Source: an uncultured Pseudomonadota bacterium (GTDB lineage Bacteria; Pseudomonadota; Alphaproteobacteria; RF32; CAG-239). From it: a stretch of 64,000 bases of DNA. The notes under the pieces were generated by a model. The model did not search any database and had not been told where the DNA came from. It saw only the letters and a program-made list of their open reading frames with translations. Both the position numbers and the translations under genes were made by a program. Every line of letters starts with the position of its first letter. Position 1 is the first letter of the stretch. Below, piece after piece: positions 1 through 64,000 of the stretch. The stretch lies in NCBI GenBank assembly GCA_949295005.1, contig CASFJL010000002.1, positions 21,507 through 85,506 on the forward strand, read 5' to 3'.

Positions 1-2142
1 AAAGAAATCGGTCAAAAAACCGGCAAGATAGTTCCTCAAGATCCTTGGGATCAATTGTGGGCCGGTATTGGCGCCGTTTTCGGTTCTTGGATGTCTGCTC
101 GTGCTATCACCTATCGTAAATTGAACAATATTCCGGGTGACTGGGGTACAGCTGTTAACGTTCAAACCATGGTGTTCGGTAACGCCGGTGATGACTGCGC
201 TACCGGTGTTTGCTTCTCTCGTGACCCGGCTACCGGTGAAAACAGATATTATGGTGAATACCTCGTCAACGCTCAAGGTGAAGACGTTGTTGCCGGTATC
301 CGTACTCCGCAACCAATGGCATCTGAAGGCAAAGGTAACTCTTTGGAAGAATTGTGGCCGAACCTTTACAAAGAATTGGTTGATGCCAGAAACAACCTCG
401 AAAATCACTACAAAGATATGCAAGATATGGAATTCACCATTGAACACGGTAAACTCTGGATGTTGCAATGCCGTAACGGTAAACGTACCGCTGCTGCTGC
501 CGTTCGTATGGCTGTGGAAATGGTTGAAGAAGGCTTGCTCAATAAAGAAGAAGCTATTATGCGCGTTGGTGCTGACCAATTAGACCAATTGTTGCACCCG
601 ATGCTCGATCCGAAAGCTAAGAAAAACGTTATCGCTACCGGTTTGCCGGCTTCTCCCGGAGCTGCTGTTGGTCGCGCCGTTTTCAATGCTGAAGATGCTG
701 AAAACTGGGCTAACAAAGGTGAAAAAGTTATCCTTATCCGTAACGAAACTTCTCCGGAAGATATTGGCGGTATGCACGCTTCTCAAGGTGTGATTACTGC
801 TCGCGGTGGTATGACCTCTCACGCAGCCGTTGTTGCTCGTGGTATGGGTACTCCTTGCGTATCCGGTTCTAACGATATTACTATCGACTATGCTAAGAAA
901 ACAATGACCACCAAGTCCGGTGTTGTTGTTAAAGAAGGCGACTGGGTATCTTTGGACGGTGCTAAAGGTCAAATCATTGAAGGTCAAATCCCGACTGTTA
1001 ATGTTGAAATGACAGGTAACTTTGGTAAACTCATGAGCTGGGTTGATGAAATCCGCACTTTGAAAGTTCGCGCTAACGCTGAAACTCCGAAAGATGCTCA
1101 ACAAGCTCTCGATTTTGGTGCTGAAGGTATTGGTTTGGCTCGTACAGAACACATGTTCTTTGATGCTGACCGTATTCCGGATATGCGCGCTATGATCTTG
1201 TCTGACACAACAGAAGGTCGTCGTGCTGCTTTGGCTCGTTTGTTGCCTTACCAAAAACAAGACTTCAAAGATTTGTTCAAAATCATGAACGGCTTGCCGG
1301 TTACTATCCGCTTGCTCGATCCACCTTTGCACGAATTCTTGCCGCACACTGATGCTGAAATGCAAGAATTGGCTAACAAAATGGGCATGACTTTGGAACA
1401 AGTTAAAACTCGCGCTAATGCTTTGCATGAAGCTAACCCGATGCTTGGTCACCGTGGTTGCCGTTTGGCCGTTACATATCCTGAAATTGCCGAAATGCAA
1501 ACTCGCGCTATCTTGGAAGCTGCTTTGGAATGCCAAGATGCAGGTATTAAAGTAATTCCTGAAATCGAAGTTCCGTTGATTGGTTCTAAGAAAGAGTTGG
1601 ATATTGTTAAACACACTATCGATGAAACTGCTGAAAAAGTATTCGCTGAAAAAGGCAAGAAGATTGAATACCTCGTTGGTACCATGATTGAATTGCCGCG
1701 CGCTGCTTTGCAAGCTGAAAATATTGCTGAAACTGCCGGTTTCTTCGGCTTCGGTACAAACGATCTTACCCAAACAACTTTGGGTATGAGCCGTGATGAT
1801 ACCGGTGCAATCCTCGATGAATACCGCGCTAAAGGTGTTTATGTTGCTGATCCGTTCGCATCTATCGATGTTGAAGGTGTTGGCAAATTGGTTCGTCGCG
1901 CTTCTGTTGAAGGTCGCGCTACCAACCCTGATTTGCACTTGGGTGTTTGCGGTGAACACGGTGGTGATCCGAAATCTATCGAATTCTTTGATGAAGTAGG
2001 TTTGGATTATGTATCTTGCTCTCCGTTCCGCGTACCGGTTGCTCGTTTGGCTGCCGCTCAAGCTGCCGTTAAACACAAAGGCCAAAAGAAGGCTGTTGAC
2101 GGTGCTAAGCATGGGGCTTGCTGCAGCAAGAAATGCGCCTAA
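1..2142 (+). CDS. ppdK: Pyruvate, phosphate dikinase (5' end outside window)
   Basis: Frame 1 is open from base 1 (KEIGQKTGKIVPQDPWDQLWAG...); the ORF-track start at 55 is only the first Met. Hallmarks are the phosphohistidine loop GGMTSHAAVVARGMG and the PEP/pyruvate domain motifs GLARTEHMFF, NDLTQ and CGEHGGDP. Strong codon bias. The C-terminus carries an extra Lys/Cys-rich tail. Confidence 0.95.
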   Translation, partial: KEIGQKTGKIVPQDPWDQLWAGIGAVFGSWMSARAITYRKLNNIPGDWGTAVNVQTMVFGNAGDDCATGVCFSRDPATGENRYYGEYLVNAQGEDVVAGIRTPQPMASEGKGNSLEELWPNLYKELVDARNNLENHYKDMQDMEFTIEHGKLWMLQCRNGKRTAAAAVRMAVEMVEEGLLNKEEAIMRVGADQLDQLLHPMLDPKAKKNVIATGLPASPGAAVGRAVFNAEDAENWANKGEKVILIRNETSPEDIGGMHASQGVITARGGMTSHAAVVARGMGTPCVSGSNDITIDYAKKTMTTKSGVVVKEGDWVSLDGAKGQIIEGQIPTVNVEMTGNFGKLMSWVDEIRTLKVRANAETPKDAQQALDFGAEGIGLARTEHMFFDADRIPDMRAMILSDTTEGRRAALARLLPYQKQDFKDLFKIMNGLPVTIRLLDPPLHEFLPHTDAEMQELANKMGMTLEQVKTRANALHEANPMLGHRGCRLAVTYPEIAEMQTRAILEAALECQDAGIKVIPEIEVPLIGSKKELDIVKHTIDETAEKVFAEKGKKIEYLVGTMIELPRAALQAENIAETAGFFGFGTNDLTQTTLGMSRDDTGAILDEYRAKGVYVADPFASIDVEGVGKLVRRASVEGRATNPDLHLGVCGEHGGDPKSIEFFDEVGLDYVSCSPFRVPVARLAAAQAAVKHKGQKKAVDGAKHGACCSKKCA

Positions 2143-2267
2143 AAATAGGCAACTTGCTAAATAACTTTCATGCTTGGAGATTTTTTCCTTATGTATGTTT
2201 TTATACACCGCGGAAAAAATTTCCGTCGCAGCAAAGCTATTAATCAAGTTGATTGCTACATAATTTG

Positions 2268-2300
2268 AAAAAATGCCTGATGAAAGTCAGGCATTTTTTT
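2268..2300 (+). terminator. Rho-independent terminator-like hairpin, copy 1 of 3
   Basis: A-run, 7-bp stem tgcctga/tcaggca, 6-nt loop tgaaag, then 7 T. Confidence 0.6.
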
Positions 2301-2410
2301 GTTATATGAGAGGTGATGCGTTCGAAAGTTTCTGCGTAGCATAGCCTCTGCCAAATTTTTCTTGGGCAACTTGCTAAATCATTAATCAAGTTGATTGCAA
2401 CTAAGTTAGA

Positions 2411-2443
2411 AAAAAATGCCTGATGAAAGTCAGGCATTTTTTT
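2411..2443 (+). terminator. Rho-independent terminator-like hairpin, copy 2 of 3
   Basis: Identical stem and loop to copy 1, followed by 7 T. Confidence 0.6.
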
Positions 2444-2552
2444 GTTATATGAGAGGTGATGCGTTCGAAGATTTCTGCGTAGCATAGCCTCTGCCAAATT
2501 TTTCTTGGGCAACTTGCTAAATCATTAAGCAAGTTGATTGCAACTAAGTTAG

Positions 2553-2587
2553 AAAAAAATGCCTGATGTATGTCAGGCATTTTTTTT
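2553..2587 (+). terminator. Rho-independent terminator-like hairpin, copy 3 of 3
   Basis: Same stem tgcctga/tcaggca. The loop changed to tgtatg. Followed by 8 T. Confidence 0.6.
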
Positions 2588-2768
2588 GTTATATGAGAGG
2601 TGCGCGCTCGAAGTTTTCTGTGGAGTATGACTTTCAAAAGTTGGTTGCCTTATAAGTTAGAAAAAGCTTCTGCTATTTTAGCAGATGCTTTTTCGTTGAC
2701 ATAGAAGAGTTTTTTTTCTAAAACTTTATTTCTTCGATTATATTTTGTTTAATTAAATATATACTATT

Positions 2769-3410
2769 ATGAAATTTAAGGAATTTATAGAAACCTATCA
2801 AAACTTGATAGCTATGCAACAATTTGAAATTTTAGTTCCGATAATGAAAAATAAAAAGGAATCTTGTTTTACGGTGCCTGCTTTGAAGATAACTACGGAT
2901 GAGATTGCTTCTTGGCAACAAATTGTTGATTATCAACTCTATCTGCTTAAGTGCCATTTGTGTCAATCTTGGAGAAATATGTTGGAAGATGACGGCGATG
3001 ATGTTGGTGTATTCTTATATTTTTTGCTCAAGAATACCAAAGTTATGTCCTTTATGGAAAAAGAGTTGTTGTTCTTTTTGGCTGAGGTGGACAAACAAAA
3101 GAAGTTATTTTATTTGAGTGAAGATATTTTGTGTTGTAAGGTCATGGAAGAGTTTTTGCTTTCACATTCAGATAATTTGGATGTGCAAAAGGTGTTTCAA
3201 GAAATAATGCAGTTCAAAATTCAGTTTTTTGCTTCAAATTTAGCCTTTTCTACAAATTATCATATTTTTTTGCATTGGTTGCCGCAATGGAAAGGTATTT
3301 ATCCTAATGTGTGGAACGGAATTATACAGAAGTTGTCTAAGATGAAAGATAAGGTAAGTTTTGATTGTTTGGAAGTAAGAAAACTTTTTGAGGTTTATGG
3401 ACTTGTGTAA
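2769..3410 (+). CDS. Hypothetical protein (213 aa), no recognisable domain
   Basis: Single long ORF in an otherwise empty interval, followed by a clean terminator. No signal peptide or TM segment seen. Leu/Phe/Trp-rich. Confidence 0.5.
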   Translation: MKFKEFIETYQNLIAMQQFEILVPIMKNKKESCFTVPALKITTDEIASWQQIVDYQLYLLKCHLCQSWRNMLEDDGDDVGVFLYFLLKNTKVMSFMEKELLFFLAEVDKQKKLFYLSEDILCCKVMEEFLLSHSDNLDVQKVFQEIMQFKIQFFASNLAFSTNYHIFLHWLPQWKGIYPNVWNGIIQKLSKMKDKVSFDCLEVRKLFEVYGLV

Positions 3411-3411
3411 T

Positions 3412-3450
3412 AAAAAAAGCGTTTGATATTTTATCAGACGCTTTTTTTTT
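3412..3450 (+). terminator. Rho-independent terminator
   Basis: 9-bp stem gcgtttgat/atcagacgc (one G-U pair), 5-nt loop, 9 T tail. Confidence 0.75.
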
Positions 3451-3512
3451 GACAGCTTTTTAACTTTGTTGTATGATATTTATAATATATATTTGTTTTT
3501 AGGAGATTGAAG

Positions 3513-5093
3513 ATGAGTAAAAATTTTTTTGAAAATGAATATAAAGAAAATCATTTGTCTCCATATAAAATCAAGCTTAATGGCAAAGAGCTTGTTGTTC
3601 CTTATTTCTACATTTTACAAAATAAATCTGCAAAATTGGCTCAAGATAATTTTATTGATGATTTTTTTGATATCCAAGAAAAAGACCTGCGTTTGTATAA
3701 TGAAAATAAATTAGAACCTAAAGAAATTTATTGGTCTGATGGCAAAAATACATATAATTTTTTTGTTCCCTTTGCTCTTAGAAAGAAAAAAATGTCTGAT
3801 AGCGAAATTGTGTCTTTTATCTTTGAAAGAGCTAAAAAAAAGTATAATCGTGCGGCAACTTTAGCGAAAAATTTAAGACATGCCCATCCAGAAAAAGTTC
3901 AATATTATAATGTGAAAACTTCTGCCGTGAAAACCATGAGAGAAGAATATAATGCTTATTTGTGGTCTAAAACCAAAGATAATGCACGCTATATGGCTCT
4001 GAAAACCGAAGAAATTTTATCTAAATCTTTTAAATTGTCTAAAAATGCGTTTTCTAAATTAAATAATAAAAATGTAAAAAATTTGGTTCATCGTCATGCT
4101 CTAAAAGCTTTAATCGGTTTATCTACTTTGGCAACCGGTGCCAAAGTGGCTCAATATTTTAAATCAGATAGCAAAACTCCTCAAATGGAGCAAAATTTTC
4201 AGGTCTATGAAAAAACTACTCAAGCGCAACAAACTGAATATTTGCCTTTGAAAAAAATTGCTGACTCTTCTTTGTCTTTAGAAAGTGATGATGCTCATTT
4301 AAATAAAATTCAAAAATATAATAAAAAATGTTTTTTAGAAAATATAAATGCTATTAAAACAGTTTTATGTTTTATGGAAAATTATGCTCCTCAAACTTTT
4401 AAGGATGGAAAAGGTGTTCCTACAATAGGATATGGCTGTACTTATCTTATTGATGAAAACGGAAAAGGCGATAGAGATATTTCTCCTGTTTTGGAAAATC
4501 AAAAAATGTCTATGGAAGAATCGGATATCCAAAAAGAGCGTTATTTAATGTTTAGGGTCTTGCCTCAGATTTTAAATGATATCAATGTTCCTCTTCAGGA
4601 GAGAACTATGATTGCTACATCTACTTTTATGTATGTTATTGGGCCAAATGCTTTTAAAACGTCTGAATATTTGCAGGCTATGAATAGTGGCGTAAATGGG
4701 GAACCCTTGGCGCATTATATGCTGGGTTATGCTAAAAACCAAGGCGTGGTAAAAAGAAACTTGTTTGCTTATTATTTGATGATTGGAAAACTTGATCCGG
4801 AAGATTTTTTAAATTTGAGGGCAGAGGGATGCTATTCTTTAGAGATGGAAGATTGTTGCGCTATGAATGGTGATAAAGTGAAACGTGATGAAAATGGTTT
4901 GGGACATTTCCGTTCTGATAATTTTGAAGAAAATATTAAAAAAGCCAAAAAGCCGCGTTCTTCCGTGATTGGTAAATGTAAGATGGTGTCTCAGTTGTTG
5001 CCGGATTATGTGGTGAAATCTCTTAATAAAAATCATATCAAAGTAAAACCTTATCTTGCGTTGGCTCAACATTGGAAAGGTACATCAAGATAA
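3513..5093 (+). CDS. Protein with C-terminal GH24 (phage/T4-type) lysozyme-like domain and an N-terminal region of unknown function
   Basis: AGGAG at 3501-3505 precedes the ATG at 3513 (the ORF-track TTG at 3507 is less likely). C-terminal half: FMENYAPQTFKDGKGVPTIGYGCT (E...D...T-I-G-Y-G catalytic signature), then LQERTMIATSTFMYVIGPNAFKTSEYLQAMNSG and GVVKRNLFAYYLM, which parallel the Phage_lysozyme family core. No N-terminal signal peptide. Confidence 0.7.
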   Translation: MSKNFFENEYKENHLSPYKIKLNGKELVVPYFYILQNKSAKLAQDNFIDDFFDIQEKDLRLYNENKLEPKEIYWSDGKNTYNFFVPFALRKKKMSDSEIVSFIFERAKKKYNRAATLAKNLRHAHPEKVQYYNVKTSAVKTMREEYNAYLWSKTKDNARYMALKTEEILSKSFKLSKNAFSKLNNKNVKNLVHRHALKALIGLSTLATGAKVAQYFKSDSKTPQMEQNFQVYEKTTQAQQTEYLPLKKIADSSLSLESDDAHLNKIQKYNKKCFLENINAIKTVLCFMENYAPQTFKDGKGVPTIGYGCTYLIDENGKGDRDISPVLENQKMSMEESDIQKERYLMFRVLPQILNDINVPLQERTMIATSTFMYVIGPNAFKTSEYLQAMNSGVNGEPLAHYMLGYAKNQGVVKRNLFAYYLMIGKLDPEDFLNLRAEGCYSLEMEDCCAMNGDKVKRDENGLGHFRSDNFEENIKKAKKPRSSVIGKCKMVSQLLPDYVVKSLNKNHIKVKPYLALAQHWKGTSR

Positions 5094-5097
5094 AATT

Positions 5098-6393
5098 TTA
5101 ATGCTTTTTGCTTTTAAGTGCGTTTTTAATTTTGCTGAACATACCTTCTTTTTCATTTATATTATCAAAAATATGCGTTGGTGCAATTGGTTGCGGTGTG
5201 GTAGGCGTGACGGATATATAATTGTTGTCTTTGGTGGCAATAAAGCGGAAAGCACTGGCTATGAAACATGCACTGACTATTGAAAATGAAAGCAAAAACC
5301 AGATGTTGCCCAAAAATTGCATGGCAAAGGAAATTATTATCGGCCCAATGATTAAACCAGAACTTTGTAACAAAATGAGCATGCCGCTGGCTTGCGTTCT
5401 TTCACTGTCTTCTAATTTGTCATTAACATGAGAAACACTTATCGGATACATAACAAAGGTTCCGCATCCTAATAATGCTGAGGATATACATAAAATAATG
5501 GTGCCGTTGTCTATGAGATATTGAATCCATGGAGATATCAGCATTAAAAATCCTGCTACCCACATTAAAACATATCGGCGGTCAAATTTGTCTGATAAGC
5601 GACCTAAAGGAATTTGTGCTAACATTCCGCCAAAAATTCCAAAAAACATAAATAATGATGTTTGTTTGATATCTAACCCTATATTTTTGGCATAAATTGC
5701 GCCTAATATGTAAAATGCTCCAACAAAAAAACCGCTGTAAAAGCTCCCTAAAACACCAACAGGTGCTTTCTTATATAATTCTTTTAACGGCATGGATTTA
5801 TGGACTGTAATATCGGGTGTGGGAAGTGCCGTTAAAGAAATGGGAACCAAGGCAATGGAAAATAAACCAGATACAATACAATAAATTATTAAGCCGTTTG
5901 AATCCGGAATATTTAACAATAATTGCCCTAAGCTTGAACCTAAATAAGTGCTGAGCATATAAAAAGACATTATTGTCCCTCTGTTTTGGTTATTTGCTCT
6001 TGTGTTAAGCCAGCTTTCCAGACACAAAAAACAACTGCCTATGCAAAATCCTTCAAATAGTCTTAGTATGCTCCAATAAATTGGATTAATGCTAATATCA
6101 TGCATTGGTACTATTGCTGAAAATATGGATAAAAACGCGCAAAAAGTGCGGACGTGTCCAACTTTGTTGATTATTTTATATGATTTTAATGAGGCTATGA
6201 CATAACCTAAATAATATAAAGATAAAACAATTCCCGATATTGAGGTGGCAATGTTTGCTTGCTGCATTCTTAAGGCAAGTGTTGATGATAACAGACCAAA
6301 CGCACAACAAGTTAATAATGTGCCCAAGAAAAATGCCGATAAAGGCGATAATATGGATTTTAAAGATTGTAAAATAAGGTTGATGTTTTTCAT
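5098..6393 (-). CDS. MFS transporter
   Basis: About 12 predicted hydrophobic helices and an MFS-like loop GRLSDKFDRR. Start taken at MKNINLILQ (ATG 6393, GA-rich RBS) rather than the upstream ORF-track Met. Confidence 0.8.
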   Translation of the reverse strand: MKNINLILQSLKSILSPLSAFFLGTLLTCCAFGLLSSTLALRMQQANIATSISGIVLSLYYLGYVIASLKSYKIINKVGHVRTFCAFLSIFSAIVPMHDISINPIYWSILRLFEGFCIGSCFLCLESWLNTRANNQNRGTIMSFYMLSTYLGSSLGQLLLNIPDSNGLIIYCIVSGLFSIALVPISLTALPTPDITVHKSMPLKELYKKAPVGVLGSFYSGFFVGAFYILGAIYAKNIGLDIKQTSLFMFFGIFGGMLAQIPLGRLSDKFDRRYVLMWVAGFLMLISPWIQYLIDNGTIILCISSALLGCGTFVMYPISVSHVNDKLEDSERTQASGMLILLQSSGLIIGPIIISFAMQFLGNIWFLLSFSIVSACFIASAFRFIATKDNNYISVTPTTPQPIAPTHIFDNINEKEGMFSKIKNALKSKKH

Positions 6394-6538
6394 ATTTGCT
6401 CTCTTCTTTTTATTAGTAGATATCGCAATAAAAAAAATAGTCAATCTTTTACAATAAGGTATGTATAAATTTGGTTGACATTTTGGGGAATCTGAATTGT
6501 TATAAAGCCAAGTTTATTTAATTTGGTTGGAAGGTAAA

Positions 6539-8119
6539 ATGGTTAAAAAGTTTTTATGGTCAGTTGTGTTATTGGCATGTATTGGTGGTAGTGGTTTTTT
6601 GGGGTGGCAAAAATATCAGGCTTGGAAAACACAACAAGCTTTGACTGAGCAGGCAAAACTTGCCGATGGTTTTGATAAAGCTCAATTGGTGGAAATTGCA
6701 AAAGCCTTATCTCAAAAAAATTATGAAAACCCTACTGATAACTTGCCGACTGAGTTAAAAAACTTAAATTATGATCAGCATCGCGATATTCGTTTTGTGA
6801 GAGAAAATGGTCCGTGGTTTAATAAAAAATTGCCTTTTGAAGTGCAATTTTTCCATCTTGGTTCTATGTTCCAAATTTCTGTGCCGATTAATGAGATTGT
6901 TGATGGAAAAGTTCAACGTATTAAATATTCTTCTGATTTTTTTAATTATGGCAAAAATACGCTCGACGGAAAAAATTTTGAAAATATCGGCTATGCCGGT
7001 TTCCGTTTGCATTTCCCTTTAAACACAAGAACTTATTATGACGAGTTGGTGTCTTTTTTAGGTGCCAGCTATTTCAGAGCACTAGGCGTTGGGCAAAAAT
7101 ATGGAATTTCAGCTCGTGGATTGGCTATTGATACCGCCGTGCAAACCGGTGAAGAATTTCCGATTTTTAAAGAGTTTTGGTTGAAACGCCCTAAACCGCA
7201 TGATCAAGATATTACGCTTTATGCTTTGTTGGATAGTCCGAGTGTGGCAGGGGCTTATGTTTTTGTTATTACTCCGGGGCTAAATACCACCATAAAAGTT
7301 GATGCAACTTTGTTTCCAAGAAAGGATATTAATAAACTTGGAGTAGCTCCTTTGACATCTATGTATTTGTTTGGTGAAAACAGCAAAAATAAATTTGATG
7401 ACCATAGAATGGAAGTTCATGATAGCGATGGTTTGTTGATTTGGAACGGAAATGATGAATGGTTGTGGCGTCCTCTGGATAATTCTAAATATTTAAGAAT
7501 CAGCTCTTTTTCTGATAATAATCCTAAAGGTTTTGGCTTGATGCAAAGAGACAGAAATCCTGAACATTATTTGGATTTTGAGGCAATGTATGAGCAAAGG
7601 CCCAGCGTTTGGGTTGAACCTTTGGATAATTGGGGTAAGGGTGTTGTGCAATTGGTGGAAATTCCTTCCATTCAAGAAATTCATGATAATATTGTGGCTT
7701 ATTGGATTCCGGAAGAAAAAATTAAGGCCGGTAAAATGTATAACTTTAATTATGTTTTACACTGGTCAAATCGTGTTCCCGTTGAGAGTAAGTTAGCGCA
7801 TATTGAAGCTACTTATACCGGAGTGGGCGGTGTGTCCGGTATGCTCGAAAATGAAAAACGCAAATTTGTTTTGGATTTTCAAAATGTGCCGGTTAAAAAT
7901 TTGAAAAAAGCTATTGAGCAAGGAGAGGTTGTTCCTGATATATTTATGAGTGAAGGTGCTTTGAAAGGAAAACATTTGATGTATAATCCTCTTACAAAAG
8001 GAGCTTTGCTTTATGTGGATTTTAAACCAAATGACAAAACATCTGAAATCAGAATTAAACTGGTTGATAAAAATGGCAAAAATCTTTCTGAAGTATGGAG
8101 TTATCAATGGTTGCCTTAA
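6539..8119 (+). CDS. opgG: Periplasmic glucan biosynthesis protein OpgG/MdoG
   Basis: Signal peptide, about 525 aa, MdoG-like sequence throughout (GFRLHFPLN, EFPIFKEFWL, GFGLMQRDR). Adjacent to opgH. Confidence 0.9.
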   Translation: MVKKFLWSVVLLACIGGSGFLGWQKYQAWKTQQALTEQAKLADGFDKAQLVEIAKALSQKNYENPTDNLPTELKNLNYDQHRDIRFVRENGPWFNKKLPFEVQFFHLGSMFQISVPINEIVDGKVQRIKYSSDFFNYGKNTLDGKNFENIGYAGFRLHFPLNTRTYYDELVSFLGASYFRALGVGQKYGISARGLAIDTAVQTGEEFPIFKEFWLKRPKPHDQDITLYALLDSPSVAGAYVFVITPGLNTTIKVDATLFPRKDINKLGVAPLTSMYLFGENSKNKFDDHRMEVHDSDGLLIWNGNDEWLWRPLDNSKYLRISSFSDNNPKGFGLMQRDRNPEHYLDFEAMYEQRPSVWVEPLDNWGKGVVQLVEIPSIQEIHDNIVAYWIPEEKIKAGKMYNFNYVLHWSNRVPVESKLAHIEATYTGVGGVSGMLENEKRKFVLDFQNVPVKNLKKAIEQGEVVPDIFMSEGALKGKHLMYNPLTKGALLYVDFKPNDKTSEIRIKLVDKNGKNLSEVWSYQWLP

Positions 8120-8553
8120 AGGTACAAAGTTTAGATGATATTATGATGGCTTATTTTGCTGCATTGGGATATCAGGATAAAGATATTAAGAAAATTATAC
8201 CTTTTATTTATCAGAATTATGAGAAAAAACTTGATGCTGAAAAAGTTATTGCTTCTTTGGATGATATTTTATATGCCATTATAAAAAAATATTTACCATC
8301 TTCAAAACAAAGTAAGCAACAGCGTTTGGCTTATTTCAGAACTGTTTTTTTGCTTAATGACGGGGCAAAAATTTGTGGCGTTTCTTTATTTGAAAAGGGA
8401 GAAATTCCTGAGAGTTTTCAAGCAAAACTTAAAGAAAATTTTGTTCAAGCCGCTCCTGAAGTCAAATTTTCTAAAATGGAGCCTCAAAAAATTGAAAATC
8501 TGGAATTTTTTAATTTCTTTGCAAAAATATTCAATCTTTTTCATAAGGATTAA
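8107..8553 (+). CDS. Hypothetical protein between opgG and opgH
   Basis: ORF overlaps the opgG stop. GGAG lies 6 nt upstream of the ATG at 8107 (alternative start 8095). Ends 8 nt before opgH. No domain recognised. Confidence 0.5.
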   Translation: MVALKVQSLDDIMMAYFAALGYQDKDIKKIIPFIYQNYEKKLDAEKVIASLDDILYAIIKKYLPSSKQSKQQRLAYFRTVFLLNDGAKICGVSLFEKGEIPESFQAKLKENFVQAAPEVKFSKMEPQKIENLEFFNFFAKIFNLFHKD

Positions 8554-8561
8554 ATTTATAA

Positions 8562-10616
8562 ATGTCTGAAAATATTAGAGAAAATTTAATAAATCTAAAT
8601 CCGGAACGCGTGCGTCATCGTCGTATAAAAGTTTTTGGATTGATGGTTTTTTCTACGCTTTTGGCTACATGCAAATGGATTTCTTCCATTCCGACAGATA
8701 GCAATATTTTAACCAAGTCTTTAATGACTTTGTTGTTTATTTTAACTTTTGCATGGATTGCTTTGTTTTTTTGGTCAAGTATCTTTGGTTTTTTTGAGTT
8801 GATGGGAAAAAGAAAAGTCCCCGGAATTAAGTGGGTGCCTGCAGATACACCTTTGACAACAAAAACAGCTATTTTAATGCCGGTTTATAATGAATCTTCC
8901 GTCAATGTATTTTCTAATTTATTGGCTATGGGTGAAAGTTTGGCAAAAACAGCTTTTGCCAAGCATTTTGATATTTTTGTGCTGAGTGATACGACAGATC
9001 CGAAAGTTTGGGTTGAAGAAGAAAAAACTTGGCTTGAGGCAAAATCTATGATGCCTCATGAAATTAATTTATACTATCGTAGACGCGCAAAAAATACGGC
9101 ACGCAAAAGCGGAAATATTGAGGATTTTTGCAATAAGTGGGGCGCATATTACAATTATATGATTGTGTTGGATGCTGATAGTTTGCTTAATGGTGACACC
9201 ATGGTTAAAATGGCTCATCTTATGCAGGCTAATCCTAAAACAGGTATTATTCAAGCACCGCCAATGTGCTTAAACGGACACAGCCTGTTTGCCAGAATTC
9301 AACAATTTGCCGGTAAAGTTTATGGCCCGATTGTTTCTGCCGGTTTGGCTTATTGGCAAGTGGGGGATAGCAACTATTGGGGGCATAATGCCATTATCAG
9401 AGTAAAAGCTTTTATGGAATGTTGCGGATTACCGGTTTTGAAAGGAAAGGCTCCGTTCGGCGGTCATATCTTGAGCCATGATTTTGTTGAGGCCGCTCTC
9501 ATCAGACGTGGCGGTTGGGCAGCTTGGCTCTTGCCTGAGTTAAAAGGTAGTTATGAAGAATGCCCTCCGACAATGATTGACTTTGCCATTAGAGATAGAC
9601 GCTGGTGTCAAGGAAATATGCAACATTTGAAAATTTTGGTTTCAAAAGGATTGCATCCGGTGAGCCGCGTACATTTTACCATTGGAGTAATGTCTTATTT
9701 GTCTTCACCGATTTGGTTGGCTTTTTTGGTCGTGGGAACAATGATTGTTTTGGGTAGGGGAATTTTTCCGCCGGTTTATTTTGAAGAGGTGAGAACCTTG
9801 TTTCCGGTTTGGCCGATTTTTGATAAACTCGGAACAATCGCTTTGTTTGCAATTTCTATGTTTATGCTGATTTTTCCTAAGTTTTTGGGTTTGATTGTTT
9901 ATTTGAGAGAAAATAAAAATAAGGCAAAAATCGGAGGTAGAATCGGTGCTTTGAAAAGTGTTTTAACCGAAATTGTTATCAGTGCTCTTTGTGCTCCGAT
10001 TATGATGATGTTTCAAAGCAAATTTGTTTTTGATATTTTTGCCGGAAACTCGGTTAGTTGGAATACGCAGAATCGAGATGATACGGGAACAAGTTTTAGA
10101 GAAGCCGTATTGAGACACCGTTCTCATACCTTGCTCGGTATTATTTCTACAATTGTGATTTGGTTTTATGCTCATTCTATTTTTTGGTGGATGTTGCCAA
10201 TTACAATCGGTTTGATTTTCTCTATTCCGATTTCAATGTTCACTTCTCGTGTGAGCAACGGACAATGGTTTAAGAATAAAAAGTTTTTCTTAATCCCCGA
10301 AGAAAGTGACATGCCAAAAATTTTGAAAGAAGCTAAAGCTTTTCAAAAAAAGTTAGAACAACAGCAAGGTGCTTTGAAAGGTGTGGAATTGTTGGTTAAT
10401 GACAGTGTGTTAAATGCCATGCATATTGCCTTTTTGGATATTAATGGTCCGGCGCCTGAGTTTTCTCGCGATGTTTGGCAAAATGCGGAAATTAAGCTTG
10501 AAAATTATCTTAATTATGGCAAAGAAATGGATTTAAGCAAAGAGGAAGAAACCGCTTTGCTTTATAATCCGGAAATGTTGCAACAAGCAAATATTATGCG
10601 CTATTTGAAAGGATAG
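8562..10616 (+). CDS. opgH: Glucans biosynthesis glucosyltransferase OpgH/MdoH (GT2, membrane)
   Basis: SGNIEDFCNKWGAYYNYMIVLDADS, QAPP, RWCQGNMQH, plus multiple TM helices. Confidence 0.93.
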   Translation: MSENIRENLINLNPERVRHRRIKVFGLMVFSTLLATCKWISSIPTDSNILTKSLMTLLFILTFAWIALFFWSSIFGFFELMGKRKVPGIKWVPADTPLTTKTAILMPVYNESSVNVFSNLLAMGESLAKTAFAKHFDIFVLSDTTDPKVWVEEEKTWLEAKSMMPHEINLYYRRRAKNTARKSGNIEDFCNKWGAYYNYMIVLDADSLLNGDTMVKMAHLMQANPKTGIIQAPPMCLNGHSLFARIQQFAGKVYGPIVSAGLAYWQVGDSNYWGHNAIIRVKAFMECCGLPVLKGKAPFGGHILSHDFVEAALIRRGGWAAWLLPELKGSYEECPPTMIDFAIRDRRWCQGNMQHLKILVSKGLHPVSRVHFTIGVMSYLSSPIWLAFLVVGTMIVLGRGIFPPVYFEEVRTLFPVWPIFDKLGTIALFAISMFMLIFPKFLGLIVYLRENKNKAKIGGRIGALKSVLTEIVISALCAPIMMMFQSKFVFDIFAGNSVSWNTQNRDDTGTSFREAVLRHRSHTLLGIISTIVIWFYAHSIFWWMLPITIGLIFSIPISMFTSRVSNGQWFKNKKFFLIPEESDMPKILKEAKAFQKKLEQQQGALKGVELLVNDSVLNAMHIAFLDINGPAPEFSRDVWQNAEIKLENYLNYGKEMDLSKEEETALLYNPEMLQQANIMRYLKG

Positions 10617-10999
10617 CCGTTAGTTTTTAAGGCATTGACTATTGGATAATCAGCCGGAGCAAACTCAAAATTGTCCAACTCTGAAACATCAATCCATTTG
10701 TATGCTTCATGAGAATCTAAAAAAGTGATGTTTTGGGTTTTGCTCTGAGCTAAAAAGCTTTTAAGGCAGATTGTGCCAAAGTCATATTCATATTTTGAAT
10801 CCATATAATGTTCTTTGACATCAATATCTAAATGCATTTCTTCTTGAAGTTCTCTTTTTAAGCAATCTTCAAGGCTTTCATTTTCTTCTTGTTTTCCGCC
10901 CGGAAATTCCCATTTATAAGCCAAAGATTTATTGCGGATGCGTTGAGCTATTAAAATTTTTCCTTGATTGCAGATTATTCCTGCGGCAACAATTTTCAT
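10601..10999 (-). CDS. mutT: NUDIX hydrolase, MutT-like
   Basis: Nudix box GGKQEENESLEDCLKRELQEEMHL. 132 aa. The 3' end overlaps opgH convergently by 16 nt. Confidence 0.8.
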   Translation of the reverse strand: MKIVAAGIICNQGKILIAQRIRNKSLAYKWEFPGGKQEENESLEDCLKRELQEEMHLDIDVKEHYMDSKYEYDFGTICLKSFLAQSKTQNITFLDSHEAYKWIDVSELDNFEFAPADYPIVNALKTNGYPFK

Positions 11000-11071
11000 T
11001 TTACAAATCCTTTTTTTAATGATTATTATTAAAAATATATAGGTTATTTTGATTTTTTAGGCAAGGTTTTT

Positions 11072-11737
11072 ATGAATAAAGAAAAATGGTCTTTGGCTTT
11101 GGTTTTAACATTATTTAGCCCTATGGCTTTGGCACAAAATGTTAATGTTGTTGATGGAGCATATGGGCAAGTTACAACCGGCGGAACAACAGTTATTTCC
11201 GGACAACAGCGTATTTATAAAATTGATAATGCCGCTAAAAAGAGAGTTGAACAAGAAAACTTGCAAAATGAGAATACCTCTAAAAATATTGAAAACGAGG
11301 AAAAAAATGCTGTATCAACGTCTGATAAAAAAGATGTGGAGCCTTATATTGGAGGGTACAGAAAAAGAAGTTTGGAAGAAATTAAAGAGAATCTAAAGCT
11401 TTCTCCGCAAGAGCTTTTAGACAAGGTGAGAAAAGAACGCCAAGAGGCAAAAGAGCAAGCTGCAAAAGCTAATTTTTCAAACTCAGAATATAATAAAAAA
11501 GTTTCAGATGCGTTAAAAGCACGCCGAGAAGAGCGTAGAAACATGACTAAAGAAGAACGACGAGCCATTAAAGAAGAACTTAAAATGCTTTATAAAGCAC
11601 GTAGAGAAGAGCGCAGAAATATGACCAAAGAAGAACGCAGAGCTATTAAAGAAGAATTAAAAGCTAAGGAAAAAGCCAGACGAGAACAACAAAAAGAAGA
11701 TAGAAAAAAACGCAAAAAAATGCGCGATATGGATTAG
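11072..11737 (+). CDS. Secreted Lys/Glu/Arg-rich protein with an internal duplicated 23-aa peptide
   Basis: Signal peptide MNKEKWSLALVLTLFSPMALAQ. KARREERRNMTKEERRAIKEELK occurs twice. Followed by a terminator. Confidence 0.6.
   Translation: MNKEKWSLALVLTLFSPMALAQNVNVVDGAYGQVTTGGTTVISGQQRIYKIDNAAKKRVEQENLQNENTSKNIENEEKNAVSTSDKKDVEPYIGGYRKRSLEEIKENLKLSPQELLDKVRKERQEAKEQAAKANFSNSEYNKKVSDALKARREERRNMTKEERRAIKEELKMLYKARREERRNMTKEERRAIKEELKAKEKARREQQKEDRKKRKKMRDMD
11516..11662 (+). repeat. Intragenic tandem duplication (78-bp period)
   Basis: Copies at 11516..11584 and 11594..11662 encode identical 23-aa peptides. They differ at 10 of 69 nt, and every difference is synonymous. Confidence 0.9.
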
Positions 11738-11740
11738 TGA

Positions 11741-11769
11741 AAAAAAGGTGAGTTCAACTCACCTTTTTT
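11741..11769 (+). terminator. Rho-independent terminator
   Basis: Stem ggtgagt/actcacc, 3-nt loop, 6 T. Confidence 0.7.
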
Positions 11770-11879
11770 GTAATGTTTTGAAATATTAAGTTATAGAAAA
11801 AATGTCTTTTTTAACTAATAATTTGCAAATTTAAGCTTATATTTTTATTAGTTATTATTTTTAGAGGAGTTAATAAGGT

Positions 11880-14489
11880 ATGAAAGATACAAAAAATGAG
11901 GATAAGGTTGCTCAAAGCCTTGATGATTTGAACGAGATTATCGCTCGTGTCCAAAAGGCTCAGAAAGAATTTGCAACTTATTCTCAAGAACAGGTTGATA
12001 AGATTTTTGAAGCTGTGGCTATTGCTGCTAACCAAAACCGAATCCCCTTGGCTAAAATGGCCGTTGCCGAAACAGGTATGGGTGTGGTTGAAGATAAGGT
12101 GATTAAAAACCACTTCGCCGCTGAAGAAATTTATAATAAATATCGTCATGCCAAAACTTGCGGTGTGATTGAACGTGATGCCACCAACGGTTTGACCAAA
12201 ATTGCAGAGCCTTTGGGTGTGATTGCCGGTGTTATTCCGACCACAAACCCAACCTCAACCGCAATTTTCAAAACCTTGATTGCTTTAAAAACGCGTAACG
12301 GTATTATCTTTTCTCCGCACCCAAGAGCTAAAAAATGTACGGTTGAAACCGCTCGAATCTTGTTAAAAGCAGCAGAAGAAGCCGGTGCTCCGAAAGGTAT
12401 TATCGGTTGGATTGAAGAGCCGACCATTGAAGCTACTCAACACTTGATGAGCCATGATGGTATTAACCTCATTTTGGCAACAGGCGGTCCGGGAATGGTG
12501 AAAGCTGCATATTCTTCAGGCAAACCTGCTTTGGGTGTTGGTGCCGGTAATACACCTGCCCTGATTGATGAAACTGCTGATATTCAAATGGCTGTCAGCT
12601 CAGTTTTGATGAGTAAGACTTTTGATAACGGTATGATTTGTGCGTCTGAACAATCTGTGATTGTTCATAAAGATATTTATGATGATGTTAAAAAAGAGTT
12701 TGAATATCGCGGCGCTTATATCTTGAACAAAAAAGAGAGAGAAAAAGTTGGTGCAACCATTATTCAAAATGGCAAACTCAATGCCGCCATTGTTGGTCAA
12801 CCCGCTTATAAAATTGCCGAAATGGCCGGGGTTAAAGTTCCTGAAGCTACAAAAGTTTTGATTGCTGAAGTTGAAAAAATCGGCAAAGAAGAGCCTTTCT
12901 CTTTTGAAAAACTTTCTCCTGTGTTGGCAATGTATAAAGTTAAATCTTTTGAAGAAGGTGTTGACCATGCCGTTTCTCTTGTTGACTTTGCAGGCCCTGG
13001 ACATACATCCGTTCTTTATACAACAGACCATAATGCCGACAGAATCGCATATTTTAGCAGTAAAGTTGAAACAGGTCGTGTACTTGTTAATACGCCGTCT
13101 TCTCAAGGTGGTATCGGTGATTTGTACAACTTCAGACTTGATCCGTCTTTGACTTTGGGTTGCGGTTCTTGGGGTGGAAATGCCGCCAGTGAAAACGTGG
13201 GCATTAAGCACTTGATTAATACTAAAAATGTTGCTGAAAGAAGAGAAAATATGTTGTGGTTCAGAGTTCCTCCAAAAATTTATTTCAAACAAGGTGCAAC
13301 CGGCTTTGCTTTGAAAGAACTTATCGGTCATAAAAAAGCTTTCATTATTACCGATAAATCTTTGTTTAACTTGGGTTATACCGACAAAATTACATCCGTA
13401 TTGGAAGAAATGGGTATTGCTTATCAAATTTTCTCTGATGTTAAACCGGATCCGGATACAGATACCATTGCCGATGCTTTGAAGATGGTTAAATCTATGG
13501 AACCTGATGTTATTATCGCTTTGGGTGGTGGTTCTCCGATGGATGCTGCCAAAATTGTTTGGTTGATGTATGAACATCCGGAAGTTAAATTTGATGATTT
13601 GGCAATGCGCTTTATGGATATTAGAAAACGTATTTGTATGTTCCCAGATTTGGGCTCAAAAGCTTATATGGTGGCTATTCCGACAACTTCCGGTACCGGT
13701 TCTGAAGTAACACCGTTTGCCGTTATTACAGATTCAAGAACACACATCAAATATCCGATTGCCGACTATGCTTTGACACCAAATATGTCTATTATTGACC
13801 CTGATTTGGTTCTCTCTATGCCGCGTGGTTTGGCTTCTGCTTCAGGTATTGATGCTCTTACTCACGCTTTGGAGGCTTTGGCATCTATTTATGCAACACC
13901 ATTTACCGACGGTATTGCTTATGAAGCTATTCGATTGATTTTTGAAAATATTGAAAAATCTGTCAATGATGGTGCCAACAACCCGAGAGCAAGAGAAAAT
14001 ATGCACTATGCCGCTACTCTTGCCGGTATGGCTTTTGCTCAAGCTTTCTTGGGCGTTTGCCACTCAATGGCTCATAAACTCGGTGGTGAATATAACATTC
14101 CGCACGGTATTGCTAATGCTATGCTCATCTGCCAAGTGGTTAGATACAATGCCAATGAAAAACCGACCAAACAAGGTACTTTCTCTCAATATCATTATCC
14201 TGAAGGACGCGCTCGTTATGCTCGTGTGGCAGACTTGTTGCATTTATCTGGAAAATCTGATGAAGAGAAAGTTCAGAAATTGATTGAGGCTATTGCCAAA
14301 CTCAAGAAGAGTATCGGTATTCCGGCTTCTATCAAAGAATGGGGCGTTGATGAAAAAGTGTTCCTTAATAATTTGGATAGCTTGTCTGAACGCGCATTCG
14401 ATGACCAATGTACCGGTGCAAACCCTGTATATCCGTTGATTTCTGAAATCAAACAGATGTATTTGGATGCTTATTACGGTAAAATCTAG
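11880..14489 (+). CDS. adhE: Bifunctional acetaldehyde-CoA/alcohol dehydrogenase
   Basis: 869 aa. N-terminal ALDH domain ([25 protein letters not shown], catalytic MICASEQS) plus a C-terminal Fe-ADH domain ([19 protein letters not shown]). GAGGAG RBS. Confidence 0.97.
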
Positions 14490-14504
14490 ATATTTTTTAT
14501 AATC

Positions 14505-14539
14505 AAAAAAAGCGTTATCGAAAAGGTAACGCTTTTTTT
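14505..14539 (+). terminator. Rho-independent terminator
   Basis: Stem gcgtta/taacgc extended by A/T pairs, 7 T tail. Confidence 0.6.
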
Positions 14540-14599
14540 GTTTTGACAATTATTTTTTTAAGGGTAACATATTTATATTATTCTTAAAAGGAGGGACTA

Positions 14600-15229
14600 A
14601 TGTGGAATCTTGTTAAAGAAAGTTATATTTCGCTATTTAAAAAAATTCATCAATATGGATTGATTGTTTTACCTTTATTGTTTTTTTCTTTAATTGATGA
14701 ATATTTTTATGCAGGTACGCAACGTCCCGTTTGGGTTAATGTTTGCGCTTTTGTTATTTTGGCCGTAACGCAAATATATTTGATGAAATTTATTTTGAAT
14801 TTTGAATTGAAAAATATATGGGATATATTGAAACGAACAGTTGTTTTTGCCTTTTATCAATTTGTTTTAGGCGTTGTTTTGTTTATTCCGGTATATATTT
14901 TCTTGAGAATTTTAGCTCATCACCAAATTGAGGGAAATTATTTATTTTTGGGTTTGGTATTGAATTTGTTTTTGGGCAACTGGTTGTTGGCTAAGTTTAG
15001 TTCTTGGTTGGTTCTTATTGCTCAGGGAGAAAAATTTTCTTGGAATAAATACAGAGATTTTGCAAAACAATCATATGTAGATTGGCTTAAAGTTTCTGCT
15101 TTAATCTATTTCCCATATGTTTTGAGTGTTTATTGCGTTTATCCGGCAATTTTGAATGTGGTTGTTACAACCTTGTTCCTAATTTTATTAACCGTGTTTA
15201 ATTGTTTGTATTATCAGTCAAAAAAATAA
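14600..15229 (+). CDS. Hypothetical integral membrane protein (209 aa)
   Basis: AGGAGG RBS. About 5-6 hydrophobic helices. No family recognised. Confidence 0.55.
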   Translation: MWNLVKESYISLFKKIHQYGLIVLPLLFFSLIDEYFYAGTQRPVWVNVCAFVILAVTQIYLMKFILNFELKNIWDILKRTVVFAFYQFVLGVVLFIPVYIFLRILAHHQIEGNYLFLGLVLNLFLGNWLLAKFSSWLVLIAQGEKFSWNKYRDFAKQSYVDWLKVSALIYFPYVLSVYCVYPAILNVVVTTLFLILLTVFNCLYYQSKK

Positions 15230-15281
15230 GATTAATTATTAAGGCTTAATGCAAATTAAGCCTTTTTCTTTGGAGTTTTAT

Positions 15282-15488
15282 ATGGAAAAAGAAATTGAAA
15301 ATCGCTTGATTGAAATTGAAAATGCTTTAAGTATTGCTGAAAAATATTTAGATGATTTAAATCAGGTAGTGATAGAGCAGGGTAAGCAAATTGATATTTT
15401 GCAAAAGCAAAATAAATTTTTGTTGGCTCAGTTAAGAGAAAGTGATATTAAACCTTTGTCAGAAGAAACACCTCCGCCTCATTATTAA
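15282..15488 (+). CDS. slyX: SlyX family protein
   Basis: Coiled-coil, about 68 aa, ending in EETPPPHY exactly as SlyX proteins do. GGAG RBS before the ATG at 15282. Confidence 0.85.
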   Translation: MEKEIENRLIEIENALSIAEKYLDDLNQVVIEQGKQIDILQKQNKFLLAQLRESDIKPLSEETPPPHY

Positions 15489-15729
15489 CCATGATAGATT
15501 GTTTTTTTAGTCTTTTCTAAAGTTGTATCTCCTTGTATTCTTGTGCTTTTTTTTAAATTTATTAATAAAATAAAAAAATTTTATGCCTTAAGCGTTCCTT
15601 AAGTTTGATTTGTTGAACTAACATTATCAGTTAAATAACACTTCCTTTATAAAGCTGATAAACCTTTAAAAAAATGATTATGAAATTAAATTAAAGTAGG
15701 ATATAACTTTTATTTATAGGAGAATTAAC

Positions 15730-16098
15730 ATGAAAAATATTTTAGCAAAAACAACCTTAGCTGCGAGCCTTGCTTTTTCAACCGCTGCTTTTGCCGGTTT
15801 TAATATGGGTGGGGGCTTTGAAGGTCCTGTTGCAAATCAAGCTAAAGTGACTGCTGCCGAAGCTGCAAAACTTTCTGATGATACAAATGTTGTTTTGACC
15901 GGTAAAATTGAACAAAAACTTGGTGATGAAAAATATATGTTCCGTGATAACAGTGGTACAATCATTGTTGAAATTGATAATGAAGATTGGAAAGGCGTTA
16001 CCGTAACTCCTCAAGATACAGTTGAAATTTATGGTGAAGTTGATACAGATATGTTTGAACCAAGCAAAGTTGATGTTGATACTATTATCAAAAAATAA
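15730..16098 (+). CDS. ygiW: YgiW/YdeI-family periplasmic OB-fold (BOF) stress protein
   Basis: Signal peptide, then VVLTGKIEQKLGDEKYMFRDNSGTIIVEIDNEDW...EIYGEVD, typical of the family. Located next to a QseBC-like pair, as in enterobacteria. Confidence 0.85.
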   Translation: MKNILAKTTLAASLAFSTAAFAGFNMGGGFEGPVANQAKVTAAEAAKLSDDTNVVLTGKIEQKLGDEKYMFRDNSGTIIVEIDNEDWKGVTVTPQDTVEIYGEVDTDMFEPSKVDVDTIIKK

Positions 16099-16118
16099 TT
16101 ACTAAATAGGTATTGGGA

Positions 16119-16778
16119 ATGCGCATTCTTTTAATAGAAGATGATAACTTAATCGGAGATGGGTTGAATTTGGGGTTAACCAAAATGGGCTTCAATGTTG
16201 ATTGGTTCCAAAACGGAGCAGATGGCAAAGAAGCTTTGTATCAAGCTCCTTATGATGCCGTGGTCTTAGATTTGGGTTTGCCTGAAATTGATGGCTTGAG
16301 TATATTAAAAGAATGGCGTTCTCAAGGTAAAAAAGAGCCTGTTTTGATTTTGACGGCTCAGGGAGATGTGGACCACAGAATAATCGGTTTAGACAGCGGT
16401 GCAGATGATTATTTGGCAAAACCTTTTGCTTTGGCTGAAGTTGTGGCCAGATTAAAAGCTCTTATCAGGCGCAGAACAGATACTTTGACTCCGGTTATTC
16501 AATATTTAAACCTTTGTTTTTATCCGGCAACAAAAAAGGTTGAGTTGGATGGAAAGGAGATTATCTTATCTCCACGAGAATTAAATTTATTGGAATTGTT
16601 TTTAAATAACAAAAATAAAGTGCTTTCTAAAGAACTTATTGAAAACAAGCTTTATTCGTGGAATGATGATGTGAGCAGCAATGCTGTTGAGGTGCATATT
16701 CATCATTTGAGAAAAAAATTGGGAAAAAATATTATTAAAACAATTAATAAAATTGGTTATATGTTAGGTGATAAATGA
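16119..16778 (+). CDS. OmpR-family response regulator (QseB/BasR-like)
   Basis: Receiver domain (LLIEDD, VVLDLGLP, KPF) plus a winged-helix output domain (VEVHIHHLRKKL). Confidence 0.9.
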   Translation: MRILLIEDDNLIGDGLNLGLTKMGFNVDWFQNGADGKEALYQAPYDAVVLDLGLPEIDGLSILKEWRSQGKKEPVLILTAQGDVDHRIIGLDSGADDYLAKPFALAEVVARLKALIRRRTDTLTPVIQYLNLCFYPATKKVELDGKEIILSPRELNLLELFLNNKNKVLSKELIENKLYSWNDDVSSNAVEVHIHHLRKKLGKNIIKTINKIGYMLGDK

Positions 16779-18127
16779 AAAAATTGAGCCTTCAATTAAG
16801 ACTTATTTTCTTTTTTATAATTATTTCTGCTTCTGTATTCTTAATGACAGGGGCTTTTTCGTGGTATGAAGGAAAAGAAAAAATAGATGAATTTTTTGAT
16901 ACATACCAAGTGGTTATGGCCAGAAAATTGGCTTCTCTTGATTGGAATAATCTTAATTCTGAAAATCAGGCTAAAATAGATGATTTAATTAAAAATGTTG
17001 ATGATGACGGTGAAGAAGATGATGATGCTTTGGGGTTTGCCGTTTTTAATCGTGCCGGAGAGAGAATCTTTAGTGATAATAATGAAGGTAAATATTTTCA
17101 TTTTAAAAATTATACATCTGGTTTTGAAAATCAAAAAATAGGGCGTAAAAAAGAGCCATGGAGAATTTTTTGGATTGAAAGCGTTGATAAAAATTATATC
17201 ATTGCCATTGGACAAGAACTTGATTTTAGAGAAGATGCTGCTTTTGATTTGGTGGAAGAAACAATTTTGCCGTGGATAATCGGACTTTCAATTTTATTGT
17301 TGGTTTATATTTATATGATTCAACGCGAGTTTAGACCACTGAAAAAACTGGCTTATGAGTTACGATGCAGATCATCTCAAGATCTTTCTCCCGTGCAAAA
17401 TGAAAATATGCCCGAAGAAATTAAACCACTTACGAATGCTTTGAATGCTCTTTTTGTAAAAATTAATGATACTCTTATCAGAGAAAGAAGTTTTATTGCC
17501 GATGCAGCGCATGAATTGCGCAGCCCGCTTGCCGCTCTTAAAATTCAGGCAGAAATTGTAGAATTGTCTGAAGATGATAATAATATGCGGAAAAGTGCTT
17601 TGGATAAGCTTAACTTGGGTATTGTACGCGCATCCAGATTGATTGAACAACTCCTTGAATTAACTCGTTTGGAGGCTTATAAAAATGAGACCGCCGAACA
17701 ATCCATTGATTGGGAAGAAATTATTTCTCAGGTGGTGGCAGAACAACAAATTAATTTGCAAAATAAAAATATGTCGTTGGAATGTTCTTTGCAACAACGG
17801 TTTGATGTTGTTTTAGGTTATCCTATATTGTGTGCCCTTATGGTGCGAAATTTGTTGGATAATGCCATTAAATACAGCCCTGAAGGGGCTACAATTAAAA
17901 TTATTTCAACTAAAGATTCTTTGCAGGTATTTAACTCAGGCGCTTTTGTTGATGAAAAATATTTGCCCAGATTAAAAGAGCGTTTTTTCAGGCCTGCCGG
18001 ACAAGCTCAAATTGGCAGCGGTTTGGGATTGTCTATTGTTAACAGAATTGCTCGTTTGCATCATTGTTATATAAAATTGGAAAATGTGTCTGATGGTTTT
18101 TTGGTCTCTGTTTGTAAATATGAATAA
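16775..18127 (+). CDS. Sensor histidine kinase (QseC-like, two TM helices)
   Basis: H-box FIADAAHELRSPLAAL, N-box LLDNAIKYSP, G-box GSGLGLSIV. ATGA overlap with the regulator gene. Confidence 0.9.
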   Translation: MKKLSLQLRLIFFFIIISASVFLMTGAFSWYEGKEKIDEFFDTYQVVMARKLASLDWNNLNSENQAKIDDLIKNVDDDGEEDDDALGFAVFNRAGERIFSDNNEGKYFHFKNYTSGFENQKIGRKKEPWRIFWIESVDKNYIIAIGQELDFREDAAFDLVEETILPWIIGLSILLLVYIYMIQREFRPLKKLAYELRCRSSQDLSPVQNENMPEEIKPLTNALNALFVKINDTLIRERSFIADAAHELRSPLAALKIQAEIVELSEDDNNMRKSALDKLNLGIVRASRLIEQLLELTRLEAYKNETAEQSIDWEEIISQVVAEQQINLQNKNMSLECSLQQRFDVVLGYPILCALMVRNLLDNAIKYSPEGATIKIISTKDSLQVFNSGAFVDEKYLPRLKERFFRPAGQAQIGSGLGLSIVNRIARLHHCYIKLENVSDGFLVSVCKYE

Positions 18128-18189
18128 TATTTACAAATATGTTTCAAATGTATAAACTATTTTTAGTGTTAATTTTATAGGAAAAGGTT

Positions 18190-19137
18190 ATGGAAAAAAT
18201 TTTGGGTTATATTTTGAAAGGTAAAGGTATTGGGTTAAAATTTATGTTCTCAGTGGCTTTGCTGGTTTCTGTGATGTTTGCTTTGTATATTCGGTTTTTT
18301 GGTGCTGATTTGGTCCCTTATGCCAATGATATTATAAATCAGATGTTGCCGATAAAAATTGAAAACGGTGTTATTGTCAACCCTCAAAATACGGTTAAAG
18401 TTGCTCAACTCAGAGAGGGAAATGTTTCAATTCCTCTGCCGATTATGTTAAATACAAATATTGACGAGCTTAATCCCAATAATACACCTCAAGGAATTTA
18501 TATTACCCGCACAAAAATTTATGCTATTGATGAACAAGAAGTTAGAATTTATCCTTTTAGTGGTGATTTTGAAGCCTTGCCTCAAGATTATTCTGATGGA
18601 TTAAAGTCTGGTTTGACTTGGGTTGCTTTTGCTTTGTTTGTTCTGGGTTCAATTATTATTTCTGTTGTTTATTTTCTGGCTGTTCTTGTTTATTCTGTTT
18701 TGGCTTGGATACTTGGTCTGTTTTTCTCAAAAAAATATGATTTTGACGTGAGAATGCGTTTAAGTACGGTTGCTTTTTTGAGCGTTTATATCTTGTTCTT
18801 TGTTATCAGTATGGCTGGCGGAAGCACAACAAATTTAATTTCTTTTGTGGCTACTCTCATCTTGCAAGCTGCAATTATTTATAAAATGCCAAAAATTGTT
18901 AATGAAGAAAATTCAGATATAACATTGCCGGTTGAAGAAATGGTTGAACATAAATCTGTTTTGACAGATGATGTTTTGGAATCTAAAAAGGATGTTGAGC
19001 CAAAAAAGGCTTCTGTGAAAACAAAAAGCAATACCAAAACCGCTGAGGTAAAAAAGCCTAAATCTTCTAAACCAGTAAAGAAGAAAACGGCAAAGCCAAA
19101 AGAAAATAATAAAACTAAAAAAGCAGATAAGAAGTGA
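18190..19137 (+). CDS. Hypothetical membrane protein with a Lys-rich C-terminal tail
   Basis: Several hydrophobic helices. The last 50 or so residues are K/P/A/T-rich (KKPKSSKPVKKKTAKPKENNKTKKADKK). Confidence 0.55.
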   Translation: MEKILGYILKGKGIGLKFMFSVALLVSVMFALYIRFFGADLVPYANDIINQMLPIKIENGVIVNPQNTVKVAQLREGNVSIPLPIMLNTNIDELNPNNTPQGIYITRTKIYAIDEQEVRIYPFSGDFEALPQDYSDGLKSGLTWVAFALFVLGSIIISVVYFLAVLVYSVLAWILGLFFSKKYDFDVRMRLSTVAFLSVYILFFVISMAGGSTTNLISFVATLILQAAIIYKMPKIVNEENSDITLPVEEMVEHKSVLTDDVLESKKDVEPKKASVKTKSNTKTAEVKKPKSSKPVKKKTAKPKENNKTKKADKK

Positions 19138-19140
19138 TAA

Positions 19141-19171
19141 AAAAAGGGCTTGAAACATCAAGCCCTTTTTT
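19141..19171. terminator. Bidirectional rho-independent terminator between convergent genes
   Basis: 8-bp stem gggcttga/tcaagccc, 4-nt loop, with an A-run and a T-run on either side. Confidence 0.75.
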
Positions 19172-19225
19172 ATTAGTTGTCTTACAGAAAATCCTGAGTT
19201 TATTCGAGGATATCTATTTGTTTTG

Positions 19226-19813
19226 TTATTTTATTGTTGCGCTCAGTGTGGTAGCAATTTGTTTGGCCAATTCATTTACCAATGTGCTTTCTGTCTGAAT
19301 TAGGTCATCAAAATTGTTATTGGTTTGGAGTGAAATGTTAGCTTTTTTTGTAATGATGACATCTCCGTTTTTGTTAGCAATATACCACCAACCAACAAGA
19401 TTGGCTTGGCTGTCCAGAGCTCCTTCAAATTTTTCTATTTCTACAAAAACCAAATAATCAAATTTTTCTTGTCCTAAATAGCGTGGCTTAACTAATGCTT
19501 TGGGCATATATAAAGATATGTCATTTGCCAAAGTTCTTTGCATCATACTGGAAAGAGGTTCACTCCAGCGATTGGCTTCTGAAAAACTCAGTTCAACAGA
19601 ATTTGGTGCTTTTAGTACAATTTGCGGTTTATCCAGATATGTGGGGATTTTTATTTCTTCTACGCCGATTTTACTAAACTTTTGAGAAACAGGTGTTATG
19701 TCATCTACATTTGCATTTTTAAGGCTATAAAATTTAGATGGTGCACTTGTTCCAACACTAAAACATCCGCTTAAGTTTAAGCTAATAAGCAAACACAATA
19801 GAATTTTTTTCAT
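19226..19813 (-). CDS. ABC-transport auxiliary lipoprotein (YmbA/PqiC-like)
   Basis: Lipobox LSGC. About 195 aa. Sits immediately downstream of the MCE-domain gene, the usual position for this family. Confidence 0.65.
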   Translation of the reverse strand: MKKILLCLLISLNLSGCFSVGTSAPSKFYSLKNANVDDITPVSQKFSKIGVEEIKIPTYLDKPQIVLKAPNSVELSFSEANRWSEPLSSMMQRTLANDISLYMPKALVKPRYLGQEKFDYLVFVEIEKFEGALDSQANLVGWWYIANKNGDVIITKKANISLQTNNNFDDLIQTESTLVNELAKQIATTLSATIK

Positions 19814-19814
19814 A

Positions 19815-20576
19815 TTAATATCCTCCTTTTCCTTTTAATAATGCTTCCGGATGTCTTTCTAAATAATCAGCTAAATTTCTGAAAGATTTGGCAGCTTGTC
19901 CAATATCTACAATAGCTTGATTTAAATTTCTGACCGTGTCTGATGAAGCCTGAGAGTTTTTGCTGATGACGTTGTCCAGCTCACTGATAACTTTATGAAT
20001 GCGGGGCATTTCTTTATTTAGGTTATCAAAAAACAAGTTAAAAGCTTCTACACTATGCCTGAAGGGGAGTTGTTGAAAACCTTTAGATAATTCACCCAAT
20101 TGTGATAAGGCGGTTGGAATTTCAACAAATTGAGAATTATTGTTTTTTAAGATAACAGGTGTATCCGGTAGCATTTCAAATTCTATCATTAATTGTCCGG
20201 TTACAAAACTTTGAGTGGCCAAGCGTGCTCTTAAACCTTTTTTGATTAATTCTTTCAATAGCAAATTTTTATTTTCATATCCTTGCATGGAGGCTATGCT
20301 TTGTTGGTTCATTTTTGCATAAACCGGAATGTTAAAATCTAATGTTTTAGGGTCAGTTAACAGTCCTATTTTTGAGACTTGACCTACTTCAACACCTTTG
20401 AATACAACCGGAGAGCCTACATTTAAGCCTGTTATGGATTCTTCAAAAAACATAACAATTTGGTTTTCTTTGTTTGAAAATTTGTTTTTGAAAAAGTTTA
20501 AAGTGACAAGCAGAAATACACTTAAGCCGATGATTACAAACAGACCTATCATCTTAGTATTTGGTTCTTTACGCAT
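19815..20576 (-). CDS. MCE/MlaD-family substrate-binding protein
   Basis: N-terminal TM anchor plus MCE domain (ITGLNVGSPVVFKGVEVGQVSKI). Confidence 0.8.
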   Translation of the reverse strand: MRKEPNTKMIGLFVIIGLSVFLLVTLNFFKNKFSNKENQIVMFFEESITGLNVGSPVVFKGVEVGQVSKIGLLTDPKTLDFNIPVYAKMNQQSIASMQGYENKNLLLKELIKKGLRARLATQSFVTGQLMIEFEMLPDTPVILKNNNSQFVEIPTALSQLGELSKGFQQLPFRHSVEAFNLFFDNLNKEMPRIHKVISELDNVISKNSQASSDTVRNLNQAIVDIGQAAKSFRNLADYLERHPEALLKGKGGY

Positions 20577-21342
20577 TTTTCTTTTCCCCTCGGGTTAAAA
20601 AATTTAAAACTTTTTGATTGGGCGGATTTTTCAGGAGTTGCTTGGGGTCTCCGTATGCTCCGACACCTTTTTGTTCTGCATCTAAAAAAATTGAGTTTGT
20701 TCCTATGGCAAAAATAGAGCTTAATTCATGTGTCACAACAACAATTGTTGTTCCCAAACTTTGATTGATTTCTATAATCAAGTCATCAAGGAGTTTGGAG
20801 CTTATGGGGTCAAGACCAGCCGAGGGTTCATCAAAATATACAATTTCTGGGTCAAGGGCCAAGGCTCTGGCCAAGCCGGCTCTTTTTTTCATACCGCCGC
20901 TGATTTCTGATGGATAAAAATCTTCAAATCCGGATAATCCGACTAACGCTAATTTTAAGCTCACAAGTTCTGATATTAATTTGGTGGAATAATTTGTGTA
21001 TTGTTGTAAAGGAAGAGCTATATTTTCTGCTAATGTCATAGAGCTAAACAATGCACCGCTTTGATATAAGATACCGCATTTTTTCATAATTTCATCTTTT
21101 TGAAATTGCGATGCTTTTGTAAAATTTATGTCATTTATAAAAATGTTTCCTTTTGATGGGGGCACCAATCCGGTTAAAGCCCTCAACATACTGCTTTTGC
21201 CGCAGCCGCTGCCACCCATGATAATAAAAACATCTCCTTTTTTGACATCAAAATTAACATGTTCCATTAAAACAAAATCACCATAAGATATGGTTAAATC
21301 TTGAACACTTATTTTGTTTTGTTTCTCTTTCATATGCCGCAA
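20569..21342 (-). CDS. ABC transporter ATP-binding protein (MlaF-like)
   Basis: Walker A GGSGCGKS, signature ISGGMKKR, Walker B IVYFDEP. Confidence 0.9.
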   Translation of the reverse strand: MRHMKEKQNKISVQDLTISYGDFVLMEHVNFDVKKGDVFIIMGGSGCGKSSMLRALTGLVPPSKGNIFINDINFTKASQFQKDEIMKKCGILYQSGALFSSMTLAENIALPLQQYTNYSTKLISELVSLKLALVGLSGFEDFYPSEISGGMKKRAGLARALALDPEIVYFDEPSAGLDPISSKLLDDLIIEINQSLGTTIVVVTHELSSIFAIGTNSIFLDAEQKGVGAYGDPKQLLKNPPNQKVLNFLTRGEKKNA

Positions 21343-22433
21343 ACCTCAAAAATCATTGTGATGATACCGGTGGCAACTATCATTAATACTATGGATGAAA
21401 CCACAGCTTTTGTTGTTGATAAGCCCACACTGTCTGCATTGCGTCCGCAATTGATGCCATAATAACAACCTGATAAGGCAATTATTATTCCAAATACAAA
21501 ACCGTGAAATACGCCAACTAAAAAATTGGTTAAATTTAGAGCATCAACAGAAAATTTCCAATATTCTTGCGGTGATATGTCCAACATTATCACTCCTACA
21601 AACGCACCGCCCAACATTCCCATAAAATCTGCCAAAACCGTTAAAATCGGCATACTGATTATTAAACTCAACATTCTGGGTAAAACCAAAAAATCTATTA
21701 CGGGAATGCCCATGGTTTTTAGCGCGTCAATTTCTTCATTTACTTGCATGGTGCCGATGGTAGCGGCATAAGAGGCTCCGGTTCTGCCAGACATTATAAT
21801 TCCGGCCATTATGGCTCCCATAATGCGTGTCATGCCGATTGTGACCAAACTGGCAACATAAATTTGGGCTCCAAATGTTTTTAATTGAATTGCGCCAACA
21901 AATGCTAAAATCAATCCAACCATAAAGCTCACAAGCGACATTATGCCAATAGCTTTGTATCCGCAGTCTTCAAGTGAAAATAAAAAATCTGCTTTCCTTA
22001 AAATGGCTTTCCCTTTAAAAAATCTGCCCCATGATTGAAGTGTTTGCCCAATGAAAGAAACGGCTCTATTAAGGCTTTGGTATAAGCCTAAAGCAAAAAT
22101 ACCGACAACTTCTAAAAAAGGAGATTTTCTTGAAGTTTGCAGAGAGGGTTTTCTATCTACTTCTATGGATAATTCTATTAAATGTTGTAAGTTTTCGGGC
22201 ATATTTTCAAAATGCAACGGAATGTTATTCTTCTGGGTGATTTTTGCTATTTGATATAATATGACCAGTAAAGTTGAATCCCATAATTTTAATTCTGCTG
22301 CATTGATGTTTACTGATGTGGACTTATCTGCCAGAGCATATAATTGTGTTTTGTCTGGCGTATTATCATAATGAATAATGTCTTCTTTTAATAAGATGTG
22401 AAGTTCTTTATTTTTGGTTTCAAATTTTAACAC
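21330..22433 (-). CDS. MlaE-family ABC permease with an N-terminal extension of about 100 aa (STAS-like?)
   Basis: The C-terminal 260 or so residues are a typical MlaE permease (GAQIYVASLV, MQVNEEIDAL). The N-terminal soluble extension is absent from E. coli MlaE. Confidence 0.8.
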   Translation of the reverse strand: MLKFETKNKELHILLKEDIIHYDNTPDKTQLYALADKSTSVNINAAELKLWDSTLLVILYQIAKITQKNNIPLHFENMPENLQHLIELSIEVDRKPSLQTSRKSPFLEVVGIFALGLYQSLNRAVSFIGQTLQSWGRFFKGKAILRKADFLFSLEDCGYKAIGIMSLVSFMVGLILAFVGAIQLKTFGAQIYVASLVTIGMTRIMGAIMAGIIMSGRTGASYAATIGTMQVNEEIDALKTMGIPVIDFLVLPRMLSLIISMPILTVLADFMGMLGGAFVGVIMLDISPQEYWKFSVDALNLTNFLVGVFHGFVFGIIIALSGCYYGINCGRNADSVGLSTTKAVVSSIVLMIVATGIITMIFEVCGI

Positions 22434-22619
22434 AATTTTTTGCCCTTTTTTTTATAAGATAAGTGTATTATTCCATAAAAAATATGACATTCAAGATGTA
22501 TTTTTATATTTTTTCGTATGTAAATGTAATCATATTTTTATAAAAAACAACTTTACAAAATAAATTGTCGGAATTACAGTGCCCTGAATTTAAATTTTAT
22601 TTTATATGAGGCAATATTA

Positions 22620-24041
22620 ATGATAAAAGATATGACGGTTGGCAACCCTCTGGGATTAATTATAAAATTTGCAATTCCTCTTTTGTTGGCCAATCTTTTT
22701 CAACAATTGTATAATATTTCAGATATTTTGATTGTCGGTCGTTTTTTGGGTTTGAGTTCTTTGGCTGCAGCCGGTGCTTCTGCTCCGATTTTTTATACGG
22801 TTTTGCTGATTACTTTTGGCTTTACTGCCGGATTATGTGTGATTACGGCTCAAAAATTTGGTGCAAAAGATGAGCAAGGCGTTAGAAAATCTGTTACTCA
22901 TAGTTTGATGGCCAGTGTTGTTTTGAGTGTGTTTATTACTTTTTTCTTGGCTGTGTTTATGAAACCGGTTTTAAGACAAATGAATGTGCCTGAAAATATT
23001 ATGACTGAAACTTATAAGTTTATTTTTACCTTGAATTTAGGGCTGGTTCTGATTGTGGGGTACAATCTTTTAGCCGGATTTATCAGAGCTTTGGGTGACA
23101 GCAAAACGCCTTTATATTTTTTGATTTTTTCTTCTGTTATGAATATTTTGCTTAATTTACTTTTTATATCTGTATTTAAATTGGGTATTGTCGGTTCTGC
23201 TCTTGGTACAATTGTGGCAATGAGTATATCTGTTATTTGTTGTGCTGTTTTTATTTCCCATAAATATCCGATTTTACGTTTGCAAAAGAAAGATTGGGAA
23301 TTTGATAAAAGTTTTATGAAAGAACATTTGCGTATTGCTATTCCAATGTCTTTGCAATTTTCTGTTATTGCCATTGGTTTGTTGATTATTCAAGCTATTT
23401 GCAATTCTTTTGGGGAAAATACAATTGCTGCTTTTACTTCTGCCTTACGAATTGAGCAATTGGGAACTCAGCCTTTGTTGGCTTTGGGAATTGCTATTGC
23501 TACTTATGCTGCGCAAAATTATGGTGCTGGTCAAATTGAACGTATTCAAAAAGGGGTACGCCAAAGTGTGATAATCTGTATAATATTTAGTGTCCTTATT
23601 GCATTGATTGTTCGCTTTTGGGGAGAGAATTTTATTGATGCTTTCTTGAAAGAAAAAAATGATGAAATTATTAAAATCGGGCATGACTATTTAAATATAA
23701 GTACCATGTTTTATCTTTTCCTTGGCTTGATTTTTATTTTTAGAAATGTGTTGCAAGGAATGGGAAAGGTTTTGTTTCCGATTATTGCTAGTATTGCAGA
23801 ATTAGCAATGCGCGTTTTTGCCGCGGTTTATTTGGCAAAAAGTTTAGGCTATTTAGGTTTGTGTTATGCCAGCCCAATCGCTTGGGTCGGTGGAGCCGTC
23901 GTTGTTGTTTTGGGATATTATTTAACTATTCAAAAACTTCAAAAACAAAAATTGCTTAATAAATTTAAGTGGTTGGCTTATAAATTGGGTATATGTAAAA
24001 AATGTGAGCAAGTGATTCAAGATGGGCATGCTCATAGTTAA
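22620..24041 (+). CDS. MATE family efflux transporter
   Basis: 12-TM protein with the typical N-terminus GNPLGLIIKFAIPLLLANLFQQLYNISDILIVGR. Confidence 0.88.
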   Translation: MIKDMTVGNPLGLIIKFAIPLLLANLFQQLYNISDILIVGRFLGLSSLAAAGASAPIFYTVLLITFGFTAGLCVITAQKFGAKDEQGVRKSVTHSLMASVVLSVFITFFLAVFMKPVLRQMNVPENIMTETYKFIFTLNLGLVLIVGYNLLAGFIRALGDSKTPLYFLIFSSVMNILLNLLFISVFKLGIVGSALGTIVAMSISVICCAVFISHKYPILRLQKKDWEFDKSFMKEHLRIAIPMSLQFSVIAIGLLIIQAICNSFGENTIAAFTSALRIEQLGTQPLLALGIAIATYAAQNYGAGQIERIQKGVRQSVIICIIFSVLIALIVRFWGENFIDAFLKEKNDEIIKIGHDYLNISTMFYLFLGLIFIFRNVLQGMGKVLFPIIASIAELAMRVFAAVYLAKSLGYLGLCYASPIAWVGGAVVVVLGYYLTIQKLQKQKLLNKFKWLAYKLGICKKCEQVIQDGHAHS

Positions 24042-24074
24042 AAAAAGTCCGATGAATTTTCATCGGACTTTTTT
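24041..24074. terminator. Bidirectional rho-independent terminator
   Basis: 8-bp stem gtccgatg/catcggac, 6-nt loop, flanking A and T runs. Lies between convergent MATE and RND genes. Confidence 0.75.
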
Positions 24075-24085
24075 GTTGGTTGTTG

Positions 24086-27000
24086 CTATTTCTTTTTTGC
24101 AGAAAATTGTTCATATTCCGCTTTACCGCGTGTTAATTCATATGTTTTCTCACGTATGGTCTGGAACAAAATGTATAACAACGGAATTATAATTAAACCG
24201 GCGACTGTACCAAGCAACATTCCGTAAAATACCGGAACACCGATTGCTACACGGCTGGAAGCGCCGGCACCGGTTGCAACAATCATTGGCCATACACCCA
24301 AAATGAAGGTGAAAGCTGTCATGAGTACGGCACGAAAACGCTCTTTTGTGCCAACCATGGCTGCTTTGACAATGCTTGAACCTCGTTCTCTTTCTTCTTT
24401 AGAGAATTCTACAATCAAAATTGCGTTCTTACTTGCCAAACCAACAAGCAAAATTAATCCTAATTGTGCATAAATACTCAATGGAAGATTGCATATGAAC
24501 AAGCCGGCTAAAGCACCAAGCATGGCAACCGATACAGAAGTCAAAACAGGTAACGGCGTTGACCAACTTTCATATTGAGCAACCAAGAATAAGTAGCCAA
24601 ACGTAATTGCCAAGGCCAATAAATAGCCAATTTGTCCTTGGTTGGATTTTTCTTGATAGCTCATGCCAGACCAGTCATAGCTAAAGCCTGTTGGTAATGT
24701 TTTTGACATTTCTTCTACGGCAGTCATGGCTTGACCTGTACTAACTGAACCGTTTTGGACCGCTGTAATTGTTGCACTTGGATATTGGTTATATCTTGTT
24801 ACAACACGCGGAGATAAGATTTTTGTCAGTTTAACCAATGAACCTAACGGAACCATTTGTCCGGTCGAACTTTGAACATATAAATCTTTGATACTTTCAA
24901 TATCCTTACGGTTTGCCCAATCGGCTTGAATAATAACTTGGTTTACTTGTGTTCCGAAGTTAACGTCATTGATGTAGCTTGAACCCAAATAATTTTGCAG
25001 CGTTGAGAAAATGTTTCCGACCGGAACTTTCATCGCTTCGGCTTTTTCTCTGTCTATATTAACATAAATATTTGGTGTCTTTGCCGTATATGTTGAATAT
25101 GCATATTGAATTTCTGGCATTTGGTTTAATTTTGCTAAAATTCCTTGCAAAGCAGCGTCAATCTTTTGCGGGTTATCCGTATCCATAGATTGCAAGCGAT
25201 AATCCATACCGCCACTGTTTCCAAGTCCGGGGATGGCCGGAACTTCAAAAAGTTGAATATCTGCTTCCGGCATGCCTATTAATTTGGCGCGAATCTTATT
25301 CAAAATGTTGGTTGAATAAAGTTCCGGATCTGTACGTTCATTCCATGGTTTTAAGATAACAATACCCATACCTACGTTTTCACCGCTACCACCAATCATT
25401 GATGTTCCAACAACATTCATCACGCCGCTTACTCCCGGTTCATTTTTCAAAATAGGATATATCTTATCAATGAATTTTTGGGTACGCTCACGTGATGCAC
25501 CTTCAGGAAGTTGAATATTCATCATAATCACACCTTGGTCTTCATTTGGAATGAATGATGTATGGCTGATTTTTAGGAAAGCGTAATTTCCTAGTACCAA
25601 TAATCCTAATAAAAGAGCAATAACGCCAACTTTGCGTCCGATTAAAGCTACAATTCCCGTATAACGATCGCGGGCAAAGTTCAAATATTTATTAAAAATA
25701 TATAACGGACCGCTTGTATAGGGTTTAAGTGGCTTTAACATGGTTGCGCAAAGTGCCGGTGATAAGGTTAAGGCATTGACTGATGAAAAAACAACCGCAG
25801 TGGATATGGCCACGGCAAATTGTTGATAAATTCTTCCTGTGATACCTCCCATAAAACCAACCGGTACAAATATGGCTAACAATACTAAGGTGGTTGCAAT
25901 AACGGCTCCGGATACTTCTTCCATGGCTTTGATAGTGGCTTCTTTTGGTGTTAAACCTTCATTTTCCATCAAATATAAAACACGTTCTACAACCACAATA
26001 GCGTCATCAACCACCAAACCAATGGCTAATACCAAACCAAATAAGGTTAACATGTTGATGCTGTATCCTAAGGCAGACATAACGGCAAAGGTTGCAAAAA
26101 GTGATACCGGAATGGTTAAAGATGGAACCAAAGTGGCGCGCCAATCTTGCAAAAAGAGGTAACATACACCAATAACCAAAGCAAAAGTTAATATAAGTGT
26201 GAATATTACTTCTTCAATTGAGGCACTAATGTAGTTGGTTGCATCATAACCAATTAAATAAGTGATGTCTTCCGGAAAGAATGTTGCCAATCTGGCTAGC
26301 TCTTTTTTGACACCTTCCATTGTTTCCAAAGCATTCGCTCCGGATAACAAGTTTAAGGCTATGGTGACAGATGGAGCATTATTAAATTGAGATGTTATAC
26401 TATAACTTTCTTGACCAATTTCAACACGAGCAATGTCTTTTAAGTAAACAAGGCCTCCTTGCTCTGCCGTTCTGACAACAATGTTTTCAAAGTCTTTAAC
26501 CTCATTCAAACGTCCTTGTGTTTGCAGAGAATAGACCATTTGCTGATTGCCGTCACCAGGCATTGCGCCGACTTTACCTAATGAAGGCTGATAGTTTTGG
26601 CTTTCAATGGCGGCGGTGATTGTATCAAGTGGTAAATTTAAGGCTGCAATTTTATCTGCATCCAACCAAACACGCATTGATGATGCTGAAGCATATATAT
26701 TTACTTCTCCCACACCATTTACACGGCTTAAGCTGTTTTTGATGTTGTTTTCAACATAGTCACTCAATTGTTGCGGTGTAAATGTTCCTTTGGGGGACAT
26801 TACAGTAATGAAACCTAACATATCAGATGAACGTCTTTTTACGGTTAGACCTTGGCGTGTTACATCTGACGGCAATTTTGATGTGGCTTGTTGAATGCGG
26901 TTTTGTACTTTTACTTGCGCCATATCCGGATCAACGCCTACTTTAAATGTAACCGTTAATGAATAACGAGAATCTTCTGATGAAGAACTCATATAAAGCA

Positions 27001-27226
27001 TGTCTTCTACACCATTGATTTCTTCTTCCAACGGAATACCGACAGTTTTTGCTATAACTTCCGCACTTGCTCCCGGGTAGGATGCTGAGACCACAACCTC
27101 AGGCGGGGTAATTTCCGGATATAATGAAATCGGTAACGAAAAAACCGCAATCGCACCAGCTAAGGTCAATACGATGGAAATTACCATCGCAAAACGCGGT
27201 CTTTCAATAAATATTCTTGAAAACAT
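24086..27226 (-). CDS. RND efflux pump permease (AcrB/MexB-like)
   Basis: 1046 aa. N-terminus [37 protein letters not shown] architecture throughout. Confidence 0.93.
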
Positions 27227-27229
27227 GGG

Positions 27230-28390
27230 CTATTTTGCCTCCTGTGTATCTGTTACAAGTTGGGCTTTTACTTCTTGTCCGTTTTTGACTTTTTGTAACC
27301 CTTGTATAATTACTTTATCTTCAGATGATAATCCTTCCAAAACTATTTGATAATCTTCTACCGGATCTCCTAACACAACACGGCGTTGTTCTGCTATGTT
27401 CTTATCATCAACAACGACAACATAGTTACCGTTTTCATCTTGAGCCAGAGCTGCTTGCGGAACCAATATGGCTAATTGAGGCTCTTTGTCCCCAACTTTA
27501 ATGTCAATATAGTTGCCCGGAATAAGTAATTTTTGAGCGTTTTCATATTCGGCATAAATATTAATCGTTGCCGTTTGAGAATCAATCTCATTGCCACTAA
27601 AGACAGATTGTACCGGCTCTGTTAATATTTGTCCGTTTGGCAAAACAAGCTCTGTTTGCATGGTGATTTCTTTCATGTTAGCTTGTCTTGCTTCCAACAT
27701 GTCTTTATCTGTTACTGCAAATGAAACCCTAATCGGACTGACTTGAACAATACGAGCCAAATTATCACTGGAGGAGGTGACATAGTTGCCTTCCGTAATG
27801 TTTGCTTTGCCTATATAACCGGTGAATGGGGCTTTGATTTCAGTGTAATCTAAATCGATTTTGGCTAATTCTAAATTGGCTTCTGCTTGCGCAACTGCTG
27901 CTTTTGCTTGTAAATAGTTGCTTTCAGAAGTATCTAATGTTGCTTTTGAGGCATAATTTTGCTTGCTTAATGATTTTTGGCGTTTGTAATCTCTTTCTGT
28001 TTTTACCAAATTTGCTTTTGCACTGTCTAATTCTGCTTGGCGTAATTCAACATTTGCCAAATAGCGTTTCTGTTCAATAATAAACAGTATGTCCCCTTCA
28101 TTAACCAAACCGCCTTCTTTGAACAAAACTTTTTCTACATATCCGGTGATTTGAGGTTTTAAATCAACACTTTTGATGGCTTCTACACGGCCAATGTAAC
28201 TTTTTTTGGGAGATATTTCTGCTAATTTTACTTGTTTGGTTAAAACATAAGGTGTTCCACCGTCCATACCTGACATATTAGGTACTTGGGGGGTTAAGCG
28301 CGCCTTTAAATACCAACCGGCTCCAACGCATAGGAGCATAATACATACTTTTCTTATAAGGGTAGATTTTTTTATTTTTGTAACACGCAT
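27230..28390 (-). CDS. RND periplasmic adaptor (AcrA/MexA-like)
   Basis: TM/signal anchor, coiled-coil hairpin, lipoyl and beta-barrel segments. 3 nt upstream of the RND permease. Confidence 0.88.
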   Translation of the reverse strand: MRVTKIKKSTLIRKVCIMLLCVGAGWYLKARLTPQVPNMSGMDGGTPYVLTKQVKLAEISPKKSYIGRVEAIKSVDLKPQITGYVEKVLFKEGGLVNEGDILFIIEQKRYLANVELRQAELDSAKANLVKTERDYKRQKSLSKQNYASKATLDTSESNYLQAKAAVAQAEANLELAKIDLDYTEIKAPFTGYIGKANITEGNYVTSSSDNLARIVQVSPIRVSFAVTDKDMLEARQANMKEITMQTELVLPNGQILTEPVQSVFSGNEIDSQTATINIYAEYENAQKLLIPGNYIDIKVGDKEPQLAILVPQAALAQDENGNYVVVVDDKNIAEQRRVVLGDPVEDYQIVLEGLSSEDKVIIQGLQKVKNGQEVKAQLVTDTQEAK

Positions 28391-28393
28391 GTT

Positions 28394-29017
28394 TTATTTT
28401 TCCTCCAATTTTAAATTATGGCAGATGATATTATCAAATCCATATGAAACAAAATCAACAAAACTATAGTTTGCCGATTTGGTTATTTCTTGTCCAATCG
28501 CACCTTTCCAAAAACAGATGAACATTTCTGATGTTTTATTTGTTTCAATTGATGCTGGTATTTCGCCACTTTTTTGCATATTTGTCAATGTTTCTTTTAA
28601 CAATTTGAAAGGTATATCTATAATATCTTCCAAACTCTTGGTAGCTTTTTTATAGATTGTTTCTGACCATTCCATTTGGTAAAGCGCAAAAAACATGAAT
28701 TTTCTAAATTCTTGATGTCTGGAGATGAGTTCTGCTAATGTCAAAAAATATTTTTTTAATTCTTCTATATTACCAACATGCGGAACCTTTGCTCTCATAT
28801 AATTTTGGCTTTGCGTTATGGCTTCTCTGATTATGGCAATCAATAAATCCGGTTTATTGCGAAAATGCCAATATACTGCACCTTTTGTAAAATTTATGCG
28901 CTTGGCTATCTCGTCAAAAGTGGTTTTTGAATAGCCTTTTTCACAAAATAAATCCAATGCCGCTAACAATATGGCATGGCGGGTTTGCTCTGCTTCTTCT
29001 TTTGTTCTTCTTGCCAT
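28394..29017 (-). CDS. TetR/AcrR family transcriptional regulator
   Basis: N-terminal HTH: KGYSKTTFDEIAKRINFTKGAVYWHFRNK. First gene of the tetR-adaptor-RND string. Confidence 0.9.
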   Translation of the reverse strand: MARRTKEEAEQTRHAILLAALDLFCEKGYSKTTFDEIAKRINFTKGAVYWHFRNKPDLLIAIIREAITQSQNYMRAKVPHVGNIEELKKYFLTLAELISRHQEFRKFMFFALYQMEWSETIYKKATKSLEDIIDIPFKLLKETLTNMQKSGEIPASIETNKTSEMFICFWKGAIGQEITKSANYSFVDFVSYGFDNIICHNLKLEEK

Positions 29018-29034
29018 TTTTTCCTCTTAATTTA

Positions 29035-29062
29035 ATTATACATTTTGGTCTGTATGTATAAT
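29035..29062. promoter_or_regulatory. Candidate TetR operator: perfect 9-bp inverted repeat
   Basis: ATTATACAT-N10-ATGTATAAT, 18 nt upstream of the tetR start codon. Each arm also reads as a TATAAT box on one strand. Confidence 0.4.
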
Positions 29063-29169
29063 AAAGTTAAGTAAATTTCAAGCATTTTTTATTTTGTTGA
29101 TTTTTTTTTCTCTTAATTTATAATGCCGAGCGTTAAATAAATTATTAATGTTATTAAATTTTTTATATT

Positions 29170-30711
29170 ATGAAAAGAATTTCTAATTCTGATTTGCTTG
29201 TTGGTTTGGAATATCCTAATCAAGAAGTACAAAAAGCATATTTGACTTTTGCTTTGAAGAAATGGTTGACTTCTAAAAGCTATGGTCCGCAATGTTTTGA
29301 TGAGGTTATGGAACTCAAAGAACTTTGCCCGCCTCAAGTGTATAAGTTATTCAGCGAAAATACCGTTGAGCTTTTGCCTAACCTGATTGCCGAAATGAAA
29401 GGAATTGACTTTGCCAAGATTGATTTGCTTATGCAAAATGATTGGAAATTAGGAAAGATTTTTTCATTTAAAATTGCTTATGCTGCTCTTATCAATCTGG
29501 ACGCATATCCCAATGCCGGCTTCAATAGATTGTCAAAAAAGACAATGGTTGAAAAATGGCAAAAAGAGCTTATGAAAATTGAAGATATGGAGGTTTGGGA
29601 ATGTTTGTTATCATTGGGCGAGCTTTCTCATTCGGGATTGAAGGTTTTCTCTTCTTGGCTTCAGAAGCAAGAAAAAGAAAGTCATGTGGATTTTTCTGTT
29701 GTTCGGATTTTATGCGATAAAGCTAAAATTCAAGCTTGTTTTGCTCAAAGGGTTTTTAATCTTTCTCTGTATCTGATTGGAAATTTCAGAGGCTTTATGA
29801 ATGAGGCTGTGAAAATCTTGGATGATTTTTGTTCATGTTATCCGATGTTTCGCAAATCATTGGAAAAATTTTTGCTCAAAAACTATAATCGCTACTTTTG
29901 GAAATTGGAACCTTATCCCCATCGGAATCCTTTGCAATATTATAAGGAGATGATGGCGCACTTGACTTCTGAGTGTTTGCATTTTTCTATTTCTTGGAAA
30001 ATGAAAATTGTGCAGAAAATGCTTTATCAAGCTGAAAATAGAGCTATTGTGCTATTGTTGCTTGATAATCTGAAATTGATTTATGATTTTCAGGTAAATA
30101 GGGCTGATGAGGCTTATTTTGAGGCTATTAAAACCGGATTGAAGAAGAAAAAAGATTGTGATGATGAGGTGCTTTCTATTGTTATTTCTTTTGCAAAAGG
30201 AACAATATTTAATACCTCCGGTCTATGGTGGAAAGAATTTGCAAAATATCCAGTGGCTTTTCAAAAAACAATGGCGTTGGTTTATTCTTCTAATAAACTG
30301 TCTGAATGTGGTTTGGCGCAAGCTTATTTTGCGTTGGTATTTATGCATCAGAAAAATCCTAATCTGTTTGATGATTTTGAAAAGCTGGCGGTATCTATTT
30401 TGGCAAAAAATTGGGATGTTTCAAATCAAGATTTGATATCATTCTTTTATCCGTTTCAATGGTGTCCATATGATGAGGCAACTTCTCATTATTTGTTGCT
30501 TGGATGTAAAAAACTGTTGCAGATTGCACAAAATCAGCAAGCGTTTAATTTGTGGCGTTTGAAGTTTTTAATACCTCTTTATGCAAAAATCTTAGAAAAT
30601 GAAGATTTAAAATCCTTGTTTGATGAGATTGAGAAAAGACAGTTGTTGCAGCAAAAAGAGGAAGAGGAAAAACAAAAAGAAATTGCTCTTTTGCTTGCTA
30701 AACTACAATAG
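29170..30711 (+). CDS. Hypothetical protein (513 aa), no recognisable domain
   Basis: Long uninterrupted ORF bounded by a terminator. No signal peptide or TM segment. Probably helical, with a Glu/Lys-rich C-terminus. Confidence 0.55.
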   Translation: MKRISNSDLLVGLEYPNQEVQKAYLTFALKKWLTSKSYGPQCFDEVMELKELCPPQVYKLFSENTVELLPNLIAEMKGIDFAKIDLLMQNDWKLGKIFSFKIAYAALINLDAYPNAGFNRLSKKTMVEKWQKELMKIEDMEVWECLLSLGELSHSGLKVFSSWLQKQEKESHVDFSVVRILCDKAKIQACFAQRVFNLSLYLIGNFRGFMNEAVKILDDFCSCYPMFRKSLEKFLLKNYNRYFWKLEPYPHRNPLQYYKEMMAHLTSECLHFSISWKMKIVQKMLYQAENRAIVLLLLDNLKLIYDFQVNRADEAYFEAIKTGLKKKKDCDDEVLSIVISFAKGTIFNTSGLWWKEFAKYPVAFQKTMALVYSSNKLSECGLAQAYFALVFMHQKNPNLFDDFEKLAVSILAKNWDVSNQDLISFFYPFQWCPYDEATSHYLLLGCKKLLQIAQNQQAFNLWRLKFLIPLYAKILENEDLKSLFDEIEKRQLLQQKEEEEKQKEIALLLAKLQ

Positions 30712-30724
30712 AAATTCGTTTAAT

Positions 30725-30760
30725 AAAAAAGCGAGGATGAAATTCATCCCCGCTTTTTTT
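30725..30760. terminator. Bidirectional rho-independent terminator
   Basis: 10-bp stem with one mismatch (gcgaggatga/tcatccccgc), flanking A and T runs. Lies between convergent genes. Confidence 0.7.
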
Positions 30761-30776
30761 GCGTGTTTAGAAAAAC

Positions 30777-31958
30777 TTATTTGGTCAATTCTACCGTATC
30801 TTTGGCAATAGCCAATTCTTCGTTTGTTGGAATGACAAAGGCTCTGACTTTAGAATCTGGTTTGCTGATTTCAACAATTTCACCGCGAATTTGGTTCTTT
30901 TCTTCATCTAACTCAATGCCCAAAGCAGATACTCTTTCAATAATTAATTTTCTGACCAAAGCAGAGTTTTCACCAACACCGGCGGTGAAAACAAGAGCAT
31001 CAACACCGCCCATAGCCATTGTGTAAGCACCAATGAATTTGGCAATGTTGTAAATGTAGCATTTCATGGCATCGATTACGGCAGGTTCACCGCGATTATA
31101 AGCAGCTTCAAAGTCGCGAGAATCGCTGTATCCTGTCAGACCTGCTTTACCTGATTTGCGGTTCAACATATCGTTCACTTCATCTACACTCAAACCTTGA
31201 GTTTTCATGATGTAAAGCGGAATGTAGGGGTCAATATCGCCGCAGCGGGTATCCATAACAATACCGGCAAGAGGTGTCATGCCCATAGAGGTATCAACGC
31301 ATTCACCGTTTTTAACAGCGGTAATGGAAGCACCGCTACCAATGTGGCAGGTGATAATGCGGCTGTTTTTGCCAATGATTTTGGCTGCTTCTTCAGCAAC
31401 AAATTTGTGTGAAGTACCATGCGCACCATAGCGACGAATCTTATATTTTTCAATTTGTTCGGTCGGCAAAGCATAAGTATAAGCCTCATAAGGCATAGTT
31501 TGGTGGAAAGCCGTGTCAAAAACAGTAACTTGTTTAACATTCGGTAATTGTTTCTTAACAGCTTTGATAACCAATACGGCAGCCGGATTGTGCAACGGAG
31601 CCAAAGTACCGAGCTCGGCAATTTGTTCAGTCACTTCATCATTAACAAGAGTGGATTTTTTGAAGATGGAACCACCTTGAACAATGCGGTGACCGATAGC
31701 AGAAATTTCGTTTAAATCTGAAATAACGCCGTCCATCAACAATTTCATAACTTCTTTGAAAGCTACGTCGTGGTTAGGCAAGTCTACATTAACTTCTTTT
31801 TTGCTGCCATCAGCATATTTGATGCCGACAAAAGAGGCATCACGACCGATACGTTCAGCGTTACCTTTGGCAACAACTTCATAATTTTCACCGTCTACAT
31901 TGAAAAGTTGATATTTCAATGTTGAAGAACCGGCGTTTAATACGAGAATCTTTTTCAT
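30777..31958 (-). CDS. ackA: Acetate kinase
   Basis: ILVLNAGSSTLKYQLF, RRYGAHGTSH, HIGSGASI. Confidence 0.96.
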   Translation of the reverse strand: MKKILVLNAGSSTLKYQLFNVDGENYEVVAKGNAERIGRDASFVGIKYADGSKKEVNVDLPNHDVAFKEVMKLLMDGVISDLNEISAIGHRIVQGGSIFKKSTLVNDEVTEQIAELGTLAPLHNPAAVLVIKAVKKQLPNVKQVTVFDTAFHQTMPYEAYTYALPTEQIEKYKIRRYGAHGTSHKFVAEEAAKIIGKNSRIITCHIGSGASITAVKNGECVDTSMGMTPLAGIVMDTRCGDIDPYIPLYIMKTQGLSVDEVNDMLNRKSGKAGLTGYSDSRDFEAAYNRGEPAVIDAMKCYIYNIAKFIGAYTMAMGGVDALVFTAGVGENSALVRKLIIERVSALGIELDEEKNQIRGEIVEISKPDSKVRAFVIPTNEELAIAKDTVELTK

Positions 31959-31972
31959 TTCTTTTTCTTTCC

Positions 31973-32980
31973 TTATTTTCTAACAGCTTGCAATGCGGTC
32001 ATGCCGATAACACCGACAATATCTTCAGCAAAGGCACCGCGGGATAAATCATTAACAGGGGCATTTAAGCCTTGTAAAACAGGACCATAAGCTTCACATC
32101 CACCTAGACGCTGTAATAATTTATAACCTATGTTTCCGGCTTCTAAGTTTGGAAATACCAAAACAGAGGCTTGGCCTGCAACCTCACTGGTCGGAGCTTT
32201 CTTTCTGGCAACAACCATGTCTAATGCAGCATCTGCTTGTAATTCACCGTCCAATTGAATATTTAAATCCTTAAATTCATCGGTTTTCAAAGCTTCTTTG
32301 GCTAATTTTGTAGCTTCTACCACTTTGTCTACGGCGTCTCCTTTGCCGGAACCGTAGGTGGAATAACTCATCATGGCAACGCGTGGTTCTATTCCAAATT
32401 TGATGGCAGATAATGATGCTTCTAATGCAATATCAGCTAATTCTTTGGCCGTTGGGTTGATAATAACGCCGCAATCTGAAAAAACATACGGCTTGTCATT
32501 AGATACCATAATCAAGAAAGAAGAAACACCTCTGTCTTTGTGGGCTGATTTGATGATTTGCAATGCCGGACGAACCGTATCTGCCGTGGAGTGGTTGGCT
32601 CCGGATACCATACCGTCTGCATCTCCTGCTTTAATCATCAAGGTACCGAAATAGTTCGGAATCAAAGCGGTTTTTTGAGCTTCTTCTTCTGTCATTCCTT
32701 TATTTTTGCGGAGTTCATACAACAACTTGGTATATTCAGGCAATTTGGGTGATGTTTCCGGTGTGATAATATCAATACCTTCCAAGTTCCAGCCGTTATT
32801 AATAAAGTCTTTTTTAATTTGCGGCTCATTTCCGAGTAAAATGATTTTGCATATTTTTTGCTCATTAATCATATGAGCGGCTTTTAATACGCGTAAATCT
32901 TCTCCTTCCGGCAAGACAATTGTTTTATAATATTGTTTGGCTTTGGCCAAAACATCTTGTATGAATTTGCTCTCTAACAT
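31973..32980 (-). CDS. pta: Phosphate acetyltransferase (short, catalytic-domain-only form)
   Basis: LPEGEDLRVLKAA and SGANHSTADTVRPALQIIK. 335 aa. Directly upstream of ackA. Confidence 0.95.
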   Translation of the reverse strand: MLESKFIQDVLAKAKQYYKTIVLPEGEDLRVLKAAHMINEQKICKIILLGNEPQIKKDFINNGWNLEGIDIITPETSPKLPEYTKLLYELRKNKGMTEEEAQKTALIPNYFGTLMIKAGDADGMVSGANHSTADTVRPALQIIKSAHKDRGVSSFLIMVSNDKPYVFSDCGVIINPTAKELADIALEASLSAIKFGIEPRVAMMSYSTYGSGKGDAVDKVVEATKLAKEALKTDEFKDLNIQLDGELQADAALDMVVARKKAPTSEVAGQASVLVFPNLEAGNIGYKLLQRLGGCEAYGPVLQGLNAPVNDLSRGAFAEDIVGVIGMTALQAVRK

Positions 32981-33146
32981 TTTATCCTCTTTATGATTAT
33001 AGAATTGATTTATTGTTTATTTACTCTTCTATCTTATAAAAGTCTATTAAAAATTATTGATTGTGTAATAAAAACTTTTGATTATTTTTTGTTTTTGTTT
33101 TAGCATAAGGAAAATTTTGTTTTGCTTTGTTTTATAGTGAGGAAAA

Positions 33147-33563
33147 ATGCAAAAAACTTTGTCTATTATCAAACCAGATGCCACAGTTAGAAATATTACC
33201 GGTAAAATTAATGCCATGATTGAAGATGCCGGCTTGAAAATTGTGGCTCAAAAACGTATTCGCTTGACCAAAGAACAAGCTCAAGAGTTTTATATTGAGC
33301 ATAAAGATAAAGCTTTTTATGACGATTTGGTTGAATATATGACTTCTGCTCCGGTTGTCGTTCAGGTCTTGGAAGGTGAAAATGCTATCACAGATTATCG
33401 AAAACTGATGGGAACAACAAATCCGGCTACTGCAGAAGATGGTACAATCAGAAAAACATTTGCCGAATCGATTACGCATAACAGTGTGCACGGTTCTGAT
33501 AGTGAAGAAAGTGCCGCACGCGAGGTGAATTTCTTCTTTAATCATTTAGAAATATTGGATTAG
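33147..33563 (+). CDS. ndk: Nucleoside-diphosphate kinase
   Basis: TLSIIKPDA and active-site NSVHGSDS. 138 aa. Confidence 0.96.
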
Positions 33564-33572
33564 GAGGCTCCG

Positions 33573-34637
33573 GTGACGTTTTTCAAAAGTGCTTTGGCGT
33601 TCTTTTGTGTGAGTTTGTGCATGGTGTTTCCCGCTTTTGCTCAGACACAGAACCCTTTTGAAGTTGATGTGAAAGTTGATGTAACGGATGTCAACGCAGC
33701 AAAAGCTCGTGAAAAAGCTATGCAATCTGCCATGCGTCAAGCTTTTGAAATCGTTGTAAACAGATATGTTCCTTCTTCTGAAAAAGCACCTTTGCTTGCT
33801 TTGACAGATGAGCAAATGATTAATTTTATTCAAGAAATTTCTGTCTTGACAGAAAAAACATCTAATGTGCGGTATTTGGCGGATTTAAAAGTTAAAATTA
33901 ATAAACCGATTTTTGTTGCTTATTTGCAAGAAAAAAATATTTCTATGGTTGTTAATGAGCCATCTAAAATTGTGGTAATTCCTATTTATCGTGAGTTTAT
34001 TTCTGATGCGCCCCTCTTATGGGATGATAATAATTTATGGCTCCAAACATGGCAAAATGCAGAAGAAAACAATAATGCCGTAACAATTGTGCCTTTGGCT
34101 CCTTTAGATGTGGCTAATATTGATTTTAATGCTCAAATGGCTTTGGCTTATAATACAGAAGTTTTGCAAGCAATTGCTTTGAATACCAATGCTTCAGACG
34201 TGTTTGTTTTGGATGCTTTTTTTGATGGAATTGATGGTTTTAAGGTGAATGTTTCTTCTCTTAAAGCAAGAAAACCTTTTGATGAAATTGTGGTCGGAGG
34301 TGAGCGTAAAAATAAACAAAATGTGATGCAAAGAGCTTTAAGCGATGTTAAAAGAAAAATTGAAAATCAATTAAAACAAAGTCAGACAGAGCATAGCAAA
34401 ATGCAATCTACTTTGATGGTGATATATAATTATGACAAACTTGCCGATTGGGTCAAACTTGAACAAAAATTAAGAGGTGTTCCTTATGTGAAAAATCTTG
34501 AAACGGTTGCTATCGGTGATAATAAAGTTCAATTTAAATTAGATGTTATCGGTGATGAAAATCAAGTCTGGAATGCTTTTAGAAGACTAGGCATGAATTT
34601 TAAGAAATATGATAATTTTTATTTGCTAGAATATTGA
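33573..34637 (+). CDS. Hypothetical secreted protein (possibly DUF2066-like)
   Basis: AGGAGG RBS plus GTG start. Signal peptide ...VFPAFAQ. The family guess rests only on size and on adjacency to an AI-2E transporter, and it is weak. Confidence 0.5.
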   Translation: MTFFKSALAFFCVSLCMVFPAFAQTQNPFEVDVKVDVTDVNAAKAREKAMQSAMRQAFEIVVNRYVPSSEKAPLLALTDEQMINFIQEISVLTEKTSNVRYLADLKVKINKPIFVAYLQEKNISMVVNEPSKIVVIPIYREFISDAPLLWDDNNLWLQTWQNAEENNNAVTIVPLAPLDVANIDFNAQMALAYNTEVLQAIALNTNASDVFVLDAFFDGIDGFKVNVSSLKARKPFDEIVVGGERKNKQNVMQRALSDVKRKIENQLKQSQTEHSKMQSTLMVIYNYDKLADWVKLEQKLRGVPYVKNLETVAIGDNKVQFKLDVIGDENQVWNAFRRLGMNFKKYDNFYLLEY

Positions 34638-34654
34638 ATAAAAGGAGAAATTTT

Positions 34655-35722
34655 GTGCTGAGTGCTAAAAAATCAAGTTATAACTGGCTTATTTGGTTGG
34701 TTTTGTTTTTGGCTTTTGGAGTGGCCGTATATGTTTTGCGTTCAGTCTTGTTGCCGTTTGTTGCCGGATTGATTATTGGTTATTTGCTTGATCCTTTGGC
34801 TGACAGGTTTGAAAAAATTGGTCTTTCCAGAACTTGGGCAACAATTTTGGTCTTGCTTTTAGTGGTGATAATTGTTTTTCCGCTTTTGTTGCTTCTTTTA
34901 GGGGTTGTTCAGGAACAAATTAGCCAATTTTTAAGCTCTTTGCCGGCATATATCTCTGCCTTAACTAAAAAAATTGAGCCGATTTTTGTTGAGTTGCAAC
35001 AGCGTTTTCCAAGCTTGGAGGCTGAAAAAATCAGACAATATGTGCAAAATAATATGGCTAATGCCATGCGCGTTTTTGGAAAATTGGTAGCCAAGGTTAT
35101 TTCCGGCGGATTTGCCTTTTTTAATGTGATTTCTTTGCTTTTGATTACTCCCGTCGTGGCTTTTTATATGGTGCGAGATTGGAATGATTTTGTTGAAAAA
35201 GTAAGAAGTTTGTTGCCCAGACATTCAAAAGCAAATATTGAAAAACAAATGAGGGAAATTGATTCCATTATTGCAAGCTTTATCAGAGGTCAATTAAGTG
35301 TTTGTGTTTTGCTTGGTACCTTTTATGCCTGCGGTTTGTATATTGTTGGTTTGGATTTGGGAGTGATGATTGGCTTTATTGCCGGAATTATTTCTTTTAT
35401 TCCATATGTGGGGAGTATATCCGGTTTTGTTGTCAGTATGGCAATTGCTTTTGCTCAATTTTCTGAAGTTGGCAGAATTTTAGCTGTTGCCGGTGTTTTT
35501 GCCGTTGGACAATTTTTGGAAGGAAATTTTTTAACACCAAAATTGGTTGGAGACAGTGTTGGTTTGCACCCTGTATGGGTGATGTTTGCTTTGCTGGCCG
35601 GAGGTGTCTTACTTGGCTTCTTGGGGTTGATGATTGCCGTTCCCGTGGCGGCAATAATCGGCGTGTTGGTACGGCATGCTATTGAAAACTATAAACATAG
35701 TTCTTTATATTTGGAAGATTAA
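34655..35722 (+). CDS. AI-2E family transporter (PerM/YhhT-like)
   Basis: About 8 TM helices and a typical C-terminal half (FIPYVGS, GQFLEGNFLTPKLVG). AAGGAG RBS favours GTG 34655 over the ORF-track TTG 34634. Confidence 0.85.
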   Translation: MLSAKKSSYNWLIWLVLFLAFGVAVYVLRSVLLPFVAGLIIGYLLDPLADRFEKIGLSRTWATILVLLLVVIIVFPLLLLLLGVVQEQISQFLSSLPAYISALTKKIEPIFVELQQRFPSLEAEKIRQYVQNNMANAMRVFGKLVAKVISGGFAFFNVISLLLITPVVAFYMVRDWNDFVEKVRSLLPRHSKANIEKQMREIDSIIASFIRGQLSVCVLLGTFYACGLYIVGLDLGVMIGFIAGIISFIPYVGSISGFVVSMAIAFAQFSEVGRILAVAGVFAVGQFLEGNFLTPKLVGDSVGLHPVWVMFALLAGGVLLGFLGLMIAVPVAAIIGVLVRHAIENYKHSSLYLED

Positions 35723-35733
35723 CTAAAAAATAT

Positions 35734-35764
35734 AAACGGCATCTAAAAAAAGATGCCGTTTTTT
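35734..35764 (+). terminator. Rho-independent terminator
   Basis: 8-bp stem cggcatct/agatgccg, 6-nt loop, 6 T. Confidence 0.75.
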
Positions 35765-35832
35765 AATAAAAATTTAGACTTTATTTTTTATACTGGCTCA
35801 AAATATGTATTTAATTTGGGAATATATTCAAA

Positions 35833-36903
35833 ATGCTTGTTTATTTATCTGATTTGTTGTCTTTGCCTTTAACATTTGATTCTTTGGGCTTGCGTATGTT
35901 TTGGGCTTTTTTAATACCGCTTGCAATATATTTGTTTTTTGGTGGTAAATTTATTGAGCTTTTGCGCCACCATCAAGCTCATGGACAGCCAATTAGAGAA
36001 GACGGACCGCAATCTCATTTGGCTAAAAAAGGCACTCCTACCATGGGGGGATTGTTGATTTTGATGGCAAGCATTATTTCTGTCTTGCTTTTTGCAAATT
36101 TGTATAATCCGTTGGTGTGGATTTGTGTCTTGGTTTTGCTCGTGTATGGTTTTGTTGGTTTTGTTGATGATTATGTTAAAGTTACAAAAGAGACTTCCAA
36201 TGCCATGAGCGCTAAAATGAAATTGTTTTTACAATTTTCAACAGCGTTGGTTGCTGTTTTGGTAACCTCTTATTTTGCAGATAAGGAAAATAGATATGTT
36301 TTGAGCTTTCCTTATTTTAAGTCTTTGGCAATTAATTTATCTTATTTCTACATTCCTTTGGCTATGGTGGTGATTGTGGGAGCATCAAATGCCGTAAATT
36401 TGAGCGATGGTTTGGATGGTTTGGCCGGAGGATTGTTGGTTATTGCCTTTTTGGTGTTTTTGATATTTGCAGTTGTTTGCGGTGGTAGTTTAGCTCAATA
36501 TTTTTATATTGTTCCGGTTAAAGGTGCTTCTGAAATAGCCATTGTATGTGCGGCCGTGATTGGAGCTTGTGTCGGCTTTTTGTGGTTTAATGCGCCTCCG
36601 GCAAAAGTTTTTATGGGAGATACAGGGTCTTTGGCTTTGGGGGCTTTGCTTGGTACAATTTCCGTGATTTTAAAACAAGAAATTTTGTTGGCAATTGTCG
36701 GCGGTGTATTTGTGCTGGAAGCATTGTCCGTAATGATTCAGGTCTTTTGGTATAAAAAAACCGGAAAAAGAGTTTTTTTAATGGCGCCCATTCATCATCA
36801 TTTTGAGCAATTGGGTTGGAAAGAAACAACGGTTGTTTTGCGCTTTTGGATTGTGAGTTTGTTTTTGGCTGTTTTAGGTTTGATGGCTTTAATGCTTAAA
36901 TAA
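35833..36903 (+). CDS. mraY: Phospho-N-acetylmuramoyl-pentapeptide transferase
   Basis: GTPTMGG, NAVNLSDGLDGLA, MGDTGSLALG, PIHHHFE. Confidence 0.96.
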   Translation: MLVYLSDLLSLPLTFDSLGLRMFWAFLIPLAIYLFFGGKFIELLRHHQAHGQPIREDGPQSHLAKKGTPTMGGLLILMASIISVLLFANLYNPLVWICVLVLLVYGFVGFVDDYVKVTKETSNAMSAKMKLFLQFSTALVAVLVTSYFADKENRYVLSFPYFKSLAINLSYFYIPLAMVVIVGASNAVNLSDGLDGLAGGLLVIAFLVFLIFAVVCGGSLAQYFYIVPVKGASEIAIVCAAVIGACVGFLWFNAPPAKVFMGDTGSLALGALLGTISVILKQEILLAIVGGVFVLEALSVMIQVFWYKKTGKRVFLMAPIHHHFEQLGWKETTVVLRFWIVSLFLAVLGLMALMLK

Positions 36904-36914
36904 GGATAAATAAC

Positions 36915-38048
36915 GTGTTTTCATTTTCCAGAAATAGCAAAAGTTTGGTGGCAAATTGGTGGTGGACGGTTGATAAAACTCTTCTGGCCTTGATTACATT
37001 ATTGTTGATTATCGGGGTCTTTTTGAACTTTTCTGCCAGTCCTTCCGTTGCAAACAGAATTGGTGTCGGGAGTTTTCATTTTATTAAACGACAATTGTTT
37101 TTTGTGCCGATTGCTTATTCTTTGATGCTCTTTTTATCTATGCAAAATTTGAAGACAATTCGCAGAACGGCAATTGTGGGATATGCCGTGATATTGTTTT
37201 TGATGGTGTTAACTTTATTTTGGGGGCAAGAAACTAAAGGTGCTTCTCGCTGGATTAATTTTGCCGGTTTTTCTTTGCAGCCTTCCGAGTTTGTAAAACC
37301 AACATTTGTGGTGGTGGCAGCTTGGTTGTTTGATGGGCAAAAAAAATATAAAGATTTTCCCGGAAATTTGCTTTCTACTTCATTATATGCCTTAACTGCA
37401 GCATTGCTCTTGTTGCAGCCTGATTTGGGTATGACGGTTGTGGTAACGGCTATTTGGGGATTTCAATTCTTTTTGGCCGGTTTGTCTTTGTGGTTGGTTG
37501 GTATTTTGGCCGTCATTGGTTTGGTTGGCGTGGTGGTTGCTTATTTTGTTTTTCCTCACGTAAATGCCAGAATAAATCAATTTTTGGCCTCAGATAATCA
37601 GCTGGGATACCAAATTAAAAAGTCTTTAGAAGCTTTTGAAAACGGCGGCTTTTTTGGAAAAGGCCCGGGAGAGGGCGTTGTAAAAATGAATATTCCGGAT
37701 GCGCATACGGATTTTATTTTTTCGGTTGCCGGTGAAGAATATGGAATGTTTTTGTGCTTGGTCATTGTTTGTATTTATGCTTCAATTGTGGTTCGGGCTA
37801 TGTTGTTGTCTGTCAGAGAAGGAAATTTATTTATTGTTTTGGCGGCTTGCGGTTTGGCGGCATCTTTTGGTTTGCAAGCCATTATTAATATGGCTTCTTC
37901 TTTGCATTTGATGCCCACTAAAGGAATGACTTTGCCTTTTATTTCTTATGGCGGATCTTCTTTATTGGCAACGGCATTGGCTTTGGGTATGTTGTTGGCG
38001 ATTACAAGACGAAATGTTCATGCGGAGGATAAAGATGAAACGAGCTAA
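36915..38048 (+). CDS. ftsW: SEDS-family cell division protein FtsW
   Basis: SEDS motifs (PSEFVKP, DLGMTVV, PDAHTDFIFSV, TKGMTLPFISYGGSS). Position between mraY and murG. GTG start after AAGGA. Confidence 0.9.
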   Translation: MFSFSRNSKSLVANWWWTVDKTLLALITLLLIIGVFLNFSASPSVANRIGVGSFHFIKRQLFFVPIAYSLMLFLSMQNLKTIRRTAIVGYAVILFLMVLTLFWGQETKGASRWINFAGFSLQPSEFVKPTFVVVAAWLFDGQKKYKDFPGNLLSTSLYALTAALLLLQPDLGMTVVVTAIWGFQFFLAGLSLWLVGILAVIGLVGVVVAYFVFPHVNARINQFLASDNQLGYQIKKSLEAFENGGFFGKGPGEGVVKMNIPDAHTDFIFSVAGEEYGMFLCLVIVCIYASIVVRAMLLSVREGNLFIVLAACGLAASFGLQAIINMASSLHLMPTKGMTLPFISYGGSSLLATALALGMLLAITRRNVHAEDKDETS

Positions 38049-39168
38049 ACATATTAAAAAATCTCCTTTGATTGTGTTGACAGCAGGTGGAACCGGTGGG
38101 CATGTTTACCCTGCAGAGGCTTTGGCTGAAGAGCTTGCTCAAAGAGGGTATCGTTTGTTGTTGGTTACCGATAATCGCGGAAAAAACAATTATAAAGGTA
38201 AATTGAGCGAAATTCCTAATGTTGCTGTTCAAGCCGGCGCATTGGTTGGAAAATCTATATGGTTTAAAATTAAAAGTTTGTTCAAATTGGCTATTGGCGT
38301 TGTTCAGGCAGTTTTTATCATTATAAAGAAAAAGCCTGTTTGCGTGGTTGGATTTGGCGGATATGCCTCTTTTCCGATGTGTGTGGCTGCAATTTTGACC
38401 GGAACAGATTTGGTGATTCATGAGCAAAATTCTGTTATGAGCAGAACAAACAGATTGTTAAGTAAATATGCCAGCTTAATTGTTTTGAGCTTTGATAATA
38501 CAAAATATTTGCCTCAAAATGTGAAGAATTTGGTTTGCGGTATGCCGGTGAGAGCTTCTATTGTAGAAGCATCTTCTAAGGGGCGTCCGGTTTTAAGTAA
38601 AAATGACAAAATGCAGATTTTGATTTTGGGCGGAAGTCAGGGTGCAAAAGTGTTCAGTGATGTTATTCCTGAAGCAATTAAAAAAATGGATAAAAAACTG
38701 CAAAGCAGAATTTCTATTGTTCAGCAATGTCGTGCAGATGATTTAGAAAGCTTAAAAAAAGCTTATGAAAATGCTTTGTGTCAGGTGGAGGTTTCTCATT
38801 TCTTTAACAATATGCCAGAGCTTTATGCAAAATCTCATTTGGTTATTTCCAGAGCAGGGGCTTCTTCTGTTTTTGAAATTGCCGTAATGAAAATTCCGGC
38901 TTTGTTGGTGCCTTTACCTACAGCCGCAGATAACCATCAAATGGGTAACGCTTTGTGGTTGGAAAAATTAAAACTTGCTCAAGTTATTGCTCAAGATGAT
39001 TTTTTGCCTGAAACTTTGAGTCAAATTTTGAGTGATTTTTTAAATCATTCAGAAAAACTTGGTGAAATGTCCGGAAATTTGAAAAAATCAGGTATTTTTG
39101 ATGCGGCTAAAAATTTTGCAGATGCTATTGAGCAAGATGTTTTGCAAAAAAATAAAATTAGGAGATAA
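38035..39168 (+). CDS. murG: UDP-GlcNAc:lipid I GlcNAc transferase MurG
   Basis: TAGGTGGHVYPAEALAEEL. GGAGGA RBS before the ATG at 38035. The ORF-track start at 37948 lies inside ftsW and is not credible. Confidence 0.94.
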   Translation: MKRAKHIKKSPLIVLTAGGTGGHVYPAEALAEELAQRGYRLLLVTDNRGKNNYKGKLSEIPNVAVQAGALVGKSIWFKIKSLFKLAIGVVQAVFIIIKKKPVCVVGFGGYASFPMCVAAILTGTDLVIHEQNSVMSRTNRLLSKYASLIVLSFDNTKYLPQNVKNLVCGMPVRASIVEASSKGRPVLSKNDKMQILILGGSQGAKVFSDVIPEAIKKMDKKLQSRISIVQQCRADDLESLKKAYENALCQVEVSHFFNNMPELYAKSHLVISRAGASSVFEIAVMKIPALLVPLPTAADNHQMGNALWLEKLKLAQVIAQDDFLPETLSQILSDFLNHSEKLGEMSGNLKKSGIFDAAKNFADAIEQDVLQKNKIRR

Positions 39169-39171
39169 AAA

Positions 39172-40098
39172 ATGTTTTGGTCAAAAAGCCCTGCTGACAA
39201 GCTTTTAGAAATATTGCCTCAAGTTAAAGGAAAATACAAAAAAGAAGAACCCTTATCTAAATATACTTGGTTTGCTGTCGGTGGACCGGCAGAGGTAATG
39301 TTTTTTCCGGAAAATGAAGATGATTTGGCTATGTTTTTGAAAACAAAACCCTATAATGTTCCTGTGTTTGTTATTGGTGCTGGCTCTAATCTTTTGGTTA
39401 GAGATGGCGGAATTACGGGTGTGGTTATTAAGCTTGATAATAAAAATTTTAAGAAAATTGATATTCAAAAAGATACTATCACCGTGGGAGCCGGTCTTAG
39501 AAACGGAAGCTTGGAAAAAACTTTAATTGAAAAAGGTATCGGCGGGTTGGAATTTTTATGTTCAATTCCGGGAGTGATTGGCGGTTCTGTTAAAACAAAT
39601 GCCGGTTGCTATGGTAAAGAAGTTAAAGATGTGATTGTTTCTGCAACAATTGTGAATGGCTTGGGTGAACAAAAAACAATTAGTGTAGATGATTTGAAAC
39701 TCTCTTATAGAAATAGTTTGTTTCCTGATGATTGGATTATTACTTCCATTACATTTAAATATACGCCTAAAGAATCTGAAAAAGTGGCTGAAACTATTGC
39801 CGATATTAAAGAAAAAAGAGCGAAATCTCAACCGCATAATGTTAAAACTGCCGGTTCTACTTTTAAAAATCCGGAAGGCTTGAAAGCTTGGGAGTTAATT
39901 AAAAAATCCGGTTGCGAAAATCTTAATTTTAACGGTGCCGTAGTTTCTGATAAACATTGTAATTTTTTAGTTAATACTGGGACTGCAACTGCTAAAGATA
40001 TTGAAAATTTGGGTGAGGAAATTATAAAAAAAGTTAAAGAAAAAACTTCTATCACATTAGAATGGGAAGTTAAACGTGTGGGTATTGATAAAAAATAA
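39172..40098 (+). CDS. murB: UDP-N-acetylenolpyruvoylglucosamine reductase
   Basis: FAD-binding domain (GAGSNLLVRDGG), plus GSTFKNP and C-terminal domain motifs. Confidence 0.94.
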   Translation: MFWSKSPADKLLEILPQVKGKYKKEEPLSKYTWFAVGGPAEVMFFPENEDDLAMFLKTKPYNVPVFVIGAGSNLLVRDGGITGVVIKLDNKNFKKIDIQKDTITVGAGLRNGSLEKTLIEKGIGGLEFLCSIPGVIGGSVKTNAGCYGKEVKDVIVSATIVNGLGEQKTISVDDLKLSYRNSLFPDDWIITSITFKYTPKESEKVAETIADIKEKRAKSQPHNVKTAGSTFKNPEGLKAWELIKKSGCENLNFNGAVVSDKHCNFLVNTGTATAKDIENLGEEIIKKVKEKTSITLEWEVKRVGIDKK

Positions 40099-40100
40099 TT

Positions 40101-40982
40101 ATGACAAACGAGCCTGAAACGAATACGCAAAATAATACAGATATTCCCATAAAAAAGGATAATAAAATTTATGAGCCTCAAGAATTTGGGATGCGCTTGC
40201 TTGCATCTGTTATTATTTTGAGTTTTATTTTTTGTTTGGCTTTTATTACGGTTTTGTTTAATACCGACATGATAGAAAAAAAACTTCAACAAATTTCTCA
40301 AGATTTTTACGCCAAAGCTCAGGAATTTGGATTTGTTTTGGATGATGTGGTCGTTTTGGGAAGAGATAAAACCTCAAAACATGAATTGCTTGAAATTTTG
40401 AATCTTCAGCGTGGTGATAATTTCTTAAAAATAGATGTACATCTTTTGCAAGAAAAATTAAAAAAATTGCCCTGGGTTAAAAGTGTTACCGTGAAAAGAA
40501 AATTTTATCCCAATGTTATTGAAGTTACATTAACGGAAAAGCAAGTTCGTTCCATTTGGCAAATAAATGAAAAATTTTATCCAATAGATGAAGAAGGGCA
40601 TGTGATAAACGCATCTTTTGTGCCCAAAGAGCCGCTTTTACTTATTATTGGAGAAGGTGCTCCCGAAAATATTAATCAACTTTTGAAAGAAATTAGTTTT
40701 AATAAAAAAATTTTGGAAAGAGTTAAAGTGGCTAATTTTATTTCTAAAAGAAGGTGGAATTTGGTTTTGGATGATATTCAAAACGGTATTACCATAAAGC
40801 TTCCGGAAAAAAATGTGGAAAAAGCATGGAAAAAATTGGTCCATTTGGATACTATAAACGGTATTCTTAAACGTAAATTAACCATCATTGACTTAAGATT
40901 AGAAGGTAAAATTACGGTGAAATTGAAAAAAACTGATGGAAAACCGCCGCTTTTGAATCATAAAAAAGAGAATTTGGGATAG
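40101..40982 (+). CDS. ftsQ: Cell division protein FtsQ
   Basis: TM anchor plus POTRA (WVKSVTVKRKFYPNVIEVTLTEK). Position upstream of ftsA. Confidence 0.88.
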   Translation: MTNEPETNTQNNTDIPIKKDNKIYEPQEFGMRLLASVIILSFIFCLAFITVLFNTDMIEKKLQQISQDFYAKAQEFGFVLDDVVVLGRDKTSKHELLEILNLQRGDNFLKIDVHLLQEKLKKLPWVKSVTVKRKFYPNVIEVTLTEKQVRSIWQINEKFYPIDEEGHVINASFVPKEPLLLIIGEGAPENINQLLKEISFNKKILERVKVANFISKRRWNLVLDDIQNGITIKLPEKNVEKAWKKLVHLDTINGILKRKLTIIDLRLEGKITVKLKKTDGKPPLLNHKKENLG

Positions 40983-40999
40983 TTTTTACGGAGGAATCA

Positions 41000-42256
41000 T
41001 TGACACATTCTTTTAATCGACTGACAACAATTGCCGCTTTAGATATTGGGTCTTCTAAGGTGAGTTGTATTATTGCCAGAATTAGTCGAGATAAAAGAAT
41101 CAATGTGGTGGGATATGGTTATAATGCCTCTAAAGGGATTAAAAACGGAATCGTAGTGGATATTAATCAAGCAACATTGTCTGTTTGCAATGCGGTTGAG
41201 GCTGCCGAGCAAATGGCTAATGAACGTATTGACCGTGTGATTGTTAATGTTTCGGGAGATAAAGTCAAAAGCAGTATCAAAAGCGCTTCTATCTCCATTA
41301 ATAAAAACAGACCTGTTTGTGAAAATGATATCAATAAAGTTATTGAGCGCGGTATTAATAAAATTAATGTTGAAAATCATGAGCTTATTCACTGCTTGCC
41401 AACTTGCTATCGTTTGGATAACGGAGAAGACATTAAAGATCCGAGAAATATTTTTGGAGAGAATCTTTCTGTTGATATTTTGCTTGGTTTGATGCCCGAT
41501 ATTATGTATAGAAATTTGTCTTTGGTGGTGGAAAATGCTCATTTGGAAATTGCCGGAAAGGCTTTTTCTTCTTATGCATCTGGCTTGTCTTGCTTGGTGG
41601 ATGATGAAAAAGAAATCGGTGCAACAGTGATTGATATTGGCGGCGGAACAACAAGTATTGCCACTTTTAAACATGGTTATCCGGTGTATTTTTCTTCAAT
41701 TGCCGTTGGCGGAAATAACGTAACAAATGATATTGCTTATGGTTTGACAACTTCTTTTGCTCATGCTGAAAGATTGAAAACTTTGCATGGTTGCGCTTTT
41801 TTGAGCTCTCAAGATAAATCTGAAATGATTAATGTGTATCCGGTTGGGGAAGAAGATGACAGCTTGATTAAGCAGGTGCCAAAATCTGATTTGATTAGTA
41901 TTATTACTCCAAGAATCGAAGAAATTTTTGAATTGATAAATTTGAAGTTTAAAGAGCAAGGGTTGGCTGACATTTCAAGCCATCGCGTGGTGTTGACAGG
42001 TGGGGGAAGCTTGCTTGCCGGAATGAGAGAAGTGGGTTCTATGGTCTTGGATAAACAAGTGAGAATCGGAAAACCTAAAAATGTTTTGAATCTTCCTGAA
42101 ATATTATATTCTCCGGCTTTTTCAACTTGTGTCGGCTTGTTGCTTTTTGCTCTGAATTATACTGAAAAAAAACCAAATAAAATTATTAATAAGCCTATTC
42201 GTTCTGATTCCGGTTTGCTGGGAAGCATTAGTTCTTGGTTTAAGCAAAATTTTTAA
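41000..42256 (+). CDS. ftsA: Cell division protein FtsA
   Basis: ALDIGSSKV, DIGGGTT, LTGGGSLLAGM. TTG start 5 nt after GGAGG. Confidence 0.94.
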   Translation: MTHSFNRLTTIAALDIGSSKVSCIIARISRDKRINVVGYGYNASKGIKNGIVVDINQATLSVCNAVEAAEQMANERIDRVIVNVSGDKVKSSIKSASISINKNRPVCENDINKVIERGINKINVENHELIHCLPTCYRLDNGEDIKDPRNIFGENLSVDILLGLMPDIMYRNLSLVVENAHLEIAGKAFSSYASGLSCLVDDEKEIGATVIDIGGGTTSIATFKHGYPVYFSSIAVGGNNVTNDIAYGLTTSFAHAERLKTLHGCAFLSSQDKSEMINVYPVGEEDDSLIKQVPKSDLISIITPRIEEIFELINLKFKEQGLADISSHRVVLTGGGSLLAGMREVGSMVLDKQVRIGKPKNVLNLPEILYSPAFSTCVGLLLFALNYTEKKPNKIINKPIRSDSGLLGSISSWFKQNF

Positions 42257-42356
42257 TTTGCTTCATAAAAAAATATATCTTGGTAACTAAAACTTAATTT
42301 ATTTAATGCTATTATTTTATAAAGTTTGATTTGAAAATTTTTAGTTAGGAAGAAAA

Positions 42357-44057
42357 ATGTCAATTAAATTAGCTGTACCTGAAAAAACAATTACTCACTT
42401 GAAACCAAGAATTTCGGTTATCGGTGTTGGCGGTGGCGGCGGAAATGCCGTAAATAATATGATTGCTCAACAATTAGAAGGTGTGGACTTCATTGTGGCA
42501 AATACTGATGCACAAGCATTGGCTCACTCTACCGCAAGCAGAAAAATTCAATTGGGTTTGGAAACAACTCAAGGTTTGGGTGCAGGGGCTCGTCCTGAGG
42601 TTGGAAAATTGGCCGCTGAAGAAGCTAAAGATGAAATTGAACGTGAGTTAGAAGGCGCAAATATGGTCTTTATTACTGCCGGTATGGGCGGTGGTACAGG
42701 TAGCGGTGCGGCTCCGGTTGTGGCTAAATTGGCAAAACAAAAGGGAATCTTAACTGTTGGCGTGGTTACAAAACCTTTTCAATTTGAAGGACGTAAACGC
42801 TATGAAACAGCCGAAGCTGCCGTTGAAGAATTTACCAAAGAAGTAGACAGTATTATCATTATTCCTAACCAAAACCTTTTTAGAATTGCTGACAAAAATA
42901 CAACTTTGGCAGATGCTTTTGTGATGGCTGATAATGTGTTGTATGCCGGTGTGCGTTCTATTACTGATTTGATGATGATGCCGGGCTTGATTAACCTTGA
43001 TTTTGCAGATATTAAATCTATTATGCAAGATAAAGGCAAAGCCATTATGGGTACCGGCGAAGCTGAAGGTGAGGATAGAGCTGTTAAAGCTGCTGAACAA
43101 GCTTTGTCTAACCCATTGTTGGATGATTGTTCTATGCGCGGAGCTAAAGGTGTTTTGATTAATATTACCGGTGGTTCTGACATTACATTATTTGAAATTG
43201 ATGAAGCTGCCAGCCGTATTAAGGAAGAAGTTGATGAAGATGCCAATATTATTTTTGGTTCTAGCTTTGATGAAAGCTTGGTTGGCAAAATCAGAGTTTC
43301 TATTGTGGCAACAGGTATTGGTGATGGAAAAAACGCTGTTAAGCCACAGCCAATGAAAAAAATTGTGCCTGAAACAACTTATATGGAGGAAGTTACTCGT
43401 CCGGTTGTTCCGAATGCTGAAACAGATTCAAATTTAGAGAAATTTGCAGCTGTTAAAGTTGAAAATAATTTTGAAGAGACAGAAACTTTTGAAGAAACTT
43501 CTTTGAAAATTAATGATGATGAACTAAAAGAAGTTAAAACCGAAAATATAGAAGAAGAACCTTTAATTCAAAAAACAGTAGATTCAGTTAATTTATCTAC
43601 AAACTTTGCAGATTTTTCTGATTTAGATAATTCTGAAAAAATGGAAAATATGCCTAAAGCATCTGCTCTGTTTAAAGCTATTATTAATAAAAGTGAAGAT
43701 TTAGGTGATAATTCTCAGTATGATTCTCTCTTAAATTCAATGGAAAATAGTTTTGCTCCTAAAACAAGTATTAAACAGGTTGAAGAAGAACCAGAGCTTT
43801 TTCCAAACCATAATCCGCAACCTTTTTCTGCTCGTTCAACTGAAGAAGCGGAAGAATTGATTGTTGATGATGATGAAAGAACACCGACATTAATTGAACG
43901 TGTTACCGGTTTTTCTATTGCACGTCGCAATAAAAAGAAAAGAGAAATTGAACATATGCAAGAGCCTATTTCTCCAAGCTTTTCTTCTACCGGAACTGAT
44001 TATGGTACGGAAGAAAGGTTGAATTTGGAAATTCCATCTTTCTTAAGAAGAAAATAA
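42357..44057 (+). CDS. ftsZ: Cell division GTPase FtsZ with a long acidic linker
   Basis: [11 protein letters not shown] and [14 protein letters not shown] disordered Glu/Asp/Asn-rich linker of about 230 aa. Conserved C-terminal peptide [10 protein letters not shown]. Confidence 0.97.
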
Positions 44058-44072
44058 CTAATATTAAAGTGG

Positions 44073-44104
44073 AAAAGCACTCTATTCAGAGTGCTTTTTC
44101 TTTT
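44073..44104 (+). terminator. Rho-independent terminator of the dcw operon
   Basis: 7-bp stem gcactct/agagtgc, 4-nt loop, T-rich tail. Confidence 0.7.
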
Positions 44105-44327
44105 GCTTTTAATTTGTTTTACAGAAGACCTTGAATATTAATTTGCTGAATCTTTGTCGCTCTATGAGAATAAGCATGGTCAAATGCAAAGTTTGTATTT
44201 GATTCTCTAGTTTAGCGAAGTAAAATTGACTGCCCTCTTTATTGAATTATATAATGTAGATAATAAAATATTTTATCCCCATCTTATACTCGCTTATCAA
44301 CGGCTAATGCTTTTTACAGTTATATTG

Positions 44328-44350
44328 AAAGGCACCTTTAAGGTGCCTTT
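44328..44350 (-). terminator. Possible terminator of the Cys-rich gene
   Basis: Stem aaaggcacc/ggtgccttt with a short loop. The T tail is weak. Confidence 0.45.
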
Positions 44351-44396
44351 CAATACTATTTTGTTTGTTAGAAATTATTTATAATTGTTTTTTGTG

Positions 44397-47300
44397 TTAG
44401 TATTCCTCTCTTGAAGTTTTAGATAACGTTTCGTTCCAAATTTGTTTTGCTGATGTTTCGCTTGAATTGTTTCCTAACGTTCCTGGGCGACAATATTTAC
44501 CATTTCTATAGTCTGTAAAAGATGAGGATTGTGATGTTTGGCAACAATAGTAACTATTACCAATTTGTTCAATACTTTTATCGCAACAGTGCCCTGTATA
44601 TTGTACAGAACCTATTTTACAGCTTGAAATTGCGTATACTGTTGTCGTTTCACAATTCGGAGCAGTGAGCTTCTGAGTTTTTATTGAGTGCATAGGACTT
44701 TGTGAATTAAAGTAACCTGAGCTATAACGATAGCCGCTTGGAGCTGTTCTAGTTCCCGTGCAATCTTTTTCACACATTACAATACCGTAATAATAGCTTT
44801 GACGATATCCGTTAACAGGGTGATATCCTGTATTACATCCTGTAATTTTGTAATATGTATCTGTGCCACAGCTTTCATTAATTATTACTTCCTTGCTTTC
44901 ATATTTAGCATTTTGAATAGCAGATTCACTAGTAATAATAAATCCTTCTTTATATGCATCTTGAATATTAGGAGTACAATTCTTTACACAAGAAACATGA
45001 GTTTCTCCATTAATTACTTCTTCTTTCTTTGTATATCCGGTTTTGCAACTATATATCCAATATCGGCTTGCACGTTCACAATCAGTTGTTATATCCACTA
45101 CACGTGTAATACAACCACTTACGCCTTCGACTGCCGTACATTCAGCACGACTATTATATAAAGATGATGCCGCAAAGACAGTTCCTCCAAAGCTGTTTGG
45201 AACACAGTCTTTTTCGCATTTTAATGTTCTATATGTATTTCCTGACATAGAACTAACTTTATCAATTTTATGATATCCAGTTTTACAACTACTAATAAAA
45301 TATTTTTGTTTAGTATCACAAGATGTAGATATATAGAAACTGCGTGGTCCGCAATAATTTACACCTTCAACTGATTCACATTCTTCTCTGCTGTCAAATA
45401 TAGGACTAATCACTTCTCCTGAGCTACCAAAGGATCCGACAATACAATCTTTTTCACATTTGTTCGATTTTACGTGATATCCTGCTTGGCAGCTATCTAA
45501 TGAATATTTAGTTTCTTTATCTGTGCAGTCTGAGTTCTTAACTGTACATTCAGAGCAATTTCCATAATCAGGGCATGAATATAATGGAAATGCAGGACAT
45601 GTTTCCGTGCAGTCTGGTACACATTCATTAGAATCATAGTGAAAACCTAAATTGCAACCGTTGAATTTATATTTCTTGTCTTTATCGTCTCCTAAAGTGC
45701 ATTCTGAGTTTTGAAGTGTACAAACAGAACAATCTGCGTTAAGAGGACAAGATTTTAAATCATATCCGGCACAAGTTTCTTCCGGACAATCCGGTTTACA
45801 CTCTCCATTGTCTTCATGAAAACCTGGATTACAGCCATTATATTTATATCTTGTTCCTTTGCTTGTACAATTAGTGCTTTGTAATTTACATTCAGAGCAA
45901 TCTGCGTTAAGAGGACAAGATTTTAAATCATATCCGGCACAAGTTTCTTCCGAACAATCTTTTTTGCATTCTTCACCTTCTAGGTGGAAATCCGGTTTAC
46001 ACCTACTGAATTTATATCTCTTATTTTTATCGCCTCCTAAAGTACATTCTGTGGTCTGAAGTGTGCATTCTGAGCACTCTGCATTAAGAGGACAAGATTT
46101 TAAATTATAACCGGCACAAGTTTCTTCCGAACAATCTTTTTTACATTCTTCACCTTCTAGGTGGAAACCTGGTTTACACCGGCTGAATTTATATCTCTTA
46201 TTTTTATCGCCTCCTAAAGTACATTCTGTGGTTTGAAGCGTGCATTCTGAGCACTCTGCATTAAGAGGACAAGATTTTAAATTATAGCCAAAGCAAGTTT
46301 CTTCCGTGCAATTTAGTTCACATTTGCTATTGACTTCATGATATCCAGATTTACACGAAACAAATTGATATTTTGTGCCACTGGTTGAACAGTCTGTATC
46401 CGTAATGGTACATTCGTTACAGTTTGCATGTTCAGGGCATGAGGCTAAAGTGTATCCGGTACAAGTTTCTTTGGTACAAGTTTGGACGCATTTGCCATTT
46501 TGTGGAACATAATCATCTTCACAGGAATCTAGTTTGAATTTTATTTCTCCCTTGGTACAATCTGTGGTTTGTGTTTGGCATTGAGAACAATTGCCTTTTT
46601 CCGGACAAGATGTTAAATTATAGCCAAAGCAAGTTTCTTGTGTGCAATTTGGTTCACATTTGCCATTTACTTCATGAAAACCAGATTTACACGAAACAAA
46701 TTGATATTTTGTGCCACTGGTTGAACAGTCTGTATCTGTAATGGTACATTCGTTACAGTTTGCATTTTCCGGGCATGAGCTTAAAGTGTATCCGGTACAT
46801 GTTTCTTTGGTACAATCTTTTTCACATTTGCCATTGACTTCATGGAAATCAGGTTTACACGAAACAAATTGATATTTTGTGCCACTGGTTGAACAGTCTG
46901 TATCCGTAATGGTACATTCATTGCAATTTGCATTAAGAGGGCATGAGGCTAAAGTGTATCCGGTGCAAGTTTCTTTGGTGCAGGTTTGAACGCATTGTCC
47001 GTTTTGCGCCGTATAACCACTTTCACAAGAATCCAGTTTGAATTTTATCTCTCCTTTGGTACAATCTGTGGTTTGTGTTTGGCATTGAGAACAATATCCT
47101 TTGTCTGGACAAGATTTTAAATTATATCCATAGCAATTTGATTCTGTGCAGTTGGGAAGACATTTTCCTCCTTCCAAATAAAAACCCATTTGACAGCTTA
47201 AAAATTTATACTTAGTTCCTTGTGATGAACAATTTGAATCTACAACCAGACATTGTTCACAATCAGCATTGGCTGGGCATGAGCTTAAAGTATAGCCTTT

Positions 47301-48815
47301 ACATGAATTTTCTGTACAACTTTTAACGCATTGGCCATTTTCTATTGAATATCCCATATCACAACTGTCTAATCTATATTTTGTTGCTCCGGTTGAGCAA
47401 TCTGCATATTGAACAGTGCACTCTGTACAATGTCCATATTGTGGACATGAGTCTAAAGTGTATCCACTGCATGTTGTTTGACTTTGATAACAATCTTGAT
47501 ATGTGCATTCTCCAGGAGAACCTAGTTGAGCATAACCATTTTCGGTGTCGCAACTTTTATATTTAAAGCACTTTCCTCTTTGACAATCAGATGTTTGATA
47601 TTCATTACTTAAGGTTGTACATATATATCCTGTTGGGCATTTGTCTTGAAATGTTCTATTTATTCCCCATAAATCTCCGCATGAAATTTTTTCACAATCA
47701 CTAACGCAACGACCTAAACTGTCTGCGTGATATCCTGATTTGCAAGGCCCTAATTTGAATCTTTGACTTTCTTCACAAGATGTTGTAACCGAAGTGCATG
47801 ATTCGCAATCCATATTTTCCGGACAGGTGGTCATAAAATATTCTGTTGTGTCACATGTTTTTGCTGAACATGTTTTGGCGCAATATGAATTATTTATCAT
47901 TTGGTAGCCAGCTTTGCAACTATCTAATTTATATTTTTTATCTCCTTCTGAACAATCTGCATATTGCACTGTACATTCCGAACAATTACCATTTTCGGGG
48001 CATGTATTTAAACTATATGCGGCACAACTGGTTTGTGTCTTATAACATTCTTGATATTCACAATATCCAGGTGAGCCTTGTTGGGCATACCCATTGGCTG
48101 TATCACAACTTTTATATTTAAAACATTTTCCTTTTTTACAGTCTGAAGTTTGATATTCATTACTTAAAGATGTACAAATATAACCGGTAGGGCATTTATC
48201 TTGAAATGTTCTGTCCATTCCAGTTCCGCCACCGCATCCAATAACTTGACAATCTTTAACACATCTTCCACTATCATAATGGTATCCTGAAAGACAGTTT
48301 GTTGTCGGTTTGTACCATGGCGTTTTTGCACACTTAGAAGTAACAGCAGTGCATGATTCACAAACCGTTCCTTCGGGGCAGGAATAAGAAAAATATTTTG
48401 ATGTATCGCATGTTTCCACATCGCAATATGCTTCGCAATATGTGCCAGAATCAGAAATTTTATATTTTTGATCACCATCTGTTAAACATGTGATTAATTT
48501 TTTGTATTTTGGGTCTATCGGGCAGGATAAGCACTTTCCGTGTGGGGGGCAAGATGGTAATGTAAAACCAAATTTTTCACAGTTTTCATTACGTTGGTAA
48601 TGAAATGGAATTGAAGAATAATGTGAGAGCCAAACATCATCGTTGGCATTAGGCAAAAACACCGCTCTTGCCAATTGGTAAGAACCTTGAGGGAGAGAAT
48701 TTAGAGTATTGCTATTTTGCTTTGCTTGAATGTTAAAACTTGAAAAACATAAAATAGTGGTCAAAATAGCTATCATTGTTTTGAATGACTTTTTCTTAAA
48801 ATATAATTTCAACAT
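44397..48815 (-). CDS. Giant secreted cysteine-rich modular repeat protein (about 1472 aa), family unknown
   Basis: Single uninterrupted ORF. GGGGAGA RBS before the ATG at 48815. Signal peptide MLKLYFKKKSFKTMIAILTTILCFSSFNIQA. About 168 Cys by hand count. About 17 modules have the spacing C-x4-C-x7-C-x5-C-x2-C-x6-C-x11(14)-C-x10-C. No TM anchor, beta-barrel or sorting signal was recognised. Confidence 0.8.
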   Translation of the reverse strand: MLKLYFKKKSFKTMIAILTTILCFSSFNIQAKQNSNTLNSLPQGSYQLARAVFLPNANDDVWLSHYSSIPFHYQRNENCEKFGFTLPSCPPHGKCLSCPIDPKYKKLITCLTDGDQKYKISDSGTYCEAYCDVETCDTSKYFSYSCPEGTVCESCTAVTSKCAKTPWYKPTTNCLSGYHYDSGRCVKDCQVIGCGGGTGMDRTFQDKCPTGYICTSLSNEYQTSDCKKGKCFKYKSCDTANGYAQQGSPGYCEYQECYKTQTSCAAYSLNTCPENGNCSECTVQYADCSEGDKKYKLDSCKAGYQMINNSYCAKTCSAKTCDTTEYFMTTCPENMDCESCTSVTTSCEESQRFKLGPCKSGYHADSLGRCVSDCEKISCGDLWGINRTFQDKCPTGYICTTLSNEYQTSDCQRGKCFKYKSCDTENGYAQLGSPGECTYQDCYQSQTTCSGYTLDSCPQYGHCTECTVQYADCSTGATKYRLDSCDMGYSIENGQCVKSCTENSCKGYTLSSCPANADCEQCLVVDSNCSSQGTKYKFLSCQMGFYLEGGKCLPNCTESNCYGYNLKSCPDKGYCSQCQTQTTDCTKGEIKFKLDSCESGYTAQNGQCVQTCTKETCTGYTLASCPLNANCNECTITDTDCSTSGTKYQFVSCKPDFHEVNGKCEKDCTKETCTGYTLSSCPENANCNECTITDTDCSTSGTKYQFVSCKSGFHEVNGKCEPNCTQETCFGYNLTSCPEKGNCSQCQTQTTDCTKGEIKFKLDSCEDDYVPQNGKCVQTCTKETCTGYTLASCPEHANCNECTITDTDCSTSGTKYQFVSCKSGYHEVNSKCELNCTEETCFGYNLKSCPLNAECSECTLQTTECTLGGDKNKRYKFSRCKPGFHLEGEECKKDCSEETCAGYNLKSCPLNAECSECTLQTTECTLGGDKNKRYKFSRCKPDFHLEGEECKKDCSEETCAGYDLKSCPLNADCSECKLQSTNCTSKGTRYKYNGCNPGFHEDNGECKPDCPEETCAGYDLKSCPLNADCSVCTLQNSECTLGDDKDKKYKFNGCNLGFHYDSNECVPDCTETCPAFPLYSCPDYGNCSECTVKNSDCTDKETKYSLDSCQAGYHVKSNKCEKDCIVGSFGSSGEVISPIFDSREECESVEGVNYCGPRSFYISTSCDTKQKYFISSCKTGYHKIDKVSSMSGNTYRTLKCEKDCVPNSFGGTVFAASSLYNSRAECTAVEGVSGCITRVVDITTDCERASRYWIYSCKTGYTKKEEVINGETHVSCVKNCTPNIQDAYKEGFIITSESAIQNAKYESKEVIINESCGTDTYYKITGCNTGYHPVNGYRQSYYYGIVMCEKDCTGTRTAPSGYRYSSGYFNSQSPMHSIKTQKLTAPNCETTTVYAISSCKIGSVQYTGHCCDKSIEQIGNSYYCCQTSQSSSFTDYRNGKYCRPGTLGNNSSETSAKQIWNETLSKTSREEY
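45447..48425 (-). repeat. Intragenic tandem repeat block (168-177-bp modules, plus a 555-bp super-repeat)
   Basis: Two super-repeats of about 185 aa at 47319..48425. Modules of 55-59 aa at 45447..47318. Near-identical 177-bp neighbours at 45957..46133 and 46134..46310. Confidence 0.9.
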
Positions 48816-48849
48816 AATACATCTCCCCAATACAATATCCCCATTATCC

Positions 48850-48877
48850 ATTATATATATTTTTTGTTTTTTTTCAA
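48850..48877 (-). promoter_or_regulatory. Candidate sigma70-type promoter for the Cys-rich gene
   Basis: Minus strand reads TTGAAA (48877..48872), 16 nt, TATAAT (48855..48850), about 35 nt upstream of the ATG at 48815. An AT-rich genome makes chance matches likely. Confidence 0.35.
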
Positions 48878-48884
48878 GAAGATT

Positions 48885-49934
48885 TTATATTCCTTTGGCG
48901 GATTTTATTGCTGCTTCAAGGCAACAAGGATAATTTTTCATTGTCCAATCGCCGATAACTTGAAAATTGGAAAAATCAGGATGATGAAAATTTGCGCGTA
49001 ATGCTTGGTTTTTTTCATCTTGTTTGATTGTGGCTTTTTTGTGCTTGATAATTTGGTAGGGTGGAAGAAATGCCGCCTGAATATGGTTTATTTGGCGAAT
49101 CTCTTGCCAAACTTTTCTTGCCAATTCATCATCTGAAAAATTGACTCCATTAGCATCTGATATGGTAACGCAGACAACGTCTTTGTTGATAAAAACCCAA
49201 TCAGCAATGGCATCTGATAGGCCGATAAACGGAATGTTTTTGGGCAGAGTTAATTCAACGCTTGTGCGATAAAAAATATTGATAATCGTGTTAAAATCAA
49301 ATTTCGGACCATTGAAAATTTTGTGATAATTGTGAGCATCAAGAGCTGAAATAACAATATCATTGTCATTTATTTTTACATTGTCTTTATTAAACAAAAG
49401 GCTACTTATTTTATTATCTTGGCTTTCGTATGATTTTAAGACCCAACCATATCTTATTTCATCTGCATATTTTTTTAAGGAATCAACTAAGTTTTGGCTT
49501 AAATCTCCATGAGAATAATACATTTTTGTTTGGAATGGTAAAAATGGGAAAAGCTTGAAAATTAGGCTTTTAATTAAGCTTTTAGAAATGTCTTGAGCAT
49601 TGGTGTTGAATATGGAACGCAAAATTAACGGAAGCTCAAGCCACGGAGAGGTATGGATTTTATCATTTTTCCAAAAATTTATTTTTTTGTGAAAGTCTTT
49701 TTGAAGAATAAGTTTGCGGCACTCTTTATTTGCGCCTAAAATTACATGTGTGGCGTTGTCTATATTTCTTTGTAGTTTGTCACTGTAAAAAGAATAGCAT
49801 CTCCCACCTACATGAGATGCTGCTTCATAAATAACAACATTTGCTTTGGTATTTTTTTGTTTGATAAACTTGGCGGCGGATAAACCTGAAATTCCACCAC
49901 CGATGATATGATATGTGGGTATTCTATTATCCAT
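48885..49934 (-). CDS. hpnE: HpnE-like FAD-dependent hydroxysqualene oxidoreductase (compact, 349 aa)
   Basis: Dinucleotide fold IIGGGISGLSAA...YEAASHVGGR. C-terminus GDWTMKNYPCCLEAAIKSA. Follows hpnC-hpnD. Confidence 0.75.
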   Translation of the reverse strand: MDNRIPTYHIIGGGISGLSAAKFIKQKNTKANVVIYEAASHVGGRCYSFYSDKLQRNIDNATHVILGANKECRKLILQKDFHKKINFWKNDKIHTSPWLELPLILRSIFNTNAQDISKSLIKSLIFKLFPFLPFQTKMYYSHGDLSQNLVDSLKKYADEIRYGWVLKSYESQDNKISSLLFNKDNVKINDNDIVISALDAHNYHKIFNGPKFDFNTIINIFYRTSVELTLPKNIPFIGLSDAIADWVFINKDVVCVTISDANGVNFSDDELARKVWQEIRQINHIQAAFLPPYQIIKHKKATIKQDEKNQALRANFHHPDFSNFQVIGDWTMKNYPCCLEAAIKSAKGI

Positions 49935-49935
49935 A

Positions 49936-50769
49936 TTATTTTTGCATAAAAGCTTTGAGCGCTAAAGAGAGTTTTTTGAATTTGCTGATTTGCGGTTTGG
50001 GAGAAATAATTTCCCAACCACGATTTTGCATAATATCAAAATAGTGTTTATAGATGTTGGCCATCATCAATACGGGACGAGTGATTTTTTTATCTAAGTT
50101 TTTGAGCAATTGATAAGAAACGGTATAATCTTCCGCGGCAATTTTTGCCAATTCTTCTCTGGCTTTGGCAAGGTTGGGGTGTACAACAACGCTTAAGGGG
50201 TCTGTTGTTGTGATACCGGCTTTTTCCAACATTTCTTTGGGAATGTATAGGCGTCCGGCCTGGGCGTCTTCTTTAACATCTCTTAAAATGTTGGTAATTT
50301 GCAAAGCATTGCCAAGCGTGGTGGAAAGTTTTTCAATTAAGGCTTCATCTTTAACGCCAAATATTCTTAATGAAAGATTTCCCGGAACACCTGCTACACC
50401 ACGGCAGTATTCATTAAATTGTTCCATGCTGGGGGCTCTTAACGGTGTGGGTAAATCCATAGAAATGCTGTTAATGAGGCGGACAAATTCTTCTTTAGGC
50501 AGCTTAAAACGCATACAGTTTTTATATATTTTGCGTCCGATTTCAGTTGCTGGAATTTTTTTATCATAAATGTTATTAATTTCTTGTTTCCATGCCTCAA
50601 TCAATTCTAATTTTTCAGAAACTTCTTTGTCTCCGTCAACAATATCATCAATATGTCTGCAAAAAGCATATATGGTATACATGGCATTTCTTTTGCCAAA
50701 AGGCAAAAAGCGCATGCTCCAAAAAAATGATGTTCCTGATTTTTTGACTATTCTTTTGATATTGTTCAT
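49936..50769 (-). CDS. hpnD: Presqualene diphosphate synthase HpnD (SQS/PSY family)
   Basis: SFFWSMRFLPFGKRNAMYTIYAFCRHIDDIVD and NILRDVKEDAQAGRLYIP. Confidence 0.85.
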   Translation of the reverse strand: MNNIKRIVKKSGTSFFWSMRFLPFGKRNAMYTIYAFCRHIDDIVDGDKEVSEKLELIEAWKQEINNIYDKKIPATEIGRKIYKNCMRFKLPKEEFVRLINSISMDLPTPLRAPSMEQFNEYCRGVAGVPGNLSLRIFGVKDEALIEKLSTTLGNALQITNILRDVKEDAQAGRLYIPKEMLEKAGITTTDPLSVVVHPNLAKAREELAKIAAEDYTVSYQLLKNLDKKITRPVLMMANIYKHYFDIMQNRGWEIISPKPQISKFKKLSLALKAFMQK

Positions 50770-50781
50770 TTTTATACTTTC

Positions 50782-51633
50782 TTAAGGCAAGGTTTTCTTC
50801 TTAGTGGTTAATCCTTTGAATATTCCGCTAAATATGGCGACAAGCCAATCAATTTTAGATAATTTGATTTCTTTGGCCAAAATATCTTTCTTTAATAACT
50901 TTTTTACCATAATATTGGTTAAAGAAAGGATAATACATACTTCAATACGCAAACTTGTACTCTTGATGATTGGCGGTAAGAGGTTGCCTTCTTTTATTAA
51001 ACCTTTAGTTAAATTCATCAAGTGTTCAACGGCTTTTTTGATATTTAAGTTTGATTTTTCTTTTAAGATATCTTCAGATGTAATATGATATTTTTTCATG
51101 ATATCTTTGGGAAGATATAATCTTTTAAGCAGCATATAATCATATTTTAAGTCTTGAACGTGGTTGACGATTTGTAAAGCTACGCACAATGATGTTGCCG
51201 GAAGGTAAGTTGCTTTGTTTTCTTGGTGAATGGCAAGCATAAATTTGCCGACAGGTGCGGCGGAATATTTGCAATAATTGACCAATTGATCCCATGTCTT
51301 ATATTCAAAACCTAAAGCATCTTGCCGGAAGGCAATTAATAAATCGGTTGCAAGATTGTCTGAAAGCTGAAATTCATCAAATTTTTGCTTGAGTTCCTTA
51401 ACAAACTTTAATTTTTGCCCATGATATTTTTTGTTTTTGGTAAAAATATCTTCCAGTTCTCTTAATTTGTTGATTTTTTGTTCTGAAGAGATATTCGGGT
51501 TATCTGCAATATCATCGGCATAGCGGGCAAATTGATAATAATTTCCCACGATGTTTCTGAGCTTTTGTTGAAACATCATCATTCCAACCGGAAAATTTTC
51601 CTGATACTTATTTTTGTGGCGCAATTTTAGCAT
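50782..51633 (-). CDS. hpnC: Hydroxysqualene synthase HpnC (SQS/PSY family)
   Basis: N-terminal ENFPV motif, then [13 protein letters not shown] and [10 protein letters not shown]. Confidence 0.8.
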
Positions 51634-52985
51634 TTTTCTATCTCTTTAAGCCATGTTTCCAACTCTTGCAGAGCTCTTTGCGAATAAGCTTTCTTCCTAT
51701 CCATTCCTTTTATTTTGCGGAATTTTCCGTTAGAGGTTCGTTCTCCGCTGATGGTTGGAAAAATGCCAAAATTAATGTTCATCGGTTGAAAGTCTTCAAT
51801 ATTTGTATCATCAATCAAGTGGTTGAGCATGGAGCCGAAAGCGGTGTTTCTAGGTGGTAGGACAGGTGTTTTGCCTTGAATTTGACAAGCCGTAAAATAT
51901 CCGGCTAAAAAGCCTACGCTTGCACTTTCAATATAACCTTCACATCCGGTAATTTGTCCGGCAAATCGGATATTTGGACGTTTTTTTAAGCGCAGATAAG
52001 AATCCAAAAGAATCGGACTTTTGATGAAAGTATTTTTATGAATGCCTCCCAAACGCGCAAATTGTGCGTTTTCTAGCCCCGGAATCATTCTAAAAATGCG
52101 TTGTTGTTCTCCATATTTTAATTTGGTTTGAAAACCAACCATATTTCTCAAGGTATCTTCTTTATTATCTTGTCTTAATTGAACAACGGCATAGGGTTTT
52201 TCTTCTGAGTGCGGGTTGGTTAGACCAATGGGTTTCATTGGACCGTAAGTAAGCGTTTCATCTCCTCTTTCAGCCATAACTTCTATGGGTAAACATCCTT
52301 CAAAATATTGAACATTTTCCCATTCATGAAACTCAACTTTTTCACCGTTTTTAAGCTCTTGAACAAAAGCATAATATTGCTCTTTATTCATGGGACAATT
52401 GATATAGTCAAACTTGTTGCCTTTGTCATATCTGGATTGGTACCATGCTTTGCTAAAGTCTATACTGTCTTTATAAACAACAGGGGCAATAGCATCAAAA
52501 AAAGACAAAGTTTCATCATCTACAAATTTGAGCAAGTCTTGAGCTAATTTTTCTGATGTCAAAGGTCCTGTGGCGATGATTACGTCGCCAAAGTCTTCTT
52601 CGGGGAGTTTGGTTAATTCTTCATAAACAACTTCTATATTGGGATGATTTTTGATTTTTTTTGTAACAAGTTCCGAAAAAGCTTCTCTATCAACGGCTAA
52701 TGCTCCTCCTGCCGGAACTTGTGTCTCATCCGCGCATTGCATAATTAATGAGCCGGCTCTTCTCATTTCTTCATGCATTAAGCCAACGGCGTTATGCTCG
52801 GCATCGTCCGAACGAAAAGAGTTTGAACAGACAAGTTCGGCAAAGTTTTGCGTTTTGTGAGCCGGAGAAAAGTTATGCGGGCGCATTTCATGCAAAATGA
52901 CTTTTACACCCCTTTGGGCTGCTTGCCATGCGGCTTCACTTCCGGCTAATCCGGCGCCATATATGTGTATTTGTTTTTTATCCAT
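51627..52985 (-). CDS. trmFO: Methylenetetrahydrofolate--tRNA-(uracil54-C5)-methyltransferase TrmFO
   Basis: [51 protein letters not shown]. Overlaps hpnC by 7 nt. Confidence 0.94.
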
Positions 52986-53139
52986 ATTTTTATCCTGTTA
53001 TAAATTCTTAATTTCTTTATATGGAATGAGATTGAAAAAGTAAATATAAAACTTCTTTTGATAAATATGTAGAAATGTTTGATATCTGATTTTATAAGCG
53101 TTATGATGTCAGAAAATACTGTGAGAAAGAGTTTTTTAT

Positions 53140-54150
53140 ATGAAAATTGTTTGGTTGAGTTTGTTTGTTTTTTCTTTGTCTTCCCTAGCATTTGATGCTT
53201 GGGGACAAACTCCTACCGACCTTACTTTTGATCAGATGCCTAATTTGCGCCCCATTGCTCAAAATGCTCCTGCAAGCAATAATGAAACTATGCGCTTAAA
53301 TTTGCCAAAACCTAATCAAAATGCAGATTTTGCTACCACAATTGAAACAGATAGTTTATCTGAAACATTGAAAAATCAACCCAAGCAAGAACTGAATGGT
53401 GTTGATGTGGCTGATGAAGCTGAAACTTGGGTTGGAAAATTGGCAAAATCAGCTCCTGAAAAAATATCAGAATTAAAATCTTCTGTGGAATCCGGCTCTG
53501 ATGAAAATTTATTGAAATTGGTTGAAAACAGCAAACAATCTATCGGGCGTTCTAATGCTTCTGTTTTTGATATCTCCGGCGTGATGTTGCGCATGAATTT
53601 GACTCAGGCTGAAAAAGCTATGTTGAGCAGAGGTTTTAAATTGATTTCTAAAAAAATGGAAATCCCTAACTTTATAAAATGGCGTAATGAAGAAAAATGC
53701 AGAGGAAATGGTGTGGTCGGCTATGAAAGATTGGCTAATTGCGTGCTTGAATATGCCAAAAAACAAAATCATCAATATACAGAAACCGCAAAATTTTCTA
53801 AGTTTGAAACAAAAGAAGAAGTTGAAATCAGATTAACATCTAATTTTACGGGGAATAAGGTTTATAAAATTGTTTATAAAAGTATGACACCTAAGGTTAA
53901 TGGAAGTGGTTTGAAAGCTGCTTATTTACATAATATTAAAGTTTTTGATTTTTGGAAAAAAGTTAATCAAAAATATGGAACTCCCGATGATAAAAACAAC
54001 GTGATTTGGGGATTGGGAATGAATAAACCTTATTTGAAAGCTTCAACAGGTTTTTTGTTGTTGGAAGATCCTATGCTTAGAGAATTGGATTATACTAGAA
54101 TGTCTCGAGAAGATCAGAGATTTATGAATACGGATTTATATAGTTTTTAA
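53140..54150 (+). CDS. Hypothetical secreted protein (336 aa)
   Basis: Signal peptide MKIVWLSLFVFSLSSLAFDAWGQ. No domain recognised. Ends 6 nt before chpT. Confidence 0.55.
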   Translation: MKIVWLSLFVFSLSSLAFDAWGQTPTDLTFDQMPNLRPIAQNAPASNNETMRLNLPKPNQNADFATTIETDSLSETLKNQPKQELNGVDVADEAETWVGKLAKSAPEKISELKSSVESGSDENLLKLVENSKQSIGRSNASVFDISGVMLRMNLTQAEKAMLSRGFKLISKKMEIPNFIKWRNEEKCRGNGVVGYERLANCVLEYAKKQNHQYTETAKFSKFETKEEVEIRLTSNFTGNKVYKIVYKSMTPKVNGSGLKAAYLHNIKVFDFWKKVNQKYGTPDDKNNVIWGLGMNKPYLKASTGFLLLEDPMLRELDYTRMSREDQRFMNTDLYSF

Positions 54151-54156
54151 GGTGGT

Positions 54157-54762
54157 ATGATGAACGAAACTCAATTGTCTGAACTTATTTGCACCAGATT
54201 AAGTCATGATTTAATCGGAAATATTGGGGCTGTGGCTAATGCCGTGGAATTACTCGAAGAAGGAGATTTGGACTTTTTAGACGATATTAAATCAATTTTG
54301 AATTTTAGCTCTAAAACTTTGTCTGCCAGAATGAAGTTTTTTAGAATGGCTTTTGGTTTGACCAATGCAAATTTGGATGATGTGAATATGGTCAATAAAA
54401 CAATTCAGGATTATGTGGCAACACTGGGTAATAAAAATTTTCCGATTGAAGTTTGTTTTGAGGCTTATTCTACAAAATATTCTCGAATTGTGATGTTATT
54501 GGTTATGATTTTGGCTGATATGTTTATTAAAGGTGGAAAAATTTTGGTTAAAGAGCAAAATTGTAAACTATTTGTTAATAATTCTGATGTATCTACAATC
54601 TCTCCGCAAAAATATAAATCTATTTTGGCGGTCCTTTCCGGAGAGGAGGAAGAATACCTCGCTCAATTCGCTCCGATTTTTTATCTTAGAAAGCTTGTTG
54701 AAAAATCTGACATGGTTCTCCATTTGTCTGAAAATGGAAATTTTGTATTGGAATTAATGTAG
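54157..54762 (+). CDS. chpT: ChpT-family histidine phosphotransferase
   Basis: ICTRLSHDLIGNIGAVANAVELLEE matches the ChpT phospho-His helix (R-x-x-H-D-L-x-x-P/N-x-G-A-x-x-N-x-x-E-L-L). About 200 aa with a degenerate HATPase-like C-terminal half. Confidence 0.75.
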   Translation: MMNETQLSELICTRLSHDLIGNIGAVANAVELLEEGDLDFLDDIKSILNFSSKTLSARMKFFRMAFGLTNANLDDVNMVNKTIQDYVATLGNKNFPIEVCFEAYSTKYSRIVMLLVMILADMFIKGGKILVKEQNCKLFVNNSDVSTISPQKYKSILAVLSGEEEEYLAQFAPIFYLRKLVEKSDMVLHLSENGNFVLELM

Positions 54763-54771
54763 GATAAAAAT

Positions 54772-55137
54772 ATGGCAACTTGTTTGATAGCTGATGATTC
54801 TAAAATTATTCGCATGGTCTTGTCTAAGATTATGGGAAATTTAGGCTTTGATGTTATTGAAGCCGAAGACGGTGATGATGTTATTGAACAATGGAAAAAA
54901 ACTCCTCTTGAACTTGTGATTATGGATTGGAGATTGCCGGTAATGGAGGGTATTGATGTCCTATATATGATTAGATCTTCTACAAAAATGCAACAGCCAA
55001 AAATTTTGTTTTGCTCTTCCTTAATTGAAGAAAACAAAATAAGAGAAGCTTTGCAAGGCGGCGCTGATGATTATATTATGAAGCCCTTTGATGAAGAAAT
55101 TATTGAAAATAAAATTTCAATGCTTGGCTTGATATAG
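54772..55137 (+). CDS. Single-domain CheY-like response regulator
   Basis: ADDS acidic pocket, phospho-acceptor in VIMDWRLP, conserved S in FCSS, K in IMKPF. 121 aa. Confidence 0.9.
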   Translation: MATCLIADDSKIIRMVLSKIMGNLGFDVIEAEDGDDVIEQWKKTPLELVIMDWRLPVMEGIDVLYMIRSSTKMQQPKILFCSSLIEENKIREALQGGADDYIMKPFDEEIIENKISMLGLI

Positions 55138-55146
55138 GAGGTTTTT

Positions 55147-56088
55147 ATGAGAAAATATGATTTTGATTTCTTGATTGATCTTTTATATAAGCATGCCGGT
55201 TGGAATTTTTCTGAAAAAGAATATTTTTCTATTGATAAAAAAATTTCTAATTTTATCAGAGAAAAAGGTTTTGCCTCAGTTGAAGATTTGATTCTTGAAC
55301 TCAAAAAAGGCTCTAAGGTTGTAACATCTCAAGTGATTGAATGTCTTGCTTTTGCTGATACCCGTTTTTTTAGAGATTATGAGGTCTTTAATCAATTTGA
55401 AGAATATGTTTTGCCAATGCTTAAAGAAACTAATCGTAATTTGAAAAAATTGCGTATTTTAAGTTTGGGATGTTCTACCGGACAAGAAGTATATTCTATT
55501 GCTATTTTGGTTAATAAAGTTTTGGGTTTGAGTGATTGGCAGATTGATATTATCGGTACGGATTTGTGTTTTAATGCAATATCTCAAGCTCAACGTGGCG
55601 TGTATGACCAATTTGAAATCCAAAATGGTATGAACGCCGGTGTGATGATTGATAATTTTACTCTTGATGGAACTTCTTGGAAGGTGAATGATAATATTAA
55701 AAATATGGTGACTTTCAGACAATATAATTTGTTGGATGAAGCAACTTTTAAAGAAGAGTTTGATGTTATTTTTTGCCGCAATGTCTTGCGCTTTTTTACT
55801 CCAGAAATACAAAAAAAATTATGTGAAAAAATTTATGCAATGCAAGTAAAAGGTGGTTTTTTGTATGTTGGTAAAGGGGAAAAAATACCTGCTTTGAAAG
55901 ATTTTTATTCTCCCATTAACGGAATGTCTTGCACGTTTCAATATAAACAAAATGCGAATGTTTCTCCAGAAAACAAAAGTATTTATAACTCTGAGGATAT
56001 TCCGGCTAATGATGATATGCCTCATTTTGTACGTCCAGTTTCTCTTTCCGGACAGCATCCTATTATGGCGGATGTTTTAAGAAAATAA
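55147..56088 (+). CDS. cheR: CheR-type protein-glutamate O-methyltransferase
   Basis: TRFFRDYEVFNQFEEYVLP, SAM site RILSLGCSTGQEVYSIAILV, IFCRNVLRFF. Confidence 0.88.
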   Translation: MRKYDFDFLIDLLYKHAGWNFSEKEYFSIDKKISNFIREKGFASVEDLILELKKGSKVVTSQVIECLAFADTRFFRDYEVFNQFEEYVLPMLKETNRNLKKLRILSLGCSTGQEVYSIAILVNKVLGLSDWQIDIIGTDLCFNAISQAQRGVYDQFEIQNGMNAGVMIDNFTLDGTSWKVNDNIKNMVTFRQYNLLDEATFKEEFDVIFCRNVLRFFTPEIQKKLCEKIYAMQVKGGFLYVGKGEKIPALKDFYSPINGMSCTFQYKQNANVSPENKSIYNSEDIPANDDMPHFVRPVSLSGQHPIMADVLRK

Positions 56089-56202
56089 TAGATTTTTTTC
56101 TTCAAAAAAATTTTCAGGATTTCTTTATTGACTATGATTAAATAAAAATATATGCTGAGCTTCAATTGGCTAATATTATGTTTAATCATTAATTTTTTTA
56201 TT

Positions 56203-56613
56203 ATGAAAAAAATTCCATTGTTTTTAATGGTTGCAAGTTTGTCATTATTTCTTTCTGCTTGTTATTCAAAGCCTTCTTTGCCGCAAAATCCTAAAAACGG
56301 AGAAGAAAAAATTGATGAGCAGGGAAATAAGTGGGTTTATAATGACACTGGTGGTTATTGGATGCTTTATTCTATGATGAATGGAGCGTTGAATAATTCT
56401 TCTTCTTATCGGTATTATCCTTCTAGCGGAAGCTGGACAAATAATAACGGAGTGACCGTAAATCCGCCTCAAAATGTTTCTCAGTCTTTTTATCAGAAGC
56501 CTTCGATTAAGCCGAATTCTTCTGGAAATAGTGCTGTTCGTTCTTCTGGAAAATCTTCTTCCGGAAAAGTTTTTAGTGGTGGTGTTCGTTCGTCTCGCTC
56601 TTTTGGAGCTTAA
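56203..56613 (+). CDS. Hypothetical lipoprotein, Ser-rich C-terminus
   Basis: MKKIPLFLMVASLSLFLSAC lipobox. Start moved to the ATG at 56203. Confidence 0.6.
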   Translation: MKKIPLFLMVASLSLFLSACYSKPSLPQNPKNGEEKIDEQGNKWVYNDTGGYWMLYSMMNGALNNSSSYRYYPSSGSWTNNNGVTVNPPQNVSQSFYQKPSIKPNSSGNSAVRSSGKSSSGKVFSGGVRSSRSFGA

Positions 56614-56631
56614 ATTTTAAATATTAAGTCT

Positions 56632-57735
56632 ATGGAAAGAAAAACTATTTTACCACGTAAAGATTATGCCGAAAAAGTCAAAAATCTTGGGTTGAGTTTT
56701 CATAAAGATTATTGGCTTGAAAACGCTTATTATGTTTTATCTAATGATGAGGTTGCAACCTTAGAGATAGCTACAAAAAAATGTTATGAAATATATTGCG
56801 CGGCAGTTGAAGCTTGCTTATATGATGAGCAAAAGCTCAATTTGCTTAAAATTCCTTTAGAAATTCGCGATGCTGTCAGACGCTCATGGGAAGAAGATGA
56901 TTTGTCTTTGTATGGTCGCTTTGATTTTGCTTTAATTAACGGCGTGCCAAAACTTCTGGAGTTTAATGCCGATACACCGACAACTCTTTTGGAAAGCGCT
57001 GTTATACAATGGCAATGGAAAGAAGAGAGATTTCCTAATGCAGATCAGTTTAACTCAATTCATGAGGCTTTGATTCAATCTTGGGTAGATATTCATAAAA
57101 TATATAAGTGTGAACAATATTTTTTCTCATCTATCACGGATTGTGAGGAAGATAATATAACTATGGATTATATTTTGGAAACGGCCAAACAAGCGGGTTT
57201 GAATGTAGCAGAAATGGATATTCGCGATATTGAACTTAATAATGGTTCTTTATATTGCGGGGGTGAGCCGATAAACTGTATGTTTAAGCTTTATCCATGG
57301 GAGTTTATGTTTGAGAAATCTTTAGATGGCTGTCAGACCGAAATGTGTTGGATTGAGCCATTGTGGAAATCTTTGATGAGCAATAAGGCTATGTTGCCTA
57401 TTTTGTATGAAATATTTCCTAATAATGAGTATATTTTGCCGGCTTTTTTTGATAAGAACTCTTTATCTTCTTATTGTAAAAAACCAATTTTTTCCAGAGA
57501 AGGTTCTAATATTGAGCTTATTTGTTATGGAAATTGTTTGGAAAAAACAGACGGAGAATATGGTCAAGAGGGATATATTTACCAAGAGTTTGTCAATTTG
57601 CCAAACTATCAAGGAAAATATCCGATTTTAGGAAGCTGGGTGATTGGTGGTGAAGCCTGTGGTTTGGGTATTCGTGAATCTGATACCAGAATCACAAGAA
57701 ACATGGCAAATTTTGTGCCGCATATCATTCTTTAA
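56632..57735 (+). CDS. Glutathionylspermidine synthase family protein (YgiC/YjfC-like ATP-grasp)
   Basis: YGRFDFALINGVPKLLEFNADTPTTLLESAVIQWQW and PILGSWVIGGEACGLGIRE. Confidence 0.85.
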   Translation: MERKTILPRKDYAEKVKNLGLSFHKDYWLENAYYVLSNDEVATLEIATKKCYEIYCAAVEACLYDEQKLNLLKIPLEIRDAVRRSWEEDDLSLYGRFDFALINGVPKLLEFNADTPTTLLESAVIQWQWKEERFPNADQFNSIHEALIQSWVDIHKIYKCEQYFFSSITDCEEDNITMDYILETAKQAGLNVAEMDIRDIELNNGSLYCGGEPINCMFKLYPWEFMFEKSLDGCQTEMCWIEPLWKSLMSNKAMLPILYEIFPNNEYILPAFFDKNSLSSYCKKPIFSREGSNIELICYGNCLEKTDGEYGQEGYIYQEFVNLPNYQGKYPILGSWVIGGEACGLGIRESDTRITRNMANFVPHIIL

Positions 57736-57738
57736 AAT

Positions 57739-57776
57739 AAAAAACGCTACCTATGTTAAATAGATAGCGTTTTTTT
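57739..57776. terminator. Bidirectional rho-independent terminator (overlaps the 3' codons of the minus-strand HAD gene)
   Basis: 10-bp stem with one mismatch (cgctacctat/atagatagcg), flanking A and T runs. Confidence 0.6.
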
Positions 57777-58232
57777 GTTGTTAATATGTTGTTTAAGCTG
57801 CTCAATAGTTTCATTGGCAGATTTGTGCAGTATGCCAATCCCTCCCATTTTTTGCCAATTTTGAATGTTGTTTTTTCTATCATCTATCAGGATGTCTTTG
57901 GCACAGCCATAATTTGGTTTATCTTTGCTTAAACAGCAAATAATATTATGTTCTTTGTTGTAATGTTTTTTTAACCAAGCTTTTTTTTCTTTTTCTGCTT
58001 TATCAAAACCATAAGAAGGAAGACCGGTTAAAATTGTATATCCGGTTTGATTTAAAAAGTTAACCAATATATCTGCATCTGCTGTTTTGGGTAGGTTTAG
58101 CCAATAATCTTTTGTTTGCAGAACGGTTTCCCATAAATCTTGTTTGGAAATTTCAAATGGAAATATGCCATATTTTTTTTTGAAATATCCGTCAAAATCA
58201 ACCAAAACACCGTCCATATCGCAAAATATCAT
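57756..58232 (-). CDS. HAD-superfamily phosphatase, 5'(3')-deoxyribonucleotidase-like
   Basis: N-terminal DxDx motif MIFCDMDGVLVDF and distal ILIDDR. 158 aa. Confidence 0.7.
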   Translation of the reverse strand: MIFCDMDGVLVDFDGYFKKKYGIFPFEISKQDLWETVLQTKDYWLNLPKTADADILVNFLNQTGYTILTGLPSYGFDKAEKEKKAWLKKHYNKEHNIICCLSKDKPNYGCAKDILIDDRKNNIQNWQKMGGIGILHKSANETIEQLKQHINNKKTLSI

Positions 58233-58243
58233 TTATTTTTCCT

Positions 58244-60355
58244 TTAGTGTGAATGATTTTGTTGTTTTAATTTGTTGATATGGTTTAAGAACTGTTTTTG
58301 ATTAACCCTCGAATGCGTTTGTTTTTTTGTCATAATTACAAAAGAATATGGTTTGAGCGCATATTCTGTACCGGCTGCAAATTCTTTAACTTCTGTTTTG
58401 AAATCTCCTTCTGAGGTATCTAGCAACAATTGCCATTTTCCTCCCGAGGGTGGGGTGGGGAGTTTGTAATTAACAGTGTAATAGTTATCACCGGAAATCA
58501 TGATTAAAAAATCATCGTCTGTTGGGCGGTTGGGGGTTTTTGCACCATTTAACATATAGGCTCCGGTTTTATGATTAGGTTGTTGCCATTCTGCTGTGGT
58601 CATTTCACTGGCATCAGGGCGTAACCAAGTTATATCTTTGATGCCGTTTTCAGGATTTTCTTTGCCGTTGTATAGTGTTAAATCCGTAAAAATCGGGTGC
58701 TTTTGGCGTAAAGCGTTTAATTTGCAGATTTGCTTAAAGAGCCTTTTTTGCCTGCTACTTAATTCTTTCCAATTTATCCAAACGGTTTGATCATCTATAC
58801 AATAGGGATTGTTGTTGGGGCTGGCGTAGCTTCTTTCATCTCCGTTACGCAATAACGGAATGCCTTTGCTTAAAATATTTAACGCGGCTGCGCTGGCGGC
58901 GCGGCGGTATAACTCTTCTTCATCAGATGATTTTGCGTAAGTATCTGCACTTCCGTCTCTGCCGTCTTCTCCGTTATCTCTTGTATCTTTATGATGTTTA
59001 AATGCGCCAACCAAGCTAAATCCGTCATGAGTAAAAGCAGTGCCCACAACGGCACTTTCTTTCTGGTTGCCCGATATAATGGCAGAACCTGAGGTTTGGT
59101 TGCCAAATTCTGCAGAGGTATTTTCTCTTGCGCTAAAAAAGTCTGCCGTAAAATCTCTTCTCTTGTCGCTCCATTCTTTGACGCAGGGAACAATTTGGCT
59201 GAATTTTCCGGTATAATTTCCTCCAAGAGCACTCCAAGGTTCTACATAATTTTCTAATTTTAAATCTTCTGCGGCATATTTTAATTCTTTTATGAAACCG
59301 CCATTTTCTTGAAAGTGCCAATATTCATTTAATGCGTTATCTCCGGCCAAATCCCAACGAATGCCATCAAGTCCAAGCCTATGCATAAATTGAATATAAT
59401 GGTGGAGCATACGTTGACCCAATTTTGAATCTAAGTTAAGATTGTTTCCGCATCCGGTAGAGTTCATATATTCTGCTTTGTTATCTCCATTAGGACGATA
59501 ATAGCTTGGACTATCTAGAAGTTTGAAACAAAGAGATTTGTTGGACGGTCCCAATGCATCATGTTCTCCGGTATGATTAAATACAGCATCAATGGTGAGT
59601 TTGATATTGTTTTGATGTAATTTGTTGATGACCTCTGCCAAATCTTGTAAATTGCCGTATCTGGGGTCTATGGCAAAATAACAATAAGGATTGTAACCCC
59701 AGTTATCAAAACGGCCTTCTTTTTCCGGAATTTGTTTGCCGGGGCAGGTGGGGTTAATTGGCATAAGTTCTATATTATTAACGCCTATTTTTTGAAAATA
59801 TTCAATTGTCCAATCATTGCTCAAGGCTTTTAGCGTGCCTCTTTGAGCCTCTGGAATATGGTCATTTAAAATTGAAAAATTTTTAATATGCGTTTCATAA
59901 ATTATATTTTCACCAATTGAAAAGTTGGGTTTTTGATTTAAGTATGGATATTGGTTATTATCTAAAATTTTTGCCAGATTAACAACTTTTGATTTTGGCA
60001 TAAGCCATGCGCTGTCTTGATTGTTTTCTATGCTTAATGCATCTGACTGCCAGTGGTTAAAGCTTTTTGAAACTTCAAGACTATAGGGGTCAACGGCTAA
60101 CTTATTGGGGTTGAAAAACAAACCTGAAGCAGGATCATATTCTCCATAGGCTCTGTATCCATATTTTTGCCCTTCCGGAATGTTTTTAATTTCAGTTATC
60201 CATAAATCGCCTTCTTTTTCAAGCGGGATGCTTTTTTCTTCTTTTTCATCTTCAGAAAAAAGGCACAATTCAATGGATTTTGCATTTTGAGATGCAACAG
60301 TAAATACGGTGCTTTGCGGGGTGTATTTTGCCCCTAAAAAAGGTTCTTTTGGCAT
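58244..60355 (-). CDS. glgX: Glycogen debranching enzyme GlgX (GH13 isoamylase type with N-terminal CBM48)
   Basis: GH13 regions DAVFNHTGEH, GIRWDLAG, VEPWS, FTHDGFSL. 703 aa. Confidence 0.88.
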   Translation of the reverse strand: MPKEPFLGAKYTPQSTVFTVASQNAKSIELCLFSEDEKEEKSIPLEKEGDLWITEIKNIPEGQKYGYRAYGEYDPASGLFFNPNKLAVDPYSLEVSKSFNHWQSDALSIENNQDSAWLMPKSKVVNLAKILDNNQYPYLNQKPNFSIGENIIYETHIKNFSILNDHIPEAQRGTLKALSNDWTIEYFQKIGVNNIELMPINPTCPGKQIPEKEGRFDNWGYNPYCYFAIDPRYGNLQDLAEVINKLHQNNIKLTIDAVFNHTGEHDALGPSNKSLCFKLLDSPSYYRPNGDNKAEYMNSTGCGNNLNLDSKLGQRMLHHYIQFMHRLGLDGIRWDLAGDNALNEYWHFQENGGFIKELKYAAEDLKLENYVEPWSALGGNYTGKFSQIVPCVKEWSDKRRDFTADFFSARENTSAEFGNQTSGSAIISGNQKESAVVGTAFTHDGFSLVGAFKHHKDTRDNGEDGRDGSADTYAKSSDEEELYRRAASAAALNILSKGIPLLRNGDERSYASPNNNPYCIDDQTVWINWKELSSRQKRLFKQICKLNALRQKHPIFTDLTLYNGKENPENGIKDITWLRPDASEMTTAEWQQPNHKTGAYMLNGAKTPNRPTDDDFLIMISGDNYYTVNYKLPTPPSGGKWQLLLDTSEGDFKTEVKEFAAGTEYALKPYSFVIMTKKQTHSRVNQKQFLNHINKLKQQNHSH

Positions 60356-60450
60356 TGAACTCTCTCAAAACTATATCAATAATCCAATTATGCCAAATTT
60401 TATTAAATTTGGCAATGCTTTTTATTTGGTATTTGATAGGTATTTTCTTT

Positions 60451-61140
60451 TTAACGTGGAGGCAGTGTATTCTCTTTGAGCCATTCTTTGAGCTCTTTAA
60501 CGTCTTTTACTTCCGGAATCCAAGAAAGCTCTTCGGGTAAATCTGTTGTAAATTCGCAACGCATACGGATCGGGTGTGCTCCAACATTAATAGCAGCGTG
60601 TTGATTATATATTCTGTCATCAACCAAAATTGTTTCTTCTGCTTTTAATCCATATTTTTCAAAGCAGCTTTTAAGCATGTCTTCTTTGGCAGTATCATGC
60701 ATAAACTTGCCATGTTGAACACATTCAATGGTAAGAAAATCGGTAACATCTTTGAGTAATGTGTTTAAAAACTTTTTTTTGGTTTCAACATCAAAAGTGG
60801 CAGACATGGTAAATTGTCTGTAACCTAAATCGTGCAATTCTTTTAGCGTTTCAATCACGTTGGGATATAATGGGCGGTTGCAAAAAAATTCGGGAGAATG
60901 ACAAAAATCATAATCCATTTGTTCTCCCAAAGTTGGGTGTGTTTTCAACTCTAATGCGCCATATTTAGGAACAATAGGGAGAGCTTTGGGTAAATCTTGC
61001 CATTGCAGATTTTTATAAGTGTCTTTATAGTTGGGGTGATTGGTTAAAAAATTGTAGTATGCGTAGTTTAAGTTTGCTAAAACACCGTCTACATCCCAAA
61101 AGATGTTCTTTATGGTAATTTTATCCATTTTATTCTCCAT
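60451..61140 (-). CDS. HAD-superfamily hydrolase
   Basis: DxDx motif IFWDVDGVLANL and distal ILVDDR. Confidence 0.65.
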   Translation of the reverse strand: MENKMDKITIKNIFWDVDGVLANLNYAYYNFLTNHPNYKDTYKNLQWQDLPKALPIVPKYGALELKTHPTLGEQMDYDFCHSPEFFCNRPLYPNVIETLKELHDLGYRQFTMSATFDVETKKKFLNTLLKDVTDFLTIECVQHGKFMHDTAKEDMLKSCFEKYGLKAEETILVDDRIYNQHAAINVGAHPIRMRCEFTTDLPEELSWIPEVKDVKELKEWLKENTLPPR

Positions 61141-61211
61141 ATTATTTTCTTTTAACCTAAGCTATCATATATATTTTTTTATTACAATCTTAATATATAA
61201 AAATTATATAT

Positions 61212-61559
61212 TTATTTTTCATTAGATAATTTTTGTTTATATAAGGAAAGAGCTAAATTATTTGATATTGCCGGTGCGGAGATAACTTTGGCTGTTCCGG
61301 TGGCGGCAAGTCTGCAATTTTTGAATCTTTGAAGATTTTCATTTATATTGTCATTAAAATTTGGCGTGCGGGATTGCGCTTTTAAAAAACTTTCTAATAA
61401 TTTTTTTGCCGCAGCACCGCAAGCGGCACCAATGACCGGATTTCCAAAAGATGCTCCAATTGCAGCTCCGGCAATTTCTGGTACATAATCTTTTAAATTA
61501 TTGGTTATTTTATAAATATGATGTCTGAGTTTGTTTAATCTTATTTCCGTTTTATTCAT
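61212..61559 (-). CDS. Hypothetical small protein with a glycine-zipper-like segment
   Basis: EIAGAAIGASFGNPVIGAACGAAAKK. 115 aa. No other features. Confidence 0.45.
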   Translation of the reverse strand: MNKTEIRLNKLRHHIYKITNNLKDYVPEIAGAAIGASFGNPVIGAACGAAAKKLLESFLKAQSRTPNFNDNINENLQRFKNCRLAATGTAKVISAPAISNNLALSLYKQKLSNEK

Positions 61560-61733
61560 TGTCGTTACTCCGCATCAATCAACTATATTTTATATATATC
61601 ATTTTTTGACAAAAAACACAATCTTTTTGTTTAATGTATGGCCGATATGATTTTGTAAATGTTTTTTCTCATTTGGCTTACGGTTTTTTTACAAATATCG
61701 GATATTAATATTTTTATTATAGGAGAGATTTAT

Positions 61734-62066
61734 ATGAAATATTTATTTGCTTGTATTTTGTTTTTTCTTGGCGCTTGTCAAAATAATTATCATATTTATC
61801 AATATGATAACGGTGATGATTATGTGCAAGACGGAATGGTTCGTATTATTGAGCCGTCAACACAAAAAATGGGTTATGCTACACCTGACGGCAAAGTGGT
61901 GATAAAACCTGAGTTTGCATTTGGTTATCCTTTTAAAAATGGTGTTGCAAAAGTGACTTATGAGGGGCATCAAGCCGAAGTTTCGGCTTCTGACAATGAA
62001 TATCATTATTGGAAGAGTGAACATTGGTTTTATATTGATAAAAAAGGAAATCAGGTGAAAAAATAA
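61734..62066 (+). CDS. Lipoprotein, WG-repeat-like
   Basis: AGGAGAG RBS. MKYLFACILFFLGAC lipobox. DGMVRIIEPSTQKMGYATPDGKVVIKPEFAFGYPFKNGVAKV resembles the KWG/WG beta repeat. Confidence 0.55.
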   Translation: MKYLFACILFFLGACQNNYHIYQYDNGDDYVQDGMVRIIEPSTQKMGYATPDGKVVIKPEFAFGYPFKNGVAKVTYEGHQAEVSASDNEYHYWKSEHWFYIDKKGNQVKK

Positions 62067-62071
62067 GCAAA

Positions 62072-62106
62072 AAAATGCCCTATTATTTTCTATAATAGGG
62101 TATTTT
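62072..62106. terminator. Rho-independent terminator between convergent genes
   Basis: 9-bp stem ccctattat/ataataggg, 5-nt loop, T-rich tail. Confidence 0.55.
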
Positions 62107-62114
62107 CATAGATA

Positions 62115-63347
62115 TTATTTCTCTTGAGAGAACATATTTTTCAGAGCAGCTAAGCTATCTAATCCGTTAAAGGTTTTTTCTTCTTTTTTATTTTTGTTTG
62201 CTTGTTTCTTGGCAGCTTTTAGCAGTTCTTTCTCATTTGTTTCTTTTTGTTTTTCTTCTTTGTTCTCAGCATTTTCATATCCTGCTATATCGGCAAGAAA
62301 ATCATATCTGTTATCTTCCCATTGCTGTTGTCTTTCATTAAATTGGCAGTGTTGATCCATTTTTGCTACCAAATCCATTACTCTATCTCTAACTTGGTAA
62401 AAGATATTTTGTGTTTCTTGCGGGGCTTCATAAATGTCTCCTTGCGGTGTTGGAATTTCAAGCTTTTTCATAACACCTAACGCTATTTGAGTGTAACCTT
62501 TGTTTTGTTGTTCATATCCGGCTTCATCAAAATAATTAAAACCATAGTCTTCATCATTTACAAAAAACTCAATAAGTTTGTCTGCGGCAATTTCTTCCGT
62601 ATGAGAGAGTTTTTCTTGTAATTTGATTTCTTGTTCTTCTTTATTTTTTATATCTTGAAGATTTTGAATATCTTCCTCTCTGATGTTGAGCCCATGAAGT
62701 TCTGATAATCTTTGTTTCAAAATATCTATTTTTTCATTGGTTGTTATTACAGATTTAATAATATCTGCTTTTTCTTCCAGAGTTTTTTGATAAAGATTTT
62801 CTTTTCTTTCTTCCACAGGGTGGATAATATATTGCGTAAATTCATCTTCGGTAATATCTCCTTTGGCAAAGTCTTTAAATTCATTTAATTTTGATAAATC
62901 TGTGGCAATATCTTTATATCCAGTGTTTTCTAGTGTGTTTTCCGGAATATTTTGAGCAACTTTTAAGCCCATTTTTCTTAAAGCTTCTTTTCTTGCAATG
63001 ATTTTGTTTTCTTTTATTTTATCTGCAATGGCTTTGCTTACCATATTTTGATATTTTTTGGATAAGCCATAATCTGCAAGCAGTGTTTCTATATTGAGAT
63101 TTTCAACGTCATTTGATGTTGAAATAACATTTAACACTTTTTCATAAGTTGCTTGCTCTTCTTGGGGATCTTGATTAGAAAATTCTACTTGCCCATCTTC
63201 AATGGAAGCATATAATCTTTTTTGTTTTAATGTTGTTCTATAGTTGGTTGAAATCTCCTTAATTTTAGTATTTTCAACATGTAAGGTATCTGTAATTTCT
63301 GTGTATTCTAAATCTAATTTGTCTATTTTAGAATTATTAATATCCAA
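62115..63347 (-). CDS. Hypothetical acidic protein; possibly the C-terminal part of a larger interrupted gene
   Basis: ORF starts at a TTG with no RBS and no ATG for about 100 codons. It is in the same frame as the upstream ORF, separated from it by one TAA. Confidence 0.45.
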   Translation of the reverse strand: MDINNSKIDKLDLEYTEITDTLHVENTKIKEISTNYRTTLKQKRLYASIEDGQVEFSNQDPQEEQATYEKVLNVISTSNDVENLNIETLLADYGLSKKYQNMVSKAIADKIKENKIIARKEALRKMGLKVAQNIPENTLENTGYKDIATDLSKLNEFKDFAKGDITEDEFTQYIIHPVEERKENLYQKTLEEKADIIKSVITTNEKIDILKQRLSELHGLNIREEDIQNLQDIKNKEEQEIKLQEKLSHTEEIAADKLIEFFVNDEDYGFNYFDEAGYEQQNKGYTQIALGVMKKLEIPTPQGDIYEAPQETQNIFYQVRDRVMDLVAKMDQHCQFNERQQQWEDNRYDFLADIAGYENAENKEEKQKETNEKELLKAAKKQANKNKKEEKTFNGLDSLAALKNMFSQEK

Positions 63348-63380
63348 TCTTTCAATAGTTGAAGAGGATAAATCAACTTT

Positions 63381-64000
63381 TTATTCGGCATTGACATTGT
63401 TATATTCAAAATTGTTTACAGACATATAATCGCCATCAAATTCTAGGACATTTATATCTGAGATTGATATTTTATCTGCATGAACAAAACGCGTGTTAAT
63501 ATCAATAGCTTTATTTTCTTTATTTGAAGATATCTTAAGCTCTTTTACACGGTTTTCATAAAAGTTAATTCTATAACTATTTTCGTTGTTTATAAAAATA
63601 TTAACAGATAAATTAGGATTATTAATTCTAAAATGAGTATGTTCTTGCGGCGTAATTTGCAGCTCTGCTTTGTTATCTTGTATTAAATCAAATTTTTGGA
63701 GCGTATTTTCATCAATAGTAGTGGAGCTATTGTAGCGTTGCTTCTCAAATTTTTGCTGTATAACGGCTAATTCTTGAGGAACAGGTTGAGACAATGTTTT
63801 TAACGTGATTGCGTCATTTACTTTGTCATTAATAGCCTCTTGCAGATAAATTTCCGGAATTTTATTTTTTTGAACAAATTCATTATATTCTTCTAAGGAT
63901 TTATTTGTAGCAATATTTAATGCTTGTTCTACTTGGCTCTGAAAACTCTCTTCTACAAAAGATTTTAATTCTCCATTATAAATATAAGTAGAGTCCAGAA
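63381..64000 (-). CDS. Hypothetical protein, 5' end outside window
   Basis: I translated 63795..64000 on the minus strand in this frame and found no stop, so the gene runs off the window. The ORF-track start at 63794 is a TTG and probably internal. Confidence 0.5.
   Translation of the reverse strand, partial: LDSTYIYNGELKSFVEESFQSQVEQALNIATNKSLEEYNEFVQKNKIPEIYLQEAINDKVNDAITLKTLSQPVPQELAVIQQKFEKQRYNSSTTIDENTLQKFDLIQDNKAELQITPQEHTHFRINNPNLSVNIFINNENSYRINFYENRVKELKISSNKENKAIDINTRFVHADKISISDINVLEFDGDYMSVNNFEYNNVNAE

Follow-up and report, generated by a model that had tools for sequence, protein, structure and literature searches.

A 1,472-residue protein of tandem cysteine-rich modules between ftsZ and hpnE in an uncultured alphaproteobacterium, most likely a stalk or adhesin stiffened by disulfides

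The window, by which we mean the whole stretch of 64,000 nucleotides analysed, carries between ftsZ and hpnE a 4.8-kb segment (44100..48884) that consists of one gene and intergenic DNA and that the closest related genome lacks. The gene is a single open reading frame on the minus strand (44397..48851), 1,484 aa when counted from its first ATG, and we annotate the coding sequence as 44397..48815 (minus strand, stop codon included), which begins at Met13 of the longer frame and encodes a cysteine-rich protein of 1,472 aa. The start at 48815 is favoured because the -10 box of the best promoter-like site covers the first ATG (48851), because a predicted RBS, GGGGAG (48823..48828, minus strand), read from the sequence, sits 7 nt upstream of 48815 and because the homologues P0003 and P0035 begin at the equivalent Met. 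The database entry P0001 is the same protein with 12 additional N-terminal residues, and the identical protein is on record from two contigs. The promoter-like site, TTGAAA-16-TATAAT (48850..48877, minus strand), is near-consensus with 11 of 12 positions matching, overlaps the in-frame ATG at 48851 with its -10 hexamer and is, by consensus match alone, the joint best such site across a 5.2-kb region. A perfect 15-bp palindromic hairpin (44323..44355) lies 41 nt beyond the stop codon, with its T-tail confined to the plus strand. The GC content of the gene (0.359) equals that of its flanks, in a genome of 35% GC. FtsZ is 97% identical to that of the gut MAG BRZ_QQ__bin19 and 90-94% identical to those of CAG:495, Scatocola and human or animal gut MAGs, and by this measure the host is an uncultured gut alphaproteobacterium of CAG:495/Scatocola-like affinity.

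Cysteine, put at about 168 residues (about 11%) by hand count in an earlier, sequence-only reading, was computed at 167 of 1,472 residues (11.3%), and at 166, an even number, once the predicted signal peptide is removed; in the other genes of the window (n = 43) it averages 1.11% and reaches 3.5% at most. The predicted Sec signal peptide (aa 1-31, 48723..48815, minus strand) was recognised by hydrophobicity, with the cleavage site placed by eye between MLKLYFKKKSFKTMIAILTTILCFSSFNIQA and K. It has no canonical lipobox and is the sole hydrophobic segment of the protein (19-residue Kyte-Doolittle mean 1.53), the highest such mean in the mature protein being 0.88. These results uphold the earlier description of a 4.4-kb frame with an RBS and a signal peptide and without a membrane anchor, barrel or sorting signal, since Pfam, NCBIfam and hydrophobicity revealed no outer-membrane anchor, beta-barrel or known sorting signal in the window protein. 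No secretion or partner gene was found among the neighbours of the window gene, P0002 or P0004, and no Dsb-type oxidoreductase among the 30 window ORFs scanned. The features of its N-terminus support the view that the protein is Sec-exported. It is also large, hydrophilic and Ser/Thr-rich, and no enzymatic domain was found in it.

The gene is real and its product has a periodic module architecture. The cysteine spacing is strictly periodic (3, 4, 7, 5, 2, 6, 11 or 14, 10) and corresponds to C-x4-C-x7-C-x5-C-x2-C-x6-C-x11(14)-C-x10-C followed by a 3-residue linker, which is the fixed eight-cysteine spacing first noticed by eye with the linker added. A strict regular expression finds 13 canonical modules, and an HMM finds 22 module-like units, namely one degenerate N-terminal, 15 full, two insert and four long degenerate C-terminal modules, the last two classes having already been picked out by the earlier reading; the module profile matches the whole protein at E=2.9e-187, with periodicity far above chance.

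Reading from the N-terminus, with all features on the minus strand, the signal peptide is followed by a conserved head (aa 32-74, 48594..48722; ..LP.GSYQLARAVFLPNANDDVWL..) defined by regular expression and alignment of relatives. Its core, [FWY][LM]P[DNQAS], is present in the N-terminal region of 37 of 165 fetched relatives by regular expression, A4, A19, L24 and P25 are invariant in an alignment of 22 sequences, and AF2 models the head at pLDDT 54-66 with almost no regular secondary structure. The degenerate first module (aa 75-129, 48429..48593; HMM E=1.7e-8) is modelled at pLDDT 89-92. Next comes a super-repeat of about 185 aa in two copies (aa 130-496, 47328..48428), each a module, a 9-Cys insert module and a module, seen by regular expression, by HMM and as a DNA repeat (D3, 76% identical); the two insert modules carry RTFQDKCPTGYIC. 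Eleven canonical 8-Cys modules then form an unbroken array (aa 499-1120, 45456..47321; regular expression and HMM), each measuring 52-56 aa from its first Cys to its last and followed by the 3-aa linker. The four longer degenerate modules (about 75-80 aa; aa 1121-1410, 44586..45455), found by the same two methods, retain only the ...C-x-TGYH...C end, and one homologous long module is seen by eye in P0003. The C-terminal tail (44400..44585) contains CC doublets (..HCCDK..YYCCQ..) and is hydrophilic at its end, with no recognisable anchor or sorting signal; its Y-C-C motif is common to P0002 and P0038. P0035 is 44% identical to the window protein and colinear with it across aa 1-362, into the super-repeat region, and diverges afterwards.

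AF2 models a single module as a compact, metal-free unit with a long beta-hairpin (pLDDT 89.9), and in the module alignment the Cys columns are conserved while the intervening residues vary. Both 6-Cys and 8-Cys versions exist, and across 488 modules the presence of Cys co-varies pairwise, which suggests, tentatively, the pairing C2-C31, C7-C24, C15-C21 and C43-C54, the co-occurrence statistics being partly confounded by truncated module alignments. The modules are thus probably disulfide-bonded.

The earlier reading could name no family, and the searches agree with it: no domain of the window protein matches Pfam or NCBIfam at E<=10, neither database has a match for the tandem Cys-rich modules, and no significant sequence or fold match for the module was found in PDB or BFVD, nor any match to a characterised repeat family. 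Its suggestion of EGF- and furin-like resemblance does not hold as homology, the only matches being sub-threshold and at chance level in Pfam (best for isolated modules EGF_MSP1_1, E=0.02, and Furin-like_2, E=0.25), PDB profiles (E 0.06-0.65) and Foldseek (E>=1, TM<=0.35), and CCP similarity being likewise sub-threshold. Nor does the likeness to CXXC-rich protist antigens, as none of the scans run returned a protist VSP or surface-antigen family. A search of public protein data with the module profile, as that reading had proposed, retrieved at least 459 protein-cluster representatives, nearly all unnamed metagenome proteins, and the module therefore belongs to a widespread bacterial domain family that curated databases do not describe rather than being a one-off; the description "unusual for a bacterium" has to be qualified accordingly.

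In relatives, the module co-occurs with surface-protein domains. In P0011 the modules lie at aa ~177-400 and a PF03797 autotransporter barrel at 1177-1372, and in P0009, P0011, P0013 and P0018 a long repetitive passenger-like region follows 3-11 module copies. P0005 and 7 of 83 relatives carry the module fused to Lcl_C (DUF1566, PF07603), P0006 carries it with Peptidase_S8 (subtilase) and one of the 83 with a StcE-like domain (StcE beta-sandwich), and two relatives match NCBIfam adhesin_Lcl. The module serves as an internal spacer in the multidomain relatives. The 37 relatives with the head core motif have C-termini unrelated to one another. Because the same module occurs in autotransporter-barrel, Lcl_C, subtilase and StcE-like proteins, an extracellular or surface location is the best reading for the window protein, and to this extent the earlier proposal of a surface or extracellular array stands, its host-mimicry component lacking a significant EGF or furin match.

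Among known systems, Legionella Lcl and other Lcl_C/DUF1566 surface proteins likewise combine a repeat stalk with a terminal domain, but the window protein lacks Lcl_C, and in Lcl collagen-like GXY repeats rather than a disulfide module build the stalk. The likeness to classical autotransporters (type Va, PF03797) exists only through the passenger-like regions of relatives, with the barrel confirmed in P0011, whereas the window protein has neither beta-barrel nor beta-helix passenger region. Giant adhesins of the LapA, SiiE and MpIBP type would share the proposed logic of an N-terminal retention element, an extender whose near-identical small domains multiplied by tandem duplication, and a distal end that diverges; they have Ca-binding Ig-like repeats, type I secretion and a C-terminal signal, unlike the Sec signal peptide and Cys-rich modules seen here. 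Giardia VSPs and CXXC-rich protist antigens also exceed 10% Cys, have CXXC motifs and vary in gene content between strains, but the window protein is bacterial, has one CXXC per module, gives no profile match and has no C-terminal transmembrane anchor.

The ftsZ-hpnE locus varies between related genomes: the two genes are only 69-80 bp apart in L006, L016 and L019, a 1,883-bp gap in L012 encodes a relative of about 307 aa, and the related contigs L009 and L010 terminate within a module-bearing ORF immediately downstream of ftsZ. In a metagenome-type assembly, contig breaks of this kind, a frequent effect of repeats, and the empty site in the closest genome could point to a chimeric insertion, repeat expansion or collapse, or a decaying, unexpressed gene. 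We consider this highly improbable, as the 1,472-codon frame is uninterrupted, composition matches the flanks, the junctions are intergenic, the promoter-like site, RBS and hairpin are in place and two contigs yield the identical protein. Module copies are 61-83% identical in DNA with no exact repeat of 80 nt or more within the gene, too diverged for collapse or expansion; paralogous modules have dN/dS of 0.10-0.47, with substantial dS (0.17-0.46 even between copies 89-91% identical in protein). The gene is therefore real and its module copies are under purifying selection. Surface coats are often lineage-specific and variable, as this gene is, and a large, hydrophilic, Ser/Thr-rich secreted protein without an enzymatic domain, with its own strong promoter-like site, might form a self-assembling, S-layer-like lattice over the cell rather than an individual stalk or adhesin; this is unlikely, given that the gene is missing from the closest relative and shortened in another, unlike an essential coat, that the module acts as an internal spacer elsewhere and that no S-layer or SLH-type domain was found by Pfam or NCBIfam.

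Fairly unlikely, too, is a periplasmic or released thiol-rich protein, a metallothionein-like or zinc-knuckle array for metal binding or redox buffering. Very high Cys content with a CxxC in each module, the missing anchor and secretion partner, the lack of a Dsb gene among the ORFs scanned and a host that appears fermentative (AdhE, PPDK) and, from its gut MAG relatives, to live in an anoxic habitat would all suit such a protein. Against it, the per-module Cys number is always even and shifts pairwise between the 6-Cys and 8-Cys versions, Zn(Cys)4 would be expected to have two knuckles rather than a single CxxC, isolated modules match zinc-finger and metallothionein families no better than E~0.03, AF2 gives a compact beta-hairpin unit without metal, and the module is found in autotransporter-barrel and Lcl_C adhesin-type proteins. 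An EGF- or furin-like mimic that came from a eukaryote through horizontal transfer and targets host receptors is very unlikely. EGF-like, cEGF (PF12662) and CCP arrays (fibrillin, Notch, coagulation factors) are likewise exported head-to-tail series of beta-hairpin-rich modules of about 40-55 aa, and the module end C-x-x-G-[YF]-x-x-x-x-x-C, with its H after [YF], resembles EGF, cEGF and CCP hairpins. The host is a gut bacterium, weak cEGF matches occur in 3 of 83 relatives and in P0011 (32.8 bits summed, no individual stretch passing), and the nearest, non-significant matches are a CCP "SCNSGYHLIG" stretch and factor IXa/Xa EGF2, which tops the Foldseek and PDB results. However, neither protein nor modules match EGF, cEGF, CCP or furin significantly in sequence or fold, the eight-Cys spacing with its SCP-x4-C-x2-C core differs from the 6-Cys EGF pattern, which lacks that core, and the gene is bacterial, with native composition equal in GC to its flanks and homologues that sit among bacterial genes where genomic context was examined.

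Most likely, then, this exported protein of about 22 Cys-rich modules serves outside the cell as a stalk or adhesin stiffened by disulfides, with passage across the outer membrane presumed from its relatives. Our specific model, to which we give an even chance, is a disulfide-rich beads-on-a-string protein of N-terminal head, module stalk and distal end that grew by tandem duplication. The conserved, apparently unstructured head (SYQLAR..FLP[ND]..DD) would act close to the cell in retention or sorting, an anchoring role that is speculation because the head is modelled with low confidence. About 18 compact 8-Cys modules, as beta-hairpin units with four disulfides each, would make a rigid, protease-resistant stalk, and the divergent C-terminal 350 aa, comprising the four long modules and the CC-rich tail, would be the distal end, probably ligand-binding. 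The array may have been enlarged through tandem duplication at the variable ftsZ-hpnE site, with purifying selection then keeping the copies.

The Cys-rich repeat gene occupies a single minus-strand ORF (44397..48851) of 1,484 aa counted from the first ATG, and its second in-frame ATG, at 48815, yields the 1,472-aa protein (44397-48815) put forward in the sequence-only reading. We regard 48815 as the better start because the strongest promoter-like site of the region (TTGAAA-16-TATAAT, 48877 to 48850) places its -10 hexamer over the first ATG, GGGGAG stands 7 nt upstream of 48815 and two homologues (P0003 and P0035) start at the equivalent Met. Cysteine makes up 167 residues of this protein (11.3%) compared with a mean of 1.11% and a maximum of 3.5% in 43 other genes of the window, and the distances between cysteines recur as 3, 4, 7, 5, 2, 6, 11 or 14 and 10, the period being that of the module first read from the sequence plus a three-residue linker. 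The frame, the richness in cysteine and the fixed spacing claimed earlier are thus confirmed. Thirteen modules follow the strict pattern and an iterated HMM recognises 22 units, comprising a degenerate N-terminal module, a ~185-aa super-repeat present twice (module, 9-Cys insert, module), canonical modules with 11 in an uninterrupted run (aa 499-1120) and, at the C-terminus, four long degenerate modules followed by a CC-rich tail.

A tandem array of this kind might be an assembly artefact. Copies of the module are only 61-83% identical in DNA and the gene holds no exact repeat of 80 nt or more, which makes collapse or expansion by short reads unlikely, and with the copies so diverged we rejected this explanation, which the sequence-only reading had itself raised. 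The identical protein is also recorded on two contigs in the database. Between paralogous modules dN/dS is 0.10-0.47 (Nei-Gojobori), and dS reaches 0.17-0.46 even between copies that are 89-91% identical in protein, suggesting that the copies are old enough to have gathered silent changes and are maintained by purifying selection, and hence that the frame is translated. Recent horizontal transfer was rejected as well, the GC content of the gene (0.359) being like that of its flanks (0.359 and 0.341) and no integrase, repeats or other mobile-element features being recognised at the inspected junctions.

The rival of a eukaryote-derived EGF mimic draws on the C-x-x-G-[YF]-H...C end of the module, which had been likened to EGF-like and furin-like repeats, while the core had been compared with CXXC-rich surface antigens of protists. 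Taking a profile match at or above the family gathering score as membership (EGF, EGF_CA, cEGF, hEGF, EGF_MSP1_1), the EGF clan stayed below threshold on 63 single modules, with EGF_MSP1_1 at E=0.02 (6 modules), EGF_3 at E=0.086 and EGF_CA at E=0.41, and among furin-like and TNFR-type repeats (PF00757, PF15913, PF18278 and similar) the scores were again sub-threshold (Furin-like_2, E=0.25, 1 module; RANK_CRD_2, E=0.061, 2 modules). Each module has one CXXC, and Pfam scans returned no family of the type of the Giardia VSP or Paramecium surface antigens, nor does the protein have their C-terminal anchor, so that this likeness fails as homology and VSP membership was rejected along with EGF and furin membership. 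The EGF fold is defined by two small beta-sheets and six Cys paired C1-C3, C2-C4 and C5-C6; the module of the window protein has eight Cys. The whole protein matched no family at E≤10 in either Pfam or NCBIfam, including the Myxococcus cysteine-rich repeat TIGR02232, which agrees with the earlier view that no named family fits.

Searches of known structures gave a similar picture. A phmmer search of the protein against all PDB sequences gave no meaningful match, the module profile reached at best E=0.65, on an 'SCNSGYHLIG' stretch of a CCP domain, and a head-plus-module profile reached E=0.06 on factor IX EGF2. The structural check proposed in the sequence-only reading gave an AlphaFold2 model of the module, built from the module alignment, with a pLDDT of 89.9 and dominated by one long beta-hairpin, for which Foldseek found nothing significant (best E=1.1 in PDB and E=0.8 in BFVD); for the head with the first module the top non-significant match was factor Xa/IXa EGF2 (E~1, TM 0.31). 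As the sequence and structure matches are all non-significant, the likeness to EGF, cEGF and CCP hairpins is one of motif, with no evidence of membership; the proposed EGF and furin-like homology does not hold, and no characterised repeat family was matched in Pfam, NCBIfam or PDB. The module is perhaps a new fold, which the Foldseek result falls short of proving since small disulfide domains are hard for this method. In the literature searched, neither the module nor the head motif was described, nor were any Cys-rich proteins from RF32/CAG-495 bacteria.

A word-indexed search with the window protein returned four relatives only (P0002-P0005), and with the 63-module alignment it returned none, short queries sharing too few index words. 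Searching 1.84 billion representatives exhaustively with the module profile gave 459 matches at E≤1e-3, 180 at E≤1e-10 and 17 at E≤1e-30, nearly all of the 459 being unnamed metagenome proteins, and the window protein itself matched at E=2.9e-187. The whole protein had no relative among species-representative genome contigs, and the close-head alignment had no match in metagenome contigs. The claim that no named family fits stands, but the protein is not a singleton; it lies at the extreme of a family of considerable size that is still missing from curated databases. In 488 modules from 151 proteins the commonest patterns were 8 Cys (80 modules) and 6 Cys without columns 2 and 31 (73 modules), with C43 present in 98%. 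Co-variation was strongest for C15-C21 (phi 0.88) and C7-C24 (phi 0.50), from which we tentatively suggest the pairs C15-C21, C7-C24 and C43-C54, plus C2-C31 in the 8-Cys version, a weak assignment as incomplete module alignments inflate some of the correlations.

Four architectures occur among the relatives. Class (a) consists of a signal peptide, the 'SYQLAR..FLPD' head, modules and a variable C-terminus, and a regular expression for the core motif of its head matched within the N-terminal region of 37 of 165 retrieved relatives. Class (b) has a signal peptide, a 'C..P.C..LGY....C....CPFD.SYK.C' head and three to four six-Cys modules, and class (c) comprises large proteins in which the modules precede a long, repetitive stretch resembling a passenger, among them P0011, which carries the autotransporter barrel PF03797 (E=1.1e-14), and P0009, P0013 and P0018, placed here by eye. 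In class (d) modules are combined with Lcl_C/DUF1566 (P0005 and 7 of 83 relatives), Peptidase_S8 (P0006) or a StcE beta-sandwich (one relative). NCBIfam named only adhesin_Lcl (2) and T4SS_AnkY (1, E=2e-4) among the 83. The window protein differs from classical type Va autotransporters, whose 12-stranded C-terminal barrel (PF03797) it lacks, and from Lcl/DUF1566 adhesins, whose Lcl_C domain (PF07603) is present in relatives and absent from it.

P0009, P0011, P0013 and P0018 (1,399-2,328 aa, 3-11 Cys modules; the P0009 cluster has 29 members, on contigs of up to 354 kb) have a signal peptide, a segment that is ankyrin-like by eye, which Pfam did not confirm at E≤0.001, a Gly/Ala-rich hydrophobic stretch ('WWWIGGAAALGGG..'), modules and the passenger-like region, an unusual architecture in which the C-terminal barrel is confirmed in P0011 only. 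A paralogue cluster on another contig (L003, 1-8197) holds three consecutive genes for Cys-rich proteins with the module or variants of it, including P0005, which matches Lcl_C (DUF1566), and a 592-aa neighbour similar by eye. P0007 (4,005 aa) and P0151 join the module to 'C..C.AG.Y......C' runs, ephrin-receptor/GCC2-like by eye, and to other Cys-rich units.

Upstream of the gene in window coordinates lie murB-ftsQ-ftsA-ftsZ on the plus strand, and trmFO-hpnC-hpnD-hpnE shares the strand of the gene with hpnE directly upstream of it; ChpT is encoded nearby, and pyruvate-phosphate dikinase, AdhE and MdoH elsewhere in the window. The FtsZ core identified 80 loci in species-representative genomes, all 80 titled as uncultured or MAG-derived Proteobacteria and, where the source is recognisable, gut-derived. 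FtsZ is 97% identical to that of 'uncultured Alphaproteobacteria BRZ_QQ__bin19' and 82-94% identical to those of 'Proteobacteria bacterium CAG:495', Candidatus Scatocola and MAGs whose names indicate human gut (MGYG-HGUT, UMGS, Hadza), mouse (MGBC), chicken, deer and reindeer. CAG-495, CAG-239 and RF32 nest into one lineage in GTDB. For gut taxa of this kind CAG-495 labels the genus, CAG-239 the family and RF32 the order (PMC9253600).

In BRZ_QQ__bin19, the closest genome (contig L006), whose flanking DNA is 82-87% identical, 80 bp separate ftsZ from hpnE and the stretch 44100-48884 is missing, leaving an empty site at 9750-9754 of that contig, so that relative to this genome the window gene is an indel that includes its promoter and the hairpin downstream. 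The site is likewise empty in two other contigs (L016 and L019). In BRZ_FT__bin57 (L012) the gap is 1,883 bp and contains two small secreted Cys-rich genes, 9817-10476 (-) and 10480-11517 (-), one of them encoding a ~307-aa protein that shares the signal peptide and has the head 'SSYQLAKSTFLPDRFDD' and one 8-Cys module, and module-bearing ORFs follow ftsZ in two further contigs (L009 and L010), the ORF of L009 running off the contig end. From the empty sites, the short relative and these modules, the content of the ftsZ-hpnE interval is seen to vary, and the window protein is a lineage-specific form that has expanded greatly.

The second of the two BRZ_FT__bin57 proteins (~210 aa) has a 'C..PPTCESLGY...KCPFN' head and different Cys repeats. 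The L009 and L010 contigs end 0.9-1.2 kb downstream of ftsZ, with the L010 ORF ~360 bp from the contig end, and in ~17 of the 80 related contigs the sequence stops no more than ~2.6 kb past ftsZ; assemblies might be broken here by repeat genes. Between ftsZ and the stop codon of the window gene, 44226-44355 (+) holds a near-consensus promoter-like TTGACT-18-TATAAT (44226-44255) and, after it, a hairpin of 15 perfectly paired bp that ends in a T-tail (44323-44355). This arrangement may represent a small transcript or just a terminator, and neither Rfam nor tRNA scanning of the window gave a match. FtsZ itself (42357-44057, plus strand; 566 aa) has a ~230-residue acidic low-complexity linker before its conserved C-terminal peptide. 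The presence of hpnC-hpnD-hpnE (48885-51633, minus strand) with AdhE and pyruvate-phosphate dikinase (55-2142 and 11880-14489, plus strand) combines hopanoid-precursor synthesis with fermentative metabolism, an odd pairing for a gut alphaproteobacterium of ~35% GC. ORFs of 213, 528, 530, 152, 336, 229, 410 and 137 aa in the window (2769-5093, 6527-8553, 53140-54150 and 60451-63794), the 530-aa ORF lying just upstream of mdoH, had no NCBIfam match.

The N-terminus of the window protein has the basic n-region, h-region and small-x-small cleavage site of Sec-dependent export (MLKLYFKKKSFKTMIAILTTILCFSSFNIQA, followed by KQ; assigned by rule of thumb, with no dedicated predictor), and this signal peptide, itself claimed earlier, is the sole hydrophobic stretch and the only KD19 peak of the protein (1.53). 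Predicted cleavage between ..NIQA and KQ leaves 166 Cys, an even number. A lipobox ([LVI][ASTVI][GAS]C) was not found, the sole signal-peptide Cys lying in T-I-L-C by inspection, and lipoprotein identity was excluded, as was a transmembrane or C-terminal sorting anchor, none being recognised and no hydrophobic C-terminal segment being present. With PF03797 absent, the protein has no recognisable anchor, barrel or sorting signal, as the sequence-only reading had noted.

We define the family by a signal peptide, a head with the motif [YF]Q[LI]A[RK]..FLP[DN] and modules of the type C..Y.L..CP....C..C...KYK...C..GY......C, and the window protein belongs to it with a head that aligns with 21 relatives and 22 module matches. 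Across these 22 head sequences A, L and P are invariant and Q and F occur in at least 90%. The protein is colinear with P0035 over aa 1-362 (44% identity), a stretch running from the signal peptide and head through modules 0 and 1 and the insert to modules 2 and 3, and thereafter the two diverge, P0035 into a Cys-poor C-terminal region and the window protein into further modules; class (a) members in general share the head and have unrelated C-termini. AlphaFold2 modelled the head at pLDDT 54-66 with essentially no regular secondary structure compared with 89-92 for the adjoining module, which would fit a linear motif needing a partner. No partner gene was found adjacent to the window gene or to those of P0002 and P0004. 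As in many bacterial surface adhesins, a conserved N-terminal element is followed by a repeat extender and a variable distal end, and by this logic the head may retain or sort the protein, the module array may form a stalk, and the last 350 aa would make up the distal end.

The evidence supports Sec export and a compact, repeated Cys module, one that also occurs in proteins whose design is for the cell surface. The secreted, disulfide-rich character originally assigned to the protein was right, with the oxidation itself predicted. The cysteines would be oxidised to ~83 disulfides in the periplasm and the protein transferred across or onto the outer membrane, where rigidity and protease resistance would be useful in the gut and the distal end could bind. 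Counting against the disulfide step are the anoxic habitat and the Dsb oxidoreductase check, which found no such gene among 30 window ORFs scanned, and a metal- or redox-active thiol protein is the rival account of the same cysteines. Absence of a barrel, lipobox and sorting signal from the window protein counts against surface transfer, and a coat protein is a further rival to the adhesin-like design. We rate the protein, from its sequence features, as a bacterial tandem-repeat surface or secreted protein with an undescribed Cys-rich module and an undescribed N-terminal head. A more far-reaching proposal, which we think rather improbable, is that the module is a new disulfide-rich fold (8-Cys, ancestrally 6-Cys) that together with the unstructured head defines a hitherto unrecognised means by which gut Alphaproteobacteria assemble polymorphic surface proteins and keep them in place. 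The head would then be a linear docking or sorting signal for an envelope partner, the array a protease-proof stalk whose length can be adjusted, and the C-terminal ends payloads that can be exchanged (Lcl_C-like, beta-helix-like or long Cys modules).

Alphaproteobacteria of the CAG:495/Scatocola type recur in human and animal gut metagenomes, and the family, with at least 459 cluster representatives, has no name in curated databases. The window protein is a solid candidate member of a new domain family and may even represent a new fold, in a gut lineage that has received little study. Should it prove to be nothing more than a secreted repeat protein of an ordinary kind, it would still supply a new domain family for annotation and, at the ftsZ-hpnE site, a marker for differences in surface between strains. 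A compact four-disulfide bacterial module of ~55 residues would be a new structural family and a candidate protease-stable scaffold, and the head motif, conserved and linear, might reveal a step of retention or sorting not yet described. Its occurrence in autotransporter-barrel and adhesin-type proteins suggests that the module is probably a major building block of the cell surface of these organisms.
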